A program made the position numbers and the translations under genes. From NCBI GenBank assembly GCA_036833715.1, contig DAITPG010000001.1:1-48427 (forward strand): DNA of 48,427 nt, read 5' to 3'. Every line of letters begins with the position of its first letter. Positions within the stretch are counted from its first letter, which is position 1. Below the pieces are notes generated by a model, which searched no databases, had not been told where the DNA came from, and was given only the letters and a program-made list of their open reading frames with translations. Source of the stretch: Eubacteriaceae bacterium (GTDB lineage Bacteria > Bacillota > Clostridia > Eubacteriales > Anaerofustaceae). This document shows positions 1 through 48,427 of the stretch, piece by piece.

Positions 1-315
1 GTCGAAGTAAATGCTGATGATGCAGAAATTATTGTAAGTCACATCAAATATCTGCAGGGCCTCGTAAACCATGATGGGATAATTGTTTTGCTTATTGTAG
101 ATATATTGCTCCACAGCCATTTTATACAGCTTGGTTTCGACGTATTTTTGATAGTCCGCAGCTTTATTGTAGTAAAGCCGGTTGATGACCCTCAATGAAG
201 TTTTATAGAAAGAAGAACTGAATTCGGGATACTCTATTTTATATTTTAATACAGTGACGCCGTCATATTTCATTTCTTTTTCTATTATTTTGGTTTCAAC
301 GGTAACAATTCTCAT
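1..315 (-). CDS. Partial CDS (N-terminal 105 aa, continues off the left edge); DUF3298/DUF4163-like protein
   Basis: ATG at 315-313 preceded by GAGGTG. Hand translation gives MRIVTVETKIIEKEMKYDGVTVLKYKIEYPEF...VTYNNFCIISIYFD with no stop to position 1. The IEYP and VTYNN..SI motifs resemble PdaC/RsiV-type DUF4163/DUF3298. Confidence 0.45.
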   Translation of the reverse strand, partial: MRIVTVETKIIEKEMKYDGVTVLKYKIEYPEFSSSFYKTSLRVINRLYYNKAADYQKYVETKLYKMAVEQYIYNKQNNYPIMVYEALQIFDVTYNNFCIISIYFD

Positions 316-405
316 CTTATATCACCTCATTCCAATATATGTTGGAATAAGGTGAATTGTGTATGTGCTTATATAAATTATCCGCTCAAAAGGAGAAGAG
401 AGCTG

Positions 406-1578
406 CTACAGGCTTCTTAACGCATCGATCGGATTGAGCCTGCTTGCCTTTCTGGCAGGCATATAACCAAAGATAATGCCCACCGCAGCCGAAAATCCGA
501 CGGCGAGAAGAATGGTGGAGACCGACATCGCGAAGTCGATGTCGATAAGGATTGAAGCCACATAGGCGATCAGGCAGCCAAACGCTAGACCGATGATTCC
601 ACCGATAATGGAAAGAAAGATCGATTCGATGATAAACTGCTGTTGAATGCGCGCGGGCGTTGCTCCCAGCGCTTTACGCAGGCCGATCTCCATCGTCCTC
701 TCGGTAATGGAAACCAGCATCATGTTCATGATCCCTATGCCGCCTACCACAAGGGAGATGGCGGCGATGCCTGCCAGCAGGTAAGACATCATCTGCATCA
801 TCGTCTGGAAGGTGCTGATCATGTCCCCCATATTAAACACGGTATACGCGTCATCTTTATAGTTGAAAGCGGCATTGAGCGTAGCCTTGATGTTGATGAC
901 CGTATCGTCGGCCAGATTGGTATCGATCAGATAAACATCCATATTGACGATATTTTTAAGACCGGAGGTTTTCATTGCCGTTGTGTAAGGGATGATCACG
1001 GTATCGTTAAGCGAGCCCGATCCATACCCGCTGGAGGGCACCAGCGTGCCGACGACCGTATAAGTCATACCCTTGATAATGACCTGCTTGCCGAGCGGAT
1101 CTTCTCCGTAAAACAAATCCTCGGCAACATCGCTGCCGATTACGGTCACCAGATTTTTGCTTTGCAGGTCGATCGCATTGATCGCTCTGCCGGACTTAAG
1201 TAATGTTTCGTCGGACTGAAAATACACTTCGTTTTTGCCCTGTATGCTTACGTCCTCTTTAACGGATCCGTTGTAGATGACATTGGTGCTGCCCGTAACC
1301 GTCGGAGAAATGCCGCTGATATTGTCGAGCGCGGCAATCGCCTGCATATCCTCGTCGCTGAGTCCTCGTTTGAGCGGCGTGCCGGATGCGCTGATGATGA
1401 TCTTATTGACGCCCAGCGCCGTTACCTGATCATTGATACTGTTGGTGGCTCCCTGCACGATGGTGATGAGCGCGATGATGGAGGCAACTCCGATCACTAT
1501 GCCGAGCATGGTCAAAAAGGATCTCAGCTTATTATTGATGATATTTTCCCATGACATTTTGATGCTTTCAACTAACAT
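406..1578 (-). CDS. ABC transporter permease, FtsX/MacB family
   Basis: 390 aa. N-terminal TM, a large extracytoplasmic MacB-type domain and a C-terminal FtsX-like 3-TM bundle ([25 protein letters not shown] motif). Lies 1 nt downstream of the ATPase gene. Confidence 0.85.
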
Positions 1579-1579
1579 A

Positions 1580-2266
1580 TCAGCCCTTTCCTCCTTCCTC
1601 GCTCAGGCAGCCGTCAAGGATGTGGACGACTCTTTTGGCGTTTTTTGCGATATTGGTATCATGCGTGATCATTATAATCGTTTTCCCCTGCTTGTTCAGT
1701 TCAACAAACAGATCCATTACCTGCGCGCCGGTTTTCTGGTCCAACGCTCCCGTCGGTTCATCCGCCAGAATGATCGTCGGTTCGGTTACCAAAGCGCGCG
1801 CAATGGCTACCCTCTGCTGCTGCCCGCCCGAAAGCTGATTGGGCAGGTTGCGCATTTTATCCTGCAGACCGACCTGTTCCAATACTTCCGCAGCCCGCGC
1901 TTTCCGCTTGGCGGGAGCAAGCCCCGAGTAGATCAGCGGCAGCTCCACGTTTTGGAGCGCGTTCATTCTGGAAAGAAGCTGGAAGCTCTGAAAAACAAAG
2001 CCGACCTCCTTGTTGCGCACCTTTGCGAGCGCTTCTTCATCCAGTTCGGCAATATCATTGCCCGATAAGATATATTGACCCGAAGATGCAACATCCAAAC
2101 ATCCGATGATATTCATCATTGTCGATTTTCCCGAGCCCGAAGGTCCCAGGATCGATAAGAATTCCCCCGCATTGATGCTCAAATTCACATTATGCAGCAC
2201 TTCGAGTTCTTCCTGTCCCATGTAATAACTCTTGCAGATGTCCTGCATACAAAGAATTTCTGCCAT
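1580..2266 (-). CDS. ABC transporter ATP-binding protein (MacB/LolD-type)
   Basis: Walker [10 protein letters not shown], signature LSGGQQQR, Walker [12 protein letters not shown] and an H-loop ITHD. Confidence 0.92.
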
Positions 2267-2268
2267 GC

Positions 2269-3126
2269 CTACCTCATTCCGCCGAAGCCCATTTCGGACG
2301 TTGAAGAGGTTTTTGTATAATAAACCGTATCCCCTTCGGCAACGCCGCTTAAAATCTGCACGTTTACGCCGTCATTGATGCCCACGGTGATATCCGCTTT
2401 GGAATATTTGTTCTGCGCGTCCTTTTTAAGCACATAGGGATTGTTATCGCTGTCAAACAGAATGGAAGCCATCGGCAGCGTAACCGCGCCTGTCGCGTTT
2501 TCATGGATCAGCTTCACTTCGGTGGACATGCCCACCTTGATCGATTCATCATAGGCAAGCTCGATCACCGCGTCAAAATACGTTACGCCGTTGGAAATGG
2601 TGCCTTCCTTCGAAATGCTCTTGACCGTGCCTGTCAGTTCTTTGTCAAGCGCGCTGATTTTAATGGCCGCTTCTTTTCCGACGGTTACTGCCGGAAGATC
2701 ATACTCGTCCACTTTCACGCTGATCTGCATGGCGCTGTAATCCACCACATCCAGTAATTGAACGCCGGACATGACCTGCTGATTGACCTCAACATCCAAG
2801 TTGACGACTTCTCCGTCGATTTCGGCTTCGATATATTCGCCCATCGTCGTTTTCAAAAGATCATCGCCCTCTTCCACCATGTCTCCGTTTTCAACGTAAA
2901 TTTTGGATATTTGCATAACCTTTCCCGAAATCACGCTCTGCCTGTCCTTGGCTTCAATATTGCCGGTAAAAGTATAATAGGTCGTTATGTCTCCGGATAC
3001 CGCTGTTGCCGATGTGTAAAGATTCGTTTTGGGCCTGTTGATGAAGCCGATGATGGCAACGATGGCTATTACGCCTACCGTTATCAGAATCCATTTTTTC
3101 GATTTGGATTTTTTCTTTGCATTCAT
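2269..3126 (-). CDS. Efflux periplasmic adaptor, HlyD/MacA-like membrane fusion protein
   Basis: 285 aa with an N-terminal TM anchor and barrel-sandwich/lipoyl-like repeats. First gene of the adaptor-ATPase-permease operon. Confidence 0.75.
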   Translation of the reverse strand: MNAKKKSKSKKWILITVGVIAIVAIIGFINRPKTNLYTSATAVSGDITTYYTFTGNIEAKDRQSVISGKVMQISKIYVENGDMVEEGDDLLKTTMGEYIEAEIDGEVVNLDVEVNQQVMSGVQLLDVVDYSAMQISVKVDEYDLPAVTVGKEAAIKISALDKELTGTVKSISKEGTISNGVTYFDAVIELAYDESIKVGMSTEVKLIHENATGAVTLPMASILFDSDNNPYVLKKDAQNKYSKADITVGINDGVNVQILSGVAEGDTVYYTKTSSTSEMGFGGMR

Positions 3127-3286
3127 ATAAAATGATTACCTCCGCTATTGTGCTATGATTTTAATTTTTCTGTGTGAACTGTCTGTGAACTTGTCCATCT
3201 TTAATGAGGCTTTAATAATTGCCGTAAGATCGGTTTATTTGGGCAAATCTTCCTTATAAAAATAATAGCACACCTTTATCGGTTTC

Positions 3287-4069
3287 TTATCGTTTTTTGC
3301 CCGAGATCAATAAATATTCTCCCAGAATAAGCGCAGCAATCGCAACGGAGGCGGCAACGATAACACCGGGGTACTGCTTATCGAATCCATTGACTGACAA
3401 ATGTTTGGCTAAAATGCCGATGATCGCCCACAGCACCACGGCACCGTACGCTTTGTCATGATATCTCAGCATTACAAGCAGTCCCACAGCGCAGCTGACG
3501 GCGATCATGATCACAGTCCAGGCCGCATCGCTCAGACCCCAGCCGTTCCAGCCGATATCGACCAGCAGCGCGGTAATATTGGCAATCAAAGCCACCGCGA
3601 TCCAACCGTAATAGATACTGAAAGGGAACTTTATGAAAAAAGATTGTTTTGCGGTAAAACATTCGTTGCTCAGACGCAGATAAATGACCGTGAGCGCGAT
3701 AAATAAAACGACCATGATGATCACCGAAATCCCGACATTAAAATTATGCCAGGCGATGATCCACATGGCATTGGCAAAAGAGGATAAAATGAAATACGGG
3801 CTGATCTCTTCGATGATGTCGCTGATGCGCTGATCTTCGCCCGCTCCGAAAAAGCCCCATTGATACAGTACAAAAGCGCCCAGCAGCAGATAGATCAATC
3901 CCCAGATCATAAAAGTGAATCCCGCGGGCGTAAACAGGTTGGGATATGCGGCAGCTACTTCGCCTGTCGTTACGCCGTTAAGCGGCAGAAAGTCTGCCAA
4001 AAAGCTGAAGGTGATCATAACCAGATAAGCGGCGGTATTGATGATTTTTAAACCGGTTTTCTTTTTCAT
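3287..4069 (-). CDS. Polytopic membrane protein, TspO/MBR-related (tryptophan-rich sensory protein-like)
   Basis: 260 aa, about 7 TM segments and Trp-rich. The motif YPNLFTPAGFTFMIWGLIYLLL is recalled from TspO-related Firmicute proteins. Confidence 0.45.
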   Translation of the reverse strand: MKKKTGLKIINTAAYLVMITFSFLADFLPLNGVTTGEVAAAYPNLFTPAGFTFMIWGLIYLLLGAFVLYQWGFFGAGEDQRISDIIEEISPYFILSSFANAMWIIAWHNFNVGISVIIMVVLFIALTVIYLRLSNECFTAKQSFFIKFPFSIYYGWIAVALIANITALLVDIGWNGWGLSDAAWTVIMIAVSCAVGLLVMLRYHDKAYGAVVLWAIIGILAKHLSVNGFDKQYPGVIVAASVAIAALILGEYLLISGKKR

Positions 4070-4092
4070 TTCTCTATTCTCCTTTTACTGAT

Positions 4093-5340
4093 TTAATATA
4101 AAAAATAATAGGATTCCAAAAGATCGGTTCTGTTATATTTTTCTGCGGCGCGGTGGATCAAATTCTTGAGCGCACCCGCAGACAGGCTGCCTTCTTTAAA
4201 ACGCTCGAGTGCGGTTATCAGCTTTTGCTTTTCGGCGGAAATTAATGAAAAGTAAGTATCCCACAGATGATGCGCTGCAAGTTCAAAACCATTTTGCGAA
4301 ATTTCAAGCTCGAACGCGGCTTCGATATTTTTGTAAAACCTTAACACGTTCGGCGGCATTTCTTCATCCATATCGAGCTGATTGAGCTGATAGTAAAAAG
4401 GGCTGCGTTCCAAAACCGCGTAGCGGTATTTATTCCATTCCCTCGCCATTTCGGAAGCTGCAGCGCCATTCGTAAGATAAATGCATTTGATGGCTGAAAG
4501 ATTCTTATCCTTCACTTCCAGCATCATATCGATGTCCGACGAGCTGACAGTGCGGTAAAAATCCATAAATTCGGCGCTTCGTATGCTTTTTGCGTGCGCG
4601 CCCGCTTTTCGCCCTGCTTCCTGCTGCGCGTAATGGATCTTTTGTCTGCCGTCTTTTTCTTTCCAGGTATTCGCGCATTCACGAATCATCCGATCATGGT
4701 CAACTGTTTCTCCTCTGAAGATTTCTTCATGCAGATTATCATATACCACCGGCAGATTCGCCTTATATGCGATGGAGAGTACATCTTCCGTAGAAAAACA
4801 TTTTTCGTCGTTCTCGATGACCAGCCTGTTTTTGATGCGCTCTTCCAGCCCATCGCATCGGGATAGAAACCTGCGCACGGACTCTTCCTTATCCCCGTAG
4901 ATGCCGCCGACATGCAATATGAGCTTATGCTCAAACCCGGCCCCTAAAGCCTCCAGCACGTCGGTATGATAGCGCAGATCCCATTCGGCATTTTTAACGA
5001 CTTCCGCGTTGGGCGAATTAAGTACGGTATATTGTCCCGGGTGCATGGAAACGCGCATTCCGTTTTCCTTGATCATTTTGCCGATGGCATCGAATTCGTC
5101 TGCGAAAACCTCTTTCCAATTTAAAGTATTTACGGGGCTTGAGCCAAACGGAATCAAATCGGAGCTGATCCGAAAAAGTTTTATATTATATTTTGAATTA
5201 TATGCGACAGAATTTTTTAAAGCACGTAAATTATTCGCAATGATCTCCCGAAGTTTATTTTCATCCGCATTTTTCATCCTGCAGGTTGTTTGTTCGGTGC
5301 CCGGAACACCTAAAGTAGTGCAAGCATATCCGATATTCAT
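4093..5340 (-). CDS. uvsE: UV DNA damage endonuclease (UvdE/UvsE)
   Basis: 415 aa. N-terminus MNIGYACTTLGV...NIKLFRISSDLIPFGS and HPGQYTVLNSP are typical UvsE TIM-barrel motifs. Confidence 0.85.
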   Translation of the reverse strand: MNIGYACTTLGVPGTEQTTCRMKNADENKLREIIANNLRALKNSVAYNSKYNIKLFRISSDLIPFGSSPVNTLNWKEVFADEFDAIGKMIKENGMRVSMHPGQYTVLNSPNAEVVKNAEWDLRYHTDVLEALGAGFEHKLILHVGGIYGDKEESVRRFLSRCDGLEERIKNRLVIENDEKCFSTEDVLSIAYKANLPVVYDNLHEEIFRGETVDHDRMIRECANTWKEKDGRQKIHYAQQEAGRKAGAHAKSIRSAEFMDFYRTVSSSDIDMMLEVKDKNLSAIKCIYLTNGAAASEMAREWNKYRYAVLERSPFYYQLNQLDMDEEMPPNVLRFYKNIEAAFELEISQNGFELAAHHLWDTYFSLISAEKQKLITALERFKEGSLSAGALKNLIHRAAEKYNRTDLLESYYFLY

Positions 5341-5583
5341 GTTATACTCCCGTATTTTTATGGCTTACCTGTTATTTTGGTACAATTATCCAAATTTATT
5401 CCGTTTAAAACTGCCTATCAAAAAATAAAAACGCCATAGAAATACTTCTAAATTAGAATCATTCGTGTTATACTAAATTAAATCCTATTTTGTGATTTAA
5501 TCACCGAATAATCGCGCCTGACTGTATATACTAAAATCATAAACAGCTCAAACTGTTAAAAACAGATTTAAGGAGATATAAAA

Positions 5584-5895
5584 ATGTCAGTTTTAACCAT
5601 AACGAAAGATAATTTTGAAAAAGAAGTCCTTCAATCCGAAAAACCCGTGCTCATCGACTTTTGGGCACAGTGGTGCGGACCCTGCCGCATGGTTTCACCG
5701 TTGGTCGATCAAATCGCCGATGAATCCGACGGCACCTATAAGGTCGGAAAGATCAATGTGGATGAACAACCCGAACTTGCAGCCAAATTCGGCGTCATGA
5801 GCATTCCGACTCTTATGGTCATGAAAAACGGAAAGATTTCTTCCAGCTCCGTAGGCGCACGCAGCAAACAGGCAATATTGAGTATGCTTTCCTAA
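5584..5895 (+). CDS. trxA: Thioredoxin
   Basis: 103 aa with WCGPC active site. SD AAGGAG upstream. Confidence 0.92.
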   Translation: MSVLTITKDNFEKEVLQSEKPVLIDFWAQWCGPCRMVSPLVDQIADESDGTYKVGKINVDEQPELAAKFGVMSIPTLMVMKNGKISSSSVGARSKQAILSMLS

Positions 5896-5993
5896 GCATA
5901 CTCAATAAAAATTATCATAATAGCAGCTGCATATCCTCCCGTAAGGGCGGGTATTTGATATAGATAATCAAAGGATGAAAAGGAGCGGATAAT

Positions 5994-6395
5994 ATGGCAG
6001 AACAAAAATTTTATGTATGCGAACATTGCGGAAACATGGTCGGTATGATCAAAAGTTCCGGCATTTCCATGATCTGCTGCGGAGATAAAATGAAGCAGCT
6101 CAAGGCCAATACTTCGGATGGCGCGGTTGAAAAACACCTTCCCGTTATATCATCTACGCCGCAAAGCGACGGTGATACACTTGTAACGATCGATATCGGC
6201 AGTGTGCCTCATCCGATGCAGCCGGAACACTATATTGAATGGATCTATCTCGAAACTCAAAAGGGCGGCCAGCGCAAAGTCCTTGCGGCAGGCGAAGCTC
6301 CCAAAGCCGAATTTCTTCTCAAAGACGATATACTCGTTGTCGCTTACGCCTATTGCAATCTGCATGGGCTGTGGAAAACCGAAGTCAACCAATAA
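5994..6395 (+). CDS. dfx: Desulfoferrodoxin (2Fe superoxide reductase)
   Basis: 133 aa. N-terminal desulforedoxin-like CxxC...CC (YVCEHCGN...MICCG) and a C-terminal SOR domain (HPMQPEHYIEWI, CNLHGLW). Confidence 0.85.
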   Translation: MAEQKFYVCEHCGNMVGMIKSSGISMICCGDKMKQLKANTSDGAVEKHLPVISSTPQSDGDTLVTIDIGSVPHPMQPEHYIEWIYLETQKGGQRKVLAAGEAPKAEFLLKDDILVVAYAYCNLHGLWKTEVNQ

Positions 6396-6401
6396 AAAAC
6401 G

Positions 6402-6445
6402 GGCTAAGCAAATAAAAATTGCTATAGCCCATTATTATTTTTCTC
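6402..6445 (+). terminator. Putative intrinsic terminator after dfx
   Basis: Stem GGGCTAAGCAA / TTGCT(A)TAGCCC with a one-nucleotide bulge, followed by a T-rich run. Confidence 0.45.
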
Positions 6446-6515
6446 TAGCTGTTCATCGATAAGTTGCCGAACAATACGGAGCAGGAAAAGAGATGAAAAA
6501 GCCGCATTTAGTAAA

Positions 6516-6549
6516 ACAGAACCGATTCAGCATAGGCCTTCGGTTCTGT
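6516..6549. terminator. Hairpin terminator downstream of the LiaF-like gene
   Basis: 9-bp stem ACAGAACCG / CGGTTCTGT with T-rich flanks on both strands. Confidence 0.5.
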
Positions 6550-6562
6550 ATTTTATTACTGT

Positions 6563-7240
6563 TTATTTAATGTCTACGCCGCCGAATATGCATAGGGCAT
6601 CCACCAACAGAGCCGGAGCGTTTTCAACTGCCTGATAATGCCTTTTATTCGATACACCGCCAAAGATCGGCGTGGATTTCTCCTTTACCGTAACATGATA
6701 CGGGACACGGATATCAACTCCGCCGAAAACGGTCGTCACCTGAATCACCGCATCTTTTGCTATAATGGCATCCGTCAGATCAAGATTGACGCCGCCGAAG
6801 ATGGCGGTGATGCTTGCGCCCTTAAATTCCTCTTTCGGAAGACGGATATCGCGGCCGCCGAAAAAAACCGTATAGTTGACAAGTCCGTTTTGAATATCGG
6901 CGTAAGAAGTTTTTCTCTCCCCGATCGCATTTCCTCTGAGCAGTATCGTGACGCCCACGGCCACCAAGATGGCGGGAAAGATCATTTTGCCCACGAGCGC
7001 CCAGCGGATGAATCCCTGCTCGGACAACAGCATGACTCCGCCGATCAATACGCCTACGGCATTCATCGCGTTAAAGCCGTTCTGCACGATGCTGATAAGG
7101 CAGGGAATGATAATAAATAAAGTCCACCAACCGTCGAAAAGAAGGTTAAAATCCCAGAAGCCGAATGCCTGCCCGGCGATTCCCGCGCCGATCAGGATCA
7201 AAAAAACGCCCCAAAGTTTAGTTCCTGTGTTATTTCTCAT
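6563..7240 (-). CDS. LiaF-like cell-wall-active antibiotic response membrane protein
   Basis: 225 aa. N-terminal TM helices and a C-terminal domain with repeated FGG(V/R)DI(R/K) beta-strand motifs, as in the LiaF C-terminal domain. Confidence 0.6.
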   Translation of the reverse strand: MRNNTGTKLWGVFLILIGAGIAGQAFGFWDFNLLFDGWWTLFIIIPCLISIVQNGFNAMNAVGVLIGGVMLLSEQGFIRWALVGKMIFPAILVAVGVTILLRGNAIGERKTSYADIQNGLVNYTVFFGGRDIRLPKEEFKGASITAIFGGVNLDLTDAIIAKDAVIQVTTVFGGVDIRVPYHVTVKEKSTPIFGGVSNKRHYQAVENAPALLVDALCIFGGVDIK

Positions 7241-7427
7241 TTCATTTCTCCAAATATCTGTTATAATAACTATTATACTGCATTTATATTGGACGCGGTA
7301 AAAATTAACGCAACCTTAATTGATCATTAATCCCTTACAAATGATTCAAAAAAATACATCACTAATTTATTTTTAATTATAAAAATCTTTGATTTAAGCA
7401 AAATTTGTGTTAAATTATATATAATAT

Positions 7428-7628
7428 ATGATTGGGGGTACATTCATGCATTTCATAGTCGAAAGAGACTTGTTCATGAGCAAGCTGCAGGCGTACATCA
7501 ACGCCAAGACCGAAGAAGGTTACACATTAGTCAATGTGTTTGTCTCTGAACAGGATATCAGAGAAGGAAAAAACGGCACATATTCGCAAGCCAGCAAAGT
7601 TACGGTGATCATGTCCAAAGATGCTTAA
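7428..7628 (+). CDS. Small hypothetical protein (possibly DUF4177-like); true start may be the ATG at 7446
   Basis: A 60-66 aa ORF in an otherwise empty intergenic region. No recognisable motifs. Confidence 0.35.
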   Translation: MIGGTFMHFIVERDLFMSKLQAYINAKTEEGYTLVNVFVSEQDIREGKNGTYSQASKVTVIMSKDA

Positions 7629-7716
7629 CAGCATCTTTTTCCTTACGTATTTCAAAAATCTCGGCTGAGATTTTTTTTATTTTCCGCGGATGATAATCAC
7701 AAGACAATTAAATATT

Positions 7717-7745
7717 TTGCATTCGCGGTACATAAGCTGTATAAT
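7717..7745 (+). promoter_or_regulatory. Sigma-A-type promoter for the small membrane protein/ybjQ pair
   Basis: TTGCAT (7717-7722), a 17-nt spacer, then TATAAT (7740-7745). Confidence 0.5.
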
Positions 7746-7794
7746 CAGGATGAATAACACTTCAATAATCAATGACAGAAATGAAAGGGCGGTT

Positions 7795-8025
7795 ATGAAA
7801 TCAAAAATCAAAAAATTCATTGCCCCTGTTGTGATCACGATCGTTATGGTGCTTTATTTTATCGGTTATGCCGCGGCCTGCATGGTCTTTAAGCAAATGC
7901 CGATTATGGTTAAAGTGGCAGGGATATTGATTCCCCTTGGTTTAGCCGGAGTATGTGTTTTTGTGCTCTTGGAAAGAATAAAAGAAATAAGGAGCGGAGA
8001 AGAAGATGATCTTAGTCAATACTGA
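7795..8025 (+). CDS. Small two-TM membrane protein
   Basis: Start trimmed to ATG 7795 (MKSKIKKF...), which has AAAGGG upstream. Overlaps the ybjQ-family gene by 20 nt, suggesting coupling. Confidence 0.5.
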   Translation: MKSKIKKFIAPVVITIVMVLYFIGYAAACMVFKQMPIMVKVAGILIPLGLAGVCVFVLLERIKEIRSGEEDDLSQY

Positions 8026-8317
8026 TTACATCCCGGGCAAGGAATTTGAAATGCTGGGGCTTGTCAAAGGCAGCACCATTCAATCCAAAAACATCGGCCG
8101 CGATATAACACAGGCGTTTAAAACACTTGTAGGCGGAGAACTGAAGGCTTATACCGAAATGATGAACGATGCCAGAGCGCTCGCAACCAAGCGAATGGTA
8201 GCCGAAGCGGAAACCCTTCATGCGGATGCTGTCATCAATATCCGATATGCGTCATCATCGGTCATGCAGGGCGCAGCCGAAGTCATGGCGTACGGCACCG
8301 CCGTAAAATTCAAATAA
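8006..8317 (+). CDS. ybjQ: YbjQ family protein (UPF0145)
   Basis: 103 aa. GKEFEMLGLVKGS...FKTLVGGELKAYTEMM...AVINIRY is the typical YbjQ signature. Confidence 0.85.
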   Translation: MILVNTDYIPGKEFEMLGLVKGSTIQSKNIGRDITQAFKTLVGGELKAYTEMMNDARALATKRMVAEAETLHADAVINIRYASSSVMQGAAEVMAYGTAVKFK

Positions 8318-8341
8318 AACTCGTAATGATTTAATCAAATA

Positions 8342-8378
8342 AAAGACTTAAGCAAAATACATTTGTTTAAGTCTTTTT
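8342..8378 (+). terminator. Intrinsic terminator after ybjQ
   Basis: 10-bp stem AAAGACTTAA / TTAAGTCTTT followed by a T run. Confidence 0.6.
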
Positions 8379-8566
8379 AAATATTCCTATTAGCAGCAAT
8401 TGAAATGTTTCACGAGAAACGACTATCTAGAGCTTCGGTTTCATATTCAGGCGATTTACACGATGATAGGTATTTTGGGGGCGGAGCCGAGTCCGATTAG
8501 CCGGATGTTCATTTCTTAAGGTCATGTTCGGTGATCGATACAAACAACAGTCGGTAGTAAGAAAAA

Positions 8567-9199
8567 TCAAAGATTTTTGTCCGAGAATTCGCACAGTTCT
8601 TTCAACGGGCATTCGCCGCACAGCGGCTTTCTTGCTTTGCAGATGCGTCTGCCGTGCCATATCAGCCAGTGATGGGCCGATGACCATAATTCTTTATTTA
8701 TGATTTGCTGCAGCATCTGTTCCGTTTTAACGACATCCGCCGAATGAGCAAGGCCGATACGGTTGGACACACGCTGGACATGCGTGTCCACGGCAATTGC
8801 GCTGACCCCGAAAGCGTTTGCCAAAACGACATTGGCCGTTTTTCTGCCCACACCGGGCAATTCCACCAGCTCTTCAAAAGTTTGCGGCACTTGTCCTTTG
8901 TACTTTTCAGCAATAATATCGCTTGCTGCAATGATATTTTTTGCTTTTGAAGGGGACAGCCCGCACGGGCGGATGATTTCTTTCAGCTTTTCTTCGCCCA
9001 TTCTGAGTATGCTTTGGGGATCGCCGGCGAGGGTAAACAGCTCATCGGTTACGATATTGACGCGCACATCAGTGCATTGGGCGGACAAAATCGTTGCGAT
9101 CAAAAGTTCGTAAGGCGATCCGAAATCGAGTCCGCAGCCCAGATCCTTATATATCTCACCCAAAATGAAAATGATCTTATCGGCTTTGCGTTTATCCAT
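8567..9199 (-). CDS. nth: Endonuclease III
   Basis: 210 aa. HhH-GPD motif (LVELPGVGRKTANVVL), catalytic VDTHV, and a C-terminal 4Fe-4S CX6CX2CX5C (CKARKPLCGECPLKELC). Confidence 0.92.
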   Translation of the reverse strand: MDKRKADKIIFILGEIYKDLGCGLDFGSPYELLIATILSAQCTDVRVNIVTDELFTLAGDPQSILRMGEEKLKEIIRPCGLSPSKAKNIIAASDIIAEKYKGQVPQTFEELVELPGVGRKTANVVLANAFGVSAIAVDTHVQRVSNRIGLAHSADVVKTEQMLQQIINKELWSSAHHWLIWHGRRICKARKPLCGECPLKELCEFSDKNL

Positions 9200-9345
9200 A
9201 TATTGTAAAACCTTTAAATATTTATTTATATTGTATCATTTTATGGAAGACGAAACATTGATTTTCAATTAATTTAAGTTCATTCGGTAATATTCTTTCA
9301 AATTATGAGAAAAATAACAACGAAATAAGTAAGGGAGGTAAATAT

Positions 9346-9540
9346 ATGAAATTTTCTGTCATTGGTCTTACTGCTTTGACCGCAGTTACCGTAGGAGCGG
9401 TCATGCTTTTAAAAGATGATCAAAAAAACATGAAAAAAGTAAGCCGTGCCGTTTCCAAAGCGGTGGATGATACCGTGAGCAGCGTTAAAAGCACAGCAAA
9501 CAAAATCACCAATAACGTAAATAATATGAAGACTTATTAA
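9346..9540 (+). CDS. Small membrane-anchored protein (YtxH-like)
   Basis: 64 aa. SD GGGAGG upstream, an N-terminal TM helix and a helical tail. A terminator follows. Confidence 0.45.
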   Translation: MKFSVIGLTALTAVTVGAVMLLKDDQKNMKKVSRAVSKAVDDTVSSVKSTANKITNNVNNMKTY

Positions 9541-9568
9541 TTTGCACCCTGTTCTGTATGATAAAAGC

Positions 9569-9600
9569 CTTCCGGCAAGCCGGAAGACTTTTTATTTTTC
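9569..9600 (+). terminator. Intrinsic terminator
   Basis: CTTCCGG-CAAG-CCGGAAG hairpin followed by a T-rich tract. Confidence 0.65.
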
Positions 9601-9661
9601 AAATAAGAAAGAATTTCGTAAAATTAATTCGTATAATTTATCGTTTATCAATATATTAATA

Positions 9662-9690
9662 TTGACAAATGATAAAAATAGACATATACT
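9662..9690 (+). promoter_or_regulatory. Near-consensus sigma-A promoter
   Basis: TTGACA (9662-9667), a 17-nt spacer, then TATACT (9685-9690). Sits about 20 nt upstream of the GGAGG/ATG at 9710. Confidence 0.55.
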
Positions 9691-9709
9691 TGTTGTAACG
9701 GAGGTATTT

Positions 9710-10174
9710 ATGAAACCGACTCACAGGCAATTGATTACCCGCCTCAGCAAATATCTTATGCTTGCCTTAATGGCAACTGCCATTATCATTATGGCTGTGC
9801 TTCCCTTTACATTGACACAATTGATGATTTTTTTTAAAGAACCGCTCATCGACCAAATGCTCGCGTTTTATTATATCTTTTTATACGCCTGCGGAATATT
9901 GGCTTTTTTGATCTTAAACAATCTGCGCAGCCTTTTTGATTCCATGATCAAAGATCAGCCGTTTGTGCGCTCCACCGAAAAACGGCTCATGCAGATCGGC
10001 ATCGAAAGTTTTATGATCAGCTTTCTTCTTATAGTCAAAATATTCGTCCGCAATTCGCTCATGACAGTGACCTCGGCCGCTGTATTTATTATCGCCGGCC
10101 TGTTTTGTTTTGTGTTGAGCGATCTGTTTCACCGGGCGGTCGATTATAAAGAAGAAAATGATTTGACGATATAG
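9710..10174 (+). CDS. DUF2975-like four-TM membrane protein
   Basis: Start trimmed to ATG 9710 (GGAGG upstream). The family assignment rests on the recalled pairing of DUF2975 membrane proteins with a YozG-type HTH gene immediately downstream. Confidence 0.6.
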   Translation: MKPTHRQLITRLSKYLMLALMATAIIIMAVLPFTLTQLMIFFKEPLIDQMLAFYYIFLYACGILAFLILNNLRSLFDSMIKDQPFVRSTEKRLMQIGIESFMISFLLIVKIFVRNSLMTVTSAAVFIIAGLFCFVLSDLFHRAVDYKEENDLTI

Positions 10175-10179
10175 GTGAA

Positions 10180-10383
10180 ATGATGATACGTATAAATCTG
10201 GATGTAATGATGGCAAAAAGGAAGATCGGCCTTAATGAGCTTGCCGAAAAAGTGGGCATCACCAATGCCAATCTTTCAATACTTAAAAATAATAAAGCAA
10301 AAGCGATCCGATTTTCGACACTGGAAGCCATCTGCAAAGAGCTGGGCTGCCAGCCGGGAGATATCATCGAATTTCAGGATTAA
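10180..10383 (+). CDS. XRE-family HTH transcriptional regulator (YozG-like)
   Basis: 67 aa. LDVMMAKRKIGLNELAEKVGITNANLSILKNNKAKAIRFSTLEAICKELGCQPGDI is a classic Cro/C1 HTH. Confidence 0.85.
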   Translation: MMIRINLDVMMAKRKIGLNELAEKVGITNANLSILKNNKAKAIRFSTLEAICKELGCQPGDIIEFQD

Positions 10384-10425
10384 ACTCAAAATCAGGCAAC
10401 GCAATAAGCATCGAAGGAGTTTAGG

Positions 10426-10695
10426 ATGGCAACAAAAATACAGACTACTGCGCGCGGGGGCATCGTCCTAAAAAATGAGTATTACGAAAGCAATTCAGGC
10501 AATGTGGAATCCAACAGAGGAGCGGACTTATACGCGGTCTCGGACCAAACGATCATGCTGTACATGTATGACAACCGAACGAGTTTTTCTTATGAGTTGA
10601 ATGAGATCTGCTACGAAATCGAAGTCGATGCGCTGATTGAGCTCATCAAGCAAAACGGCAAGCTATCCGTGAAAAAAGAAAATAAAAATAAATAA
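10426..10695 (+). CDS. Hypothetical protein
   Basis: 89-aa ORF with GAAGGAG upstream. No motif recognised. Confidence 0.4.
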   Translation: MATKIQTTARGGIVLKNEYYESNSGNVESNRGADLYAVSDQTIMLYMYDNRTSFSYELNEICYEIEVDALIELIKQNGKLSVKKENKNK

Positions 10696-10912
10696 ATCGT
10701 TACCCTAATTTAAAAAGGAGATCAAGATTTTATGGCTGCCTGCCGTAGAGTGTTATTTTTTGCTGCCATTTTTTAAGAATTCTTTAAATATATGATTCAA
10801 AGCGCTTTTTTACTCTGACGGAATTTCTGTCGTTTATAAGTTCATCAAAGTAAACTACGACAATAAAAACGAGAAATCAGTTCATTTTAAAACTGTTTTT
10901 TGGAGGTAAAAT

Positions 10913-12490
10913 ATGGATAATTTATTTCAAAACAAAAAAAATATTGCTATTCTTTTTATCATCAGCACGGCTTTGGGCTTACTGTTTGACGCATTTTTTT
11001 ATGAATACGATCTGGGCGTCAATTATCTGATCTACTTGGTTGTTATGCTTGCGGGCACCTATTGGGCGCTCAGTTTCAGAAACGAATTTAACCGCGCGGT
11101 TTTTATGCTTTTTTCAGCCTGCATGCTGCTTTTGTCGGCAATCTACGTAACCAGCACCAACGAAGTGTTTCGCGCGCTCAATTTTCTTTTGATCCCTGCG
11201 CTTTACTTCGTCAGCATACTCGTTTCGCTCGGTTTGGTGCGCAATATGTTTGTCAATATGATCGTGTATGTTTTTACGCCGGTCGCGCATCTGAATAAAT
11301 ATTTTACTGCCGCCGTTTCTTTTGTAAGCAGTAAAGGCCGGCGTAAAGGCCACGGCGCCAAAATATTGCTGGGTCTTTTGATTTCGGCTGCGGCGCTGCT
11401 CATCATTCTGCCGCTGATGCTGGGCGCGGACAGTGCCTTTAAAGCCCTTTTTCATGATTTCTTTGACATCAAAATCAATTTTGATACCGTATTTAAAGTG
11501 ATCGCGTTTTTTATGGTTTCAACCTACGGCTTTGCGCTTATCTACTTCATATATCACGGTGCAAGAGTGCCGGCCGCGGCGGATTATCCCACAGCGCCGG
11601 TGCAGACGGATATCGTCGGTCAGGCGGCAGTCGAAATCAAAGACAACAATGCCTATGCGTATACACTTTTGACTTTTTTGATCGCAGTCGGTTTGGTGTT
11701 TTTGAGCTTTTCTTTCATACAGATTCTTTACCTATTCTTGAAAGTAAACGCGGGGCTTCCGCAGGATTTCACTTATGCATCCTATGCGCGGGAAGGGGTA
11801 TTCCAGCTGTGGGCGCTGACAGCCGTCAATATATTGATCGTGTTTGTCTGCGAAGCCATCAGCCGAAAGATCACTCTCATCAAAACAAATTTTTTCAATG
11901 TAATATTCTCGGTCTATGTGGGCATCAACTTTGCGATGACGGCTTCCGCTTTTTATAAAATGGCCATGTACGAAAGCGCTTTCGGGCTTACAAGACTGCG
12001 TATGTTTGTATTCTTGCATCTATCGGTGCAAACCGTTTTGCTTATACTGCTTCTTTACAAAATATGGGTAAAAAAATTCCCGTTTTTCAAAACGGCGTTT
12101 ATCCTTTGCCTTGCTTTTTATACAGCCGTCAATTTTATCAATGTCGATAAACTGATTGCGCAGCGTAACATCGCAGCTTATGAAAAAACCGGCGAAATCG
12201 ATATGCAATACCTCATTTATCATTTATCTTTCGACGCCTTCGGCGAGGTGGTCGCTTTTGCTGAGAAAGAATACGGATATGATCCTTCCAAGTTCTATCC
12301 CGCACCGCAGATGGAAACCTACGATTCGGAGATAGGCGGCACGGTCCGAAATCCCGAATTGACAGATGAAGAATTGTTATTGTATTATCTGTATTCACGG
12401 CAATGCGAATTGGAAAGCCGTTACAACAATAACCGCAGCTGGTTCGAATATAATATCAGTGCCGATCAAGCCATCAAATTCATAAAATAA
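10913..12490 (+). CDS. Large polytopic membrane protein (DUF4153/DUF4173-like)
   Basis: 525 aa, about 12 TM segments, and a soluble C-terminal tail. SD GGAGG upstream. Confidence 0.6.
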   Translation: MDNLFQNKKNIAILFIISTALGLLFDAFFYEYDLGVNYLIYLVVMLAGTYWALSFRNEFNRAVFMLFSACMLLLSAIYVTSTNEVFRALNFLLIPALYFVSILVSLGLVRNMFVNMIVYVFTPVAHLNKYFTAAVSFVSSKGRRKGHGAKILLGLLISAAALLIILPLMLGADSAFKALFHDFFDIKINFDTVFKVIAFFMVSTYGFALIYFIYHGARVPAAADYPTAPVQTDIVGQAAVEIKDNNAYAYTLLTFLIAVGLVFLSFSFIQILYLFLKVNAGLPQDFTYASYAREGVFQLWALTAVNILIVFVCEAISRKITLIKTNFFNVIFSVYVGINFAMTASAFYKMAMYESAFGLTRLRMFVFLHLSVQTVLLILLLYKIWVKKFPFFKTAFILCLAFYTAVNFINVDKLIAQRNIAAYEKTGEIDMQYLIYHLSFDAFGEVVAFAEKEYGYDPSKFYPAPQMETYDSEIGGTVRNPELTDEELLLYYLYSRQCELESRYNNNRSWFEYNISADQAIKFIK

Positions 12491-12495
12491 ACCAG

Positions 12496-12520
12496 GGCCG
12501 CAAAAAGTGCGGCCTTTGCC
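12496..12520 (+). terminator. Intrinsic terminator
   Basis: GGCCGCA-AAAAG-TGCGGCC hairpin followed by TTTGCCTTT. Confidence 0.5.
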
Positions 12521-12588
12521 TTTATCTCCTAAATCATGTAAGCGATAACATTATTTTACGTATTCAGATCGGAAATTTCGACAAATTC

Positions 12589-12617
12589 TTGTCATTAAGC
12601 TTTTGAACCTCTATAAT
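12589..12617 (+). promoter_or_regulatory. Sigma-A promoter of lipB-lipA
   Basis: TTGTCA (12589-12594), a 17-nt spacer, then TATAAT (12612-12617). Confidence 0.6.
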
Positions 12618-12655
12618 AAGATTAACTATAAATGAAATATTACGGACGGAGTTTT

Positions 12656-13333
12656 ATGCACATCAATCTGCTTTATCTTCATAACAGCGACTATGCCGAT
12701 TGCCTGCAGCTGCAAACCAAAATTCGTGAACTGCGCAGCAGGGATCAAATCGAAGATACGTTGATTTTAACCGAACATCCGCCCGTACTTACGATGGGCG
12801 TACGCGGCAGAGATGATAACATTCTGACGGACAAGCAAACGTTGCAACAAATGGGCATCGAGATCCACCACATTAAACGAGGCGGCGATGTCACCTATCA
12901 CGGCCCGGGCCAGCTGGTTGGTTATCCCATTATCAATTTAAAACAAGCAGCGTTAAGCATCAAAGGATATCTTGATAAAATTCAGGATGTTTTTATTGAT
13001 CTGCTGAGAAACGAATATCAAATTGATGCGCACAAAGAATTGGATGAATACGCGGGCGTTTGGGTCGGCAATGAAAAAATCACCGCCATCGGAATCCAGA
13101 TCGCCCATATGGTTACCATGCATGGGTTTGCCTATAACGTTAATACCAATATGGATCATTTTAAATTGATCAATCCCTGCGGTCTGACAGACAGAAACCC
13201 CACATCGCTGCAGCAGCTTACCGGCGGCAAGGTGGACATGAACTTGGCGGCAGAGCAGGTAGTTGCTTATTTTGCAAAAGTATTTGAAGCTGATATAAGA
13301 AAAATAGAATTAAGTGAGATTCAGAATGTCTGA
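12656..13333 (+). CDS. lipB: Lipoyl(octanoyl) transferase
   Basis: [17 protein letters not shown] and a KITAIG-type catalytic Lys motif. Start moved from 12632 to ATG 12656, which has a GGAG SD. Confidence 0.88.
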
Positions 13334-14201
13334 GAAAAATCCTATCCGCAAACCCGAATGGCTCAAAGTATCGATCAACGGAACGGGCTATTCCGCCGAG
13401 ACTGAAAAACTGCTCAAAGATTTGGGACTGCATACGGTCTGCGAAGAAGCAAACTGCCCAAACAAGGGCGAATGCTACAGCAATAAAACGGCCACTTTTA
13501 TGATTCTCGGCAATGTCTGCACAAGAAACTGTACCTTTTGCAACGTTACCAAAGGCCATCCGCTGCAGGTGGATCAACAAGAGCCTCAAAAAGTCGCATC
13601 CGCCGTACAGCAGATGCAGATCAAACATGTTGTAATCACATCCGTATCCCGTGATGACCTGCCTGACGGAGGAGCCGGCCATTTTGCCGATGTAATCAAT
13701 GCAATCAAAAACACCTCTCCCGAAGTATCCGTGGAAGTTTTGATACCGGATTTCATTGGAGACATCGAGAGCTTAAAAACCGTTGTGAAAGCGGCGCCGC
13801 AGATCATCAACCACAATATCGAAACCGTGCCTTCCCTATACCAAACGGTGCGCTCCATGGCGGTGTATGACCGCTCTCTGAAGGTGCTGAAACGGATCAA
13901 GGACTTTGATCCCAAAATCTACACCAAATCCGGCATTATGCTGGGCTTGGGCGAAGCCAAAAGAGAAGTACTGGAAGTATTGAAGGACCTTTTGGAGGTC
14001 GGCTGCGACTTCATCACCATCGGCCAGTATCTCCGACCTTCCCTGATGCATCATGAAGTCAAACAATATATCCATCCCGACGTGTTCAATGATTATGGAA
14101 ATATTGCCCGGGAAATGGGATTCAAATATGTGGTCTCCGGCCCGTTGGTGCGCAGCTCATATCATGCGCAGGATTTTCTGATTGGCGCTGAGGAAAAATA
14201 A
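13326..14201 (+). CDS. lipA: Lipoyl synthase
   Basis: Radical-SAM CTRNCTFC plus the auxiliary-cluster [12 protein letters not shown]. Overlaps the lipB stop. Confidence 0.93.
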
Positions 14202-14239
14202 TCGATCGGCTTGATTCACTGCCGATAATATGGTAGTAT

Positions 14240-14327
14240 TGGCTGAGGGAATGAAGTTCTCCCGAGTTTTGACTGAACCGCTTTTACGCTGATGACTTCT
14301 GTTTTAACAGGGAGCATCAGTTTTTTA
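14240..14327 (+). promoter_or_regulatory. Fluoride riboswitch (crcB motif) with a terminator expression platform
   Basis: GGGAATGAAGTTCTCCC...AACCGC...GCTGATGACTTCTG fits the crcB-motif consensus from memory. The CTGATG...CATCAG hairpin plus T6 (14321-14326) overlaps the aptamer 3' side. Lies directly upstream of crcB. Confidence 0.75.
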
Positions 14328-14344
14328 CATGCAAAAGAAAGGAA

Positions 14345-14728
14345 ATGCAGCTTTTGAAATTCATCTATGTGGGTCTGGGCGGTTTCATCGGCGCCGTGCT
14401 GCGCTATGCCCTCAGTTTTTCGTACGCTACCCTTAATTCACCCTTTCCGTTGATTACTTTATGCATCAATTTCGCGGGCAGCCTGTTGATCGGTCTCATC
14501 GCCGAAACAACGGGCCAACTTTTTCCTCTTCATCCCAATTGGATCTTATTTCTTTCAACCGGCGTTTGCGGCGGGTTTACCACGTTTTCAACATTTTCGC
14601 TTGAAACCTACCGTCTGCTTAACGGCGACAAACCCGGAATGGCGGTTTTATATGCGGGCTTGAGTATGATGCTGTGTGTTTTCGGCATTTATGCCGCAAA
14701 GTTTATCGTCGGAAAGTTAGCTGCATAA
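14345..14728 (+). CDS. crcB: Fluoride ion channel CrcB/FluC
   Basis: 127 aa, 4 TM segments, with GGFTTFSTF and LGGFIGAVLRY motifs. Confidence 0.9.
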   Translation: MQLLKFIYVGLGGFIGAVLRYALSFSYATLNSPFPLITLCINFAGSLLIGLIAETTGQLFPLHPNWILFLSTGVCGGFTTFSTFSLETYRLLNGDKPGMAVLYAGLSMMLCVFGIYAAKFIVGKLAA

Positions 14729-14755
14729 AAAAAGACGACCGGTTAGGGTCGTCTT
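14726..14755 (-). terminator. Terminator between convergent crcB and the FNT gene
   Basis: 9-bp stem AAGACGACC / GGTCGTCTT. A T7 run follows it on the minus strand. Confidence 0.6.
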
Positions 14756-14772
14756 ATCAAAAGGGAGATTGA

Positions 14773-15579
14773 TCACGTTACGTTGATGTCGCCTTTTGTA
14801 TCTTTGATCTTTTCTTTTCTTAAGTAAGTCAGGTAATAAAATACGGGAATGATTACGGCACCGCCGATGATGTTTCCGAGCGTAACGGGCAGGATGTTGT
14901 TGAACCATGCCTGCGCGGTGGTAACATTTGCGCCGGCAAGCTGTCCGAGCGGGATGAAGAACATGTTGGCAACACTGTGCTCATATCCGCAGTAAACGAA
15001 AAGCGCGATGGGGAATAAAATCGCAAACACTTTTCCCACAACGTCTTTAGCAGCCGTGGAGAACCACACCGCGAGAACTACGATGATATTGCATAAGATG
15101 GCTCTTGAGATGGCAACGCCGAAGGAAAGGCCGGCTTTTGCTGTGGCAACCGCTGCGATCTTATCCGCAACAGCGCCGGTTACAAGACCCGTTGAGAAAA
15201 TGGCGTATGCTAAAAGATAAGAGCCGACTGCGTTTCCGATGTAAACAACGATCCAGTTGCGCAGCATTTTGCCTGCGGAGATTTTGCCGTCCATCAACGC
15301 AAGGGTCATTAAGTTGTTGCCGGTGAAAAGTTCGGCGCCGCACATAACCACCATCATAAGGCCGACCGGGAAGATTAAAGCGCCCACGTATTTCGCCATG
15401 CCGGGATCGATGGTAGAGGTTGCGATCATAACGATAAATCCGTATCCGCCGAAACCGATGAAGGCTCCCGCAAGGATTGCAAGCACAAACATTTGAAGAA
15501 GACCGAGTTTTGATTTGTTAACACCGCTGGTAACGACCAAACCGGCCACCTCAGCGGGACCAAAAAACATTTTGTCCAT
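14773..15579 (-). CDS. focA: Formate/nitrite transporter family channel (FocA-like)
   Basis: 268 aa, 6 TM segments. GAELFTGN and the CGYEHSVANMFF motif are typical of FNT channels. Confidence 0.88.
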   Translation of the reverse strand: MDKMFFGPAEVAGLVVTSGVNKSKLGLLQMFVLAILAGAFIGFGGYGFIVMIATSTIDPGMAKYVGALIFPVGLMMVVMCGAELFTGNNLMTLALMDGKISAGKMLRNWIVVYIGNAVGSYLLAYAIFSTGLVTGAVADKIAAVATAKAGLSFGVAISRAILCNIIVVLAVWFSTAAKDVVGKVFAILFPIALFVYCGYEHSVANMFFIPLGQLAGANVTTAQAWFNNILPVTLGNIIGGAVIIPVFYYLTYLRKEKIKDTKGDINVT

Positions 15580-16453
15580 GATTCCTCCTGAATTTATTTT
15601 TGATTTTGTTTTCGCCCTGTGTAAGGACGTTGTTTAAATAATTGCTGTCAGGTATGATTTCTTTGAAATAAGTAAGTTCGTCCATAAGGCCGTCGCAATG
15701 CGCTACTAGATAAGCGCCCGCATCGCTGCCCAGCGCAACGGCCGCGCCGCTGTCGACTGCTTTAAGGATATTTTTTTTGTGAAGCTGCAGTATCGCCGAA
15801 ACCACTTCGGACGGAAACCGATTTTCACGGTTCCGTAAAAGATTGGCAACGGGCGCAAGGGTAGGCACCCAGACAGCTTCCGACTCGCGCAGACAAGAGA
15901 TCGTCTCATCGTCCATATAGTAGCCGTGCTCTATGCTGTCCGCTCCCGCCTCAATCACATTCTTGATCGTTTCGGCTCCGTTGACATGCACCATCACAGA
16001 GAAGCCTTCCCCGTGAGCAATGCGCATGATCTCCGTGAGTTCGTTTTTATTCAGCGTACCCGGCGTTATCCTGCCGAATTCATTGAAATCCATGATCCCC
16101 GAGGCCATGATCTTTACAAAGTCCAGGCCTAAGGACTTCAAGGCTTTCAGTTTTACGTAAAATTCTTGAATGTCTTCAAAATCTTCACCGACGATTCCGC
16201 CGTAATTTCCCTTCTTATGCAGCGCGCAGATCGGCGTCCGGTAGTCAATACCGTATTCGTGAGCGATTTGCTTGGCTCTTTGAGACACGCCGGCATTGTC
16301 ACCGCCGTCTCGGATAAAGCCGATCCCGTATTCGGCATATTGTGAAAAAAGCTTGCGAATCAATTCATCATTCACTTTATCCCGGTGACGCGCGGTCGCG
16401 GTGCGATAATTGACGCCATCCAAAATAAAATGCGCATGACATTCTCCAAACAT
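15551..16453 (-). CDS. Amidohydrolase-family metal-dependent hydrolase
   Basis: N-terminal HxH (ECHAHF), internal HVNG and EHG, and C-terminal GSDAG motifs. Start set to ATG 16453; the track start at 16468 is TTG. The 3' end overlaps the FNT start by 29 nt. Confidence 0.75.
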   Translation of the reverse strand: MFGECHAHFILDGVNYRTATARHRDKVNDELIRKLFSQYAEYGIGFIRDGGDNAGVSQRAKQIAHEYGIDYRTPICALHKKGNYGGIVGEDFEDIQEFYVKLKALKSLGLDFVKIMASGIMDFNEFGRITPGTLNKNELTEIMRIAHGEGFSVMVHVNGAETIKNVIEAGADSIEHGYYMDDETISCLRESEAVWVPTLAPVANLLRNRENRFPSEVVSAILQLHKKNILKAVDSGAAVALGSDAGAYLVAHCDGLMDELTYFKEIIPDSNYLNNVLTQGENKIKNKFRRNHGQNVFWSR

Positions 16454-16488
16454 GGCAGCGCCTTTCAATCAGCAAAAATTGAGATTTG

Positions 16489-16512
16489 GCGGCAGTCGAA
16501 ACCGACTGCCGC
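16489..16512 (-). terminator. Hairpin downstream of gcvH (possible weak terminator or processing site)
   Basis: Perfect 10-bp stem GCGGCAGTCG / CGACTGCCGC. On the minus strand the U tract is displaced by about 10 nt, so termination efficiency is uncertain. Confidence 0.35.
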
Positions 16513-16523
16513 AATATTTTTTT

Positions 16524-16895
16524 TTACAGGGTCGCTTCGTAATCGGCTGCGGATAAAAGAGCGTCCATTTCGGAAAGGTCTTCGGCTTTAAATTCGGCGA
16601 TCCAGTTTGTGTACGGGTCTTCGTTGAGAAGTTCCGGAGAATCATCGAGATCTTCATTGACGGCAACAACTTCGCCTGCGAACGGAAGGTGAAGTTCGGA
16701 AGCGGTTTTGGAAGACTCCACTTCGGCAAAGAGGCCGCCTTTAGCGAACGAATCGCCGTCTGCGGGAAGGTCGACATAAAGGATGTCGCCAAGCTGATCC
16801 TGTGCAAAATCAGTGATGCCTACTTTTACGGAATCCCCGTCGACTTTTACCCAAAGGTGTTCTTTCGTATACTTTAAATCATTGGGATAATTCAT
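16524..16895 (-). CDS. gcvH: Glycine cleavage system H protein (lipoyl carrier)
   Basis: 123 aa with the lipoyl-lysine motif VESSKTASEL (consensus ESVKA) and HLWVKVDGD. Confidence 0.92.
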   Translation of the reverse strand: MNYPNDLKYTKEHLWVKVDGDSVKVGITDFAQDQLGDILYVDLPADGDSFAKGGLFAEVESSKTASELHLPFAGEVVAVNEDLDDSPELLNEDPYTNWIAEFKAEDLSEMDALLSAADYEATL

Positions 16896-16921
16896 GTTTA
16901 ATCTCCTTTAGATTTTAAAAT

Positions 16922-18301
16922 TTATGCTTTATGAATGCTCTGTCCGTGAAGGTCATGCAGAGCTTCCATAATTGCCTCGCTCATGGTCGGATGCGGGAAA
17001 ATGCAATCGCCGACTTCTTTTGCCGTCATTTTGAGCTGGGTAGCCATGGTGAGCACCTGAAGCATATCCGTAGCGTGCGCGCCAACAATCGAAGCGCCGA
17101 CGATCACGTCGTTGTCGTCAGCGATCACTTTCACAAATCCGGCGATCTTTCCGCTGGCCTGCGCTTTGCCGAGACCTTTGAAATCAAATGTGCCGGTATG
17201 ATAGTGAATGCCTTTTTTTGTAAGTTCGGCTTCGGTAGCGCCTACGCTTGCTACTTCGGGGTTGGTATATACGCAGCCGGGGACAGCATGATAGGTCGGT
17301 TTTTCTTTTGCGCCGTCAATGATATTGCTGACAGCGATCAATCCTTCTTTGCTCGCTACGTGAGCCAGCATGGCGGAATCGATGATATCGCCTATCGCAT
17401 AAATGTTATCCGCGGTTGTCTGTAAATATTCATTGACTTTAACGCGTCCGCGTTCGGTCAGCTCTACGCCTGCGGCTTCAAGGCCTGCGCCTTTGGTAAA
17501 GGGCATTCTGCCGATAGCCACAAGCAAATAGTCCGCTTCCAGCTCTTTGCCGCTTTGGAGTTTAACCGCTACGCTGGCATCTTTCACGGTAACTTCCGCA
17601 ATGCCGTCGCCGGTGATCATTTTGATCTTTTCTTTTTTGAACTGACGCGCCAGCTGTTTGGCCACATCTTCGTCCATGGTCGGAAGGATCTGCGGAAGCA
17701 TTTCCACGATCGTCATTTCAGTGCCCATTTTGGCTAAGAATTGGCCGATTTCGCAGCCGATGACGCCGCCGCCGACTAAAATGACCGATTTCGGGCATTC
17801 CGTCATGTCCAGGATCTCGTCGCTCGTAATTACGCGTTTGCCGTCATAATGGAACATGCCAGGGCAGATGGGAACCGAACCGGTAGCAAGGATCGTGTAA
17901 TCCACGGTGACCGTTTCTTTGGTTCCGTCTTCTTTTACGACTTCGATGGTATTTTTATCGAGCATCGTGCCGAAACCGTTAAGGTACTGCACGCCGTTCT
18001 TTTCAAGCAGGTAATGAATGCCTTTGACCAAAGAAGACGATACTTTGTTTTTACGCGCGATGATCGCGGCATAGTCAACGGTGATGTCTCCGCTGATGTT
18101 GATGCCGAAATCAGCTGCTTCTTCAGCGGTTTCATATACTTCATAGGAAGCCAGAAGCGCCTTAGTCGGTATGCAGCCTCTGTTTAGGCAGGTGCCGCCG
18201 ACCTTATCTTTTTCGATTAATACAACTTCCGCCCCTTTTTTTGCGGCGGCAATCGCCGCTTCATATCCGCCGGGGCCTCCGCCAAGTACAGCTATTTTCA
18301 T
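16922..18301 (-). CDS. lpdA: Dihydrolipoyl dehydrogenase
   Basis: FAD GGGPGGY, redox-active GGTCLNRGCIPTK, NAD GGGVIGCE and a C-terminal HPTMSE. Confidence 0.92.
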   Translation of the reverse strand: MKIAVLGGGPGGYEAAIAAAKKGAEVVLIEKDKVGGTCLNRGCIPTKALLASYEVYETAEEAADFGINISGDITVDYAAIIARKNKVSSSLVKGIHYLLEKNGVQYLNGFGTMLDKNTIEVVKEDGTKETVTVDYTILATGSVPICPGMFHYDGKRVITSDEILDMTECPKSVILVGGGVIGCEIGQFLAKMGTEMTIVEMLPQILPTMDEDVAKQLARQFKKEKIKMITGDGIAEVTVKDASVAVKLQSGKELEADYLLVAIGRMPFTKGAGLEAAGVELTERGRVKVNEYLQTTADNIYAIGDIIDSAMLAHVASKEGLIAVSNIIDGAKEKPTYHAVPGCVYTNPEVASVGATEAELTKKGIHYHTGTFDFKGLGKAQASGKIAGFVKVIADDNDVIVGASIVGAHATDMLQVLTMATQLKMTAKEVGDCIFPHPTMSEAIMEALHDLHGQSIHKA

Positions 18302-18313
18302 GATTTCCTCCGT

Positions 18314-19201
18314 TTAAAGTCCCGCTTGGTCCAAGATCGGCGGTACGTTTTCTTCAGCGCCGATAGCCATAACGTGCACGCCGTGGCAAAGGCCCTGTTC
18401 TTTGATCTTGCTGATCAGCTCAGCGGAGATCATGATGCCTTCTTTAACGGCATCCGCGCTGCCTTTAAGTCTTGCGATGAGTTCTTCCGGAACATTGATG
18501 CCCGGTACGTTTTTGTTCATATATCTGGCCATGCCCGCGGATTTAAGCGGGATGATGCCTGCCATTACTTTGCAGTCCAGTTTGCTTGCTTCATCCATGA
18601 AGCGTTTGAAATGCTCGATATCATATACGCCCTGCGTCTGGAAGTATTTAGCGCCGGCATCTACTTTTTTCTTCATTTTGATCATATGTAACGGAAGCGG
18701 TTCATATTCGGGTGTGCAGCTGGAGCCAAGGTAGAATGTGGGAGCCGCGCCTTCGAGGGCGTTGCCGCCGCAGTCTTTGCCCGATTCAAGCAATTTAGCC
18801 GCAAGCAAAATGCCTACGCTGTCAAGGTCGAATACCGGTTTGGATTCTTTGCAGTCGCCTACGGTTGTGTGGTCGCCGGTAAGCGCAAGGATGTTGTCGA
18901 TGCCGAAAGCCGCAGCGGCAAGCATGTCGCCCTGGATGGCCATTCTGCTTCTGTCTCTGCCCGTCATCTGAAGGATCGGTTCAAAACCGGCCTGCTTGAG
19001 TTTGATGCAAAGACCGATAGAGGAAGCTTTGAGAGAGGAGGACTGAAAGTCGGTTACGTTGACCGCATGCACTCTTCCTTTAAGCAGTTCGGCTACATGC
19101 AGAATATGAGAAAAATCACATCCCTTGGGAGGAGCCATTTCCGCCGTAATGGCGAAAGCGCCCGAATCAAAAGCGTTTTTTAAATTACTCATCTTTTTCA
19201 C
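18314..19201 (-). CDS. metF: Methylenetetrahydrofolate reductase
   Basis: 295-aa MTHFR TIM-barrel motifs (AVNVTD, LALTGD, YFQTQ). Overlaps the metV stop. Confidence 0.9.
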   Translation of the reverse strand: MKKMSNLKNAFDSGAFAITAEMAPPKGCDFSHILHVAELLKGRVHAVNVTDFQSSSLKASSIGLCIKLKQAGFEPILQMTGRDRSRMAIQGDMLAAAAFGIDNILALTGDHTTVGDCKESKPVFDLDSVGILLAAKLLESGKDCGGNALEGAAPTFYLGSSCTPEYEPLPLHMIKMKKKVDAGAKYFQTQGVYDIEHFKRFMDEASKLDCKVMAGIIPLKSAGMARYMNKNVPGINVPEELIARLKGSADAVKEGIMISAELISKIKEQGLCHGVHVMAIGAEENVPPILDQAGL

Positions 19202-19844
19202 CTCTCAAGTTGATTTCTCTCGGATATGCGTTAATCAGATGTCCTTTCGGTTCTTTCAGATCATACAATCTGTCAAGCTGGCCGAGTTCGGTTAAGCGGT
19301 TGTAAATCATGATCCAGCCGCACTGGTTCTTGGGATTTACTTCGCACATTCCGTCTTTTGCGCCTCCGCAGGGACCGTTCGTGAGAGATTTTGCGCATTT
19401 TGTGATCGGGCAGATAGCGCCGGTGCTCGCAAGCACGCACTGTCCGCAGAAACGGCAGGCTTCGGTGAAAAGACCCACGCGTTCCACTTCGCCGAGGAAC
19501 ATGGTGTCATTGGCGGGGTAAACGGGCAGCTTCGTAACGCCGGCAACCGTTTGGCAGCCGTCGCCGCAGGACATCGTAAGGATTGCCTGAGCTTCGCCCA
19601 CAGCTTCTTTATTGTCTTTCAAATCTTTCTTAACGGCAAGTTTGTTGCAGCTTGCTTTCGGATAGATGGTGCAGGTAACGGTTTTTCCGTTTTCTTCAAG
19701 ATAAACTTTCATGGCTGCTATCGCTTCTTCGCTGCCTGTCTGACATACGGTAGCGCATTCGCTGCAGCCCATGAGCACGACTTTCGTCGCGTCCTTCAGA
19801 GAATCAAGGATCTCTGCGTCGGGCTTTTTCTGAGATATAATCAT
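19185..19844 (-). CDS. metV: MetV, Cys-rich Fe-S/zinc-ribbon small subunit of MTHFR
   Basis: Multiple Cys clusters (GCSECATVCQTG, CGDGCQ, CRFCGQC, CPITKC, GPCGG). Start trimmed to ATG 19844, which has an AGGAG SD. Confidence 0.8.
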   Translation of the reverse strand: MIISQKKPDAEILDSLKDATKVVLMGCSECATVCQTGSEEAIAAMKVYLEENGKTVTCTIYPKASCNKLAVKKDLKDNKEAVGEAQAILTMSCGDGCQTVAGVTKLPVYPANDTMFLGEVERVGLFTEACRFCGQCVLASTGAICPITKCAKSLTNGPCGGAKDGMCEVNPKNQCGWIMIYNRLTELGQLDRLYDLKEPKGHLINAYPREINLRGEKDE

Positions 19845-19944
19845 TTCTTTACTCCTACGTAGATTATTTCTATGTATTATACCGATCAAGCTTCGCCGGG
19901 AAATCGCTTAAACGTTCGCGGGACTTCCCGGCAAGGGCTAATTT

Positions 19945-20850
19945 TTAGTATAATCCGTTTTGGATTTTGGTAGCTTTGATGATGTGCTGGCCCAAAAGCG
20001 CCGTCGTGATCGGGCCCGTGCCGCCGCCGCATCCGGGCGTGGCGGAGGTGATCATGGCTACTTTTTCAAGGCAGTCGACATGAGCGTCGCCGGTTCTGAT
20101 CGGTTTGCCGTTTTCGTCAAGCACCAACTGTCTGTTTTCGTCCTTCATCTGAGCCATGGCAACGTCGATGAGGATGCAGTTTTCGTTGAGCTGGTCCGCT
20201 TTCACAAGGCCGTAAATGCCCGCTGCGGAAACAACGATATCCGCTTTGAGCGTATAGGATTTCACGTCTTTTGTGAATACGTGGCATAGCGTAACGGTCG
20301 CGAATTCGTTGGTCATCATGATCGCAAGCGGTTTGCCCAAAACGTTGGAGTTGTTGATAATCACAACGTCTTTGCCTTTGATGTCGATGTTATAATATTT
20401 TAAAAGTTCCATTACGCCTTCGGCTGTGCAGGGGAAAAATCCTCTTTCGTCGGCGATCATGAGTTTGCCGAGGTTGGTCGGGTTGAGCGCGTCGGGATCT
20501 TTTTCGGGGCTTAAGATATATTTGATTTCTTCTTCGTTGAGCTGTTCGGGAAGGGGTTTGAAAATAAGCACGGAATTGATGTTTTTATCGTCGTTGATTT
20601 CTTTGAGCTTGGCTACAAAATCGGCGTGCGTTACTTCGATCGGGAAGGTGATGGATTCGACTTTGATGTTGGATTTGCCCATACGGGTAATGATACTTTT
20701 TTCGTAAGAGATGGAACCGGGATCATCGCCTACGCGCATGATGGCAAGCGTCGGCTGAATGCCTTTTTCGATCAATGCGTTCGCGTCTTCAAGGATCTGC
20801 GCGAGCATATTTTCGCTGACATCTTTGCCGGATAATAATTTTGCTGTCAT
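19945..20850 (-). CDS. folD: Methylene-THF dehydrogenase/methenyl-THF cyclohydrolase
   Basis: 301 aa. FolD motifs PTLAIMRVGDDPGS, YEKS, CTAEGVMELL, and PGCGGGTGPITTALL. Confidence 0.92.
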   Translation of the reverse strand: MTAKLLSGKDVSENMLAQILEDANALIEKGIQPTLAIMRVGDDPGSISYEKSIITRMGKSNIKVESITFPIEVTHADFVAKLKEINDDKNINSVLIFKPLPEQLNEEEIKYILSPEKDPDALNPTNLGKLMIADERGFFPCTAEGVMELLKYYNIDIKGKDVVIINNSNVLGKPLAIMMTNEFATVTLCHVFTKDVKSYTLKADIVVSAAGIYGLVKADQLNENCILIDVAMAQMKDENRQLVLDENGKPIRTGDAHVDCLEKVAMITSATPGCGGGTGPITTALLGQHIIKATKIQNGLY

Positions 20851-20859
20851 AGTATTCTC

Positions 20860-21492
20860 CTATTTCTCCAAAATTTTAAGAACAGTTTCATATACGCTGT
20901 CGCATATCTTCATGCCGTCTTCAACCATCGGCACAAGTTCTTTTCTTAAGTTATCGACATATTCCTTATCGGTGATCATGTTGATGTTGATGACAACATT
21001 CAACCATCCGCCAACCAGCGAGCTGCGCAGCATCTGTACGCCGCAGCCAACGTCCGATAACGCAAGCTTGGAGCCTTTGGTAACAAGCTCCTGCTGAAGT
21101 TTGATCGCGTCGAAGGAAACCTTCACCAACGCAATCGGCACGCCGCAGGCGACTTTTAACGCGGCCTGAAGCGTTTCTTCTTTATATTTCTTCTCTTCTT
21201 CCGTTTCTTTCGGAAGTCCGTATGCTTTAGAAAGTGGCAGGAAATTTTCGGCATCCTGATCGATCATGTTCATAAAATCGGTTTTGATCTTTTCGGCTTC
21301 CGCCATAATCCTCTGGATGTCCGCTTCATATTCTGCGTAGGCCTTTTTGCCTGTCGTCAGATTGCAGACCATGCCACCCAGCGCGATGCCCAATGCGCCC
21401 ACCAGCGCGGAAACACCGCCGCCACCGGGTACGGCCGCTTTGGAAAAGGTTTCGTCCACAAACTTATCGCAGCCCAATTGTGCGTATTTCAT
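20860..21492 (-). CDS. fchA: Methenyl-THF cyclohydrolase (cyclodeaminase/cyclohydrolase family)
   Basis: 210-aa all-helical protein. PGGGGVSALVGALG is the FTCD_C-type motif. Sits in the fhs-fchA-folD order known from acetogens. Confidence 0.85.
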   Translation of the reverse strand: MKYAQLGCDKFVDETFSKAAVPGGGGVSALVGALGIALGGMVCNLTTGKKAYAEYEADIQRIMAEAEKIKTDFMNMIDQDAENFLPLSKAYGLPKETEEEKKYKEETLQAALKVACGVPIALVKVSFDAIKLQQELVTKGSKLALSDVGCGVQMLRSSLVGGWLNVVININMITDKEYVDNLRKELVPMVEDGMKICDSVYETVLKILEK

Positions 21493-21655
21493 TATAAGCT
21501 CCTCTCCGATCTTGCACAGACCGATGAATGCCCGATCTGTCGGATGCGTTTCATCCGTCTTTGCAAAATATGGGATTTAGGTTTACATAGGATAATTGCA
21601 GCAGCCTGCAATGCAGGATGCTGCAATTAAGCAGTAGCAATATTTTTTGTTATTT

Positions 21656-23335
21656 CTAGAATAATCCGCTGATTTTGCCGTTGTTGTCAACGTCGATCTT
21701 TTCAGCCGAGGGAACTTTCGGTAAGCCGGGCATTTTCATGATCGCGCCTGTAACCGCAACAATGAATCCTGCACCTGCGCTGAGTGTGATTTCTCTGATC
21801 GTAACTCTGAAGCCGGTCGGTCTGCCGAGTTTTGTCTGGTCGTCCGTGAGGGAATATTGTGTTTTAGCCATGCAGATCGGCAGGTTGCCGTATCCGAGTT
21901 TTTCAAGGTTTGCGATTTCTTTAGCAGCCGCAGCGGAGAAGTCTACGCCGTCAGCGCCATAGATTTTTGTAGCGATCGCGGTGATCTTGTCTTTGATCGG
22001 AGCGTCGAGCTCATAAGCGTAGCTGATTGTGGACGGCTGTTCGCAAAGTCTTACAACTTCTTCAGCCAGTTCTCTTCCGCCTTCGCCGCCGTTAGCCCAT
22101 ACGTCGGAAATCTTAACGTTAACGCCGAGTTCCGCGCATTTCGATTCAACCAAAGCAACTTCAGCCGCAGTGTCGAATGCGAATTTGTTGAGAGCCACCA
22201 CTGCCGGAAGTCCGAATACTTTCGTGATATTTTCAACGTGTTTGAGAAGGTTCGGAAGTCCTTTTTCAAGTGCTTCGAGGTTTTCGGTCGTAAGTTCCGC
22301 TTTCGGTACTCCGCCGTTGTATTTGAGAGCTTTGATCGTTGCAACGATGATAACCGCATCCGGTTTCAACCCTGCAAGTCTGCATTTGATGTCGATGAAT
22401 TTTTCAGCACCGAGGTCAGCGCCGAAGCCGGCTTCCGTTACTACGTAATCGGCAAAGTGCATTGCCATTTTGGTAGCGGTTACGGAGTTGCAGCCGTGAG
22501 CGATGTTAGCGAACGGTCCGCCGTGGATAAATGCCGGCGTTCCTTCGAGTGTCTGAACGAGGTTCGGTTTTAAAGCGTCTTTGAGCAATGCGGCCATAGC
22601 GCCCTGAGCATTGATCTGTCCTGCTGTTACAGGTTCGCCTTTTCTTGTATAAGCGACAACGATTCTTGCGAATCTTGCTTTAAGGTCATCAATGGAGTTA
22701 GCAAGGCAGAAAATTGCCATAACTTCGCTTGCAACGGTGATATCGAAACCGTCTTCTCTCGGCATGCCTTCGCTTTTTCCGCCGAGACCGTCGATGATTT
22801 TTCTGAGCTGTCTGTCGTTCATGTCAACCGCACGTCTCCATACGATTCTTCTGGGGTCGATGTCAAGATCATTGCCCTGATAGATGTGGTTGTCGATCAT
22901 TGCTGCGAGCAGGTTGTTTGCCGCGCCGATCGCATGGAAGTCGCCCGTGAAGTGAAGATTGATATCTTCCATCGGTACTACCTGTGCATAGCCGCCGCCA
23001 GCAGCGCCGCCTTTGACGCCGAATACGGGTCCGAGGGAAGGTTCTCTGAGAGCAACGATAACGTTTTTGCCGATTTTTGCAAGTCCGTCGCAAACACCGA
23101 CGGTCGTCGTTGTTTTGCCTTCGCCCGCAGGTGTCGGATTGATCGCGGTTGTGAGGATCAATTTAGCTTTGTTGCCTGAACCCGGCGTCGTATTCAAAAG
23201 ATTGTAGTCAACTTTTGCTTTATACTTGCCGTATAATTCAAGATCATCCTCTGTTAAATTGAGTCTTTTTGCGACCTCTCTGATATCAAGCGGCGTCGCT
23301 TCCTGAGCGATCTCAATGTCTGATTTAAAACCCAT
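21656..23335 (-). CDS. fhs: Formate-tetrahydrofolate ligase
   Basis: 559 aa. [15 protein letters not shown]-loop and the [15 protein letters not shown] motif. Confidence 0.97.
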
Positions 23336-23365
23336 TACAATACCTCCAAATATTTGTAGTGTTTT

Positions 23366-24154
23366 TTATTTTTTTTGAAGCTTATATCGTGCGATTACAT
23401 TACACAGGATAAAGCACACAAACGTAAAGATTGGGATAACCACGATCGATTTTAAAAATCTCATGGGCAGCATTGCAAAAACAGCCATGCTGTAAAGCTG
23501 GGATAGAAATATGCTATTCAACACAAGACTGCAAACGATTTCCACACTGGTCACCGCGAACAAAATCTTGTCGACGGGTATATCGGTATCTTTGGTTTCT
23601 TTCTTTCGCAGGAACCAGATGATCGCGCCCAAGTACAAAGCGAATACCGCTAATAGGATCGCAAAGATATACCAGGGCATGGCTGCATCCTTCAAATAAA
23701 TCACCTTGTCCTTGATGGACACGACGTTATTCGCATTCAGCAGATAGATCATACCTCCCACGAGGACTACAAAATTGATAATGTTGAGAATGTAAAATTT
23801 GAATTCTTTGTTTTTTCTGGTCAGCCAAAAGATCAGGCCGGGGATAAATCCGGTCAGCGCGCTTGTCAGTGTAAAGCCGAAGAAGTACGGACCTGCCGGT
23901 TTGATGATGAAGTTGAGGATGTCGGAAATGGCGCCGACAGCCAGTCCCCAAATGGGACCCAGAAATATGCCGGACAGCATAATGGGCACCGAGGTGAAGT
24001 TAAATCTGAGCTGCGGCATGAAATAAATTTCAAATGCCATTTTCAGCACTAGACTTAATGCAACAAAAAGCGATGCCAGCACCAATCGGTTAACATATAG
24101 GCGTCCTCCTCCTATAGATTTGGTGTTGTTTGGTTTGGTAGCATTACTGGTCAT
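23366..24154 (-). CDS. folT: ECF transporter S component, folate-family (FolT-like)
   Basis: About 262 aa with 6-7 TM segments. Start set to ATG 24154 (MTSNATK). Immediately preceded by a THF riboswitch. Confidence 0.7.
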   Translation of the reverse strand: MTSNATKPNNTKSIGGGRLYVNRLVLASLFVALSLVLKMAFEIYFMPQLRFNFTSVPIMLSGIFLGPIWGLAVGAISDILNFIIKPAGPYFFGFTLTSALTGFIPGLIFWLTRKNKEFKFYILNIINFVVLVGGMIYLLNANNVVSIKDKVIYLKDAAMPWYIFAILLAVFALYLGAIIWFLRKKETKDTDIPVDKILFAVTSVEIVCSLVLNSIFLSQLYSMAVFAMLPMRFLKSIVVIPIFTFVCFILCNVIARYKLQKK

Positions 24155-24204
24155 AAACTTCCTTTCTGTAACGCTCCCGCAGGCAAGAAACAAAGTCTAA
24201 TGCC

Positions 24205-24305
24205 GAACCAGCGGAAGCGGCAAGGCACCGCAGCCGATCACTCGGCCTTCGTTCATAAGCTACATCCCATCTTATGATACTTAACGCGCCTTACCTACTC
24301 TGTTT
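24205..24305 (-). promoter_or_regulatory. THF (folT-motif) riboswitch
   Basis: The minus-strand RNA GAGUAGGUAAGGCGCGUUAAGUAUCAUAAGAUGGGAUGUAGCUUAUGAACGAAGGCCGAGUGAUCGGCUGCGGUGCCUUGCCGCUUCCGCU shares blocks with the THF-I aptamer as I recall it. The shared blocks are GAGUAG, CGCGUUAAGU, AUGGGAUGU, AACGAAG, GCGGUG and CCGCU. Confidence 0.8.
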
Positions 24306-24347
24306 TATTATTTAATTGTAGTCAAGTGTTGAATACAATAGATGTCG

Positions 24348-25157
24348 TTATTTTTTGATCGGTCCGATTTTTCCCTTTCTGTAAGCCATGTTATATTTTC
24401 TGCCGCTCTTGTCGATGCCCGAAAGCGCTTCGGCGGCATAAATCATTCCCATCATGTCTCTGTCAAGCGGATCCATAATCGCGGAATCGAGTCCCGCGCG
24501 AATGGCCATCGTCATGCAGCCCTGATTGATAATCTTTCTTACAGGCATTTCGAATGAGATATTGCTGATCGCGCCCGTGATCTTCACAGTGGGGGCGTAT
24601 TCTTTGATCTTGATAATGCATTGTTCAAAGTTTTTCATCGCATCCGGAGCCGTGGCAAGCGCCATAACAGCCGGGTCGATATGGATTCTATGCGGTTCCA
24701 CGCCATATTTGGCGCCTTTGTCGATGATGCTTTTTGCGATATCGACTTTCGTCTGCACGTCCATGGGAATGCCGTGTTCTTTATCACAGGTGAGTCCGAT
24801 GACTTCCCAGGTATTGCCCGTCATCAGCGGGAAGATCGTTTCGCATTTGGTGCCTTCTTCATTGATGGAATTGAACATGCCCGGCACTTTTGCCAGCGTG
24901 TAGATTTCTGCGAGAAGGTTTTCGTTGGGGCTGTCAATGGCAAGCGGCGTATCCGTGACTTCCTGTACGATATTGATAAGCCATGTAAGAACTTCTTTTT
25001 CTCTTTCCGCGTCTACGCTTGCGCAGACATCGATAAAACTGGCGCCCGCTTCGGCCTGAGCCAAGGCTCTTTTCTGAATAAATTCAACGTCTCTTTCTTC
25101 GATCGCTTTTTTAACGACGGGAATGGTTCCGTTGATTTTTTCACCGATGATGATCAT
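24348..25157 (-). CDS. Pterin-binding methyltransferase (methyl-THF:corrinoid or methylcorrinoid:THF type, MT2/MtrH-AcsE-like)
   Basis: 269 aa. IIGEKINGT...AGASFIDV...AIDSP is the pterin-binding (DHPS-like) barrel signature of corrinoid-dependent methyl-THF methyltransferases. Confidence 0.8.
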   Translation of the reverse strand: MIIIGEKINGTIPVVKKAIEERDVEFIQKRALAQAEAGASFIDVCASVDAEREKEVLTWLINIVQEVTDTPLAIDSPNENLLAEIYTLAKVPGMFNSINEEGTKCETIFPLMTGNTWEVIGLTCDKEHGIPMDVQTKVDIAKSIIDKGAKYGVEPHRIHIDPAVMALATAPDAMKNFEQCIIKIKEYAPTVKITGAISNISFEMPVRKIINQGCMTMAIRAGLDSAIMDPLDRDMMGMIYAAEALSGIDKSGRKYNMAYRKGKIGPIKK

Positions 25158-25494
25158 CTGTTATTCCTCCATGTTGTGCTGATTTCCAATATCATATAGA
25201 CCGTATAAATATTCGTAGCTATTATACTATAAATCATTCAGTTTTCGAAAGCATTTTTTTAGATATTTTACATATTTAAATAAATCGCTGTGCTGATATC
25301 ACCAATAATTAAAATGCTTACAAATTAAGTTTACTCAAGTCTTTACTTTTCTATTGATTAGCTTTATAATTAAATTGTAATTTTTTTAAGGAAAACAATA
25401 TCATTTCGAAAAATTGCATACGATTACAGAACGAGTAAATTGTACCATTAACTCAATTCAATTTCAAGCTTTTTTAATAAAACGGGAGGAAAAA

Positions 25495-27285
25495 ATGCAA
25501 AAGATCAAAGTAGATTTTACATTTGATGGTAAATCGATCGAGGTCGAAAAAGGTATGCTGTTATCAAAGATTTTGGAACAGGCAGGCTATCCGCAGGACC
25601 TTGTTTGCGGAGGAAACGGTAAATGCGGCAAATGTGTTACCGAAATTATCAGTGAAGGAAAAGAACAGTCCGTTTTGTCCTGTCAGACGGAAGTGGAAAA
25701 TGATATAACCGTCACCGAAATCCATAGCTTGGTCAACAGAAAGATCAATGTTCTTACCTCAACGCAATTTGAAACAAAAATCAATCCGTTCCTGCAAAAA
25801 CTGCCGGTGAGAGCCGAAACGATCAAGGCCGACCACTGCACAGGATTTGCGGAAAAAATAACCGAAAAATACAAATTGTCCGAATTCGGATATGATGCTT
25901 TGAAATCGCTTTCAGTGAACGCCAGCGTTTATAAACCCGATACCATGCTGAATCTGATTATATTCAAAAATGAAGTCATCGATATTCGCGCCGATGACAA
26001 AGGCGATATTTACGGGCTGGCCATCGACATCGGCTCTACGACCGTGGCGGCCTTTTTATATGACATGACGACGATGGAGCATATCCATACATATTCGTCT
26101 CTGAATGAACAGACCGCGCTGGGCGCCGATGTCATCAGCAGGATCGGATATTGCATCAAGGAAGAAAACGGCACACAAGTCATGCAGCAAATGATCGCCG
26201 GCACCATCAATAAACTCATCGATCAGGCCAAAGCGGACGGAGTGGACCCCGACCGTATCTATCATGTGGTATTATGCGGCAATTCTACCATGCAGCACTT
26301 GTTTTTGGGTCTTTATCCGGCGGCTCTCGGCAAGGCGCCTTTTGCCAGCACCACGAGAGATTTTGTAGAGATCAAAGGTTCCGAAAGCCTTCTTAAAATC
26401 AATCCCAACGGAAGGATCACCTTCCTGCCGCTTCTTGGCGGTTTTGTGGGAGCGGATACCACGGCCGTGCTCATCGGCGTCGAGGATGACGACAAGCCCC
26501 GTCTGATCATCGACCTTGGCACCAACGGCGAGATTGCGGTCGGCACAGACGAGAAGTACCTTGTGGCGTCCACTGCCTGCGGGCCCGCGCTTGAAGGCGC
26601 CGGACTTTCCTGCGGCATGCGCGCCGCCGACGGAGCCATCCAGCATTTTGTGATCGACGAAAACAAAAATGTTGTTCTTGATGTGATCGGTAACACCAAG
26701 CCCATCGGCATCTGCGGCTCGGGCATCATCGACATTTTAGCGGAGCTTTTGCGTGTGGGCGTTCTCAACAAACGCGGAAAAATGCTCAATAAAGAAGAAT
26801 ATACCGCCAAATACGGCGCAGATATATTATCCGAACGTATTTATAAGCTCGAAGACCAAACCGTGTTTCTTCTCGCTTCCGCAGCCGAAAGCGGTACCGG
26901 CGACGATGTTTATTTCGGACAGAAGGATTCCCGTTATGTGCAGCTTGCCAAAGCGGCCATTGCGACCGGATGCGAAATATTGGTGCAGAATTACGGACTG
27001 CCCAGAGAACACCTGCACGAGATCTGCCTTGCGGGCGCGTTCGGCAACTACCTGGATGTTCACAACGCTCAGTTTATCGGCCTTTTGCCCAAATATGAAG
27101 GCGTTCCCGTACGCTCCATCGGCAACGGCGCCGGCACGGGCGTACAGATGTATCTGCTCGATCAGGGCATTCACAAAAAGTGCAAAAAAGTGCAAAAAAA
27201 TTCCGAACACACCGAGCTCAACTTTGAAGAAAGCTTCAAGGAAACCTACTTCGATGAAATGACGTTTAAAAACGGCGTTATGTAA
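25495..27285 (+). CDS. Corrinoid activation/regeneration protein (RACo/RamA/AcsV-like; 2Fe-2S ferredoxin plus ASKHA ATPase)
   Basis: N-terminal plant-type 2Fe-2S CGGNGKCGKC...C, then ASKHA motifs (AIDIGSTTV, IDLGTNGE, GICGSG). Start trimmed to ATG 25495, which has a GGGAGG SD. Confidence 0.82.
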   Translation: MQKIKVDFTFDGKSIEVEKGMLLSKILEQAGYPQDLVCGGNGKCGKCVTEIISEGKEQSVLSCQTEVENDITVTEIHSLVNRKINVLTSTQFETKINPFLQKLPVRAETIKADHCTGFAEKITEKYKLSEFGYDALKSLSVNASVYKPDTMLNLIIFKNEVIDIRADDKGDIYGLAIDIGSTTVAAFLYDMTTMEHIHTYSSLNEQTALGADVISRIGYCIKEENGTQVMQQMIAGTINKLIDQAKADGVDPDRIYHVVLCGNSTMQHLFLGLYPAALGKAPFASTTRDFVEIKGSESLLKINPNGRITFLPLLGGFVGADTTAVLIGVEDDDKPRLIIDLGTNGEIAVGTDEKYLVASTACGPALEGAGLSCGMRAADGAIQHFVIDENKNVVLDVIGNTKPIGICGSGIIDILAELLRVGVLNKRGKMLNKEEYTAKYGADILSERIYKLEDQTVFLLASAAESGTGDDVYFGQKDSRYVQLAKAAIATGCEILVQNYGLPREHLHEICLAGAFGNYLDVHNAQFIGLLPKYEGVPVRSIGNGAGTGVQMYLLDQGIHKKCKKVQKNSEHTELNFEESFKETYFDEMTFKNGVM

Positions 27286-27288
27286 TTT

Positions 27289-27315
27289 AATCCTGCGGAA
27301 ACGCAGGATTTTTTA
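27289..27315 (+). terminator. Intrinsic terminator
   Basis: AATCCTGCG-GAAA-CGCAGGATT hairpin followed by T5. Confidence 0.7.
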
Positions 27316-27457
27316 ATTGAGTTTTCCCTGTATTTCATCTTCGTATGCCGGACAGACGAAACAACTCCAATAGGTTTGACATTGCAAGGCCGATATGAGA
27401 AAATAGTTGAAATATATTCGAATAAATCTGACAATAGGATACGAAAAAGGAGCGCTG

Positions 27458-29209
27458 ATGAAAATCGACACCGCCTTGCTCGCAAAAAGAATTCAAGTAG
27501 CGTCAAAGCAAATAAAAGCCGATCTGGTCGTTAAGAATTGCAGAATCGTCAATGTTTTTACAAGCGAAATAACTACTGGAGATATCGCCGTGGCCGACGG
27601 CTACATCGCAGGGATCGGAAGTTACGACGAAGCGGATACTGTGATCGAGGCAGCGGGCAAAACAGTGACGCCCGGCCTGATCGACGCGCATATGCACATC
27701 GAAAGCACCATGCTGACGCCGCGTGAATTATCCGGGGTATTGAGCATGCACGGGGTAACTACGGTCGTCGCGGATCCGCATGAGATCGCCAATGTTGCCG
27801 GCAAAACCGGGATCGATTATATGCTGAAGGCTTCGGAGGGCATTGTTACTGATATGTATTTTATGCTGCCTTCCTGCGTACCGCCCTGTGCGTTCGGCAC
27901 AAGCGGCGCGGAGCTTTCAGCGGATGATCTGCGATCGTTTTACAGCCATCCGCGTGTACTGGGACTGGCGGAGGTTATGGATTTTCCTGCGGTTGCGGGC
28001 GTTTCGGAGGATATGCTTTGTAAGATAATCGGAGCGTCGGAAAACGGCAGGATCATCGACGGCCATGCCGCGGGACTGAAAAAGGAAGCGCTGAATATTT
28101 ATGCGGCCGCGGGTATAGCTTCGGATCATGAATGCGCCATCGCTTCAGACGCAAAGGAACGGCTCGAATGCGGCATGTATCTGATGATACGCGAAGGCAC
28201 GGCCGCTAAAGACCTGAAGGCTTTGCTGCCCGCGGTAAACCAAGCCACCGCGCGCCGCTGTATGTTTGTTACGGACGACAAGCTGCCCAACGATTTAGCA
28301 GCCGAAGGCAGCGTAGATCATAATATCCGACTGGCAATTGCGGAGGGGCTAGATCCTGTAACGGCCGTGCAGATGGCTACCCTCAACGCAGCCGAGTATT
28401 TCGGGCTCAAACATCTTGGCGCCGTAGCGCCGGGCAGACAGGCTGATTTCGTGATTTTAAACGATCTGGATAATTTTGAAATTGACAGCGTCTTTAAAAA
28501 GGGTGTATGCGTGTTTGGGAACAGTCAAACGGAAAGATTTACGGCGGAACCGGCGACCGTGCCGGAAAGCGAAATTTTGCCGGTCTTTCATGTTAAAAAA
28601 ATTCATAAAAGCGACTTGATGTTGAAGGTCGGTTCAGATCGCTGCAATATCATTGAAATCGTACCCGACAGCCTGTATACGCATCATCGGGCGGAACAGG
28701 TAGATCATACAAACGGGTATTTTATTCCTTCGATAGATAAGGATCGGCTTAAACTTGCTGTGATCGAGCGCCATAAAGGCACCGGAAACATCGGGCTGGG
28801 CATCGTCAAAGGGTTCGGGCTTAAAAAGGGTGCCATCGCGACTTCCGTCGCGCACGATTCGCACAACATCGTGGCCGTTGGGGTCACGGACGAGGATATC
28901 CTCGCTGCGGTCGAAAAACTCATTGAAACCAACGGAGGCATTGCGATTGCTTCCGGCGGAACCATCCTTGCCTCACTCTCGCTTTCCGTCGGCGGCCTCA
29001 TGTCCGATTTTCCTTATACCGAGGTTCTGGAAAAGCTGGAGTCCCTGTATCAAGCGCTTGAAAGGATAGGAGCCGACACTACCTTTGACCCGTTTTTGAC
29101 CCTTTCGTTTTTGACCCTGCCCGTGATCCCCGAAATCAAGCTTACCGATATGGGGCTTATACACTTCAAGACCTTTTCCCGCATTAAGGTTGAAGCGGAT
29201 CCAATGTGA
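27458..29209 (+). CDS. ade: Adenine deaminase
   Basis: 583 aa. [26 protein letters not shown] and DGHA motifs. Start trimmed to ATG 27458, which has an AAGGAG SD. Confidence 0.9.
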
Positions 29210-29240
29210 CGATCCTTTAAAAGTCAAAAAAACAGCAACG

Positions 29241-29268
29241 GCTTCCGCCTGCAACCGGAAGCTTTTTT
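29241..29268 (+). terminator. Intrinsic terminator
   Basis: GCTTCCG...CGGAAGC hairpin followed by T6. Confidence 0.7.
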
Positions 29269-29350
29269 AAAATCCAAAAAAAATGTGACGCAAATCCAAT
29301 ACTATTCGTCTTGAAGATTGAAAGCAATGTGGGCAGAAAGGGTTTTATGC

Positions 29351-29893
29351 ATGGATGATGAACAGATCATGGATTTATTTTGGCAGCGCAGCGAACAGGC
29401 CATCAGTGAAATGAAAGCGAAATATCAAGCCCTGCTGTTTCGTCTGGCTCAAAATATCGTTTCGCTGCCTGAAAACGCGGAGGAATGTATTAATGACGCC
29501 TATCTTAAATTATGGAATACGATACCTCCCGAAAGACCGATGTCCTTAAAAAACTATGCTTCACGCATCGTGCGCAATTTGGCTATCGATCTATACCGAA
29601 AATCGGCTTCGCCGAAAACCGAGATCGTCGGCATTTGCGAAGAGCTTGAAGATATTTTAAAAGACGGCAAAAACGATTATGAGGCAGCCGAACTGAAGGA
29701 ACTGATCAACTCTTTTTTAGCAACACTCGACCGAGATGCGCGCATTTTATTTGTGCGGCGGTACTGGATGTCCCAGACCATAGAAGAATTATCAAAAAAT
29801 ACGGGGCTAAAACAAAGCACCGTTAAAATGCGGCTTCTGCGCACCAGAGAAAAATTCAGGGATTATCTGAAGATAGGAGGGATCACCGTATGA
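29351..29893 (+). CDS. ECF-type sigma-70 family RNA polymerase sigma factor
   Basis: Region 2 (INDAYLKLWN) and region 4 HTH (IEELSKNTGLKQSTVKMRLLRTREKF). The stop overlaps the next gene (ATGA). Confidence 0.85.
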   Translation: MDDEQIMDLFWQRSEQAISEMKAKYQALLFRLAQNIVSLPENAEECINDAYLKLWNTIPPERPMSLKNYASRIVRNLAIDLYRKSASPKTEIVGICEELEDILKDGKNDYEAAELKELINSFLATLDRDARILFVRRYWMSQTIEELSKNTGLKQSTVKMRLLRTREKFRDYLKIGGITV

Positions 29894-31242
29894 AAGGCTT
29901 GGATTTTTATCAGGCAATGAATTTGATCGATAACCGCTTTATCGACGAAGCGCTTGCGGAGCAAAATGATAAAACCGTTCGAAGGACAGATTTTTTGCCA
30001 ATCAAACATTTTTTGGCGGCTGCCGCTTTGTTTTTATTGGTTTTCACAGCGGTGATCAACCTGTTTCCCAAGACCGCCTACGCCGTAAGCAAAATTCCGC
30101 TCATCGGAGATTTGGCTAAGATCGTTACTTTTGACCCAAGCATGCGCGCCTGCTTAAAAAATAATTACGCGCAATACGTGGGAGAAACCCAAACAATCAA
30201 AGGCATCCGATCCGAAGTCTGCTTTATGGTGGTGGACGCCAATTCGATATCCGTTTTTTTTAAGTCCGATTTGCCACACATCCCGAATGCTGACGGCAAT
30301 ATGATTTTTCATGCAGATATCAGCAATGCGGACGGAAGCATCATCCCCAGTTGCGGCGGTATCAATGAAACCCGGATCAATAACTTTTATGAATTTCGCA
30401 TGGATCTTCAGGATGATACGCCGATTCCCGAAGTCATCACACTTCATCTTACCTACTATTCGCGCGCGGCGGAAGGCGAGGCTTACACCATCAACGAGGG
30501 AAAAGCTGAATACACTCTTCATCCGGACAAAACCTATGCGCAGGTCGTGAAAAGCTACGATATCCATGTCACCAAAACCATCATGGGACAGAACGTGCAT
30601 TTCGACAGGTTAGATGTATACCCTACCAAATCGAAGCTATACGTTAGCACCGATGAAGCCAATACAGCCTTGTTAAAAAATATTGAAATCACCTTATATG
30701 ATGATAAGGGAAATGCGTATGAAGCGAAGCAAAACGGTTTGACCGCGCTGACAGAAGACTTACAAATACTGGCTAAACTCTATGAAAGCCCGTATTTTTC
30801 ACAAACCAAAACCATAACGGCCATAGTCAGCGGCGTTGCTTTTATGGATAAATCCAAGGTGTACGGCGCGGTAGATTACGCGAACAAGTCGATCAGTAAT
30901 CTGCCTGCTGATGTCAGCGTGGCATCCATGATTTTGGACGATCAAAACACTTTGGAGATCGCCTTGAAGGTCTATCGGCCGAATGGCAAGGGCTTTCAGC
31001 AAATGGCCGGCAATTACAAAGATGTTAACGGCAACGAGTATTATTTTGACCATATTGATTTTATGCTTTCCTACTGGTCCACGTATTTGAACCGTGAGAT
31101 TGCCAAAGAGAGCGAAGGGTACAGCTATCAGGTGATTTCGATACCCGCTTACGAAGACGGGAAATATCAAATCATTTGGAATTACGCGCCAACAGAACCG
31201 CTGGCCGACCCGATCGAAATTACGATCCATAACGGAAATTAA
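29890..31242 (+). CDS. Putative anti-sigma factor, single-pass membrane protein with a large extracytoplasmic domain
   Basis: 450 aa. Translationally coupled to the sigma gene. One TM segment at about residues 40-60, DUF4179-like layout. Confidence 0.55.
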   Translation: MKGLDFYQAMNLIDNRFIDEALAEQNDKTVRRTDFLPIKHFLAAAALFLLVFTAVINLFPKTAYAVSKIPLIGDLAKIVTFDPSMRACLKNNYAQYVGETQTIKGIRSEVCFMVVDANSISVFFKSDLPHIPNADGNMIFHADISNADGSIIPSCGGINETRINNFYEFRMDLQDDTPIPEVITLHLTYYSRAAEGEAYTINEGKAEYTLHPDKTYAQVVKSYDIHVTKTIMGQNVHFDRLDVYPTKSKLYVSTDEANTALLKNIEITLYDDKGNAYEAKQNGLTALTEDLQILAKLYESPYFSQTKTITAIVSGVAFMDKSKVYGAVDYANKSISNLPADVSVASMILDDQNTLEIALKVYRPNGKGFQQMAGNYKDVNGNEYYFDHIDFMLSYWSTYLNREIAKESEGYSYQVISIPAYEDGKYQIIWNYAPTEPLADPIEITIHNGN

Positions 31243-31293
31243 AAAGATCATTCTAGAATGAATCCTTAGCAGCGTTAAAACACACGGAGAATC

Positions 31294-31338
31294 AAAAAAA
31301 CCCGGCTCACGATTCAAGAAAAATCGTCAGCCGGGTTT
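31294..31338 (-). terminator. Terminator of the pit/phoU-like operon
   Basis: Long hairpin AAACCCGGCT...AGCCGGGTTT with an inner ACGATT/AATCGT stem. A T7 run follows it on the minus strand. Confidence 0.65.
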
Positions 31339-31349
31339 ACATTCAATAA

Positions 31350-31976
31350 TCAGCTTTTGGAAACCAGTATTTTTTCCACCATGTCGGCTACGTTTTCGCA
31401 GCAATCAAGCGTGTCTTCAAGCAGCTGATAGATTTCTTTGTTTTTGATGATTTTAATGGGATCTTTCTCATTTTCAAAAAGGTCTTTCATGCTGTCAAAA
31501 TAAGCGCGGTCACCCTCTTCTTCGATGTGGTTGATCTCAATGATCAATTCAATGCTTTTTCGAAGGCTCTTTTTGAACTTTTTGATTTCCTTCATCAGCT
31601 CATAAAGCTTTTCGCAGGATGTGACGAGATACTCCATAAAGCGGTTGATGTACTTATTGGATTCGGTGACGCTCATGATATGGATGTGGTTGGCAACGGC
31701 GTCGATGCTGTCCGTGATGTTTTCGATGCCCTTTAATATTTCGATGATGTCCGTACGGTCGATGGGTGTCACAAAAGCCACCTCAATGACTTTAAGGCAT
31801 TCGTGCACATGCTTGTCGCCGTCGTGCTCGGCATCCTTGACCAGTTTTAATTCATCCTTGTTGATGATGCCGTCGATAAAGGCGGACTGAAGTCTTTTGG
31901 CCGCTTCCAGCGAAATGGCTACGCCTTCTGCGAACATTTCAAAATAATCAACATTTTTTCTGCTGATGGAACTCAT
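31350..31976 (-). CDS. DUF47 family (PhoU-like) phosphate transport regulator
   Basis: 208-aa helical protein. Conserved partner downstream of a PiT transporter, with an EEEGD motif. Confidence 0.85.
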   Translation of the reverse strand: MSSISRKNVDYFEMFAEGVAISLEAAKRLQSAFIDGIINKDELKLVKDAEHDGDKHVHECLKVIEVAFVTPIDRTDIIEILKGIENITDSIDAVANHIHIMSVTESNKYINRFMEYLVTSCEKLYELMKEIKKFKKSLRKSIELIIEINHIEEEGDRAYFDSMKDLFENEKDPIKIIKNKEIYQLLEDTLDCCENVADMVEKILVSKS

Positions 31977-31993
31977 AATTTAATACCTCGTTT

Positions 31994-33034
31994 TTAAAAA
32001 ATCATTCTGAATGCGGATGCAAATACATATCCCAGCAGCATACATGCGGGGAAGGTGAAGATCCATGCCAGGATCATTTCCCGGGCAATGCCCCAATTTA
32101 CGGCACCCTTGCCTTTGGAAGCGCCCGCGCCCATCATGGCGGTGGCCTTGGTATTGGTGGTGCTGAGCGGGATTCCGTAAAGTGTGGCGGCGATCATACT
32201 GAAAGAGGCGACAATTTCCGCCGCAAAACCCTGATATTTTTCAAGCTGCACCATTTCCATGCCCATGGTTTTGATAATTCGGTAACCGCCCACCGAGGTG
32301 CCGACGGCCATGATTACGGAACACATCAGCATAATCCAAAACGGAATAGACATATTGATGCCCGGATCGATCGTATAAACACCGCCGATCACCAGCGCAA
32401 GGTAGAAAATACCCATAAATTTCTGCCCGTCCTGCGCACCGTGGCTAAAAGCCATCAGGGAAGCGCTCACGACTTGTCCCGCCGAAAAGAATTTGTTTGC
32501 TCTCTGCCGGTGAACGTTTCTGCAGGTGATTTCAATCAGCTTGGTTCCCAGAAAACCCAGGCCGAAACCGACGAAAGTCGAAATACCCAAACCGTATACA
32601 ACCTTGAGCAGAGAAGCGCCGTTGAATGCGCTCACACCATTCAGCGACATACCGGCGCCCATCAGCCCGGCAATGAGGGCATGGCTTTCGCTGGTGGGGA
32701 TGCCGAATTTCCAGGCCGAAACCGCCCAGATCACAATGGAGAGCTGCGCCGCGCCCAGCGTCACGAGCGCTTCCGTGCCCGTACCGATGGATACCACGTT
32801 AGCGGTCGTCGTTGCGACCGCGGTGCCCATAAAAAACACACCCAATAGGTTAAAGGTTGCGCCGAGCAAAATGGCGACGTTGGGGCTGAGCACCCGGGTG
32901 GAGACAACGGTGGCAATAGCGTTGGGAGAATCCGTCCATCCGTTTACAAAGATGGAACAGCATACAAGAAAAACTACAATAACGATTCCTAGTGTCATTG
33001 GATCCTCAATTCTCGTTTTTTTGGCAATTTTCAT
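31994..33034 (-). CDS. pit: Inorganic phosphate transporter, PiT family
   Basis: 346 aa. GWTDSPNAIATVV and GAQDGQKFMG (PHO4 signatures). Confidence 0.92.
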   Translation of the reverse strand: MKIAKKTRIEDPMTLGIVIVVFLVCCSIFVNGWTDSPNAIATVVSTRVLSPNVAILLGATFNLLGVFFMGTAVATTTANVVSIGTGTEALVTLGAAQLSIVIWAVSAWKFGIPTSESHALIAGLMGAGMSLNGVSAFNGASLLKVVYGLGISTFVGFGLGFLGTKLIEITCRNVHRQRANKFFSAGQVVSASLMAFSHGAQDGQKFMGIFYLALVIGGVYTIDPGINMSIPFWIMLMCSVIMAVGTSVGGYRIIKTMGMEMVQLEKYQGFAAEIVASFSMIAATLYGIPLSTTNTKATAMMGAGASKGKGAVNWGIAREMILAWIFTFPACMLLGYVFASAFRMIF

Positions 33035-33200
33035 ACATAATTACCATTTTTGAATTTTACATGTTATTTACTATAGATTTACAAAGTATTTACAATTCAG
33101 TATATCATAAACCAGCCCCGCGTTAATAACAGTAATAATCTCTTTTCCTTTAATTTACCTTAATTTTACCTATAATTTACATATATTTTGGATGTCCAAA

Positions 33201-33233
33201 CAAAAAAATCGATACCGTATTTCGGTATCGATT
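33201..33233 (-). terminator. Intrinsic terminator after the PH-domain gene
   Basis: 11-bp stem AATCGATACCG / CGGTATCGATT. A T7 run follows it on the minus strand. Confidence 0.65.
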
Positions 33234-33252
33234 CGTTTAGATAAATATTGGT

Positions 33253-33627
33253 TTACAGTATGTATTTGCTGATGTGTTTATTGAAGCCTCGGATATCAAA
33301 GTTACCTTTGAATTCAAATTTAACTCGGCCCAATCCGCTGAACCATAATTCCATTTCACAGTCCAGATCAAGCGCTCCGGCGGTTTCCACCGAAAATGCC
33401 TGGATTTTGCTGTAAGGCAGCGATGTAAAGTCCTTTTTGGATCCCGTAAGCCCCTGCACATTGACAGCGATCGCACGTTTTGTCGTAAATACCACCAAAT
33501 CACGCACGGTTCTGAATGTCGCAAAGATTTCTTCCCCTTCGATCAGCATCGGATTGACCATCTGAAGCCCTTCCGAATTGTCAACAGGTTTCAATTTGAG
33601 ATAATCGGCATTTTTAAAATCGATCAT
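33253..33627 (-). CDS. Bacterial PH-domain protein (YokE/bPH-like)
   Basis: 124 aa. The pattern LIEGEEI...FRTVRDLVVFTTKRAIAVNVQG...SLPYSKIQAFSVET is typical of bacterial PH domains. Confidence 0.7.
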   Translation of the reverse strand: MIDFKNADYLKLKPVDNSEGLQMVNPMLIEGEEIFATFRTVRDLVVFTTKRAIAVNVQGLTGSKKDFTSLPYSKIQAFSVETAGALDLDCEMELWFSGLGRVKFEFKGNFDIRGFNKHISKYIL

Positions 33628-33817
33628 AGTACCATCCCCTTTTTTTATTTAATTTCGCATTGCGAAATTTTCACAATTCCGGTTTTTATGTCTGCCCTGA
33701 TGTCCTTAGTTAGGTTAGCGATCTTTAAGAGGCGAATTAATTATAACATATAAATTATTCTTTTTGAGCTGTTACTAAGATTTTTTGGCATTTTACGACC
33801 GTTTTCGACAGAGGATA

Positions 33818-35263
33818 TCATTCGTCGTAATTTTTGATCAGCATTTCATAAAACATGATCATACGGCTATAATTTTCGATAGTGATCGATTCATTTGCCG
33901 CGTGCATGCTGGCTTGATCCGCGCTGTCGATGAGAGCGGGCATAAAGCGGTAAACATGATTGCTCACCGAATAATACTTGCGCGCGTCCGTGCCGCCCAT
34001 GACCAGATAAGGCGAAGGGATCGCATTGGGATACACCCGTTTGATCGTATCGATCAGCTTGTCATAACCGCGTCCGCTCATTTCCGAGATCGGAGAGGCT
34101 TCCTCAAGCAGCAATCCTTCGATCTGAGCCGGGATGTCTCTGCAAGCCGTGCGGATAAACTCGACCGCGTCCTTGGATGTATTCCCCGGCAGCACCCGTG
34201 AATTCACGATCAGCTCAGCGGACTGCGGCAGCACGTTGGGCGCATCGCTGCCTTTCGCCATGGTTACAGCGAAGGTCGTACGGATCATCGCGTTGGTTGA
34301 GGGAGAAGCGGATAAAATTTTCAGCAGCAGGGGCTTAAACAGCCATAAATTGCTGACCGCCATCTTGACGGCAAAACCCATTTCGCTGCAGATGTTTTTC
34401 AAAAGCGTCAATACGGGCGGCGTTAAAATCGGCTTCATCGCACTGTTTTCAATGCGGGTAGCTATGCTTGCGATATCGCCCAAGGCGGAATGCTTCGGCG
34501 GCATGGAGGAATGCCCGCCCTTGGCTTTTACCGTCAGCTTGATATTGTTAAATCCCTTTTCTGCAACGCCGATAAGCGCGATCGGGCTTTTTACACCCTT
34601 GATCGCATCCGTGATCACTACCCCACCTTCATCATAAACAGCATCAAAACGAATCCGGTTTTCGTTAAAATATTCAGCGATTTTTATGGCCCCATTGGCT
34701 CCGCCGGTCTCTTCGTCCTGGCCGAAGGCAAAATAAAGGCTACGCTTAAAAACATATCCTTCTTCCAGAAGTATTTCGGCGGTCTGCATCAGCGCCATCA
34801 CTTCATTTTTATCATCCAGCGCGCCGCGCCCGTGCACCCTACCATCGGCAATCACTCCACTGAAAGGAGGATAGGTCCATAACTCAGGCAGCTCGGCCGG
34901 CACCACATCATAATGCGCAAGAAACAAAACCGGTTCCAAGCCCTCGTCCGTGCCCTTTATATGATAGACCAGTCCGTGTACATTGATTTTTGTCAAGATG
35001 AAATTTTTATGTACCAAAGGAAACGATTTTTCCAAAAAGTTCTGAAAACGCACATACTCTTCGGTATCTAACTGCGCATAATCCATTGAGGCTACGGTTT
35101 TAAATTGCAGCGCTTCAGCAAGTTTTTCGGCATACGCCAAATTCTCCTGCGGTTTTATAGGCTTGGTTCCGCTTGGAGCCGCCTCCGTTTTAAATGTTAC
35201 AGTACGGATCAGCACAATGGCAATAATTGCCAATATAAGGCCGCCGAGCACATATCCCGCCAT
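33818..35263 (-). CDS. M20/M25/M40 family metallopeptidase with an N-terminal membrane anchor
   Basis: 481 aa. HYDVVP, GRGALDDK and GQDEETGG motifs of the M20 family. Confidence 0.85.
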   Translation of the reverse strand: MAGYVLGGLILAIIAIVLIRTVTFKTEAAPSGTKPIKPQENLAYAEKLAEALQFKTVASMDYAQLDTEEYVRFQNFLEKSFPLVHKNFILTKINVHGLVYHIKGTDEGLEPVLFLAHYDVVPAELPELWTYPPFSGVIADGRVHGRGALDDKNEVMALMQTAEILLEEGYVFKRSLYFAFGQDEETGGANGAIKIAEYFNENRIRFDAVYDEGGVVITDAIKGVKSPIALIGVAEKGFNNIKLTVKAKGGHSSMPPKHSALGDIASIATRIENSAMKPILTPPVLTLLKNICSEMGFAVKMAVSNLWLFKPLLLKILSASPSTNAMIRTTFAVTMAKGSDAPNVLPQSAELIVNSRVLPGNTSKDAVEFIRTACRDIPAQIEGLLLEEASPISEMSGRGYDKLIDTIKRVYPNAIPSPYLVMGGTDARKYYSVSNHVYRFMPALIDSADQASMHAANESITIENYSRMIMFYEMLIKNYDE

Positions 35264-35321
35264 AAATATCCCTTCTTTCTGATGGTTTACAAATTCTTAT
35301 CTAAATGGAACGAAACGAGTG

Positions 35322-36311
35322 CTACGCGTAAAACATCAGGTCAATAAAATCATCCGCCGTAAAATTGATGATGGTGTTTTCAAAGCCGATCTCCTTTAAA
35401 CGCCCACGCATCTCGGGTTCGTTGAACAGAGCGCCTTTTAAAGCTTCTTCAAGCTCTTCAATGCTTCGTCCAAAGAAAAAATCGCCGTAAATCTTTGCTT
35501 CACGGATAACACCGGCGGAGACATCCATGCGCAGCTCCACGATTCCCGCCTCATATTTTTTCTTCTTTGTGAAAGCAAAATCGGGTGATGCGCCGTAATT
35601 ATGCTCCCATGTGGAAAACTTATCTTTTACGCTTTGTTCGATATGCGCGATATCCTGTTGAGTCAGGCAATATTCCTCAAAATCAATGTTCTCATAAAAT
35701 GATTTCAGCAAATGCTCCTTAAATTCACTGATGCTTATCGGTGTTTTTAAGTAACCGCTCAAATTGGCCACCCTGCTGCGTACCGAATCGATAGCTTTGG
35801 ATTCGATTTTCATCTGGCTGACATTGAGGGCGTTCACTAAATTTTCGATATTCACGTCAAACATCAGCGTGCCGTGATGCAGAATCTTGTCTCTGTTCAT
35901 ATACTGGGCGTTGCCGCTGAATTTTTTCCCTTCGATAAGGATATCGTTGCGTCCGCTCAGTTCGGCTTCAATACCAAGCTTGCCGAGCGCTTCGATTACC
36001 GGCAGCGTATATTTTTTAAAATCGATATGGTCGTTTTCTTTTCTCCTAAATACAAAGGAAAAGTTAAGATTTCCGCCGTCGTGATAGACAGCGCCTCCTC
36101 CGGATATCCTTCGGGCTATATGGATATGGTTGTCCTTCACAAATTTACTGTTGATTTCTGCGATGGTGTTCTGGTGCTTTCCGATGATTACGGAAGGCTC
36201 ATGAATATAAAAGAATACATAATCGTCGTCAAACTTTTCATCCGTCATCATATAATCTTCCAGCGCCATATTGTAGTAGGGGATCGGCCAATCGGTTTTA
36301 ATGTACTTCAT
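35322..36311 (-). CDS. lplA: Lipoate-protein ligase A
   Basis: RRISGGGAVYHDGGN and KFSGNA motifs. Start trimmed to ATG 36311, which has an AGGAG SD. Confidence 0.9.
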   Translation of the reverse strand: MKYIKTDWPIPYYNMALEDYMMTDEKFDDDYVFFYIHEPSVIIGKHQNTIAEINSKFVKDNHIHIARRISGGGAVYHDGGNLNFSFVFRRKENDHIDFKKYTLPVIEALGKLGIEAELSGRNDILIEGKKFSGNAQYMNRDKILHHGTLMFDVNIENLVNALNVSQMKIESKAIDSVRSRVANLSGYLKTPISISEFKEHLLKSFYENIDFEEYCLTQQDIAHIEQSVKDKFSTWEHNYGASPDFAFTKKKKYEAGIVELRMDVSAGVIREAKIYGDFFFGRSIEELEEALKGALFNEPEMRGRLKEIGFENTIINFTADDFIDLMFYA

Positions 36312-36330
36312 AGAGTTTCTCCTAATTTTT

Positions 36331-37014
36331 CTATTTGAATGATTTCCCTTTCGGGCAAACCGCGGCGCAGATGCCGCAGACAAACCCCCTGCCTATTTTG
36401 GAAAAATGCTCCGACATAAACTCGCTGCAATAACGCGGATCATAGATCGCATCGCGCGGCATTCCCTGTTCCCAGATCGTGCCTTTCAGTGCGCTTGCGG
36501 GGCAGGCCTTCACGCAAACCGTGCAGTTTGCGCAATCGGAACGAACAATCGGCTCGCCGCAGTTGAGCGGCGCGTCGGTGAGGATGGTTCCCAGCCGTAC
36601 CCGCGGGCCAAATTCTTTATGTATAAGCAGCCCGTTTTTACCGATATAACCTAATCCGGCCAGCGTGGCCGCGCTTTTATGCGAAAAATCGGATGTATAC
36701 TCCGAACGCGCGCCGGTGCTTTGCGAAGCGGAGATTGGGTAGGCTTTATATCCTATGTTCTCAATAAGATGGGATAGTCGCAGCGTGATGTGATTGATGA
36801 GCTCATTGACGGCCTTATAATGGGCATAGTAACCGTAGGTGGGCCCGTTTGCGATCTCATCCATCACGGGGTCAAGCATTTTTACCGCCACGCTTACAGC
36901 CTTATTATAATGTGCCAGACCGAATACGGTGATATCGGCAACGCCGATATCGGCGGCGCCCAGCCCTATCCCCGTCTCTTTCAGGAAGCCTTCAGTCAAA
37001 AAATTCTTTTCCAC
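36331..37014 (-). CDS. 4Fe-4S double-cluster protein, epoxyqueuosine reductase (QueG)-like
   Basis: 227 aa. Two ferredoxin-type motifs (CANCTVCVKACP and CGICAAVCP) behind a QueG/RdhA-like core. Confidence 0.65.
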   Translation of the reverse strand: MEKNFLTEGFLKETGIGLGAADIGVADITVFGLAHYNKAVSVAVKMLDPVMDEIANGPTYGYYAHYKAVNELINHITLRLSHLIENIGYKAYPISASQSTGARSEYTSDFSHKSAATLAGLGYIGKNGLLIHKEFGPRVRLGTILTDAPLNCGEPIVRSDCANCTVCVKACPASALKGTIWEQGMPRDAIYDPRYCSEFMSEHFSKIGRGFVCGICAAVCPKGKSFK

Positions 37015-37099
37015 CTGATTCTCCTCGTTATTTTGTTTATTTTAGCAGAATACGAACGCGAATACAATAACGAATCTTTTGACGGCACGAGAAGACCGC

Positions 37100-37177
37100 A
37101 AAAAAGCAACCAGCAGCGTAACCTTGTCCACACTGTCCACAGCAAAGACAGAGTCGGAAGGCTGCGCTGCTGATTGC
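37100..37177 (-). terminator. Long imperfect hairpin plus U6 (terminator of the small-ORF unit)
   Basis: 13-bp outer stem (37106-37118 with 37165-37177, one mismatch) and inner CCTT/AAGG and CTGTC/GACAG pairs. On the minus strand it is followed by TTTTTT. Confidence 0.4.
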
Positions 37178-37226
37178 TTAATAAGGGGGAATGTTCATAG
37201 TCTATTTGAAATTTTGATTGGATGGG

Positions 37227-37382
37227 CTACCGGATGGGTTCTTTGGTATAGATATAAATTTTGTCGCCGAAAATCCCCAAATAACATACTTTTTGTTCTT
37301 TTGACGGCTGCTTTTTGATGACCTTTACACGGTCATTGATGATCTTTGGGGGGGTGTCCTTTTCATTTAGCAACTTATTCAA
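37227..37382 (-). CDS. Unannotated small ORF (51 aa, TTG start)
   Basis: GGAGG (37392-37396), 9 nt, then TTG. Hand translation gives MNKLLNEKDTPPKIINDRVKVIKKQPSKEQKVCYLGIFGDKIYIYTKEPIR. Below the ORF-track size cut-off. A terminator-like hairpin lies downstream. Confidence 0.3.
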   Translation of the reverse strand: MNKLLNEKDTPPKIINDRVKVIKKQPSKEQKVCYLGIFGDKIYIYTKEPIR

Positions 37383-37632
37383 TATTCTACTCCTCCTGAG
37401 GTTAGTATAGATGATTAAGATGTAAAAATTTGGCGTAATATGTCAGTAAAGAAGAAAATTTCACAAAAAATACAAAAAAACCTACTTTCCTGCATGATCG
37501 GCTCATAAAAGAGAATAACCTGTTGTTTCCCGCCGAATCTTAACTTTCTCTTAGCTGCGGCAGAAGAAAAATAACATAAAGCGAAAGGCAGCTTCGTATA
37601 TTCATATTAAAAATACAAATATCGGAGCGATT

Positions 37633-38337
37633 ATGAAATTAAAAAATCCCGTGCTGTTAAGACTGGCCGCATTTGTTCTTTTGCTGATACTCTCAGGTCT
37701 TGTCTTCATCGTCTCGGTGTACGGCGAAAACAGCCTGCCGACGGTGGCAGCCAACAATATCATAGTATTGATCGATCCCGGCCACGGCGGTCAGGATCCG
37801 GGAAAAGCGGGGCGCTTGAAGGACGAATCGGTTATCAATCTGTCCGTTTCGCTCAAGCTTTCCGAACTGCTTAAAAACAAAGGCTTTTATGTGGTGCTAA
37901 CAAGAAGTGACGAAAACGGCCTTTATGCGCAGGGAAGCACGGCATGGGACAAAGACGAGGATATGACAATCCGAAAAAACATGATCAAATCCAGCAACGC
38001 GTCGATTGCGATCAGCATCCACCAAAATTCCTATCCCGATTCCACCTGCCGCGGAGCTCAGATATTTTATTCGGATAATCTTGAAGCCAATGCCAAACTG
38101 GCGGATATCCTTCAGAAGCAGTTAAAGCCGGTTTCGCCTTTTGATAACAAACGCCAGCCGCAGATCAATAACAGTTTAAAGATGATCCGTGACAATGACA
38201 TCCCCTCCGCCATTGTGGAATGCGGCTTTTTAAGCAACAAGGAGGAAGAATATCTGCTGAATACGGACGAATACCAGCAAAAGTTGGCGCAGGCGGTTTA
38301 CGAAAGCATTTGCATCTTTTACGACATTGAGCCTTAA
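37633..38337 (+). CDS. cwlD: N-acetylmuramoyl-L-alanine amidase (Amidase_3; CwlD-like)
   Basis: 234 aa. N-terminal TM, then IDPGHGGQDPG, ISIHQNS and ECGFLSN motifs. Confidence 0.8.
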   Translation: MKLKNPVLLRLAAFVLLLILSGLVFIVSVYGENSLPTVAANNIIVLIDPGHGGQDPGKAGRLKDESVINLSVSLKLSELLKNKGFYVVLTRSDENGLYAQGSTAWDKDEDMTIRKNMIKSSNASIAISIHQNSYPDSTCRGAQIFYSDNLEANAKLADILQKQLKPVSPFDNKRQPQINNSLKMIRDNDIPSAIVECGFLSNKEEEYLLNTDEYQQKLAQAVYESICIFYDIEP

Positions 38338-38407
38338 AACAACATGCAAAAAGGCCGGGCGATAAAAATAAAAAAAATTCAACAAACACTATGCATTTAT
38401 CCTCAAC

Positions 38408-38418
38408 TGTGCTATACT
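38408..38418 (+). promoter_or_regulatory. Extended -10 promoter for the tRNA
   Basis: TGcTATACT ends 17 nt upstream of the tRNA 5' end. No good -35 element. Confidence 0.35.
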
Positions 38419-38434
38419 ATAGAACGCACCATGT

Positions 38435-38511
<77 letters not shown>

Positions 38512-38523
38512 TTTTATCGCATC

Positions 38524-38551
38524 ATAAGCCGATTTTACGGCTTATTTTTTT
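38524..38551 (+). terminator. Intrinsic terminator after the tRNA
   Basis: ATAAGCCG-ATTTTA-CGGCTTAT hairpin followed by T7. Confidence 0.7.
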
Positions 38552-38605
38552 ATCTTCAATCATAATTTAACCAATATTTAACTAATGAGTATTTTTGTTG
38601 AAAAC

Positions 38606-38845
38606 TTAATATTTACCCTCAACAAACCAGCGAGGATCTTCGAACCACAAATACGTTTTCTTCCCATTGACCATAATGGTATATCTTAATCCTATTCCAC
38701 CTGCGTCAATGCTGGCAGCACGCATGCTTTCAATGACCTTATCGATTTCAAAGATGCGGCCATCCTCCCATATGATTTTAAGTGGAGTAACGCTTCCATC
38801 TTCATTGAATTTAACATCTACACCGACAAATACTTTTCTTTTCAA
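38606..38845 (-). CDS. Small hypothetical protein (79 aa, TTG start)
   Basis: ORF only, with no convincing SD. The sequence PLKIIWEDGRIFEIDKVIESMRAASIDAGGIGLRYT...WFVE resembles a small conserved family seen in Clostridia mobile elements, by recollection only. Confidence 0.4.
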   Translation of the reverse strand: MKRKVFVGVDVKFNEDGSVTPLKIIWEDGRIFEIDKVIESMRAASIDAGGIGLRYTIMVNGKKTYLWFEDPRWFVEGKY

Positions 38846-38876
38846 TTTAATCTAAATAATCTTCTCAAATATGTAT

Positions 38877-39407
38877 TTATTTATATAAATTAACTAAAAG
38901 TGTTTCTAATCCATTAGAAACTTTTGTTACATAGTTTAAGAGTTCTTGGGTAGAATTTTTCAGGTGGTCAATTTCTGAAATATGATTACTTATTGAATCC
39001 CAATATGAGTCAAATTCTTCACTTATGTATTTGATTTGATCTGAAATGAAAAATTCTTTTTCATATATTTTTAATAAAGATATTCTGTTTTTGATTGATC
39101 TTTGTGTAATTCGAATATGATTTACATCATCCTCACTTTCGATAATATACATTTTTGAATCAGATACCGAAAGAATAATTTTATCTATTATTTTTTCCAG
39201 AATCGCCTTTTTGCGTATAGTATCATTTTTATTTTGTGTTAAAAAATATGCAAAAATTAATGCAATAAGTATATTTATTCCAGCATAAAGTGGGATTGTA
39301 AAATAGTCAGCTAATAATTTATTACCATTAGATTGAAAAGCGGAATAAATCAGTAATCCGATTGGAATCAATACTGTTAGATAAATCCATTTAAATTTAG
39401 GTTTCAT
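38877..39407 (-). CDS. Two-TM membrane protein with a helical cytoplasmic tail (third gene of the accessory cassette)
   Basis: 176 aa. Hydrophobic helices at about residues 7-24 and 37-57, then a charged Ile/Lys/Glu-rich helical region. Starts 12 nt after the stop of the STAS-like gene. Confidence 0.6.
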   Translation of the reverse strand: MKPKFKWIYLTVLIPIGLLIYSAFQSNGNKLLADYFTIPLYAGINILIALIFAYFLTQNKNDTIRKKAILEKIIDKIILSVSDSKMYIIESEDDVNHIRITQRSIKNRISLLKIYEKEFFISDQIKYISEEFDSYWDSISNHISEIDHLKNSTQELLNYVTKVSNGLETLLVNLYK

Positions 39408-39419
39408 AACTACTCCCTA

Positions 39420-39734
39420 CTACGCTTTCTTAACGCATTTTTCGATAAATTCTAATAAACTTGGTTCATCGTTAGATATAATAATCATATTATCTAGAAT
39501 ATTTTTATCTTTTAATTCACGTGCGAGTCCCCCGAAGCTTTCTTCAATAAAAGATGAAGGATATCCAAAACACCCATCTAAGTCGATTTTTAGCTTTTCA
39601 TGTTTTGTCAAAGCTTCTTGATATTTAGGCAATAAGTAATTTATCCTAAACTCTTCGCCAGAAAAAGGACCTTCATTAATCAATCTTCCACCAGGAAAGG
39701 CTGTAAAATCTTTTGCAATATTAATCTCAATCAT
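39420..39734 (-). CDS. STAS-like protein (DUF4325-type anti-sigma-antagonist fold)
   Basis: 104 aa. KLKIDLDGCFGYPSSFIEESFGGL matches my recollection of the DUF4325/STAS signature (..DF.gV...sSSF.dE.fg.L). The ATG overlaps the upstream gene by 8 nt. Confidence 0.7.
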   Translation of the reverse strand: MIEINIAKDFTAFPGGRLINEGPFSGEEFRINYLLPKYQEALTKHEKLKIDLDGCFGYPSSFIEESFGGLARELKDKNILDNMIIISNDEPSLLEFIEKCVKKA

Positions 39735-40830
39735 TTTCTTTTTCTCTCTCTTTCAGCATATACCAGCAAAATAGTGTCCCGAATATTTTATTTCTATAAT
39801 CTTTCAAATAAAAGTTTTCACTATTATCTATAAGCTTACAAATCCCCTTACCGGAAAAAACAATTAAATTTTTTAATAATCCATACTTGAAACATTCTAA
39901 TATTTGAGGTAAACCTTTTCCTCTATATTTTACACCAGTTTCCGTACGATCATCACCGTTTAAGGCAGATTTAATAAATTCAGAATCGTTTTTAAGAAAT
40001 ATCGGGATTTTTTCACCAAACCTTTTTCTTACTGTTGTTGGAATGCCTAGACCAGTATCCAAAAATATAAATTTAACCATTTCTTTAGTTTCTTCCGCAT
40101 AAATCAACCAAGAATTTGTAGTCATTATATTTTTACTGGAATATGCGTGTTGCTTTGTATTTTCCATTAGTTCAACAAGGATATTATATAATGGGATTGT
40201 GTCTTTTCTCTTAAATCCACATTTATTTTGTACAAATTCGCAAACCTGCGCGGCGATAGGTGAATCCACTGTTTCACCTTTAGCGATTTTTATTCGATTA
40301 GTTAATGGTTTGATGTTAAGGTTATCTTTTGAGTGAACAAACGACAAGAAGCCTGATTCGATATATACAGATTTTGCGCTTTCCTCATTTGGCAAATTGC
40401 CTTCAAACATATATCTAAAAACTTTATGGCTTTTAGTATCTGCAACAATTGAAACTAGGTATAAAATTGCATCGACAGTAACTTCAGTTACTGCACTGGA
40501 ATCGATATAAAATCTATGCCCGATTTTATATTCGTCTCTTTTTGTTATTATTTGATTGTAGAACTCAATAGTTTCATCCGGGTTATTCTCAATAGAAAAA
40601 TTTGATGGTGCGCGAAAAATGGAGCGATTCCTAATTTTTATTATAGCTTGAGAATTTTTATGTTTTTTAGTTTTCTTCTCTTTATTTTTGTTATTTTGTA
40701 GCTTACGACTTCTTTCGTCAAGCCATAATTTGCGCTCAAGTTTCCTTTGGATAAAATCACCCCTAAAACCAAATTTGACAAATATTATTAATAAATAACG
40801 ATAGCATATTATTAAAATTTTGTCAAACAT
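39727..40830 (-). CDS. GHKL (Bergerat-fold) ATPase or serine-kinase-like protein, SpoIIAB/RsbW-type
   Basis: 367 aa. N-box VELMENTKQHAY (nt 40141-40173, verified by back-translation), G1 FLDTGLGIP, G2 YRGKGLPQI. AAAGGAG SD 5 nt before the ATG at 40830. Confidence 0.75.
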   Translation of the reverse strand: MFDKILIICYRYLLIIFVKFGFRGDFIQRKLERKLWLDERSRKLQNNKNKEKKTKKHKNSQAIIKIRNRSIFRAPSNFSIENNPDETIEFYNQIITKRDEYKIGHRFYIDSSAVTEVTVDAILYLVSIVADTKSHKVFRYMFEGNLPNEESAKSVYIESGFLSFVHSKDNLNIKPLTNRIKIAKGETVDSPIAAQVCEFVQNKCGFKRKDTIPLYNILVELMENTKQHAYSSKNIMTTNSWLIYAEETKEMVKFIFLDTGLGIPTTVRKRFGEKIPIFLKNDSEFIKSALNGDDRTETGVKYRGKGLPQILECFKYGLLKNLIVFSGKGICKLIDNSENFYLKDYRNKIFGTLFCWYMLKEREKEND

Positions 40831-40902
40831 TGCAACTCCTTTTATAATCTAAGAATCAATATAAATGTTTAAATATATGAACGATAAGCAGTTCTTATTA
40901 AT

Positions 40903-40933
40903 AAAAAAAGACGGGGCTTAACCGCCCCGTCTT
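40903..40933 (-). terminator. Canonical intrinsic terminator after the phage holin
   Basis: The minus strand reads AAGACGGGGC-GGTTAA-GCCCCGTCTT followed by TTTTTAT, 12 nt after the holin stop codon. Confidence 0.75.
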
Positions 40934-40950
40934 CGTCATTATTAAAGTAA

Positions 40951-41391
40951 TTACCTTTGTTCGATATTGTTTTTGCTTCTCAATACCTCAATAGCTTTCT
41001 TGATCGCGCCGGGCAGCGGTACGCCCATAAGGCCGATATTTTCGATAATGCTGATTGCCTCATTGGCGATAAACGCGATGATCACGCTTGTCCGTATATA
41101 ATCAGCGCCCACGGCTATATCAAGCCTGTAGGCAACCAAGACAGCCAGCAGGATGCCGCATTTGCGGCATAGACCCTTTAATCCTGCTCTGGATTCCAAA
41201 GCTCCGCCGCAGCTCTTCGGGCTCTTCTTAAATACCCCCGCGAGGATCAATCCGGTTGCATAGTCAATGGCCATAAAAATCAGTAACGTTTGCAAGTCTG
41301 TTGTCCAACCCCCGAATAACCACGCGAGGAATCCGCCGATCGCGCCGAGGATGCCCAAAAGCGTTATTTTATTTACTGCGATCTGTTCCAA
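40951..41391 (-). CDS. Phage holin (toxin-secretion/phage-lysis holin family)
   Basis: 146 aa, about 4 TM segments. LLIFMAIDYATGLILAG is characteristic of the TIGR01593-type holin family. Confidence 0.8.
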   Translation of the reverse strand: MEQIAVNKITLLGILGAIGGFLAWLFGGWTTDLQTLLIFMAIDYATGLILAGVFKKSPKSCGGALESRAGLKGLCRKCGILLAVLVAYRLDIAVGADYIRTSVIIAFIANEAISIIENIGLMGVPLPGAIKKAIEVLRSKNNIEQR

Positions 41392-41402
41392 AGGCTTACC
41401 TC

Positions 41403-42275
41403 TTAAGCGTACAAAAATTCGTATTTCGTGATCGTAACGTCACCAATTTCTTGACCGGGATAAACATGGAGCCATTTCAGCGGGTCGACGCAATATTCTC
41501 GTCTTTCGGCATCGGTATCGTTATATTCCTGCCCCATCGGCGTGATGGCAATCCGGCAATGCAAATGCGGACCGTTAGAATCGCCGGTACTGCCCATAAG
41601 GCCAATTTTGCTTTTCATTCCGAGCGGATCGCCAACCTTGCAGTCCTGACGCGAAAGATGTTCATACATGATGTGCAGAGATTTTTTGTTTAAATGATCA
41701 TCGATGCGCTGCTGTACATATTTGCCGCGAATACGATCTTCCGTGACCTTTGTTATGACACCTTGGCCGACCGAAAGAATAGGCATATTCGGATCAGACC
41801 AATAGGCGAAATCTGTTCCGGTATGATCATCTTCATCAAAAGGCTCACTAATGGCGATGTAATCCACCGGCATTCTCAGTTTAAGCGGTTCAGGCTTGGG
41901 GGCGTCCGGATCGGTCACAGGTGCCGGCGCGCTTCCTGCGGCCGGGATCGTCAATTTCTGTCCGGCATAGACTAAATCGGGATCATCGCCGATTACGCCT
42001 TTGTTGGACGCATAGATATCCTTCCAAGTAACACCTTTGTATTTGGTGGCAATCTTCGTAAGATTATCGCCTTCCTGTACGGTATAAATATTACCCGCGG
42101 GCGCGTCCTCTTTGAACGTGCCGGGAATCATGACCGGATGGCCGACATCAAGCTTTCTTGCTTGGTCATATGAAATGTTGTTAAGATGCATAAGATCATC
42201 TAAATCGACATTATAGTCATCCGCGACATCGGTCAGCGTCTGGCCTTCTTTTAACTTGTGTATAGTGTATCCCAT
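41403..42275 (-). CDS. Endolysin: two LysM domains plus an M23 peptidase
   Basis: LysM-like YTIHKLKEGQTLTDVADDY...MIPG and YTVQEGDNLTKIATKY...LTIP. M23 motifs HTGTDFA and GSTGDSNGPHLH. Confidence 0.88.
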   Translation of the reverse strand: MGYTIHKLKEGQTLTDVADDYNVDLDDLMHLNNISYDQARKLDVGHPVMIPGTFKEDAPAGNIYTVQEGDNLTKIATKYKGVTWKDIYASNKGVIGDDPDLVYAGQKLTIPAAGSAPAPVTDPDAPKPEPLKLRMPVDYIAISEPFDEDDHTGTDFAYWSDPNMPILSVGQGVITKVTEDRIRGKYVQQRIDDHLNKKSLHIMYEHLSRQDCKVGDPLGMKSKIGLMGSTGDSNGPHLHCRIAITPMGQEYNDTDAERREYCVDPLKWLHVYPGQEIGDVTITKYEFLYA

Positions 42276-42709
42276 TATTCTTGTCCTCCGTTATTTGTAA
42301 TTTGTTTGGTTTCGGCAGCTGCCTCGTCCGTGATCTCATCGAAAGGCTCTTCGATGCTTTTTATGTATTTATTGTATGATTGGACCGTCTGTCCCCAAAA
42401 ACCGCCACTTCCCTCAAGCTTCTTATATAAGCCGGTCGATCCAAGATACAAAAATACAGCAAGCCATGCTGTGGCGAGCCAACTCAATGTGCTCATTGCA
42501 AAAGTCGCCTTAAAGCCAATAGCAAAAATGCAACTGAGGAAAAAACAGATGATCGAAATAAACCAGGTGTTTTCCTTACAGAATTTGAAAGCTTTCAGCC
42601 ATGCTTTCGTTGCTTCCGTCATGTACATGACGATTGCGCTTAAAATAGCGGCCAATAAAAAAAGCTGCATAAACAGCCCGACCTCGATTGAATAATTAAA
42701 ATCAATCAT
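42275..42709 (-). CDS. Three-TM phage membrane protein (holin-like)
   Basis: 144 aa, three hydrophobic helices and an acidic C-terminal tail. The stop overlaps the endolysin ATG (TAATG). Confidence 0.5.
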   Translation of the reverse strand: MIDFNYSIEVGLFMQLFLLAAILSAIVMYMTEATKAWLKAFKFCKENTWFISIICFFLSCIFAIGFKATFAMSTLSWLATAWLAVFLYLGSTGLYKKLEGSGGFWGQTVQSYNKYIKSIEEPFDEITDEAAAETKQITNNGGQE

Positions 42710-42766
42710 ATTTCACTCTCCTTTATTTTTTTGGTATTAAAAAAACGCCGATGGCGTCAATTTAAC

Positions 42767-43126
42767 TTATATGGATAGCTCCCTTATTCGCTCAACGGCT
42801 TGCTGTCGTTCTTCCTCAAGTCTTAAGTAATCTTCATCGCTCATCGAATAAGATATACCAAGAACCGTTTCGCGCATTCGTTGAATGGTTTTGTAATCGG
42901 TTCTTTCAAGAAACTCTTTTAGGCGATTTATTTCATCACGCTCTAAGAGCCTATTGATTTCCGCCTGCGGCTTGCCTTCTGTCCAGCTTGTCCCTGTCCA
43001 TTTCGGAAGATACAATCCATCCGGACACGGAATATCTATGCAATCTGTAGGAATTTCATCTTCATCGTAAAGAATTACATCTTCGACAAATAAGCCTTGC
43101 AGATTAATTTTAATTACTTTTTTCAT
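42767..43126 (-). CDS. Phage protein downstream of the tail fibre (XkdW-like or fibre-associated)
   Basis: 119 aa. Assigned from its position between the fibre and lysis genes. The motif LYLPKWTGTSWTEG is reminiscent of XkdW-type proteins. Confidence 0.4.
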   Translation of the reverse strand: MKKVIKINLQGLFVEDVILYDEDEIPTDCIDIPCPDGLYLPKWTGTSWTEGKPQAEINRLLERDEINRLKEFLERTDYKTIQRMRETVLGISYSMSDEDYLRLEEERQQAVERIRELSI

Positions 43127-43134
43127 TTCAACAC

Positions 43135-45759
43135 CTATACCGCTTTATGAATTATTCCTGAAAGACTGACATATGCATTATTGCCAGAAACGACAACTAC
43201 ATTGCCTGCGCTTGAAACTTGCATGTATGCGGCCGCGCCAGATGACCATCCAACAAATGCTTCTATTTTAGCTGGCCTATATCCAGATGCCTCAGTGAAA
43301 ATTGGAGTGCTGGCACCAATAGTTCCGTTCCTTACAAGTCCACGAAGATGAACAAAGCCTAATTCGTCTCGCATATAAGCTGCAGTTTCGAAGCTTCCGC
43401 CATAATTTTCCCATCCATTAAGCAATGTCGGTTCGATCCATGCTGTAGGCGGCGCAAGTATTCTTGTCCATGGAACAGTCCATGCATTGCCTGATCCAGA
43501 TTGCCTAATCCATATGCCGCTATAGAGACCGCTTCCAAATCTCCATGCTCTCTGAATAACGAAATCTGTGCTGTTATTATATCCGCCTAGAATTTCCACA
43601 TAATGTGCAGTGGATCCATCAGATAATCCGTCAATGGCCTCCATCACATAATAAAGACCCGGCGTAAGAGTGAAGTTTTCTAACTGGGCAGCTGTTACTT
43701 GTTTAGCTACGAATAGCTCTCGGCCGTAAACGTCATAATAGCCATCGCGACTTTGCACGCCTTTTTTGACGGTCGACATCATGCCAACGCCTAAATACGG
43801 TGACGGCGCGAGACCTGAAGGAAAATCGACACCCCAATCCATAAGCGGATCACCGATAAGCAATACGCTTACTTGATATGTCGTTAAGCGATCCCTTATC
43901 GTGACGCGAATGTTGTAGTTTTTTCCGGTATCAAATCCAAGGGATCCATTAGTATGGCCGGATATAGCTTTATCGATAATGCTTAGATTTCCTGATCCAT
44001 CGACCGACTTTGAAAGCGCGGTCGCGCCGGTTAACCATGTACCCGATGAAGTCAACTTATACTCGTAATAAAGCTCCTGTATAGAATTTGGTATACTACC
44101 GAAATTCAATAGATGCACTTTTGCGTTAATTGATAATGAAGTTTCAGCGTCAACCATGTTTGCGCGAGCGGCGACCACTTTCGATATGGAAATAGGAGTC
44201 AATACTTTATAATTCGCTGAAGATATTGTTTTCGATACGCTTACCGTGAATCCGCGGCTATCCGTAACAAGAATGGTTATTACGTTTCCATCAACATTAA
44301 GCAAATTAATGATCGTCGTTCCAGCGGTTACTGTGGACGTTTTTGTTCCGCAAGTTACTTTGTACGATACAATCGTTGCGCTGTTTTTTCCTGATGCCGG
44401 AGTGTTTATTGTAATGCGGATATCGGAATAATCTTTTATGATTATTTGATTGTTTTGAGTCAATGCAAATATCGCAGAATCAACATCAGCATAACTAAAA
44501 TTCGCCGCTGAAAAAGTTGGATCGCTGCTGCCTGCAGCGACGGTCGCAATTGCAGTTTTTGTGAGCGAAGGACCCAGTTGAGTCGATCCCGACATAACCT
44601 TAAGTGTCGCAGTAACGGTGACGGTTTTTAACGAGGGTATGGCGGCATATAGCAAGGTTGGATCAAGGGTAACCGCTTTATTCCCGGCTATAATGCCGGT
44701 CAATTCGCCGACGACCGTACCGCTCGGCACTTTGAAAGTGATAACTATTCCTAACCCTTGAGGGTTTGTTACGCTTACCGAAGTGCCCGAGCCTATAAAA
44801 AAGGCAAGAAACGAATCGAAAGACGCATTTAGGGTAGCTGTAGTTGAAGCTGTTTGAGTACTACCAAGTTTTGTCGAACCCGACCATGTTGTCATTTCTA
44901 CGCTTATTCCAAACGATGAAACATTTGCGTTTGATAAAGCCTGATACATTGTTGCAGGGCTTATTGTCGTGGTTACCTTGCCATTATATGTACTTTGAAT
45001 CGTCTTTACGGTTACGCCGTTAACCTTAAAGATTAACTTGACACTTACTCCATTAGGATTATTTACGTTGACAATTGTATCTTCGCCAATATTAAACCCC
45101 GGAAAACTCGTGATCGATTTCGTTAATGTAGCTGTAGCCGAAGCGGTGTCTGTACTTCCGATTTGAGTTGACCCCGACCATGTTGATAACTCAACCGCCA
45201 CCGGAACAGTGTTTAGCGCAGGGTTGGCAGCGGCACCGTAGAGTGTTGCAGGGCTAATCGTCGTATCGACAGCGCCGCTATATATGCCCGAAATTGTTTT
45301 GACTATAATACTATTCGTCTTGAAAACTAATTTCGTCGTAAGTCCGCCTGGATTACTTATATTTACCCTCACGTTCCCATTAACTGCGAACCCCGGAAAA
45401 CTCGTGATCGATGCGGCACGCGGAATATCTGTCAAATCTTCTGAGTCGCTCCAAGTTACGGTATAGTCACCGTTTCCGGCAAAGGTAGCGGAACAATTAA
45501 CAGTCTTTGAACCATCTGTATTATGTGTTACAGTTTTACTTTTCGTTATAAGCAGCTGTGAACCGGAAGATGATTGTCCCGTGTTGAAGTTTGCTGTAAA
45601 TGGATATTCGGTTCCATCTATTATTATTTTTCCGGATGGATTATCGTTCGCCCATGTACCCGCGTTCCAGTTTGCATACAATTTTACCGTAACATACGAG
45701 GTATTATTCGGTATATTTACATTGCTTTCTGTAATTTCGCCTGTTAACCATACTGACAT
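43135..45759 (-). CDS. Phage tail fibre or receptor-binding protein (DUF859-like N-terminus, triple repeat, C-terminal RBP-like domain)
   Basis: 874 aa, Ser/Thr/Gly/Asn-rich beta-type sequence, located after the Tal-like gene. The C-terminal motif LLNGWENYGG...AAYMRDELGFVHLRGLV is common in fibre tips. Confidence 0.75.
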   Translation of the reverse strand: MSVWLTGEITESNVNIPNNTSYVTVKLYANWNAGTWANDNPSGKIIIDGTEYPFTANFNTGQSSSGSQLLITKSKTVTHNTDGSKTVNCSATFAGNGDYTVTWSDSEDLTDIPRAASITSFPGFAVNGNVRVNISNPGGLTTKLVFKTNSIIVKTISGIYSGAVDTTISPATLYGAAANPALNTVPVAVELSTWSGSTQIGSTDTASATATLTKSITSFPGFNIGEDTIVNVNNPNGVSVKLIFKVNGVTVKTIQSTYNGKVTTTISPATMYQALSNANVSSFGISVEMTTWSGSTKLGSTQTASTTATLNASFDSFLAFFIGSGTSVSVTNPQGLGIVITFKVPSGTVVGELTGIIAGNKAVTLDPTLLYAAIPSLKTVTVTATLKVMSGSTQLGPSLTKTAIATVAAGSSDPTFSAANFSYADVDSAIFALTQNNQIIIKDYSDIRITINTPASGKNSATIVSYKVTCGTKTSTVTAGTTIINLLNVDGNVITILVTDSRGFTVSVSKTISSANYKVLTPISISKVVAARANMVDAETSLSINAKVHLLNFGSIPNSIQELYYEYKLTSSGTWLTGATALSKSVDGSGNLSIIDKAISGHTNGSLGFDTGKNYNIRVTIRDRLTTYQVSVLLIGDPLMDWGVDFPSGLAPSPYLGVGMMSTVKKGVQSRDGYYDVYGRELFVAKQVTAAQLENFTLTPGLYYVMEAIDGLSDGSTAHYVEILGGYNNSTDFVIQRAWRFGSGLYSGIWIRQSGSGNAWTVPWTRILAPPTAWIEPTLLNGWENYGGSFETAAYMRDELGFVHLRGLVRNGTIGASTPIFTEASGYRPAKIEAFVGWSSGAAAYMQVSSAGNVVVVSGNNAYVSLSGIIHKAV
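44527..45408 (-). repeat. Three tandem 98-aa (294-nt) divergent repeats inside the tail fibre gene
   Basis: Residues 118-215, 216-313 and 314-411 each begin (I/F)(T/D)SF(P/L)(G/A)F. Each contains NP.G, (K/I)L(V/I)FK, TISPATLY-like, and WSGST(Q/K)(I/L)GS blocks. Confidence 0.7.
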
Positions 45760-47426
45760 CAGCTCACCCCCTCATCGACGGTTACCATAATTCCTCTCGT
45801 GGTACCTCGCGTATATGCTGTAAATTTTGCATTGCCGAGATACATTTGTTTTTCGATAATGGCCGTAGGCATTAAAGCGCCGTCCTTTGTAAATTTTGCG
45901 ATAATCTCACTAGTAAGGGCGTTTTTGATTTCCCATGCACCCGATCCCAATCTTGTAACCAACCCCGAAGTACTGTCAGTCAGGGTCAGACCGGCTTCTG
46001 AGATGATGGAGCCTGTTTCTAAATCAAGAACAAAATAGCCGTTCAAAGAAGATAGTAACCCTGCACGAATAAACTGCGCATTAATCGCGCCATCCATTGT
46101 CATAGCCACAATATATTCTCGTGCCGGATTATCGGCGCCGATTACGTTATCGCTAAAACCAAGACCGCCAAGATTCCATCGCCAAATTTTTCTAGCAGCA
46201 GTAGGATCCTTATCATCCATGATAAGAATTTCATTCGTGCCTTCGTTTTCGCGAATAAGTACATGTCCGCCGAGCGCGTTTTTAATTAGGTCAGTAGACG
46301 CACCCAGCGACTTGGCTACGGCAAGCACATTCCCGACTGCGGCTTTAATGGCGGATACTGCCTTATTTTCTTGCGACTTTACATTTCGGGAGGCCTTACC
46401 AGCACCCTCAATTGTATGATCACCGCGATAATGCCATGTTGATGTAGTGATAAGCGCGTCCACATCGCCTACATCGGCGATGTCAGTGAGAGTAACATAA
46501 TCTCCCGCCTGCAGCGACGGATCGCCAATAAAATCGCAACTAAAAGGTTTATATTGAACTTCTGAAATCTGCGTAAGTAAATTTGATAAAATTACATCAA
46601 TATCATTTCCAACCGGCAGTAATGGATTTTCTTCAAGCGCCAGAATCAGATCGTCGGAACCCTGCATATAGTCAGTTTCGCCATTTTTAATGGTTATGCC
46701 GGTGATCTGCAGATTGAAATCTGATACTTTACTTTGAAATCTCTCATCAATGCTAATATTTTTTACGCTCGTTGCAATTTTTACGGGAATAATTTCTAAA
46801 TTGCCGCTGCGATTCATACGGGCAAAACAACCCATGATCTGACAAGCCCACATGAGCATATCTCTGCATGTTTTTATCTGATCGTTCGACTCAGGCAATG
46901 CAAGCATTAAATCATAATTTGGGAAACTTTCAAACTGTCCGGCGCTCGTCGATAGCAATACTCCAGCCTTCGCGCAGCAGGATAAAATAATCGTCCGGGG
47001 CGTGCCCGAAGTGCTGACGCCCGAAATATCAACATCAAATAAAATCAATCCATCGAGAGCTTTTAGTGTAACAGCCGAAAGCTCCCTTTCTATTTCGGGC
47101 GTAACATAATATATACCGAAAGGAACGTATTCCCATGAATCAGAACCCGTCATAAGCCCGTAGTTAAGATTTATCCGGGCACCGTCGAGTGCGTAAGGAT
47201 TCTGATAGCTCATGAGAGTCAAACCCATTTCAGAGGCAATTACGCCGCCAACGTCTAAGCTATCGCCCGATACGCATTGTTCAGAAAAATAGAGTGAACC
47301 GCCTTCAATATGTTCATCCGTTATATTGATTGTCGTATCGTCTTTTAGCGTGATCGTGCCAACGATTTTGTCTAAAACGGTTTCGGCAGATATGGCATCT
47401 TTGTAGCTTTGTGATACCGGATACAT
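45759..47426 (-). CDS. Phage tail protein (Tal/baseplate-hub-like, Gp37-type)
   Basis: 555 aa. Sits after the Dit-like gene and before the fibre. The N-terminus SQSYKDAISAE...GTITLKDDTTINITDEHIEGGSL is typical of siphovirus tail endopeptidase/hub proteins. Confidence 0.65.
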   Translation of the reverse strand: MYPVSQSYKDAISAETVLDKIVGTITLKDDTTINITDEHIEGGSLYFSEQCVSGDSLDVGGVIASEMGLTLMSYQNPYALDGARINLNYGLMTGSDSWEYVPFGIYYVTPEIERELSAVTLKALDGLILFDVDISGVSTSGTPRTIILSCCAKAGVLLSTSAGQFESFPNYDLMLALPESNDQIKTCRDMLMWACQIMGCFARMNRSGNLEIIPVKIATSVKNISIDERFQSKVSDFNLQITGITIKNGETDYMQGSDDLILALEENPLLPVGNDIDVILSNLLTQISEVQYKPFSCDFIGDPSLQAGDYVTLTDIADVGDVDALITTSTWHYRGDHTIEGAGKASRNVKSQENKAVSAIKAAVGNVLAVAKSLGASTDLIKNALGGHVLIRENEGTNEILIMDDKDPTAARKIWRWNLGGLGFSDNVIGADNPAREYIVAMTMDGAINAQFIRAGLLSSLNGYFVLDLETGSIISEAGLTLTDSTSGLVTRLGSGAWEIKNALTSEIIAKFTKDGALMPTAIIEKQMYLGNAKFTAYTRGTTRGIMVTVDEGVS

Positions 47427-47435
47427 AACAGCTCC

Positions 47436-47801
47436 TTAATACTGTGTGAGTACAAAAGAAAGACTCCAACTGCTTTCAGTGGAGTCCTTGTCCTTTCGTC
47501 TGTTCAACTTAGCTTCTCGGTCCCCCGCATACATAGTTATAGTGGGATCTTCTGATGTCGTTGGATCAAAAAATGTTACCGTAATTTTTGCGGGTTTTAT
47601 CGCATCGGTTATTGATTTTAGCTGAGATTTAGTCAAATTATCCCATCCTATTGAAATGGAATATACATCAGCTCGCACTCTGGAACGATTAAGAAAACCC
47701 GCTTCAGTTCGTTTTGTTTTGTCGCTGTCCATATCTCGTGAAGTTACGCCATAGTCTGTGGGTTCGATTAGATCGACACCATTTATATTTATGGTAGCCA
47801 T
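47436..47801 (-). CDS. Phage distal-tail-protein-like protein
   Basis: 121 aa, immediately after the tape measure gene. Assigned on position. Confidence 0.4.
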   Translation of the reverse strand: MATININGVDLIEPTDYGVTSRDMDSDKTKRTEAGFLNRSRVRADVYSISIGWDNLTKSQLKSITDAIKPAKITVTFFDPTTSEDPTITMYAGDREAKLNRRKDKDSTESSWSLSFVLTQY

Positions 47802-47804
47802 AGC

Positions 47805-48427
47805 TTACCTCCCGTTGGTGCGCAGGTTGCGCCTTTTTGATCGACGCTCAATAGCCGCACTTATTCTTTCACTGTCTAAATAAACATAGATGTCTCCTCC
47901 TGAATTACCGGCCCCCGCAACAACTGCCGATACTCGTCCGGCAATTTTATCTGCAAGCACATCCATCCAGCCTGTATGATTTTCTAGGGGAAGAACAGCC
48001 TCACGGCCGCGTTCACCAATTTGCGCAACCGTGGGAGCATCAACTATGCCTCCGCGAGCCATGCGAGGAATTGAGACGGTGCCGATGGTGCTTATATAAC
48101 CGAGACTTACGCCTAAAATAGGTATGTTATTTATTTTGTCAATAATGTTATTTATTCCGCGGATAAAAGCATTGATAATGCCGATAAATCCGTTAATAAC
48201 ACCCTCGACAATTCCAACAACAGAATTGTACATCCACTTAAAAGCATTGACGATAGGATCGATTACATAGGTTCTTATGTATCCGGCAAGCGTTGAAGCT
48301 CCGGTTTGTATGCCTCTCCATAGTCCTCCAAAAAAGTCTTTTATTGGAGTTACGACTTTGTTATTGAACCATTTAGCTGAGTTTAAAAAGACATTTTTCA
48401 AACCATTCCAAAGGTTCGTTGCCCCGG
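47805..48427 (-). CDS. Tape measure protein, C-terminal part (open to the window edge)
   Basis: The reading frame has no stop between 48401 and 48427. It has a Gly/Ile-rich helical region and the C-terminal motif GGIVDAPTVAQIGERGREAVLPLE common in TMPs. Confidence 0.65.
   Translation of the reverse strand, partial: GATNLWNGLKNVFLNSAKWFNNKVVTPIKDFFGGLWRGIQTGASTLAGYIRTYVIDPIVNAFKWMYNSVVGIVEGVINGFIGIINAFIRGINNIIDKINNIPILGVSLGYISTIGTVSIPRMARGGIVDAPTVAQIGERGREAVLPLENHTGWMDVLADKIAGRVSAVVAGAGNSGGDIYVYLDSERISAAIERRSKRRNLRTNGR

Follow-up and report, generated by a model that had tools for sequence, protein, structure and literature searches.

An AT-rich operon of a GHKL kinase, a DUF4325 STAS protein and a membrane protein carried by a tRNA-Arg prophage resembles the anti-phage system VapKSC

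VapKSC is a kinase-gated toxin-antitoxin anti-phage system whose mechanism has been published (Chambers, Rani, Min, Villa, Corbett; EMBO J 2026; PMC13373217). It has been found to protect against a phage, the trigger of the VapK kinase is ssDNA, VapSC behaves as a toxin-antitoxin pair, and 36% of vapKSC loci lie near other defence systems (PMC13373217). CapK and CapS, relatives of VapK and VapS, are described in the same paper as pure regulators. A cluster labelled HATPase_c and DUF4325 is also listed in the supplement of a survey of P2/P4 hotspot cargo (Rousset et al. 2022, PMC9122126). The kinase and STAS pairs SpoIIAB-SpoIIAA and RsbW-RsbV offer a further point of comparison. The term moron, a concept of Juhala and Hendrix, is used for additional DNA with an atypical composition that sits where two modules of a temperate phage genome meet and is shielded by a terminator.

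Here, we analyzed a window of 48,427 nucleotides (the whole stretch of DNA under study) from contig DAITPG010000001.1 of Eubacteriaceae bacterium assembly GCA_036833715.1. Between phage lysis genes and a tRNA-Arg gene, the minus strand carries a tightly coupled operon of three genes, A, B, and C, which encode a kinase, a DUF4325 STAS protein, and a protein with two transmembrane (TM) helices. We call this A-B-C operon K-S-TM. The cassette is inside a prophage, between its lysis genes and attL, with attR and the integrase on another contig, C77. Judged by its sequence, the trio looks most like VapKSC among known systems, of which it would be a membrane-acting cousin. Both have three genes in the order kinase, small STAS protein, and effector. 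The third gene differs, as VapKSC has the PIN nuclease toxin VapC where the trio has a two-TM helical protein. The explanation we favor, and hold to be moderately probable, is that a temperate phage integrated at tRNA-Arg carries the island as a moron, or accessory cargo, in its lysis-to-attL slot, and that the island contains a defence-like operon.

Gene A (39727..40830, minus strand) encodes a 367-aa serine kinase of the SpoIIAB/RsbW GHKL type and matches phrog_3364 at 1e-38. In the protein, a basic N-terminal helix is followed by a STAS-like alpha/beta domain at about residues 69-185 and a GHKL kinase domain at about residues 190-360. Its invariant motifs include E220/N224 (N box), D258xGxG (G1), and R303-G304-x-G306 (G2). 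We obtained a model with a pLDDT of 86.8 using alignment-based AF2, as single-sequence AF2 reached a pLDDT of 40. A Foldseek search with this model matched SpoIIAB at a TM score of 0.67-0.71 with a probability of 1.0, and also matched RsbW and SiaB. The N-terminal domain matched RsbV and a viral DUF4325 protein at TM scores of 0.45-0.48, and showed neither a sequence signal for STAS nor profile similarity to gene B; these weak model matches give a weak STAS assignment. VapK combines STAS and GHKL domains, of which gene A shares the GHKL domain, with its intact ATP-binding motifs, and possibly the STAS domain. An hhalign comparison of the gene A profile with VapK gave a probability of 74% and an E value of 2.7e-5 over the kinase domain. 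The protein listed by Rousset et al., from a cassette of the same type, has an N-terminus collinear with the gene A profile (E 2e-4); its P2/P4 hotspots differ from the present setting, another phage lineage in a Gram-positive-type gut MAG. Gene A differs from VapK in its extra basic N-terminal helix, and from SpoIIAB and RsbW, whose kinase fold it shares, in being fused to its own STAS-like domain.

Gene B (39420..39734, minus strand) overlaps gene A by 8 nt and encodes a STAS-like protein of 104 aa that matches the DUF4325 family (PF14213) at an E value of 1.4e-9. VapS matches the same Pfam family. Residues D53, G57, S61, F67, and G68 are invariant in all 24 distinct homologues of gene B. 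Ser61 lies in a GYPSSF motif and is the conserved serine of a D..G..S.....GG.L motif, and we presume from this sequence conservation that it is the putative phospho-acceptor. Ser48 of VapS aligns within one residue of Ser60/61 of gene B, which places the invariant serine at the corresponding position. A STAS partner with a conserved serine is also found in the SpoIIAA and RsbV pairs. Overall, the sequence similarity of the trio to VapK and VapS is remote; outside Pfam, the profile match between gene B and VapS is weak (E 0.06). A sequence search of the PDB with the profiles of A and B returned nothing meaningful and did not retrieve the VapS-VapC entry 9Z7O.

Gene C (38877..39407, minus strand) encodes a protein of 176 aa, for which the alignment predicts two N-terminal TM helices followed by a helical cytoplasmic domain. 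It matched no Pfam, PHROG, NCBIfam, or PADLOC family and gave no PIN match. In most loci, an HMM for gene C finds it following gene B, and where the loci are divergent, a protein with one or two TM helices still occupies this place. We presume that gene C is the putative effector, and its toxicity is an assumption. Further downstream, ORF79 (38606..38845, minus strand) encodes a small conserved phage-associated protein of 79 aa. ORF79 has 11 homologues, and matches were found in 14 records of gut Clostridia phages; elsewhere it follows immediately after a Y-family (IMS) polymerase gene. It was never beside the trio in the other trio loci examined, and we therefore rejected it as a fourth gene of the cassette.

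The trio recurs elsewhere. The gene A family contains 1538 clusters at E<=1e-30, with clusters defined at 50% identity. None of 400 sampled genomes of the phylum had a match to it, so the family is large but sporadic. A tblastn search with gene A gave no match among 50,697 phage records. The order of A, B, and a TM protein is kept in 22 of the 23 distinct loci with enough downstream sequence to be informative. These loci include other phages, where the trio sits at lysis/att or regulator/terminase junctions, as well as chromosomal defence islands and an ICE-like element. The neighbors named by PADLOC are RADAR with HEC-02 and a type IV REase, PDC-M03 with type III RM, and PDC-S47. Proximity to other defence systems is thus shared with VapKSC. 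The trio gave only spurious or low-complexity matches to the system models of PADLOC-DB v2.0.0 (Specificity_I at 1.6e-4 on a Lys-rich linker and PDC-M09A at 0.06). As non-phage loci and other junctions of unrelated phages also carry it, the trio is present independently of the phage backbone. We regard it as very probable that the island is mobile accessory cargo.

A defence function for the trio is, in our judgment, fairly probable. By analogy with VapKSC, we propose the following sequence of events. In the lysogen, the gene B protein would bind the cytoplasmic domain of C and keep C inactive. Kinase A would become active when another phage infects, with ssDNA or a different cue of infection as possible triggers. 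A would then phosphorylate B at Ser61, and B would release C. The freed C may damage or depolarize the membrane, and the infection would be aborted, which would protect against the infecting phage. This specific phospho-release mechanism is tentative, and we place somewhat less than even confidence in it.

The same genes could be read differently. The kinase and STAS pair is structurally of the SpoIIAB/SpoIIAA type, and the cassette adjoins a holin gene in this window and in two other loci (L002 and L032). Together with the purely regulatory role of CapK/CapS (PMC13373217), these features would fit a partner-switching regulator of lysis timing, lysogeny maintenance, or envelope stress, in which C is a membrane sensor or anchor and no toxin. 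However, neither the cassette nor its neighbors encode a sigma factor, DNA-binding domain, or PP2C phosphatase, and sigma factors and PP2C phosphatases were also absent in seven other trio contexts. Gene B is without the HTH extension that CapS has. Furthermore, the trio moves as a unit to places without lysis genes, namely defence islands, the ICE-like element, and a terminase junction; this mobility and its AT-rich DNA also set it apart from SpoIIAB-SpoIIAA and RsbW-RsbV. A purely regulatory role is therefore unlikely.

It is also conceivable that the trio stabilizes its host element as an addiction (toxin-antitoxin) module with no part in phage defence, and that the kinase only tunes antitoxin turnover. 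Its presence on prophages, the ICE-like element, and islands would suit such a role, as would the toxin-antitoxin-like layout of a small protein with a possible membrane toxin and the precedent of VapSC acting as such a pair (PMC13373217). Against this, the trio is embedded between known defence systems, and its counterpart VapKSC does protect against a phage (PMC13373217). The kinase is intact and conserved, with all catalytic motifs kept across thousands of clusters, which argues for signal-dependent activation. We consider addiction without defence quite unlikely, and defence cargo remains the reading that we favor.

Next, we examined the composition of the island. The earlier note had described an AT-rich island between the lysis genes and the tRNA, and this is borne out by the G+C profile, the genome ranking, and the third codon positions. 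The island (38512-40950) has a G+C content of 0.297 (29.7%) and its core (38846-40902) one of 0.285, compared with 0.459 for the chromosome to the left (1-38434), 0.440 for the phage late genes (40951-48427), and 0.446 (44.6%) for the whole genome. It ranks fifth lowest in G+C among 3594 segments of 2.3 kb that cover the genome (mean 0.446, sd 0.043). GC3 is 0.25, 0.24, and 0.16 in genes A, B, and C, and 0.59, 0.50, and 0.59 in the holin, endolysin, and cwlD genes. The contrast with the neighboring genes stands, but the values of 57% for cwlD and 53% for the endolysin, which had been counted by hand on single lines, are somewhat higher than the averages over the whole genes, 47.1% and 47.7%. 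In a 300-bp profile, G+C stays at 0.23-0.33 across 38800-40900. The expected step is sharp on the right at about 40.9 kb, where the profile reaches 0.467 (40900-41199) and 0.53 (41050-41349), whereas the left side rises gradually through 0.37-0.45 over 38200-38800. The foreign composition of the cassette is thus confirmed. On composition alone, the island is ordinary, well-behaved prophage cargo, of the AT-rich kind that marks horizontally mobile defence-type genes.

The cassette is not alone in its low G+C, since the lysogeny module and integrase of the prophage on contig C77 are also rather low (31-40%). ORF79 is intermediate at 39%. Furthermore, searches with the endolysin in IMG/VR and 25 genomes of the family returned only distant LysM or M23 proteins and revealed no sister prophage in which the slot is empty. 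One could thus hold that low G+C is the native composition of this phage end and that the genes of the cassette are long-standing residents, never acquired separately. However, the trio has a G+C of about 29% and a GC3 of 0.16-0.25, well under even the lysogeny module. The claim of separate acquisition is also supported by its distribution, since unrelated phages, defence islands, and the ICE-like element carry this trio as well, and its G+C is below that of its surroundings in 27 of 27 distinct loci. The nearest homologue of gene A, at 55% identity, is in a different slot of another phage. A native origin of the cassette is very unlikely, and we hold to the reading of separately acquired cargo.

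The transcription signals around the cassette are partly those of a moron. The holin gene (Phage_holin_4_1 by Pfam; 40951-41391, minus strand) and the gene for a LysM-LysM-M23 endolysin (41403-42275, minus strand) are the last backbone genes ahead of the cargo. The late lysis transcript ends at an intrinsic terminator (40901..40934, minus strand, with the stem starting at 40934 and extending to 40907). It has a G+C-rich stem of 11 pairs followed by U7, with a dG of -24.2 kcal/mol and a z score of -5.3, and none of 200 shuffled sequences folded as well. The terminator is real and strong, as had been claimed, but it begins 16 nt beyond the holin stop codon (TAA, 40953-40951) and not 12 nt. It would insulate the cassette from the late operon. 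An AT-rich leader of about 70 nt follows (40831..40902, minus strand; put at 72 bp before) and runs up to the ATG of gene A at 40830, with an AGGAG ribosome-binding site 7 nt ahead of this codon. The candidate promoter in the leader, TTATCG-18-TATATT, is a weak match and not above chance in such AT-rich DNA. Many homologous cassettes have clear extended -10 promoters at the same place. No hairpin with a U-tract was found on the minus strand after gene C or ORF79, so the cassette has no terminator of its own.

The earlier note called this arrangement a classic moron. The junction of prophage modules, the deviant composition, and the presence of the trio independent of the backbone all uphold that description, and the terminator upstream fits it as well. 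The cassette departs from the model in its missing downstream terminator, and we infer its promoter activity in the lysogen, by which it would be transcribed autonomously. On balance, the moron reading is supported.

The tRNA-Arg(ACG) gene (38435..38511, plus strand) was identified by ARAGORN and scores 61.8 bits in Rfam, where it alone was above threshold in our search; a match to STnc430 was below it. The 39-bp attL core (38474-38512) forms the 3' half of this gene and is 100% identical to C77:3832-3870, a site that immediately follows a tyrosine integrase and a cI/cro module. This duplicate of the core beside the integrase places the island inside a prophage integrated at tRNA-Arg and confirms the claim that the cassette sits at the end of the phage genome. 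We also compared three genomes of the same genus for an empty site; the tRNA itself was conserved, and its flanks were not syntenic. A hairpin with U7 at 38524..38545 (plus strand; dG -10.3, z -4.3) is an intrinsic terminator for the tRNA transcript. There is no U-tract on its minus strand, and it can therefore end the tRNA transcript and not that of the cassette. It had been taken for the tRNA's own terminator. It does exist and can serve the tRNA, but since it is found on the right of the att core, this hairpin came in with the phage and is not the terminator that the chromosome originally had there. We rejected as extremely improbable the reading in which the island lies outside the prophage, as a small integrative element or satellite of its own inserted in tandem at this tRNA: the island abuts the tRNA and its composition is sharply unlike that of the late genes, but the window holds no second att core even with 3 mismatches allowed, no direct or inverted repeats flank the island beyond chance AT-rich matches, it has no integrase or replication gene, and the one further att copy, on C77, adjoins the phage integrase.

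It is quite possible, at a confidence just short of even, that K-S-TM is a distinct and widespread phosphorylation-gated abortive-infection system made up of a STAS-GHKL kinase that would sense infection, a DUF4325 antitoxin that acts through Ser61, and a two-TM effector. In that case, the CapK/VapK signalling module would have a further, new class of effector, and phages of both Gram-positive-type gut bacteria and E. coli would carry the system as AT-rich cargo. The lower G+C of the trio relative to its flanks at every locus compared suggests a simple means of finding such cargo. If the trio protects lysogens, the kinase/STAS switch of VapKSC and CapKS would be a modular trigger that can drive not only a nuclease or a repressor but also a membrane effector. 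The membrane version would then be common, with about 1500 clusters found across distant phyla in phages, defence islands, and an ICE-like element, and it would offer a tractable three-gene system for learning how a bacterial serine kinase senses infection.

The contig carrying the island, C1, is the entire window and comes from an assembly that is 84% complete in 370 contigs. The last 39 nt of its tRNA-Arg(ACG) gene (38474-38512) have one exact copy elsewhere in the genome, on contig C77 (C77:3832-3870), 137 nt downstream of a tyrosine integrase gene. A LexA/cI-type repressor gene and a cro-like gene lie upstream of the integrase, and chromosomal genes, including mfd, lie beyond the att copy. 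Since this copy sits beside the integrase, the prophage order is attL at the tRNA, cargo, lysis, tail, further modules, integrase, and attR, and the AT-rich island (38512-40950) is within the prophage. A tandem satellite at the tRNA was ruled out, as the island has neither a second att copy nor bounding repeats. The two arms of the prophage share an 11-bp motif, TTTAACCAATA, at 38566-38576 (~55 nt inside attL) and G000:C77:3707-3717 (~115 nt inside attR), a candidate arm-type site for the integrase. Directly outside attR, ahead of the chromosomal genes that include mfd, is a second small AT-rich island (C77:4077-4742) with a gene for a 221-aa multi-TM protein at 26% G+C.

The earlier note had proposed a compositional island between the lysis genes and the tRNA, and the computed values bear this out. 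The island has 29.7% G+C, compared with 45.9% in the chromosome to its left, 44.0% in the phage late genes, and 44.6% across the whole 2.59-Mb assembly; it ranks fifth lowest among 3594 genome windows of 2.3 kb (z ~ -3.4). GC3 is 0.16-0.25 in genes A, B, and C versus 0.50-0.59 in holin, endolysin, and cwlD. In a 300-bp sliding profile, G+C is 23-33% over ~38.8-40.9 kb. Of the steps expected at both edges, the right one is abrupt, rising to 47-53% at 40.9-41.3 kb, but the left is a gradual climb through the 39% G+C ORF79 and then the tRNA. Among 2.3-kb windows, the genome's lowest G+C values (28-31%) fall on other contigs (C11:13000-18000, C234:1-2800, and C55:6500-9300), and these stretches possibly represent additional cargo gained by horizontal transfer.

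The island encodes four genes, all on the minus strand. Gene A (39727-40830, 367 aa) has no Pfam match and matches phrog_3364 at 1e-38. Its product carries the N (E220/N224), G1 (D258xGxG), and G2 (R303-G-x-G306) boxes of the Bergerat (GHKL) ATP-binding fold, all invariant in an alignment of 55 homologues. In the AF2 model built on this alignment (pLDDT 86.8), the C-terminal half superimposes on the anti-sigma serine kinase SpoIIAB with a TM score of 0.67-0.71 and a probability of 1.0, with RsbW and SiaB as further structural matches. Residues 69-185 form an alpha/beta domain with weak likeness to RsbV and a viral DUF4325 protein (TM 0.45-0.48). Within the residue 1-60 region, the first helix of the window's protein (residues 5-22) is hydrophobic and is missing in most homologues; after it comes a family-conserved Lys/Arg-rich helix ("KxKxW") that could bind nucleic acid.

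Gene B (39420-39734, minus strand, 104 aa) overlaps gene A by 8 nt and encodes a DUF4325 STAS-like protein (PF14213 at 1.4e-9), in which D53, G57, S61, F67, and G68 are invariant among 24 distinct homologues. Gene C (38877-39407, minus strand, 176 aa) starts 12 nt past gene B. Its product has a pair of TM helices at the N-terminus, followed by a helical tail, and matched no family in Pfam, PHROG, NCBIfam, or PADLOC. The fourth gene, ORF79 (38606-38845, minus strand, 79 aa), encodes a real small protein unrelated to the trio; it has 11 homologues, including P0088 at 64% identity, is present in 14 gut Clostridia phage records, and was not found beside the trio in any other locus compared. In gut Clostridia phages, members of its family have "DNA polymerase" genes nearby, and on four metagenome contigs (L066-L069) they immediately follow a Y-family (IMS/DinB-like) DNA polymerase gene. 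Judged by this gene neighborhood, ORF79 may be a polymerase accessory factor, orphaned in the window.

The trio recurs widely. Gene A has 86 word-indexed homologues, and an exhaustive profile search at E<=1e-30 returned 1538 clusters (50% identity), a figure that grows to 3516 when the cutoff is relaxed to E<=1e-10. No match turned up, however, in 400 genomes sampled from the phylum; the family is therefore sporadic and accessory. We compared 32 distinct loci, in 23 of which the available sequence extends downstream of A by 1 kb or more. The order A, B, then a 1-2-TM protein holds in 22 of these 23, the single exception having a truncated A. An IMG/VR phage, L025, carries a truncated kinase gene (L025:5965-6852) with no B or C downstream and is a decayed cassette copy. 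The trio follows holin/endolysin genes, by att or chromosome, in L002 (then PDC-S47/Abi_alpha) and L032 (GH25 lysin, trio, integrase), and lies between a late regulator or early genes and terminase in L001, L026, L033, L034, L039, and L040. It is also found by a serine recombinase (L048), in an ICE-like element (L017), and adjoining PDC-M03 and a type III RM system (L014). In the gut metagenome contig L010, it is flanked by a RADAR-like pair (RdrA 1e-14, RdrB 2e-26) and a HEC-02 pair (1e-133, 9e-52), at L010:2743-7761 and 10244-11778; a type IV restriction enzyme gene after the HEC-02 pair completes a dense defense island. Trio G+C is below that of its flanks in 27 of 27 distinct loci, by 2-17 points, with the widest gap in the window. 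The trio is thus a mobile unit, and its presence in other phages, defense islands, and an ICE-like element supports the claim that the cassette was acquired separately from phage and host.

The terminator behind holin is a textbook intrinsic one (11-bp stem, U7, dG -24.2 kcal/mol, z -5.3; 0/200 shuffles fold as well), but it starts 16 nt, not 12, after the stop codon. The AT-rich leader is present downstream of it, at ~70 nt, with AGGAG 7 nt before the gene A ATG. The hairpin at 38524-38545, previously taken as the tRNA's own terminator, lacks a minus-strand U-tract; it can therefore terminate only the plus-strand tRNA transcript, leaving the cassette without an intrinsic terminator of its own. 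Because the island is inside the prophage, this hairpin is phage-borne DNA. Clear extended -10 promoters lie directly upstream of many homologous cassettes, some with a terminator ahead, as in the window; the candidate in the window matches the promoter consensus weakly, no more closely than expected by chance. We infer independent transcription of the window cassette.

None of the trio's proteins has a model in PADLOC v2, and CapKS/VapKSC was the sole relevant system found in a literature search (Chambers et al., EMBO J 2026, PMC13373217). There, VapK acts on the STAS antitoxin VapS by phosphorylating its Ser48, which frees the PIN toxin VapC, and the operon gives E. coli ~100-fold protection against phage Bas42 (PMC13373217). 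Using the VapK and VapS sequences from its Appendix Table S2, we found that VapS belongs to the same Pfam family as gene B (PF14213 at 2.7e-17), in agreement with the coupling of one VapC clade (PIN.4) to DUF4325 genes (PMC5499597). The gene A profile matches the VapK kinase domain with a probability of 74% (E 2.7e-5), and in the profile alignment of B with VapS, which is weak, VapS Ser48 falls no more than one residue from gene B Ser60/Ser61. However, the VapKSC toxin is a PIN nuclease, whereas the third gene of the trio encodes a membrane protein. As the defining toxin differs, we did not file the trio as VapKSC; we regard it as a variant of the VapKSC-type kinase/STAS switch with a presumed membrane effector. 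A Francisella temperate phage has the same layout of hypothetical protein, DUF4325, and TM protein (PMC7924643). In Rousset et al. 2022 (PMC9122126), the supplementary tables include "HATPase_c | DUF4325" and "hypothetical + hypothetical + DUF4325" among the cargo of E. coli P2/P4 hotspots, and the N-terminus printed there is collinear with the gene A profile (E 2e-4). The cassette type is therefore already catalogued; the literature search found no functional study of it.

Composition, position inside the att boundaries, and independent mobility support the moron reading of the earlier note, and the island is very probably mobile accessory cargo. A defense function for the trio is somewhat favored, and the specific phospho-release mechanism, drawn by analogy, is put forward tentatively. 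The likeliest function of the trio is in abortive infection or superinfection exclusion, as a module gated by the kinase and acting at the membrane.

Follow-up and report, generated by a model that had tools for sequence, protein, structure and literature searches.

A prophage of a Eubacteriaceae bacterium carries a compact cassette of about 2 kb which codes for a candidate serine kinase (gene A), its predicted STAS-like substrate (gene B) and a small membrane protein (gene C), and which is, by analogy, most likely a membrane-effector relative of VapKSC. Both VapKSC and CapK/CapS contain a STAS protein which is phosphorylated by a GHKL kinase (Chambers et al., EMBO J 2026, PMC13373217). On balance we favour the view that the cassette is a self-contained prophage accessory operon which would follow the same logic, with phosphorylation gating a membrane effector in abortive infection or superinfection exclusion.

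The first-pass annotation had suggested a partner switch and could not match the trio to any named system. The first of these ideas has since gained an experimental precedent in the related system VapKSC. As to the second, no system model of PADLOC-DB v2.0.0 (2023) was matched (A gave only a spurious low-complexity match and B none), but a close relative, CapKS/VapKSC, has already been described, and the novelty is therefore lower than that annotation implied.

Architecture and genomic setting of the cassette

The window, by which we mean the whole stretch of 48,427 nt that was analysed, contains the cassette between the holin/lysin genes of the prophage and a tRNA gene (Table 1). Three densely packed ORFs on the minus strand had been reported for this region, and our ORF check reproduced them to the exact coordinate, together with the Shine-Dalgarno sequence in front of A, the 8-nt overlap between A and B (ATGATTGA) and the 12-nt spacing between B and C, inside of which another Shine-Dalgarno sequence (GGGAG) is located. 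The three translationally coupled genes lie downstream of an intrinsic terminator and within an island of foreign, low GC content (23-36% across the cassette). At this GC content stop codons are frequent, and the conservation of the homologues in identical order elsewhere, despite these frequent stops, indicates that the three ORFs are not due to chance.

Table 1. Features of the cassette and of its surroundings (positions in the window; residue ranges refer to the encoded proteins).
Feature	Position	Strand	Basis or remark
Gene A (K), 367-aa SpoIIAB-like GHKL serine-kinase candidate	39727..40830	-	phrog_3364; remote CapK/VapK homologue
A, basic N-terminal long helix, residues ~25-67	40630..40758	-	conserved K-x-x-W-x-D motif; model secondary structure
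A, alpha/beta domain, residues ~68-188	40267..40629	-	beta-alpha-beta-alpha-beta-alpha-alpha-beta in model
A, Bergerat-fold ATP-binding domain, residues ~189-362	39745..40266	-	N-box E220/N224, G1 D258-G262, G2 G304-P308, G3 G351-T352
Gene B (S), 104-aa DUF4325 STAS-like protein, predicted kinase substrate	39420..39734	-	Pfam; phrog_5816
Ser61 codon of B, predicted phospho-acceptor	39552..39554	-	invariant in 47/47; aligned to CapS Ser54
Gene C, 176-aa two-TM membrane protein, predicted effector	38877..39407	-	hydrophobicity and family alignment
Shine-Dalgarno AAAGGAG	40836-40842	-	5 nt upstream of the gene A ATG
AT-rich leader	40843..40896	-	expected site of the cassette's own promoter
Intrinsic terminator	40897..40934	-	11-bp stem, 7 GC pairs, T-run; terminator scan and sequence
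Prophage lysis genes (context)	40951..42275	-	holin and endolysin
tRNA-Arg(ACG) (context, outside the system)	38435..38511	+	own terminator 38524-38545

The GC content drops from about 50% on the holin side to about 27% on the cassette side exactly at the terminator, a strong one (40907-40934 by the narrower coordinates), which is predicted to end the holin/late transcript and to insulate the cassette. The leader shows only weak sigma-70-like matches (TTAATA-18-TATATT at 40901-40872), and promoter-like sites are no more common there than in shuffled sequence, so that the promoter of the cassette must be considered a putative one.

Upstream of the terminator, the holin (Phage_holin_4_1, 40951-41391) is preceded by an endolysin with LysM and M23 domains (41403-42275), and tail genes are found further to the right. 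The tRNA gene is the probable attachment site of the prophage and is flanked on its left by host metabolic genes; attachment-site repeats were not found in the window, where the prophage runs off the contig. Between gene C and the tRNA gene is an ORF of 79 aa, which was rejected as a fourth component since it does not accompany the cassette in other loci. In agreement with the first-pass annotation, the window has neither a sigma factor gene nor a PP2C phosphatase gene within the cassette or next to it.

Gene A, the predicted kinase

PHROGs lists the families of A and B (phrog_3364 and phrog_5816) as being of unknown function. The Bergerat motifs which had been recognised in A coincide with columns that do not vary in an alignment of 43 family members (E220, N224, D258, G260, G306, L307, G351 and T352). 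The match to HATPase_c_2 that had been expected did not appear in the Pfam search, and HATPase_c (PF02518) stays below threshold (E = 0.048, 14.5 bits vs a cutoff of 26.4). It is thus from the motifs and from a confident SpoIIAB-like structure model (pLDDT 87) that A is assigned to the GHKL superfamily. A fold comparison was required, the sequence profile of A having retrieved only a low-complexity match and no GHKL protein among PDB chains. With Foldseek, the model matches SpoIIAB with E = 2e-5 and a TM score of 0.70 (normalised to the target), and the top fold matches in PDB are SpoIIAB, RsbW, UsfX and SiaB (6kko), which bears out the likeness to SpoIIAB/RsbW-type anti-sigma serine kinases that had been noted from the motifs. 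Topo VI-B, MutL and gyrase B are likewise among the matches, topoisomerase and MutL with lower rank. An annotated analogue was not found in the viral fold library.

Profile comparison identifies A as a remote homologue of CapK and VapK. When the A family is aligned to CapK by hhalign, a probability of 93.8% (E = 1.7e-7) is obtained over the end of the N-terminal domain, the linker and the GHKL domain, while the GHKL domain of VapK is matched with a probability of 79% (E = 1.6e-5). CapK and VapK score 13-20 bits against the HMM of the A family, with 13 bits for VapK. The family of A is large and comprises about 4,800 clusters at 50% identity.

Two parts of A are absent from the first-pass annotation, namely a basic N-terminal helix and an additional alpha/beta domain. 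About 20 of the first 70 residues are K or R throughout the family, and the helix, which is seen in the model, is a candidate nucleic-acid-binding or sensor element. The A-family positions which align to the ssDNA-contacting lysines of CapK (K237/K239) are not basic, and the CapK trigger can thus not be transferred to A. Phe78 is conserved after beta-1, similar to W68 of CapK, a putative correspondence. The alpha/beta domain, which carries the motif IDxSxVxxVTVDAxMYLIA, has a modelled topology that is suggestive of a STAS-like domain by this feature alone; sequence tests for STAS were negative or weak (hmmsearch against PDB; hhalign to the N-terminal domains of CapK and VapK and to the B family), and the Foldseek matches of about 80 columns are to chains of about 105 residues from RsbV-RsbW entries, where either protein may be meant. 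The hydrophobic first 20 residues of A were considered as a membrane anchor and dismissed, not being conserved in the family.

Gene B, the predicted substrate

B was expected to be a STAS-like/DUF4325 protein, and the Pfam search agrees (PF14213, E = 1.4e-9, 38 bits, cutoff 23). The protein consists of DUF4325 alone, no HTH being matched in Pfam. VapS is also a DUF4325 protein (Pfam E = 2.7e-17). Direct comparisons are weak (hhalign 7.5% with VapS and 2.2% with CapS; E = 0.46 in a PDB-wide search), and it is on common Pfam membership that the link rests.

Within the conserved motif PSSF...FGGL, the predicted phospho-acceptor is the invariant Ser61, and its counterpart in CapS, S54, is a mapped phospho-site. 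The adjacent Ser60 is S or T in 35 of 47 family members (74%) and aligns to Ser48 of VapS, and the register of the phospho-acceptor is therefore uncertain by one residue.

These data also bear on the possibility that A is a non-phosphorylating GHKL ATPase of the MORC, MutL or topoisomerase type, with B as a nucleotide- or partner-binding adaptor and ATP driving a conformational change. Such an ATPase would fit with Topo VI-B, MutL and gyrase B turning up in the fold search, with the weak and purely generic HATPase_c signal in Pfam and with the weak similarity of B to characterised phospho-substrates, but we consider it very unlikely: all of the best structural matches are serine kinases of the anti-sigma type, Ser61 of B is invariant at the canonical phospho-acceptor position, and A is homologous to CapK, for which kinase activity has been demonstrated.

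Gene C, the predicted effector

As had been noted, C has two N-terminal TM helices (approximately residues 8-26 and 40-58). They are followed by the juxtamembrane motif YFLTQNKNDTIRKK and a predicted four-helix cytoplasmic tail. Two TM helices are found in 40 of the 42 family members and a single one in the other two. Homologues were gathered via synteny and a family HMM; a word-indexed search with C alone returned only the protein itself. The structure model is poor (pLDDT 50). No PIN domain and no recognisable toxin domain was matched in Pfam and PADLOC-DB, and C could be a sensor or anchor and not the executioner.

Distribution and mobile-element context

The order A-B-C is kept in all loci with sufficient sequence (about 60 in total), and the synteny that had been proposed as a check on the trio is thus found wherever the sequence allows. 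The cassette occurs in Bacillota, Bacteroidota, Synergistota, Fusobacteriota, Planctomycetota and Proteobacteria. All 57 fetched loci contain A, and B follows directly in 51 of them; five of the other six stop at a contig edge and the remaining one (L032) has a truncated gene A. A C-like protein with one or two TM helices comes next in nearly all loci with sequence, and the genes overlap or are separated by at most about 22 nt.

By sequence comparison, the trio is widespread on phages and on other mobile DNA. Viral contigs supply 30 of the loci. In one group (L002), the cassette follows the holin and lysin genes, with Abi_alpha next; in other prophages it is found before the terminase or beside integrases, recombinases and CI. 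In AS1, a cultured Marinobacter phage, the cassette immediately follows cI, and the gene table of Francisella phage KIRK has the identical gene order, again beside cI. One cassette resides in an ICE, one is next to GmrSD and an AlwI restriction-modification system, and another is next to a HipA-like gene and a type III restriction-modification system. The majority of neighbours are generic mobile-element genes; ThsB, MzaA, DrmD-like and type II restriction-modification proteins are among the immediate ones, and downstream neighbours differ from locus to locus. The placement in accessory slots that had been assumed for the window is thus found again, in prophages, an ICE and restriction-rich islands.

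The position directly after the lysis genes (as in the window and the L002 group) and next to cI (in AS1 and KIRK) would also suit a regulator of the phage life cycle, such as a damage-sensing switch which tunes induction or the timing of lysis and in which C would serve as a holin, an antiholin or a modulator of lysis. DNA damage is a signal for CapK-type kinases, and C resembles many holins in being small and having two TM helices. Nevertheless, neither Pfam nor PHROGs assigns C to a holin family, and between the lysis operon and the cassette there are a strong terminator and a GC discontinuity. Nor does the cassette keep to one place in phage genomes, being found before the terminase, by the integrase or by cI, and its carriers include an ICE and chromosomal restriction islands as well as phages. 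A role in the phage life cycle is thus improbable in our opinion.

The range of carriers, which includes many kinds of mobile element and also an ICE, together with the toxin-antitoxin-like layout of three genes with a small middle protein, could point to a kinase-controlled addiction module. This would stabilise a prophage, ICE or island by post-segregational killing or a stress response and would have no dedicated anti-phage role. As the authors of the VapKSC study emphasise, stress response and immunity are not sharply divided, but VapKSC does protect against a phage (PMC13373217). Moreover, the cassette is repeatedly found in phage accessory slots and beside restriction and Abi genes, and integrated prophages have less need for such modules than plasmids. 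We therefore regard an addiction module as unlikely.

A classical anti-sigma partner switch, controlling a sigma factor of host or phage, is suggested by the SpoIIAB-like fold of A and its STAS-like partner, but is hardly credible for a cassette without a neighbouring sigma factor or PP2C phosphatase in the window. Neither recurs among the neighbours of the related loci, where Sigma70 domains are confined to 2 of 95 upstream neighbours. In addition, the conserved third gene codes for a membrane protein, and A has extra N-terminal domains which SpoIIAB and RsbW lack.

Proposed mechanism and significance

The proposed phosphorylation-gated defence builds on the observed architecture of the cassette, its folds and motifs, its synteny and its mobile-element and defence-island contexts, from which we infer that A phosphorylates B, that B interacts with C, that C is toxic and that the cassette confers an anti-phage phenotype. 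The cassette would be expressed from its own leader. In the uninfected lysogen, B may keep C inactive by way of the cytoplasmic helical tail of C, in analogy to VapS and VapC. The kinase would be switched on by a cue from infection or stress, perhaps a nucleic acid which binds to the basic N-terminal helix and to the groove that separates the two domains of A. A would then use ATP to phosphorylate B, at Ser61, which is invariant, or at its neighbour Ser60, as judged from conservation and homology. Phosphorylated B would release C, which might oligomerise in the membrane so that membrane integrity or potential collapses. As a result, the cell would be sacrificed to stop the incoming phage, or the infection would be blocked at the envelope. 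That no phosphatase is encoded suggests a one-way switch.

A more far-reaching version is conceivable, and we put it forward only tentatively. The cassette may represent a very large, mainly mobile-borne family of phospho-switch immunity modules (about 1,500-4,800 clusters at 50% identity), which senses a cue other than the ssDNA of CapK through the basic N-terminal helix and in which the phosphorylated DUF4325 protein directly opens a dedicated two-TM, pore-forming executioner. If this is true, partner switching controls membrane integrity, and the cassette is a functional counterpart of RexAB in the same prophage slots (by cI or by the lysis genes).

To our knowledge, few defence systems have been tested in Gram-positive anaerobes. 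If the proposal is confirmed, a prophage-encoded exclusion mechanism would be added for these organisms, and a function could be assigned to the two PHROGs families and to the thousands of gene trios, from Bacillota of gut and rumen and from other phyla, which lack an annotation. The kinase-STAS pair (CapKS, VapKSC, 2026) would then be a general modular core, with a repressor, an RNase or a membrane effector as output.

Comparison with known systems

Prophage lambda codes for RexAB, where a cytoplasmic sensor acts with a small multi-pass membrane protein which is thought to depolarise the cell. The likeness is a functional analogy only: both are prophage-borne, and our cassette adjoins cI in some phages (AS1). 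There is no kinship in sequence or fold, and Rex has neither a kinase nor a STAS protein.

The anti-sigma switches SpoIIAB-SpoIIAA, RsbW-RsbV and UsfX-RsfB provide the best structural matches for the ATP-binding domain of A, and they also have a STAS-type substrate with a serine at the start of helix 2. They differ in that the cassette is devoid of a sigma factor and a PP2C phosphatase, that A is twice the size of these kinases due to extra domains, and that the output is a membrane protein. The SiaABCD pathway of Pseudomonas aeruginosa illustrates that a SiaB-type kinase can gate an output protein other than a sigma factor, and SiaB is among the fold matches of A. In contrast to B, SiaC is of the DUF1987 type; the output of that pathway is a diguanylate cyclase, and the phosphatase SiaA makes the switch reversible.

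Among known systems, CapK/CapS and VapKSC come closest to the cassette. CapK is the best remote match to A, the pair likewise consists of a GHKL serine kinase and a STAS substrate, and Ser54 of CapS aligns to the invariant Ser61 of B. CapK-CapS are transcriptional regulators of immune operons (PMC13373217). CapK has an HTH domain where A has a basic helix, and CapS is a repressor with a wHTH domain, whereas the 104 residues of B include no DNA-binding domain. CapK-CapS is located upstream of an immune operon (CBASS, Bub, Thoeris and others) while the cassette has none, its sole conserved partner being the membrane protein C.

VapKSC consists of the kinase VapK, the STAS antitoxin VapS and the PIN toxin VapC, which is freed upon phosphorylation (PMC13373217). 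A phospho-mimic VapS releases the toxin, and the protection conferred against phage Bas42 depends on the kinase, the serine and the toxin (PMC13373217). The system is activated by ssDNA via conserved aromatic and basic residues, and in VapK a STAS domain is N-terminal to the GHKL domain (PMC13373217). A PIN clade coupled to DUF4325 genes had already been seen in a survey from 2017. A description of a membrane-effector form of such DUF4325 kinase-STAS systems was not found in the literature outside subscription-only papers. The third gene is the major difference, coding for a two-TM helical protein in our cassette and for a PIN nuclease in VapKSC. In addition, A belongs to a separate kinase family and has the extra basic N-terminal helix, B is weakly similar to VapS and lacks its C-terminal inhibitory helix region, and the A-B-C family is common in Bacillota, with phages as its main carriers. 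Shared by both systems are the gene order (kinase, small STAS protein, effector), a kinase made up of an N-terminal alpha/beta domain and a GHKL domain, a DUF4325 middle protein with a conserved serine in the same loop, and a location near defence genes.

Anatomy and setting of the cassette

The cassette genes code for a candidate GHKL kinase (A), a DUF4325 STAS-like protein (B) and a two-TM membrane protein (C), and the ORF check placed all three on the minus strand exactly as in the first-pass annotation. Details of the junctions also held when the DNA was read: an AAAGGAG Shine-Dalgarno sequence lies 5 nt ahead of the ATG of A, genes A and B overlap by 8 nt (ATGATTGA), and the 12 nt spacer between B and C contains GGGAG. 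With a GC content of 23-36%, compared to ~50% in the adjoining holin gene and ~45% in the whole window, the cassette is a compositional island. It is insulated from the late lysis transcript by a terminator that follows the holin gene. Its own promoter is presumably located in the 60-nt AT-rich leader, where a sequence scan for promoter consensus gave only weak matches, no more than expected by chance.

Holin and endolysin genes are found on the right of the cassette, with tail genes (PHROGs) beyond them, while on the left a tRNA-Arg is followed by ordinary chromosomal genes of an anaerobic Firmicute (formate-THF ligase, RACo, UvdE, lipoate ligase, CwlD-type amidase). The cassette thus fills the classic accessory slot between lysis genes and attachment site. 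As the prophage extends past the right contig end, att repeats are not definable.

Features of the window in and around the cassette
Feature	Position	Strand	Remarks
Gene A	39727-40830	-	ORF, 367 aa
Gene B	39420-39734	-	ORF, 104 aa
Gene C	38877-39407	-	ORF, 176 aa
Intrinsic terminator, strong	40907-40934		between holin stop codon and cassette; 11-bp stem, T-run
Phage_holin_4_1 holin, then LysM + M23 endolysin			right of cassette (Pfam)
tRNA-Arg(ACG)	38435-38511		left of cassette, beyond 79-aa ORF; own terminator
79-aa ORF	38606-38845	-	TTG start
144-aa hydrophobic protein gene	42275-42709	-	directly upstream of endolysin gene, abutting
Direct repeats, 874-aa tail protein gene	44829-45412		294 nt apart
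Formate-THF ligase and RACo corrinoid activator genes	21656-27285		host part
Putative ECF sigma / DUF4179 anti-sigma pair	29318-31242		unrelated to cassette

Several other features of the region were annotated. The 79-aa ORF begins ~31 nt past the stop codon of C, with no terminator between, and gave no hit in Pfam or PHROGs. It was rejected as a cassette member, its sole homologue in the fetched loci being located 5 kb upstream of the cassette (L024). The 144-aa hydrophobic protein, also lacking Pfam and PHROG matches, may act as a second holin or assist lysis in some other way. Direct repeats in the tail protein gene (63 nt at 76% and 24 nt at 100% identity) indicate a repeated 98-aa module. 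From its formate-THF ligase and RACo genes, the host seems to belong to acetogen-type Clostridia.

Protein A

A Pfam match of A to HATPase_c_2 had been expected, and none was found; HATPase_c was matched below threshold (E = 0.048). A search of the PDB with the sequence profile of A found no solved GHKL protein. The Bergerat motifs of A proved to be precisely the invariant columns of a 43-member alignment (E220 and N224 in the N-box, D258 and G260 in G1, G306 and L307 in G2, G351 and T352 in G3). AlphaFold modelled A with confidence (mean pLDDT 87, pTM 0.79), and the best PDB match of the model by Foldseek is SpoIIAB (E = 2e-5, TM 0.70 on target), followed by RsbW, in agreement with the SpoIIAB/RsbW flavour initially assigned. 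As these two together with UsfX and SiaB outrank topoisomerase VI-B, MutL and gyrase B, the ATP-binding domain (~189-362) is, by its predicted structure, of the anti-sigma serine-kinase type. Two other readings, that A is a non-kinase ATPase and that the cassette is a classical anti-sigma switch, are less well supported.

In the model, the ATP-binding domain is preceded by a long, very basic helix (~25-67) and an alpha/beta domain (~68-188). The family has ~20 K/R within the first 70 residues, plus a K-x-x-W-x-D motif. For the alpha/beta domain, Foldseek returned ~80-column matches to roughly 105-residue chains of RsbV-RsbW entries, and the full-length profile alignment of A to CapK, a known kinase, extends through the end of the CapK STAS domain. 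Sequence tests of this domain against the PDB, the N-domains of CapK and VapK, and the B family were negative or weak, and we consider it STAS-like by predicted topology only. The first 20 hydrophobic residues of A were rejected as a membrane anchor; they are not conserved in the family.

T4-type RIIA proteins gave weak GHKL-fold matches in the Foldseek viral library (E = 0.03-0.1). RIIA is the "protector from prophage-induced early lysis", an antagonist of lambda RexAB; these matches probably reflect merely the common Bergerat fold.

Proteins B and C

As had been proposed, Pfam assigns B to the STAS-like family DUF4325 (E = 1.4e-9, above threshold). Ser61 is invariant across 47 family members, and position 60 is Ser or Thr in 74%. 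B covers only positions 340-437 of the 441-position profile of its PHROGs family, phrog_5816, which suggests that some phages encode DUF4325 as the C-terminal domain of a larger protein, perhaps one in which kinase and STAS are joined.

C has the two N-terminal hydrophobic helices and helical tail described for it. Its model is all-helical with low confidence (pLDDT 50). A juxtamembrane motif, YYLTQxxxDxRKxK, is conserved; the tail shows no catalytic motif, and no Pfam, NCBIfam, PADLOC or PHROG family matches C.

Distribution and genomic contexts

A word-indexed search with A gave 86 clusters, nearly all unannotated, and an exhaustive HMMER search of 1.84 billion representatives gave 4,766 clusters at E <= 1e-3 (1,539 at E <= 1e-30). 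The 57 loci retrieved comprise 2 from exact look-up, 25 from genomes and 30 from viral contigs. Family HMMs place A in every locus and B directly after it in 51. Of the six loci left, five stop at a contig edge and one has a truncated A. A homologue of C was detected in ~40 loci, and nearly all remaining loci with sequence have at its position a diverged product of 130-206 aa whose N-terminal part contains TM helices. Only L054 has no C-like gene visible after B. Third-gene products have two TM helices in 40 of 42 cases and one in the other two. Cassette genes overlap or are at most ~22 nt apart. In the locus with truncated A (L032, 7965-8852, a viral contig of the L002 group), A stops at ~296 codons and is followed by a 492-aa ORF on the reverse strand, with B and C absent; an insertion may have disrupted this cassette.

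Hosts include Clostridia, Oscillospiraceae, Lachnospiraceae, Paludibacteraceae, Synergistaceae, Fusobacteriaceae, Succiniclasticum and Pirellulales. The trio of kinase, DUF4325 and small TM protein is also found in two temperate phages of Proteobacteria, both cultured. In Marinobacter phage AS1 (MK088078, 3126-5504), AS1_41 (99.4% against the A profile, E = 5.9e-22), AS1_40 (DUF4325) and AS1_39 (159 aa, one hydrophobic helix) are co-directional, closely follow the CI repressor and are annotated as hypothetical. The gene table of Francisella phage KIRK has the same order immediately downstream of the CI repressor, again with three hypothetical proteins (PMC7924643).

Pfam analysis of the two ORFs on either side of the cassette revealed mostly mobile-element functions (serine recombinases, integrases, small and large terminases, lysins, holin, CI/S24 repressors, TnpV, transposases), and also DpnII restriction-modification, SIR2, Abi_alpha and RhuM. 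The cassette may follow holin and amidase, with Abi_alpha next (L002), lie between replication genes and integrase plus terminase (L001), or reside within an ICE (L063). Two non-phage copies sit within restriction-rich islands, one directly after GmrSD, two D12 methyltransferases and AlwI endonuclease (L059, 1-6812), the other before a HipA_C-like gene and a type III restriction-modification system (L061, 8001-16924). PADLOC models matched neighbours as ThsB, HKD+Snf2/DrmD, MzaA (twice), a type II restriction-modification pair and several candidate families. Set beside such neighbours, a pure addiction or TA module is the less well supported reading. A regulator of lysis or induction is likewise less well supported. 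The cassette varies in position, is insulated by a terminator and also occurs outside phages, all of which speaks against its being dedicated to lysis by the phage itself.

Proposed mechanism

A switch like that of the kinase-STAS system VapKSC, with a membrane effector, is the model best supported by what was observed (anatomy, motifs, fold, synteny, contexts); we infer every biochemical step. B would keep C inactive until a cue activates A, which would then phosphorylate B at Ser61. Phospho-B would release C, and C would compromise the membrane, so that infection is aborted or excluded. The partner-switch defence or abortive-infection reading of the first-pass annotation is supported as a hypothesis for a real cassette. 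That no phosphatase is encoded is consistent with a suicidal switch working in one direction. Expression in lysogens would agree with the location, which is downstream of cI in both AS1 and KIRK and, in the window, behind the lysis genes and a terminator; lambda rexAB is comparable in this respect.

Comparison with known systems

PADLOC-DB 2023 has no model for A, B or C, and PHROGs lists A (phrog_3364) and B as unknown function. The closest known systems are CapK/CapS and VapKSC (Chambers et al., EMBO J 2026, PMC13373217), from the appendix of which the comparison sequences were taken. CapK is an HTH-STAS-GHKL kinase activated by ssDNA, and CapS a STAS-wHTH repressor. In VapKSC, which protects against phage Bas42 by about 2 logs, VapK (STAS-GHKL) phosphorylates the small STAS protein VapS, which frees the PIN toxin VapC (PMC13373217). 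Coupling of a VapC clade to DUF4325 genes had already been noted in a 2017 PIN survey.

Family profile alignments relate A to CapK (93.8%, E = 1.7e-7) and VapK (79%, E = 1.6e-5). Both score only 8-20 bits against the A family HMM, far below library-wide significance, and thus the roughly 4,800 A clusters represent, judged by sequence, a kinase family distinct from CapK/VapK. VapS, like B, belongs to DUF4325 (E = 2.7e-17); direct similarity of B to VapS and CapS is weak, so that the link rests on shared Pfam membership. The mapped phospho-site of CapS, Ser54, aligns with the invariant Ser61 of B, while Ser48 of VapS aligns one residue before it. The ssDNA-contact lysines of CapK are not conserved in A, which has, as a possible equivalent of W68 in CapK, a conserved Phe78. 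The trigger probably differs from that of the published systems.

PMC13373217 mentions neither DUF4325 nor a transmembrane effector, and the other papers found in our literature search do not describe a membrane-effector kinase-STAS system. We regard the cassette not as categorically new but as a widespread, undescribed variant, with a membrane effector, of the kinase-STAS systems reported in 2026. As a logical extension of VapKSC it will not surprise the specialist, but it is abundant, unannotated, phage-borne and directly testable.
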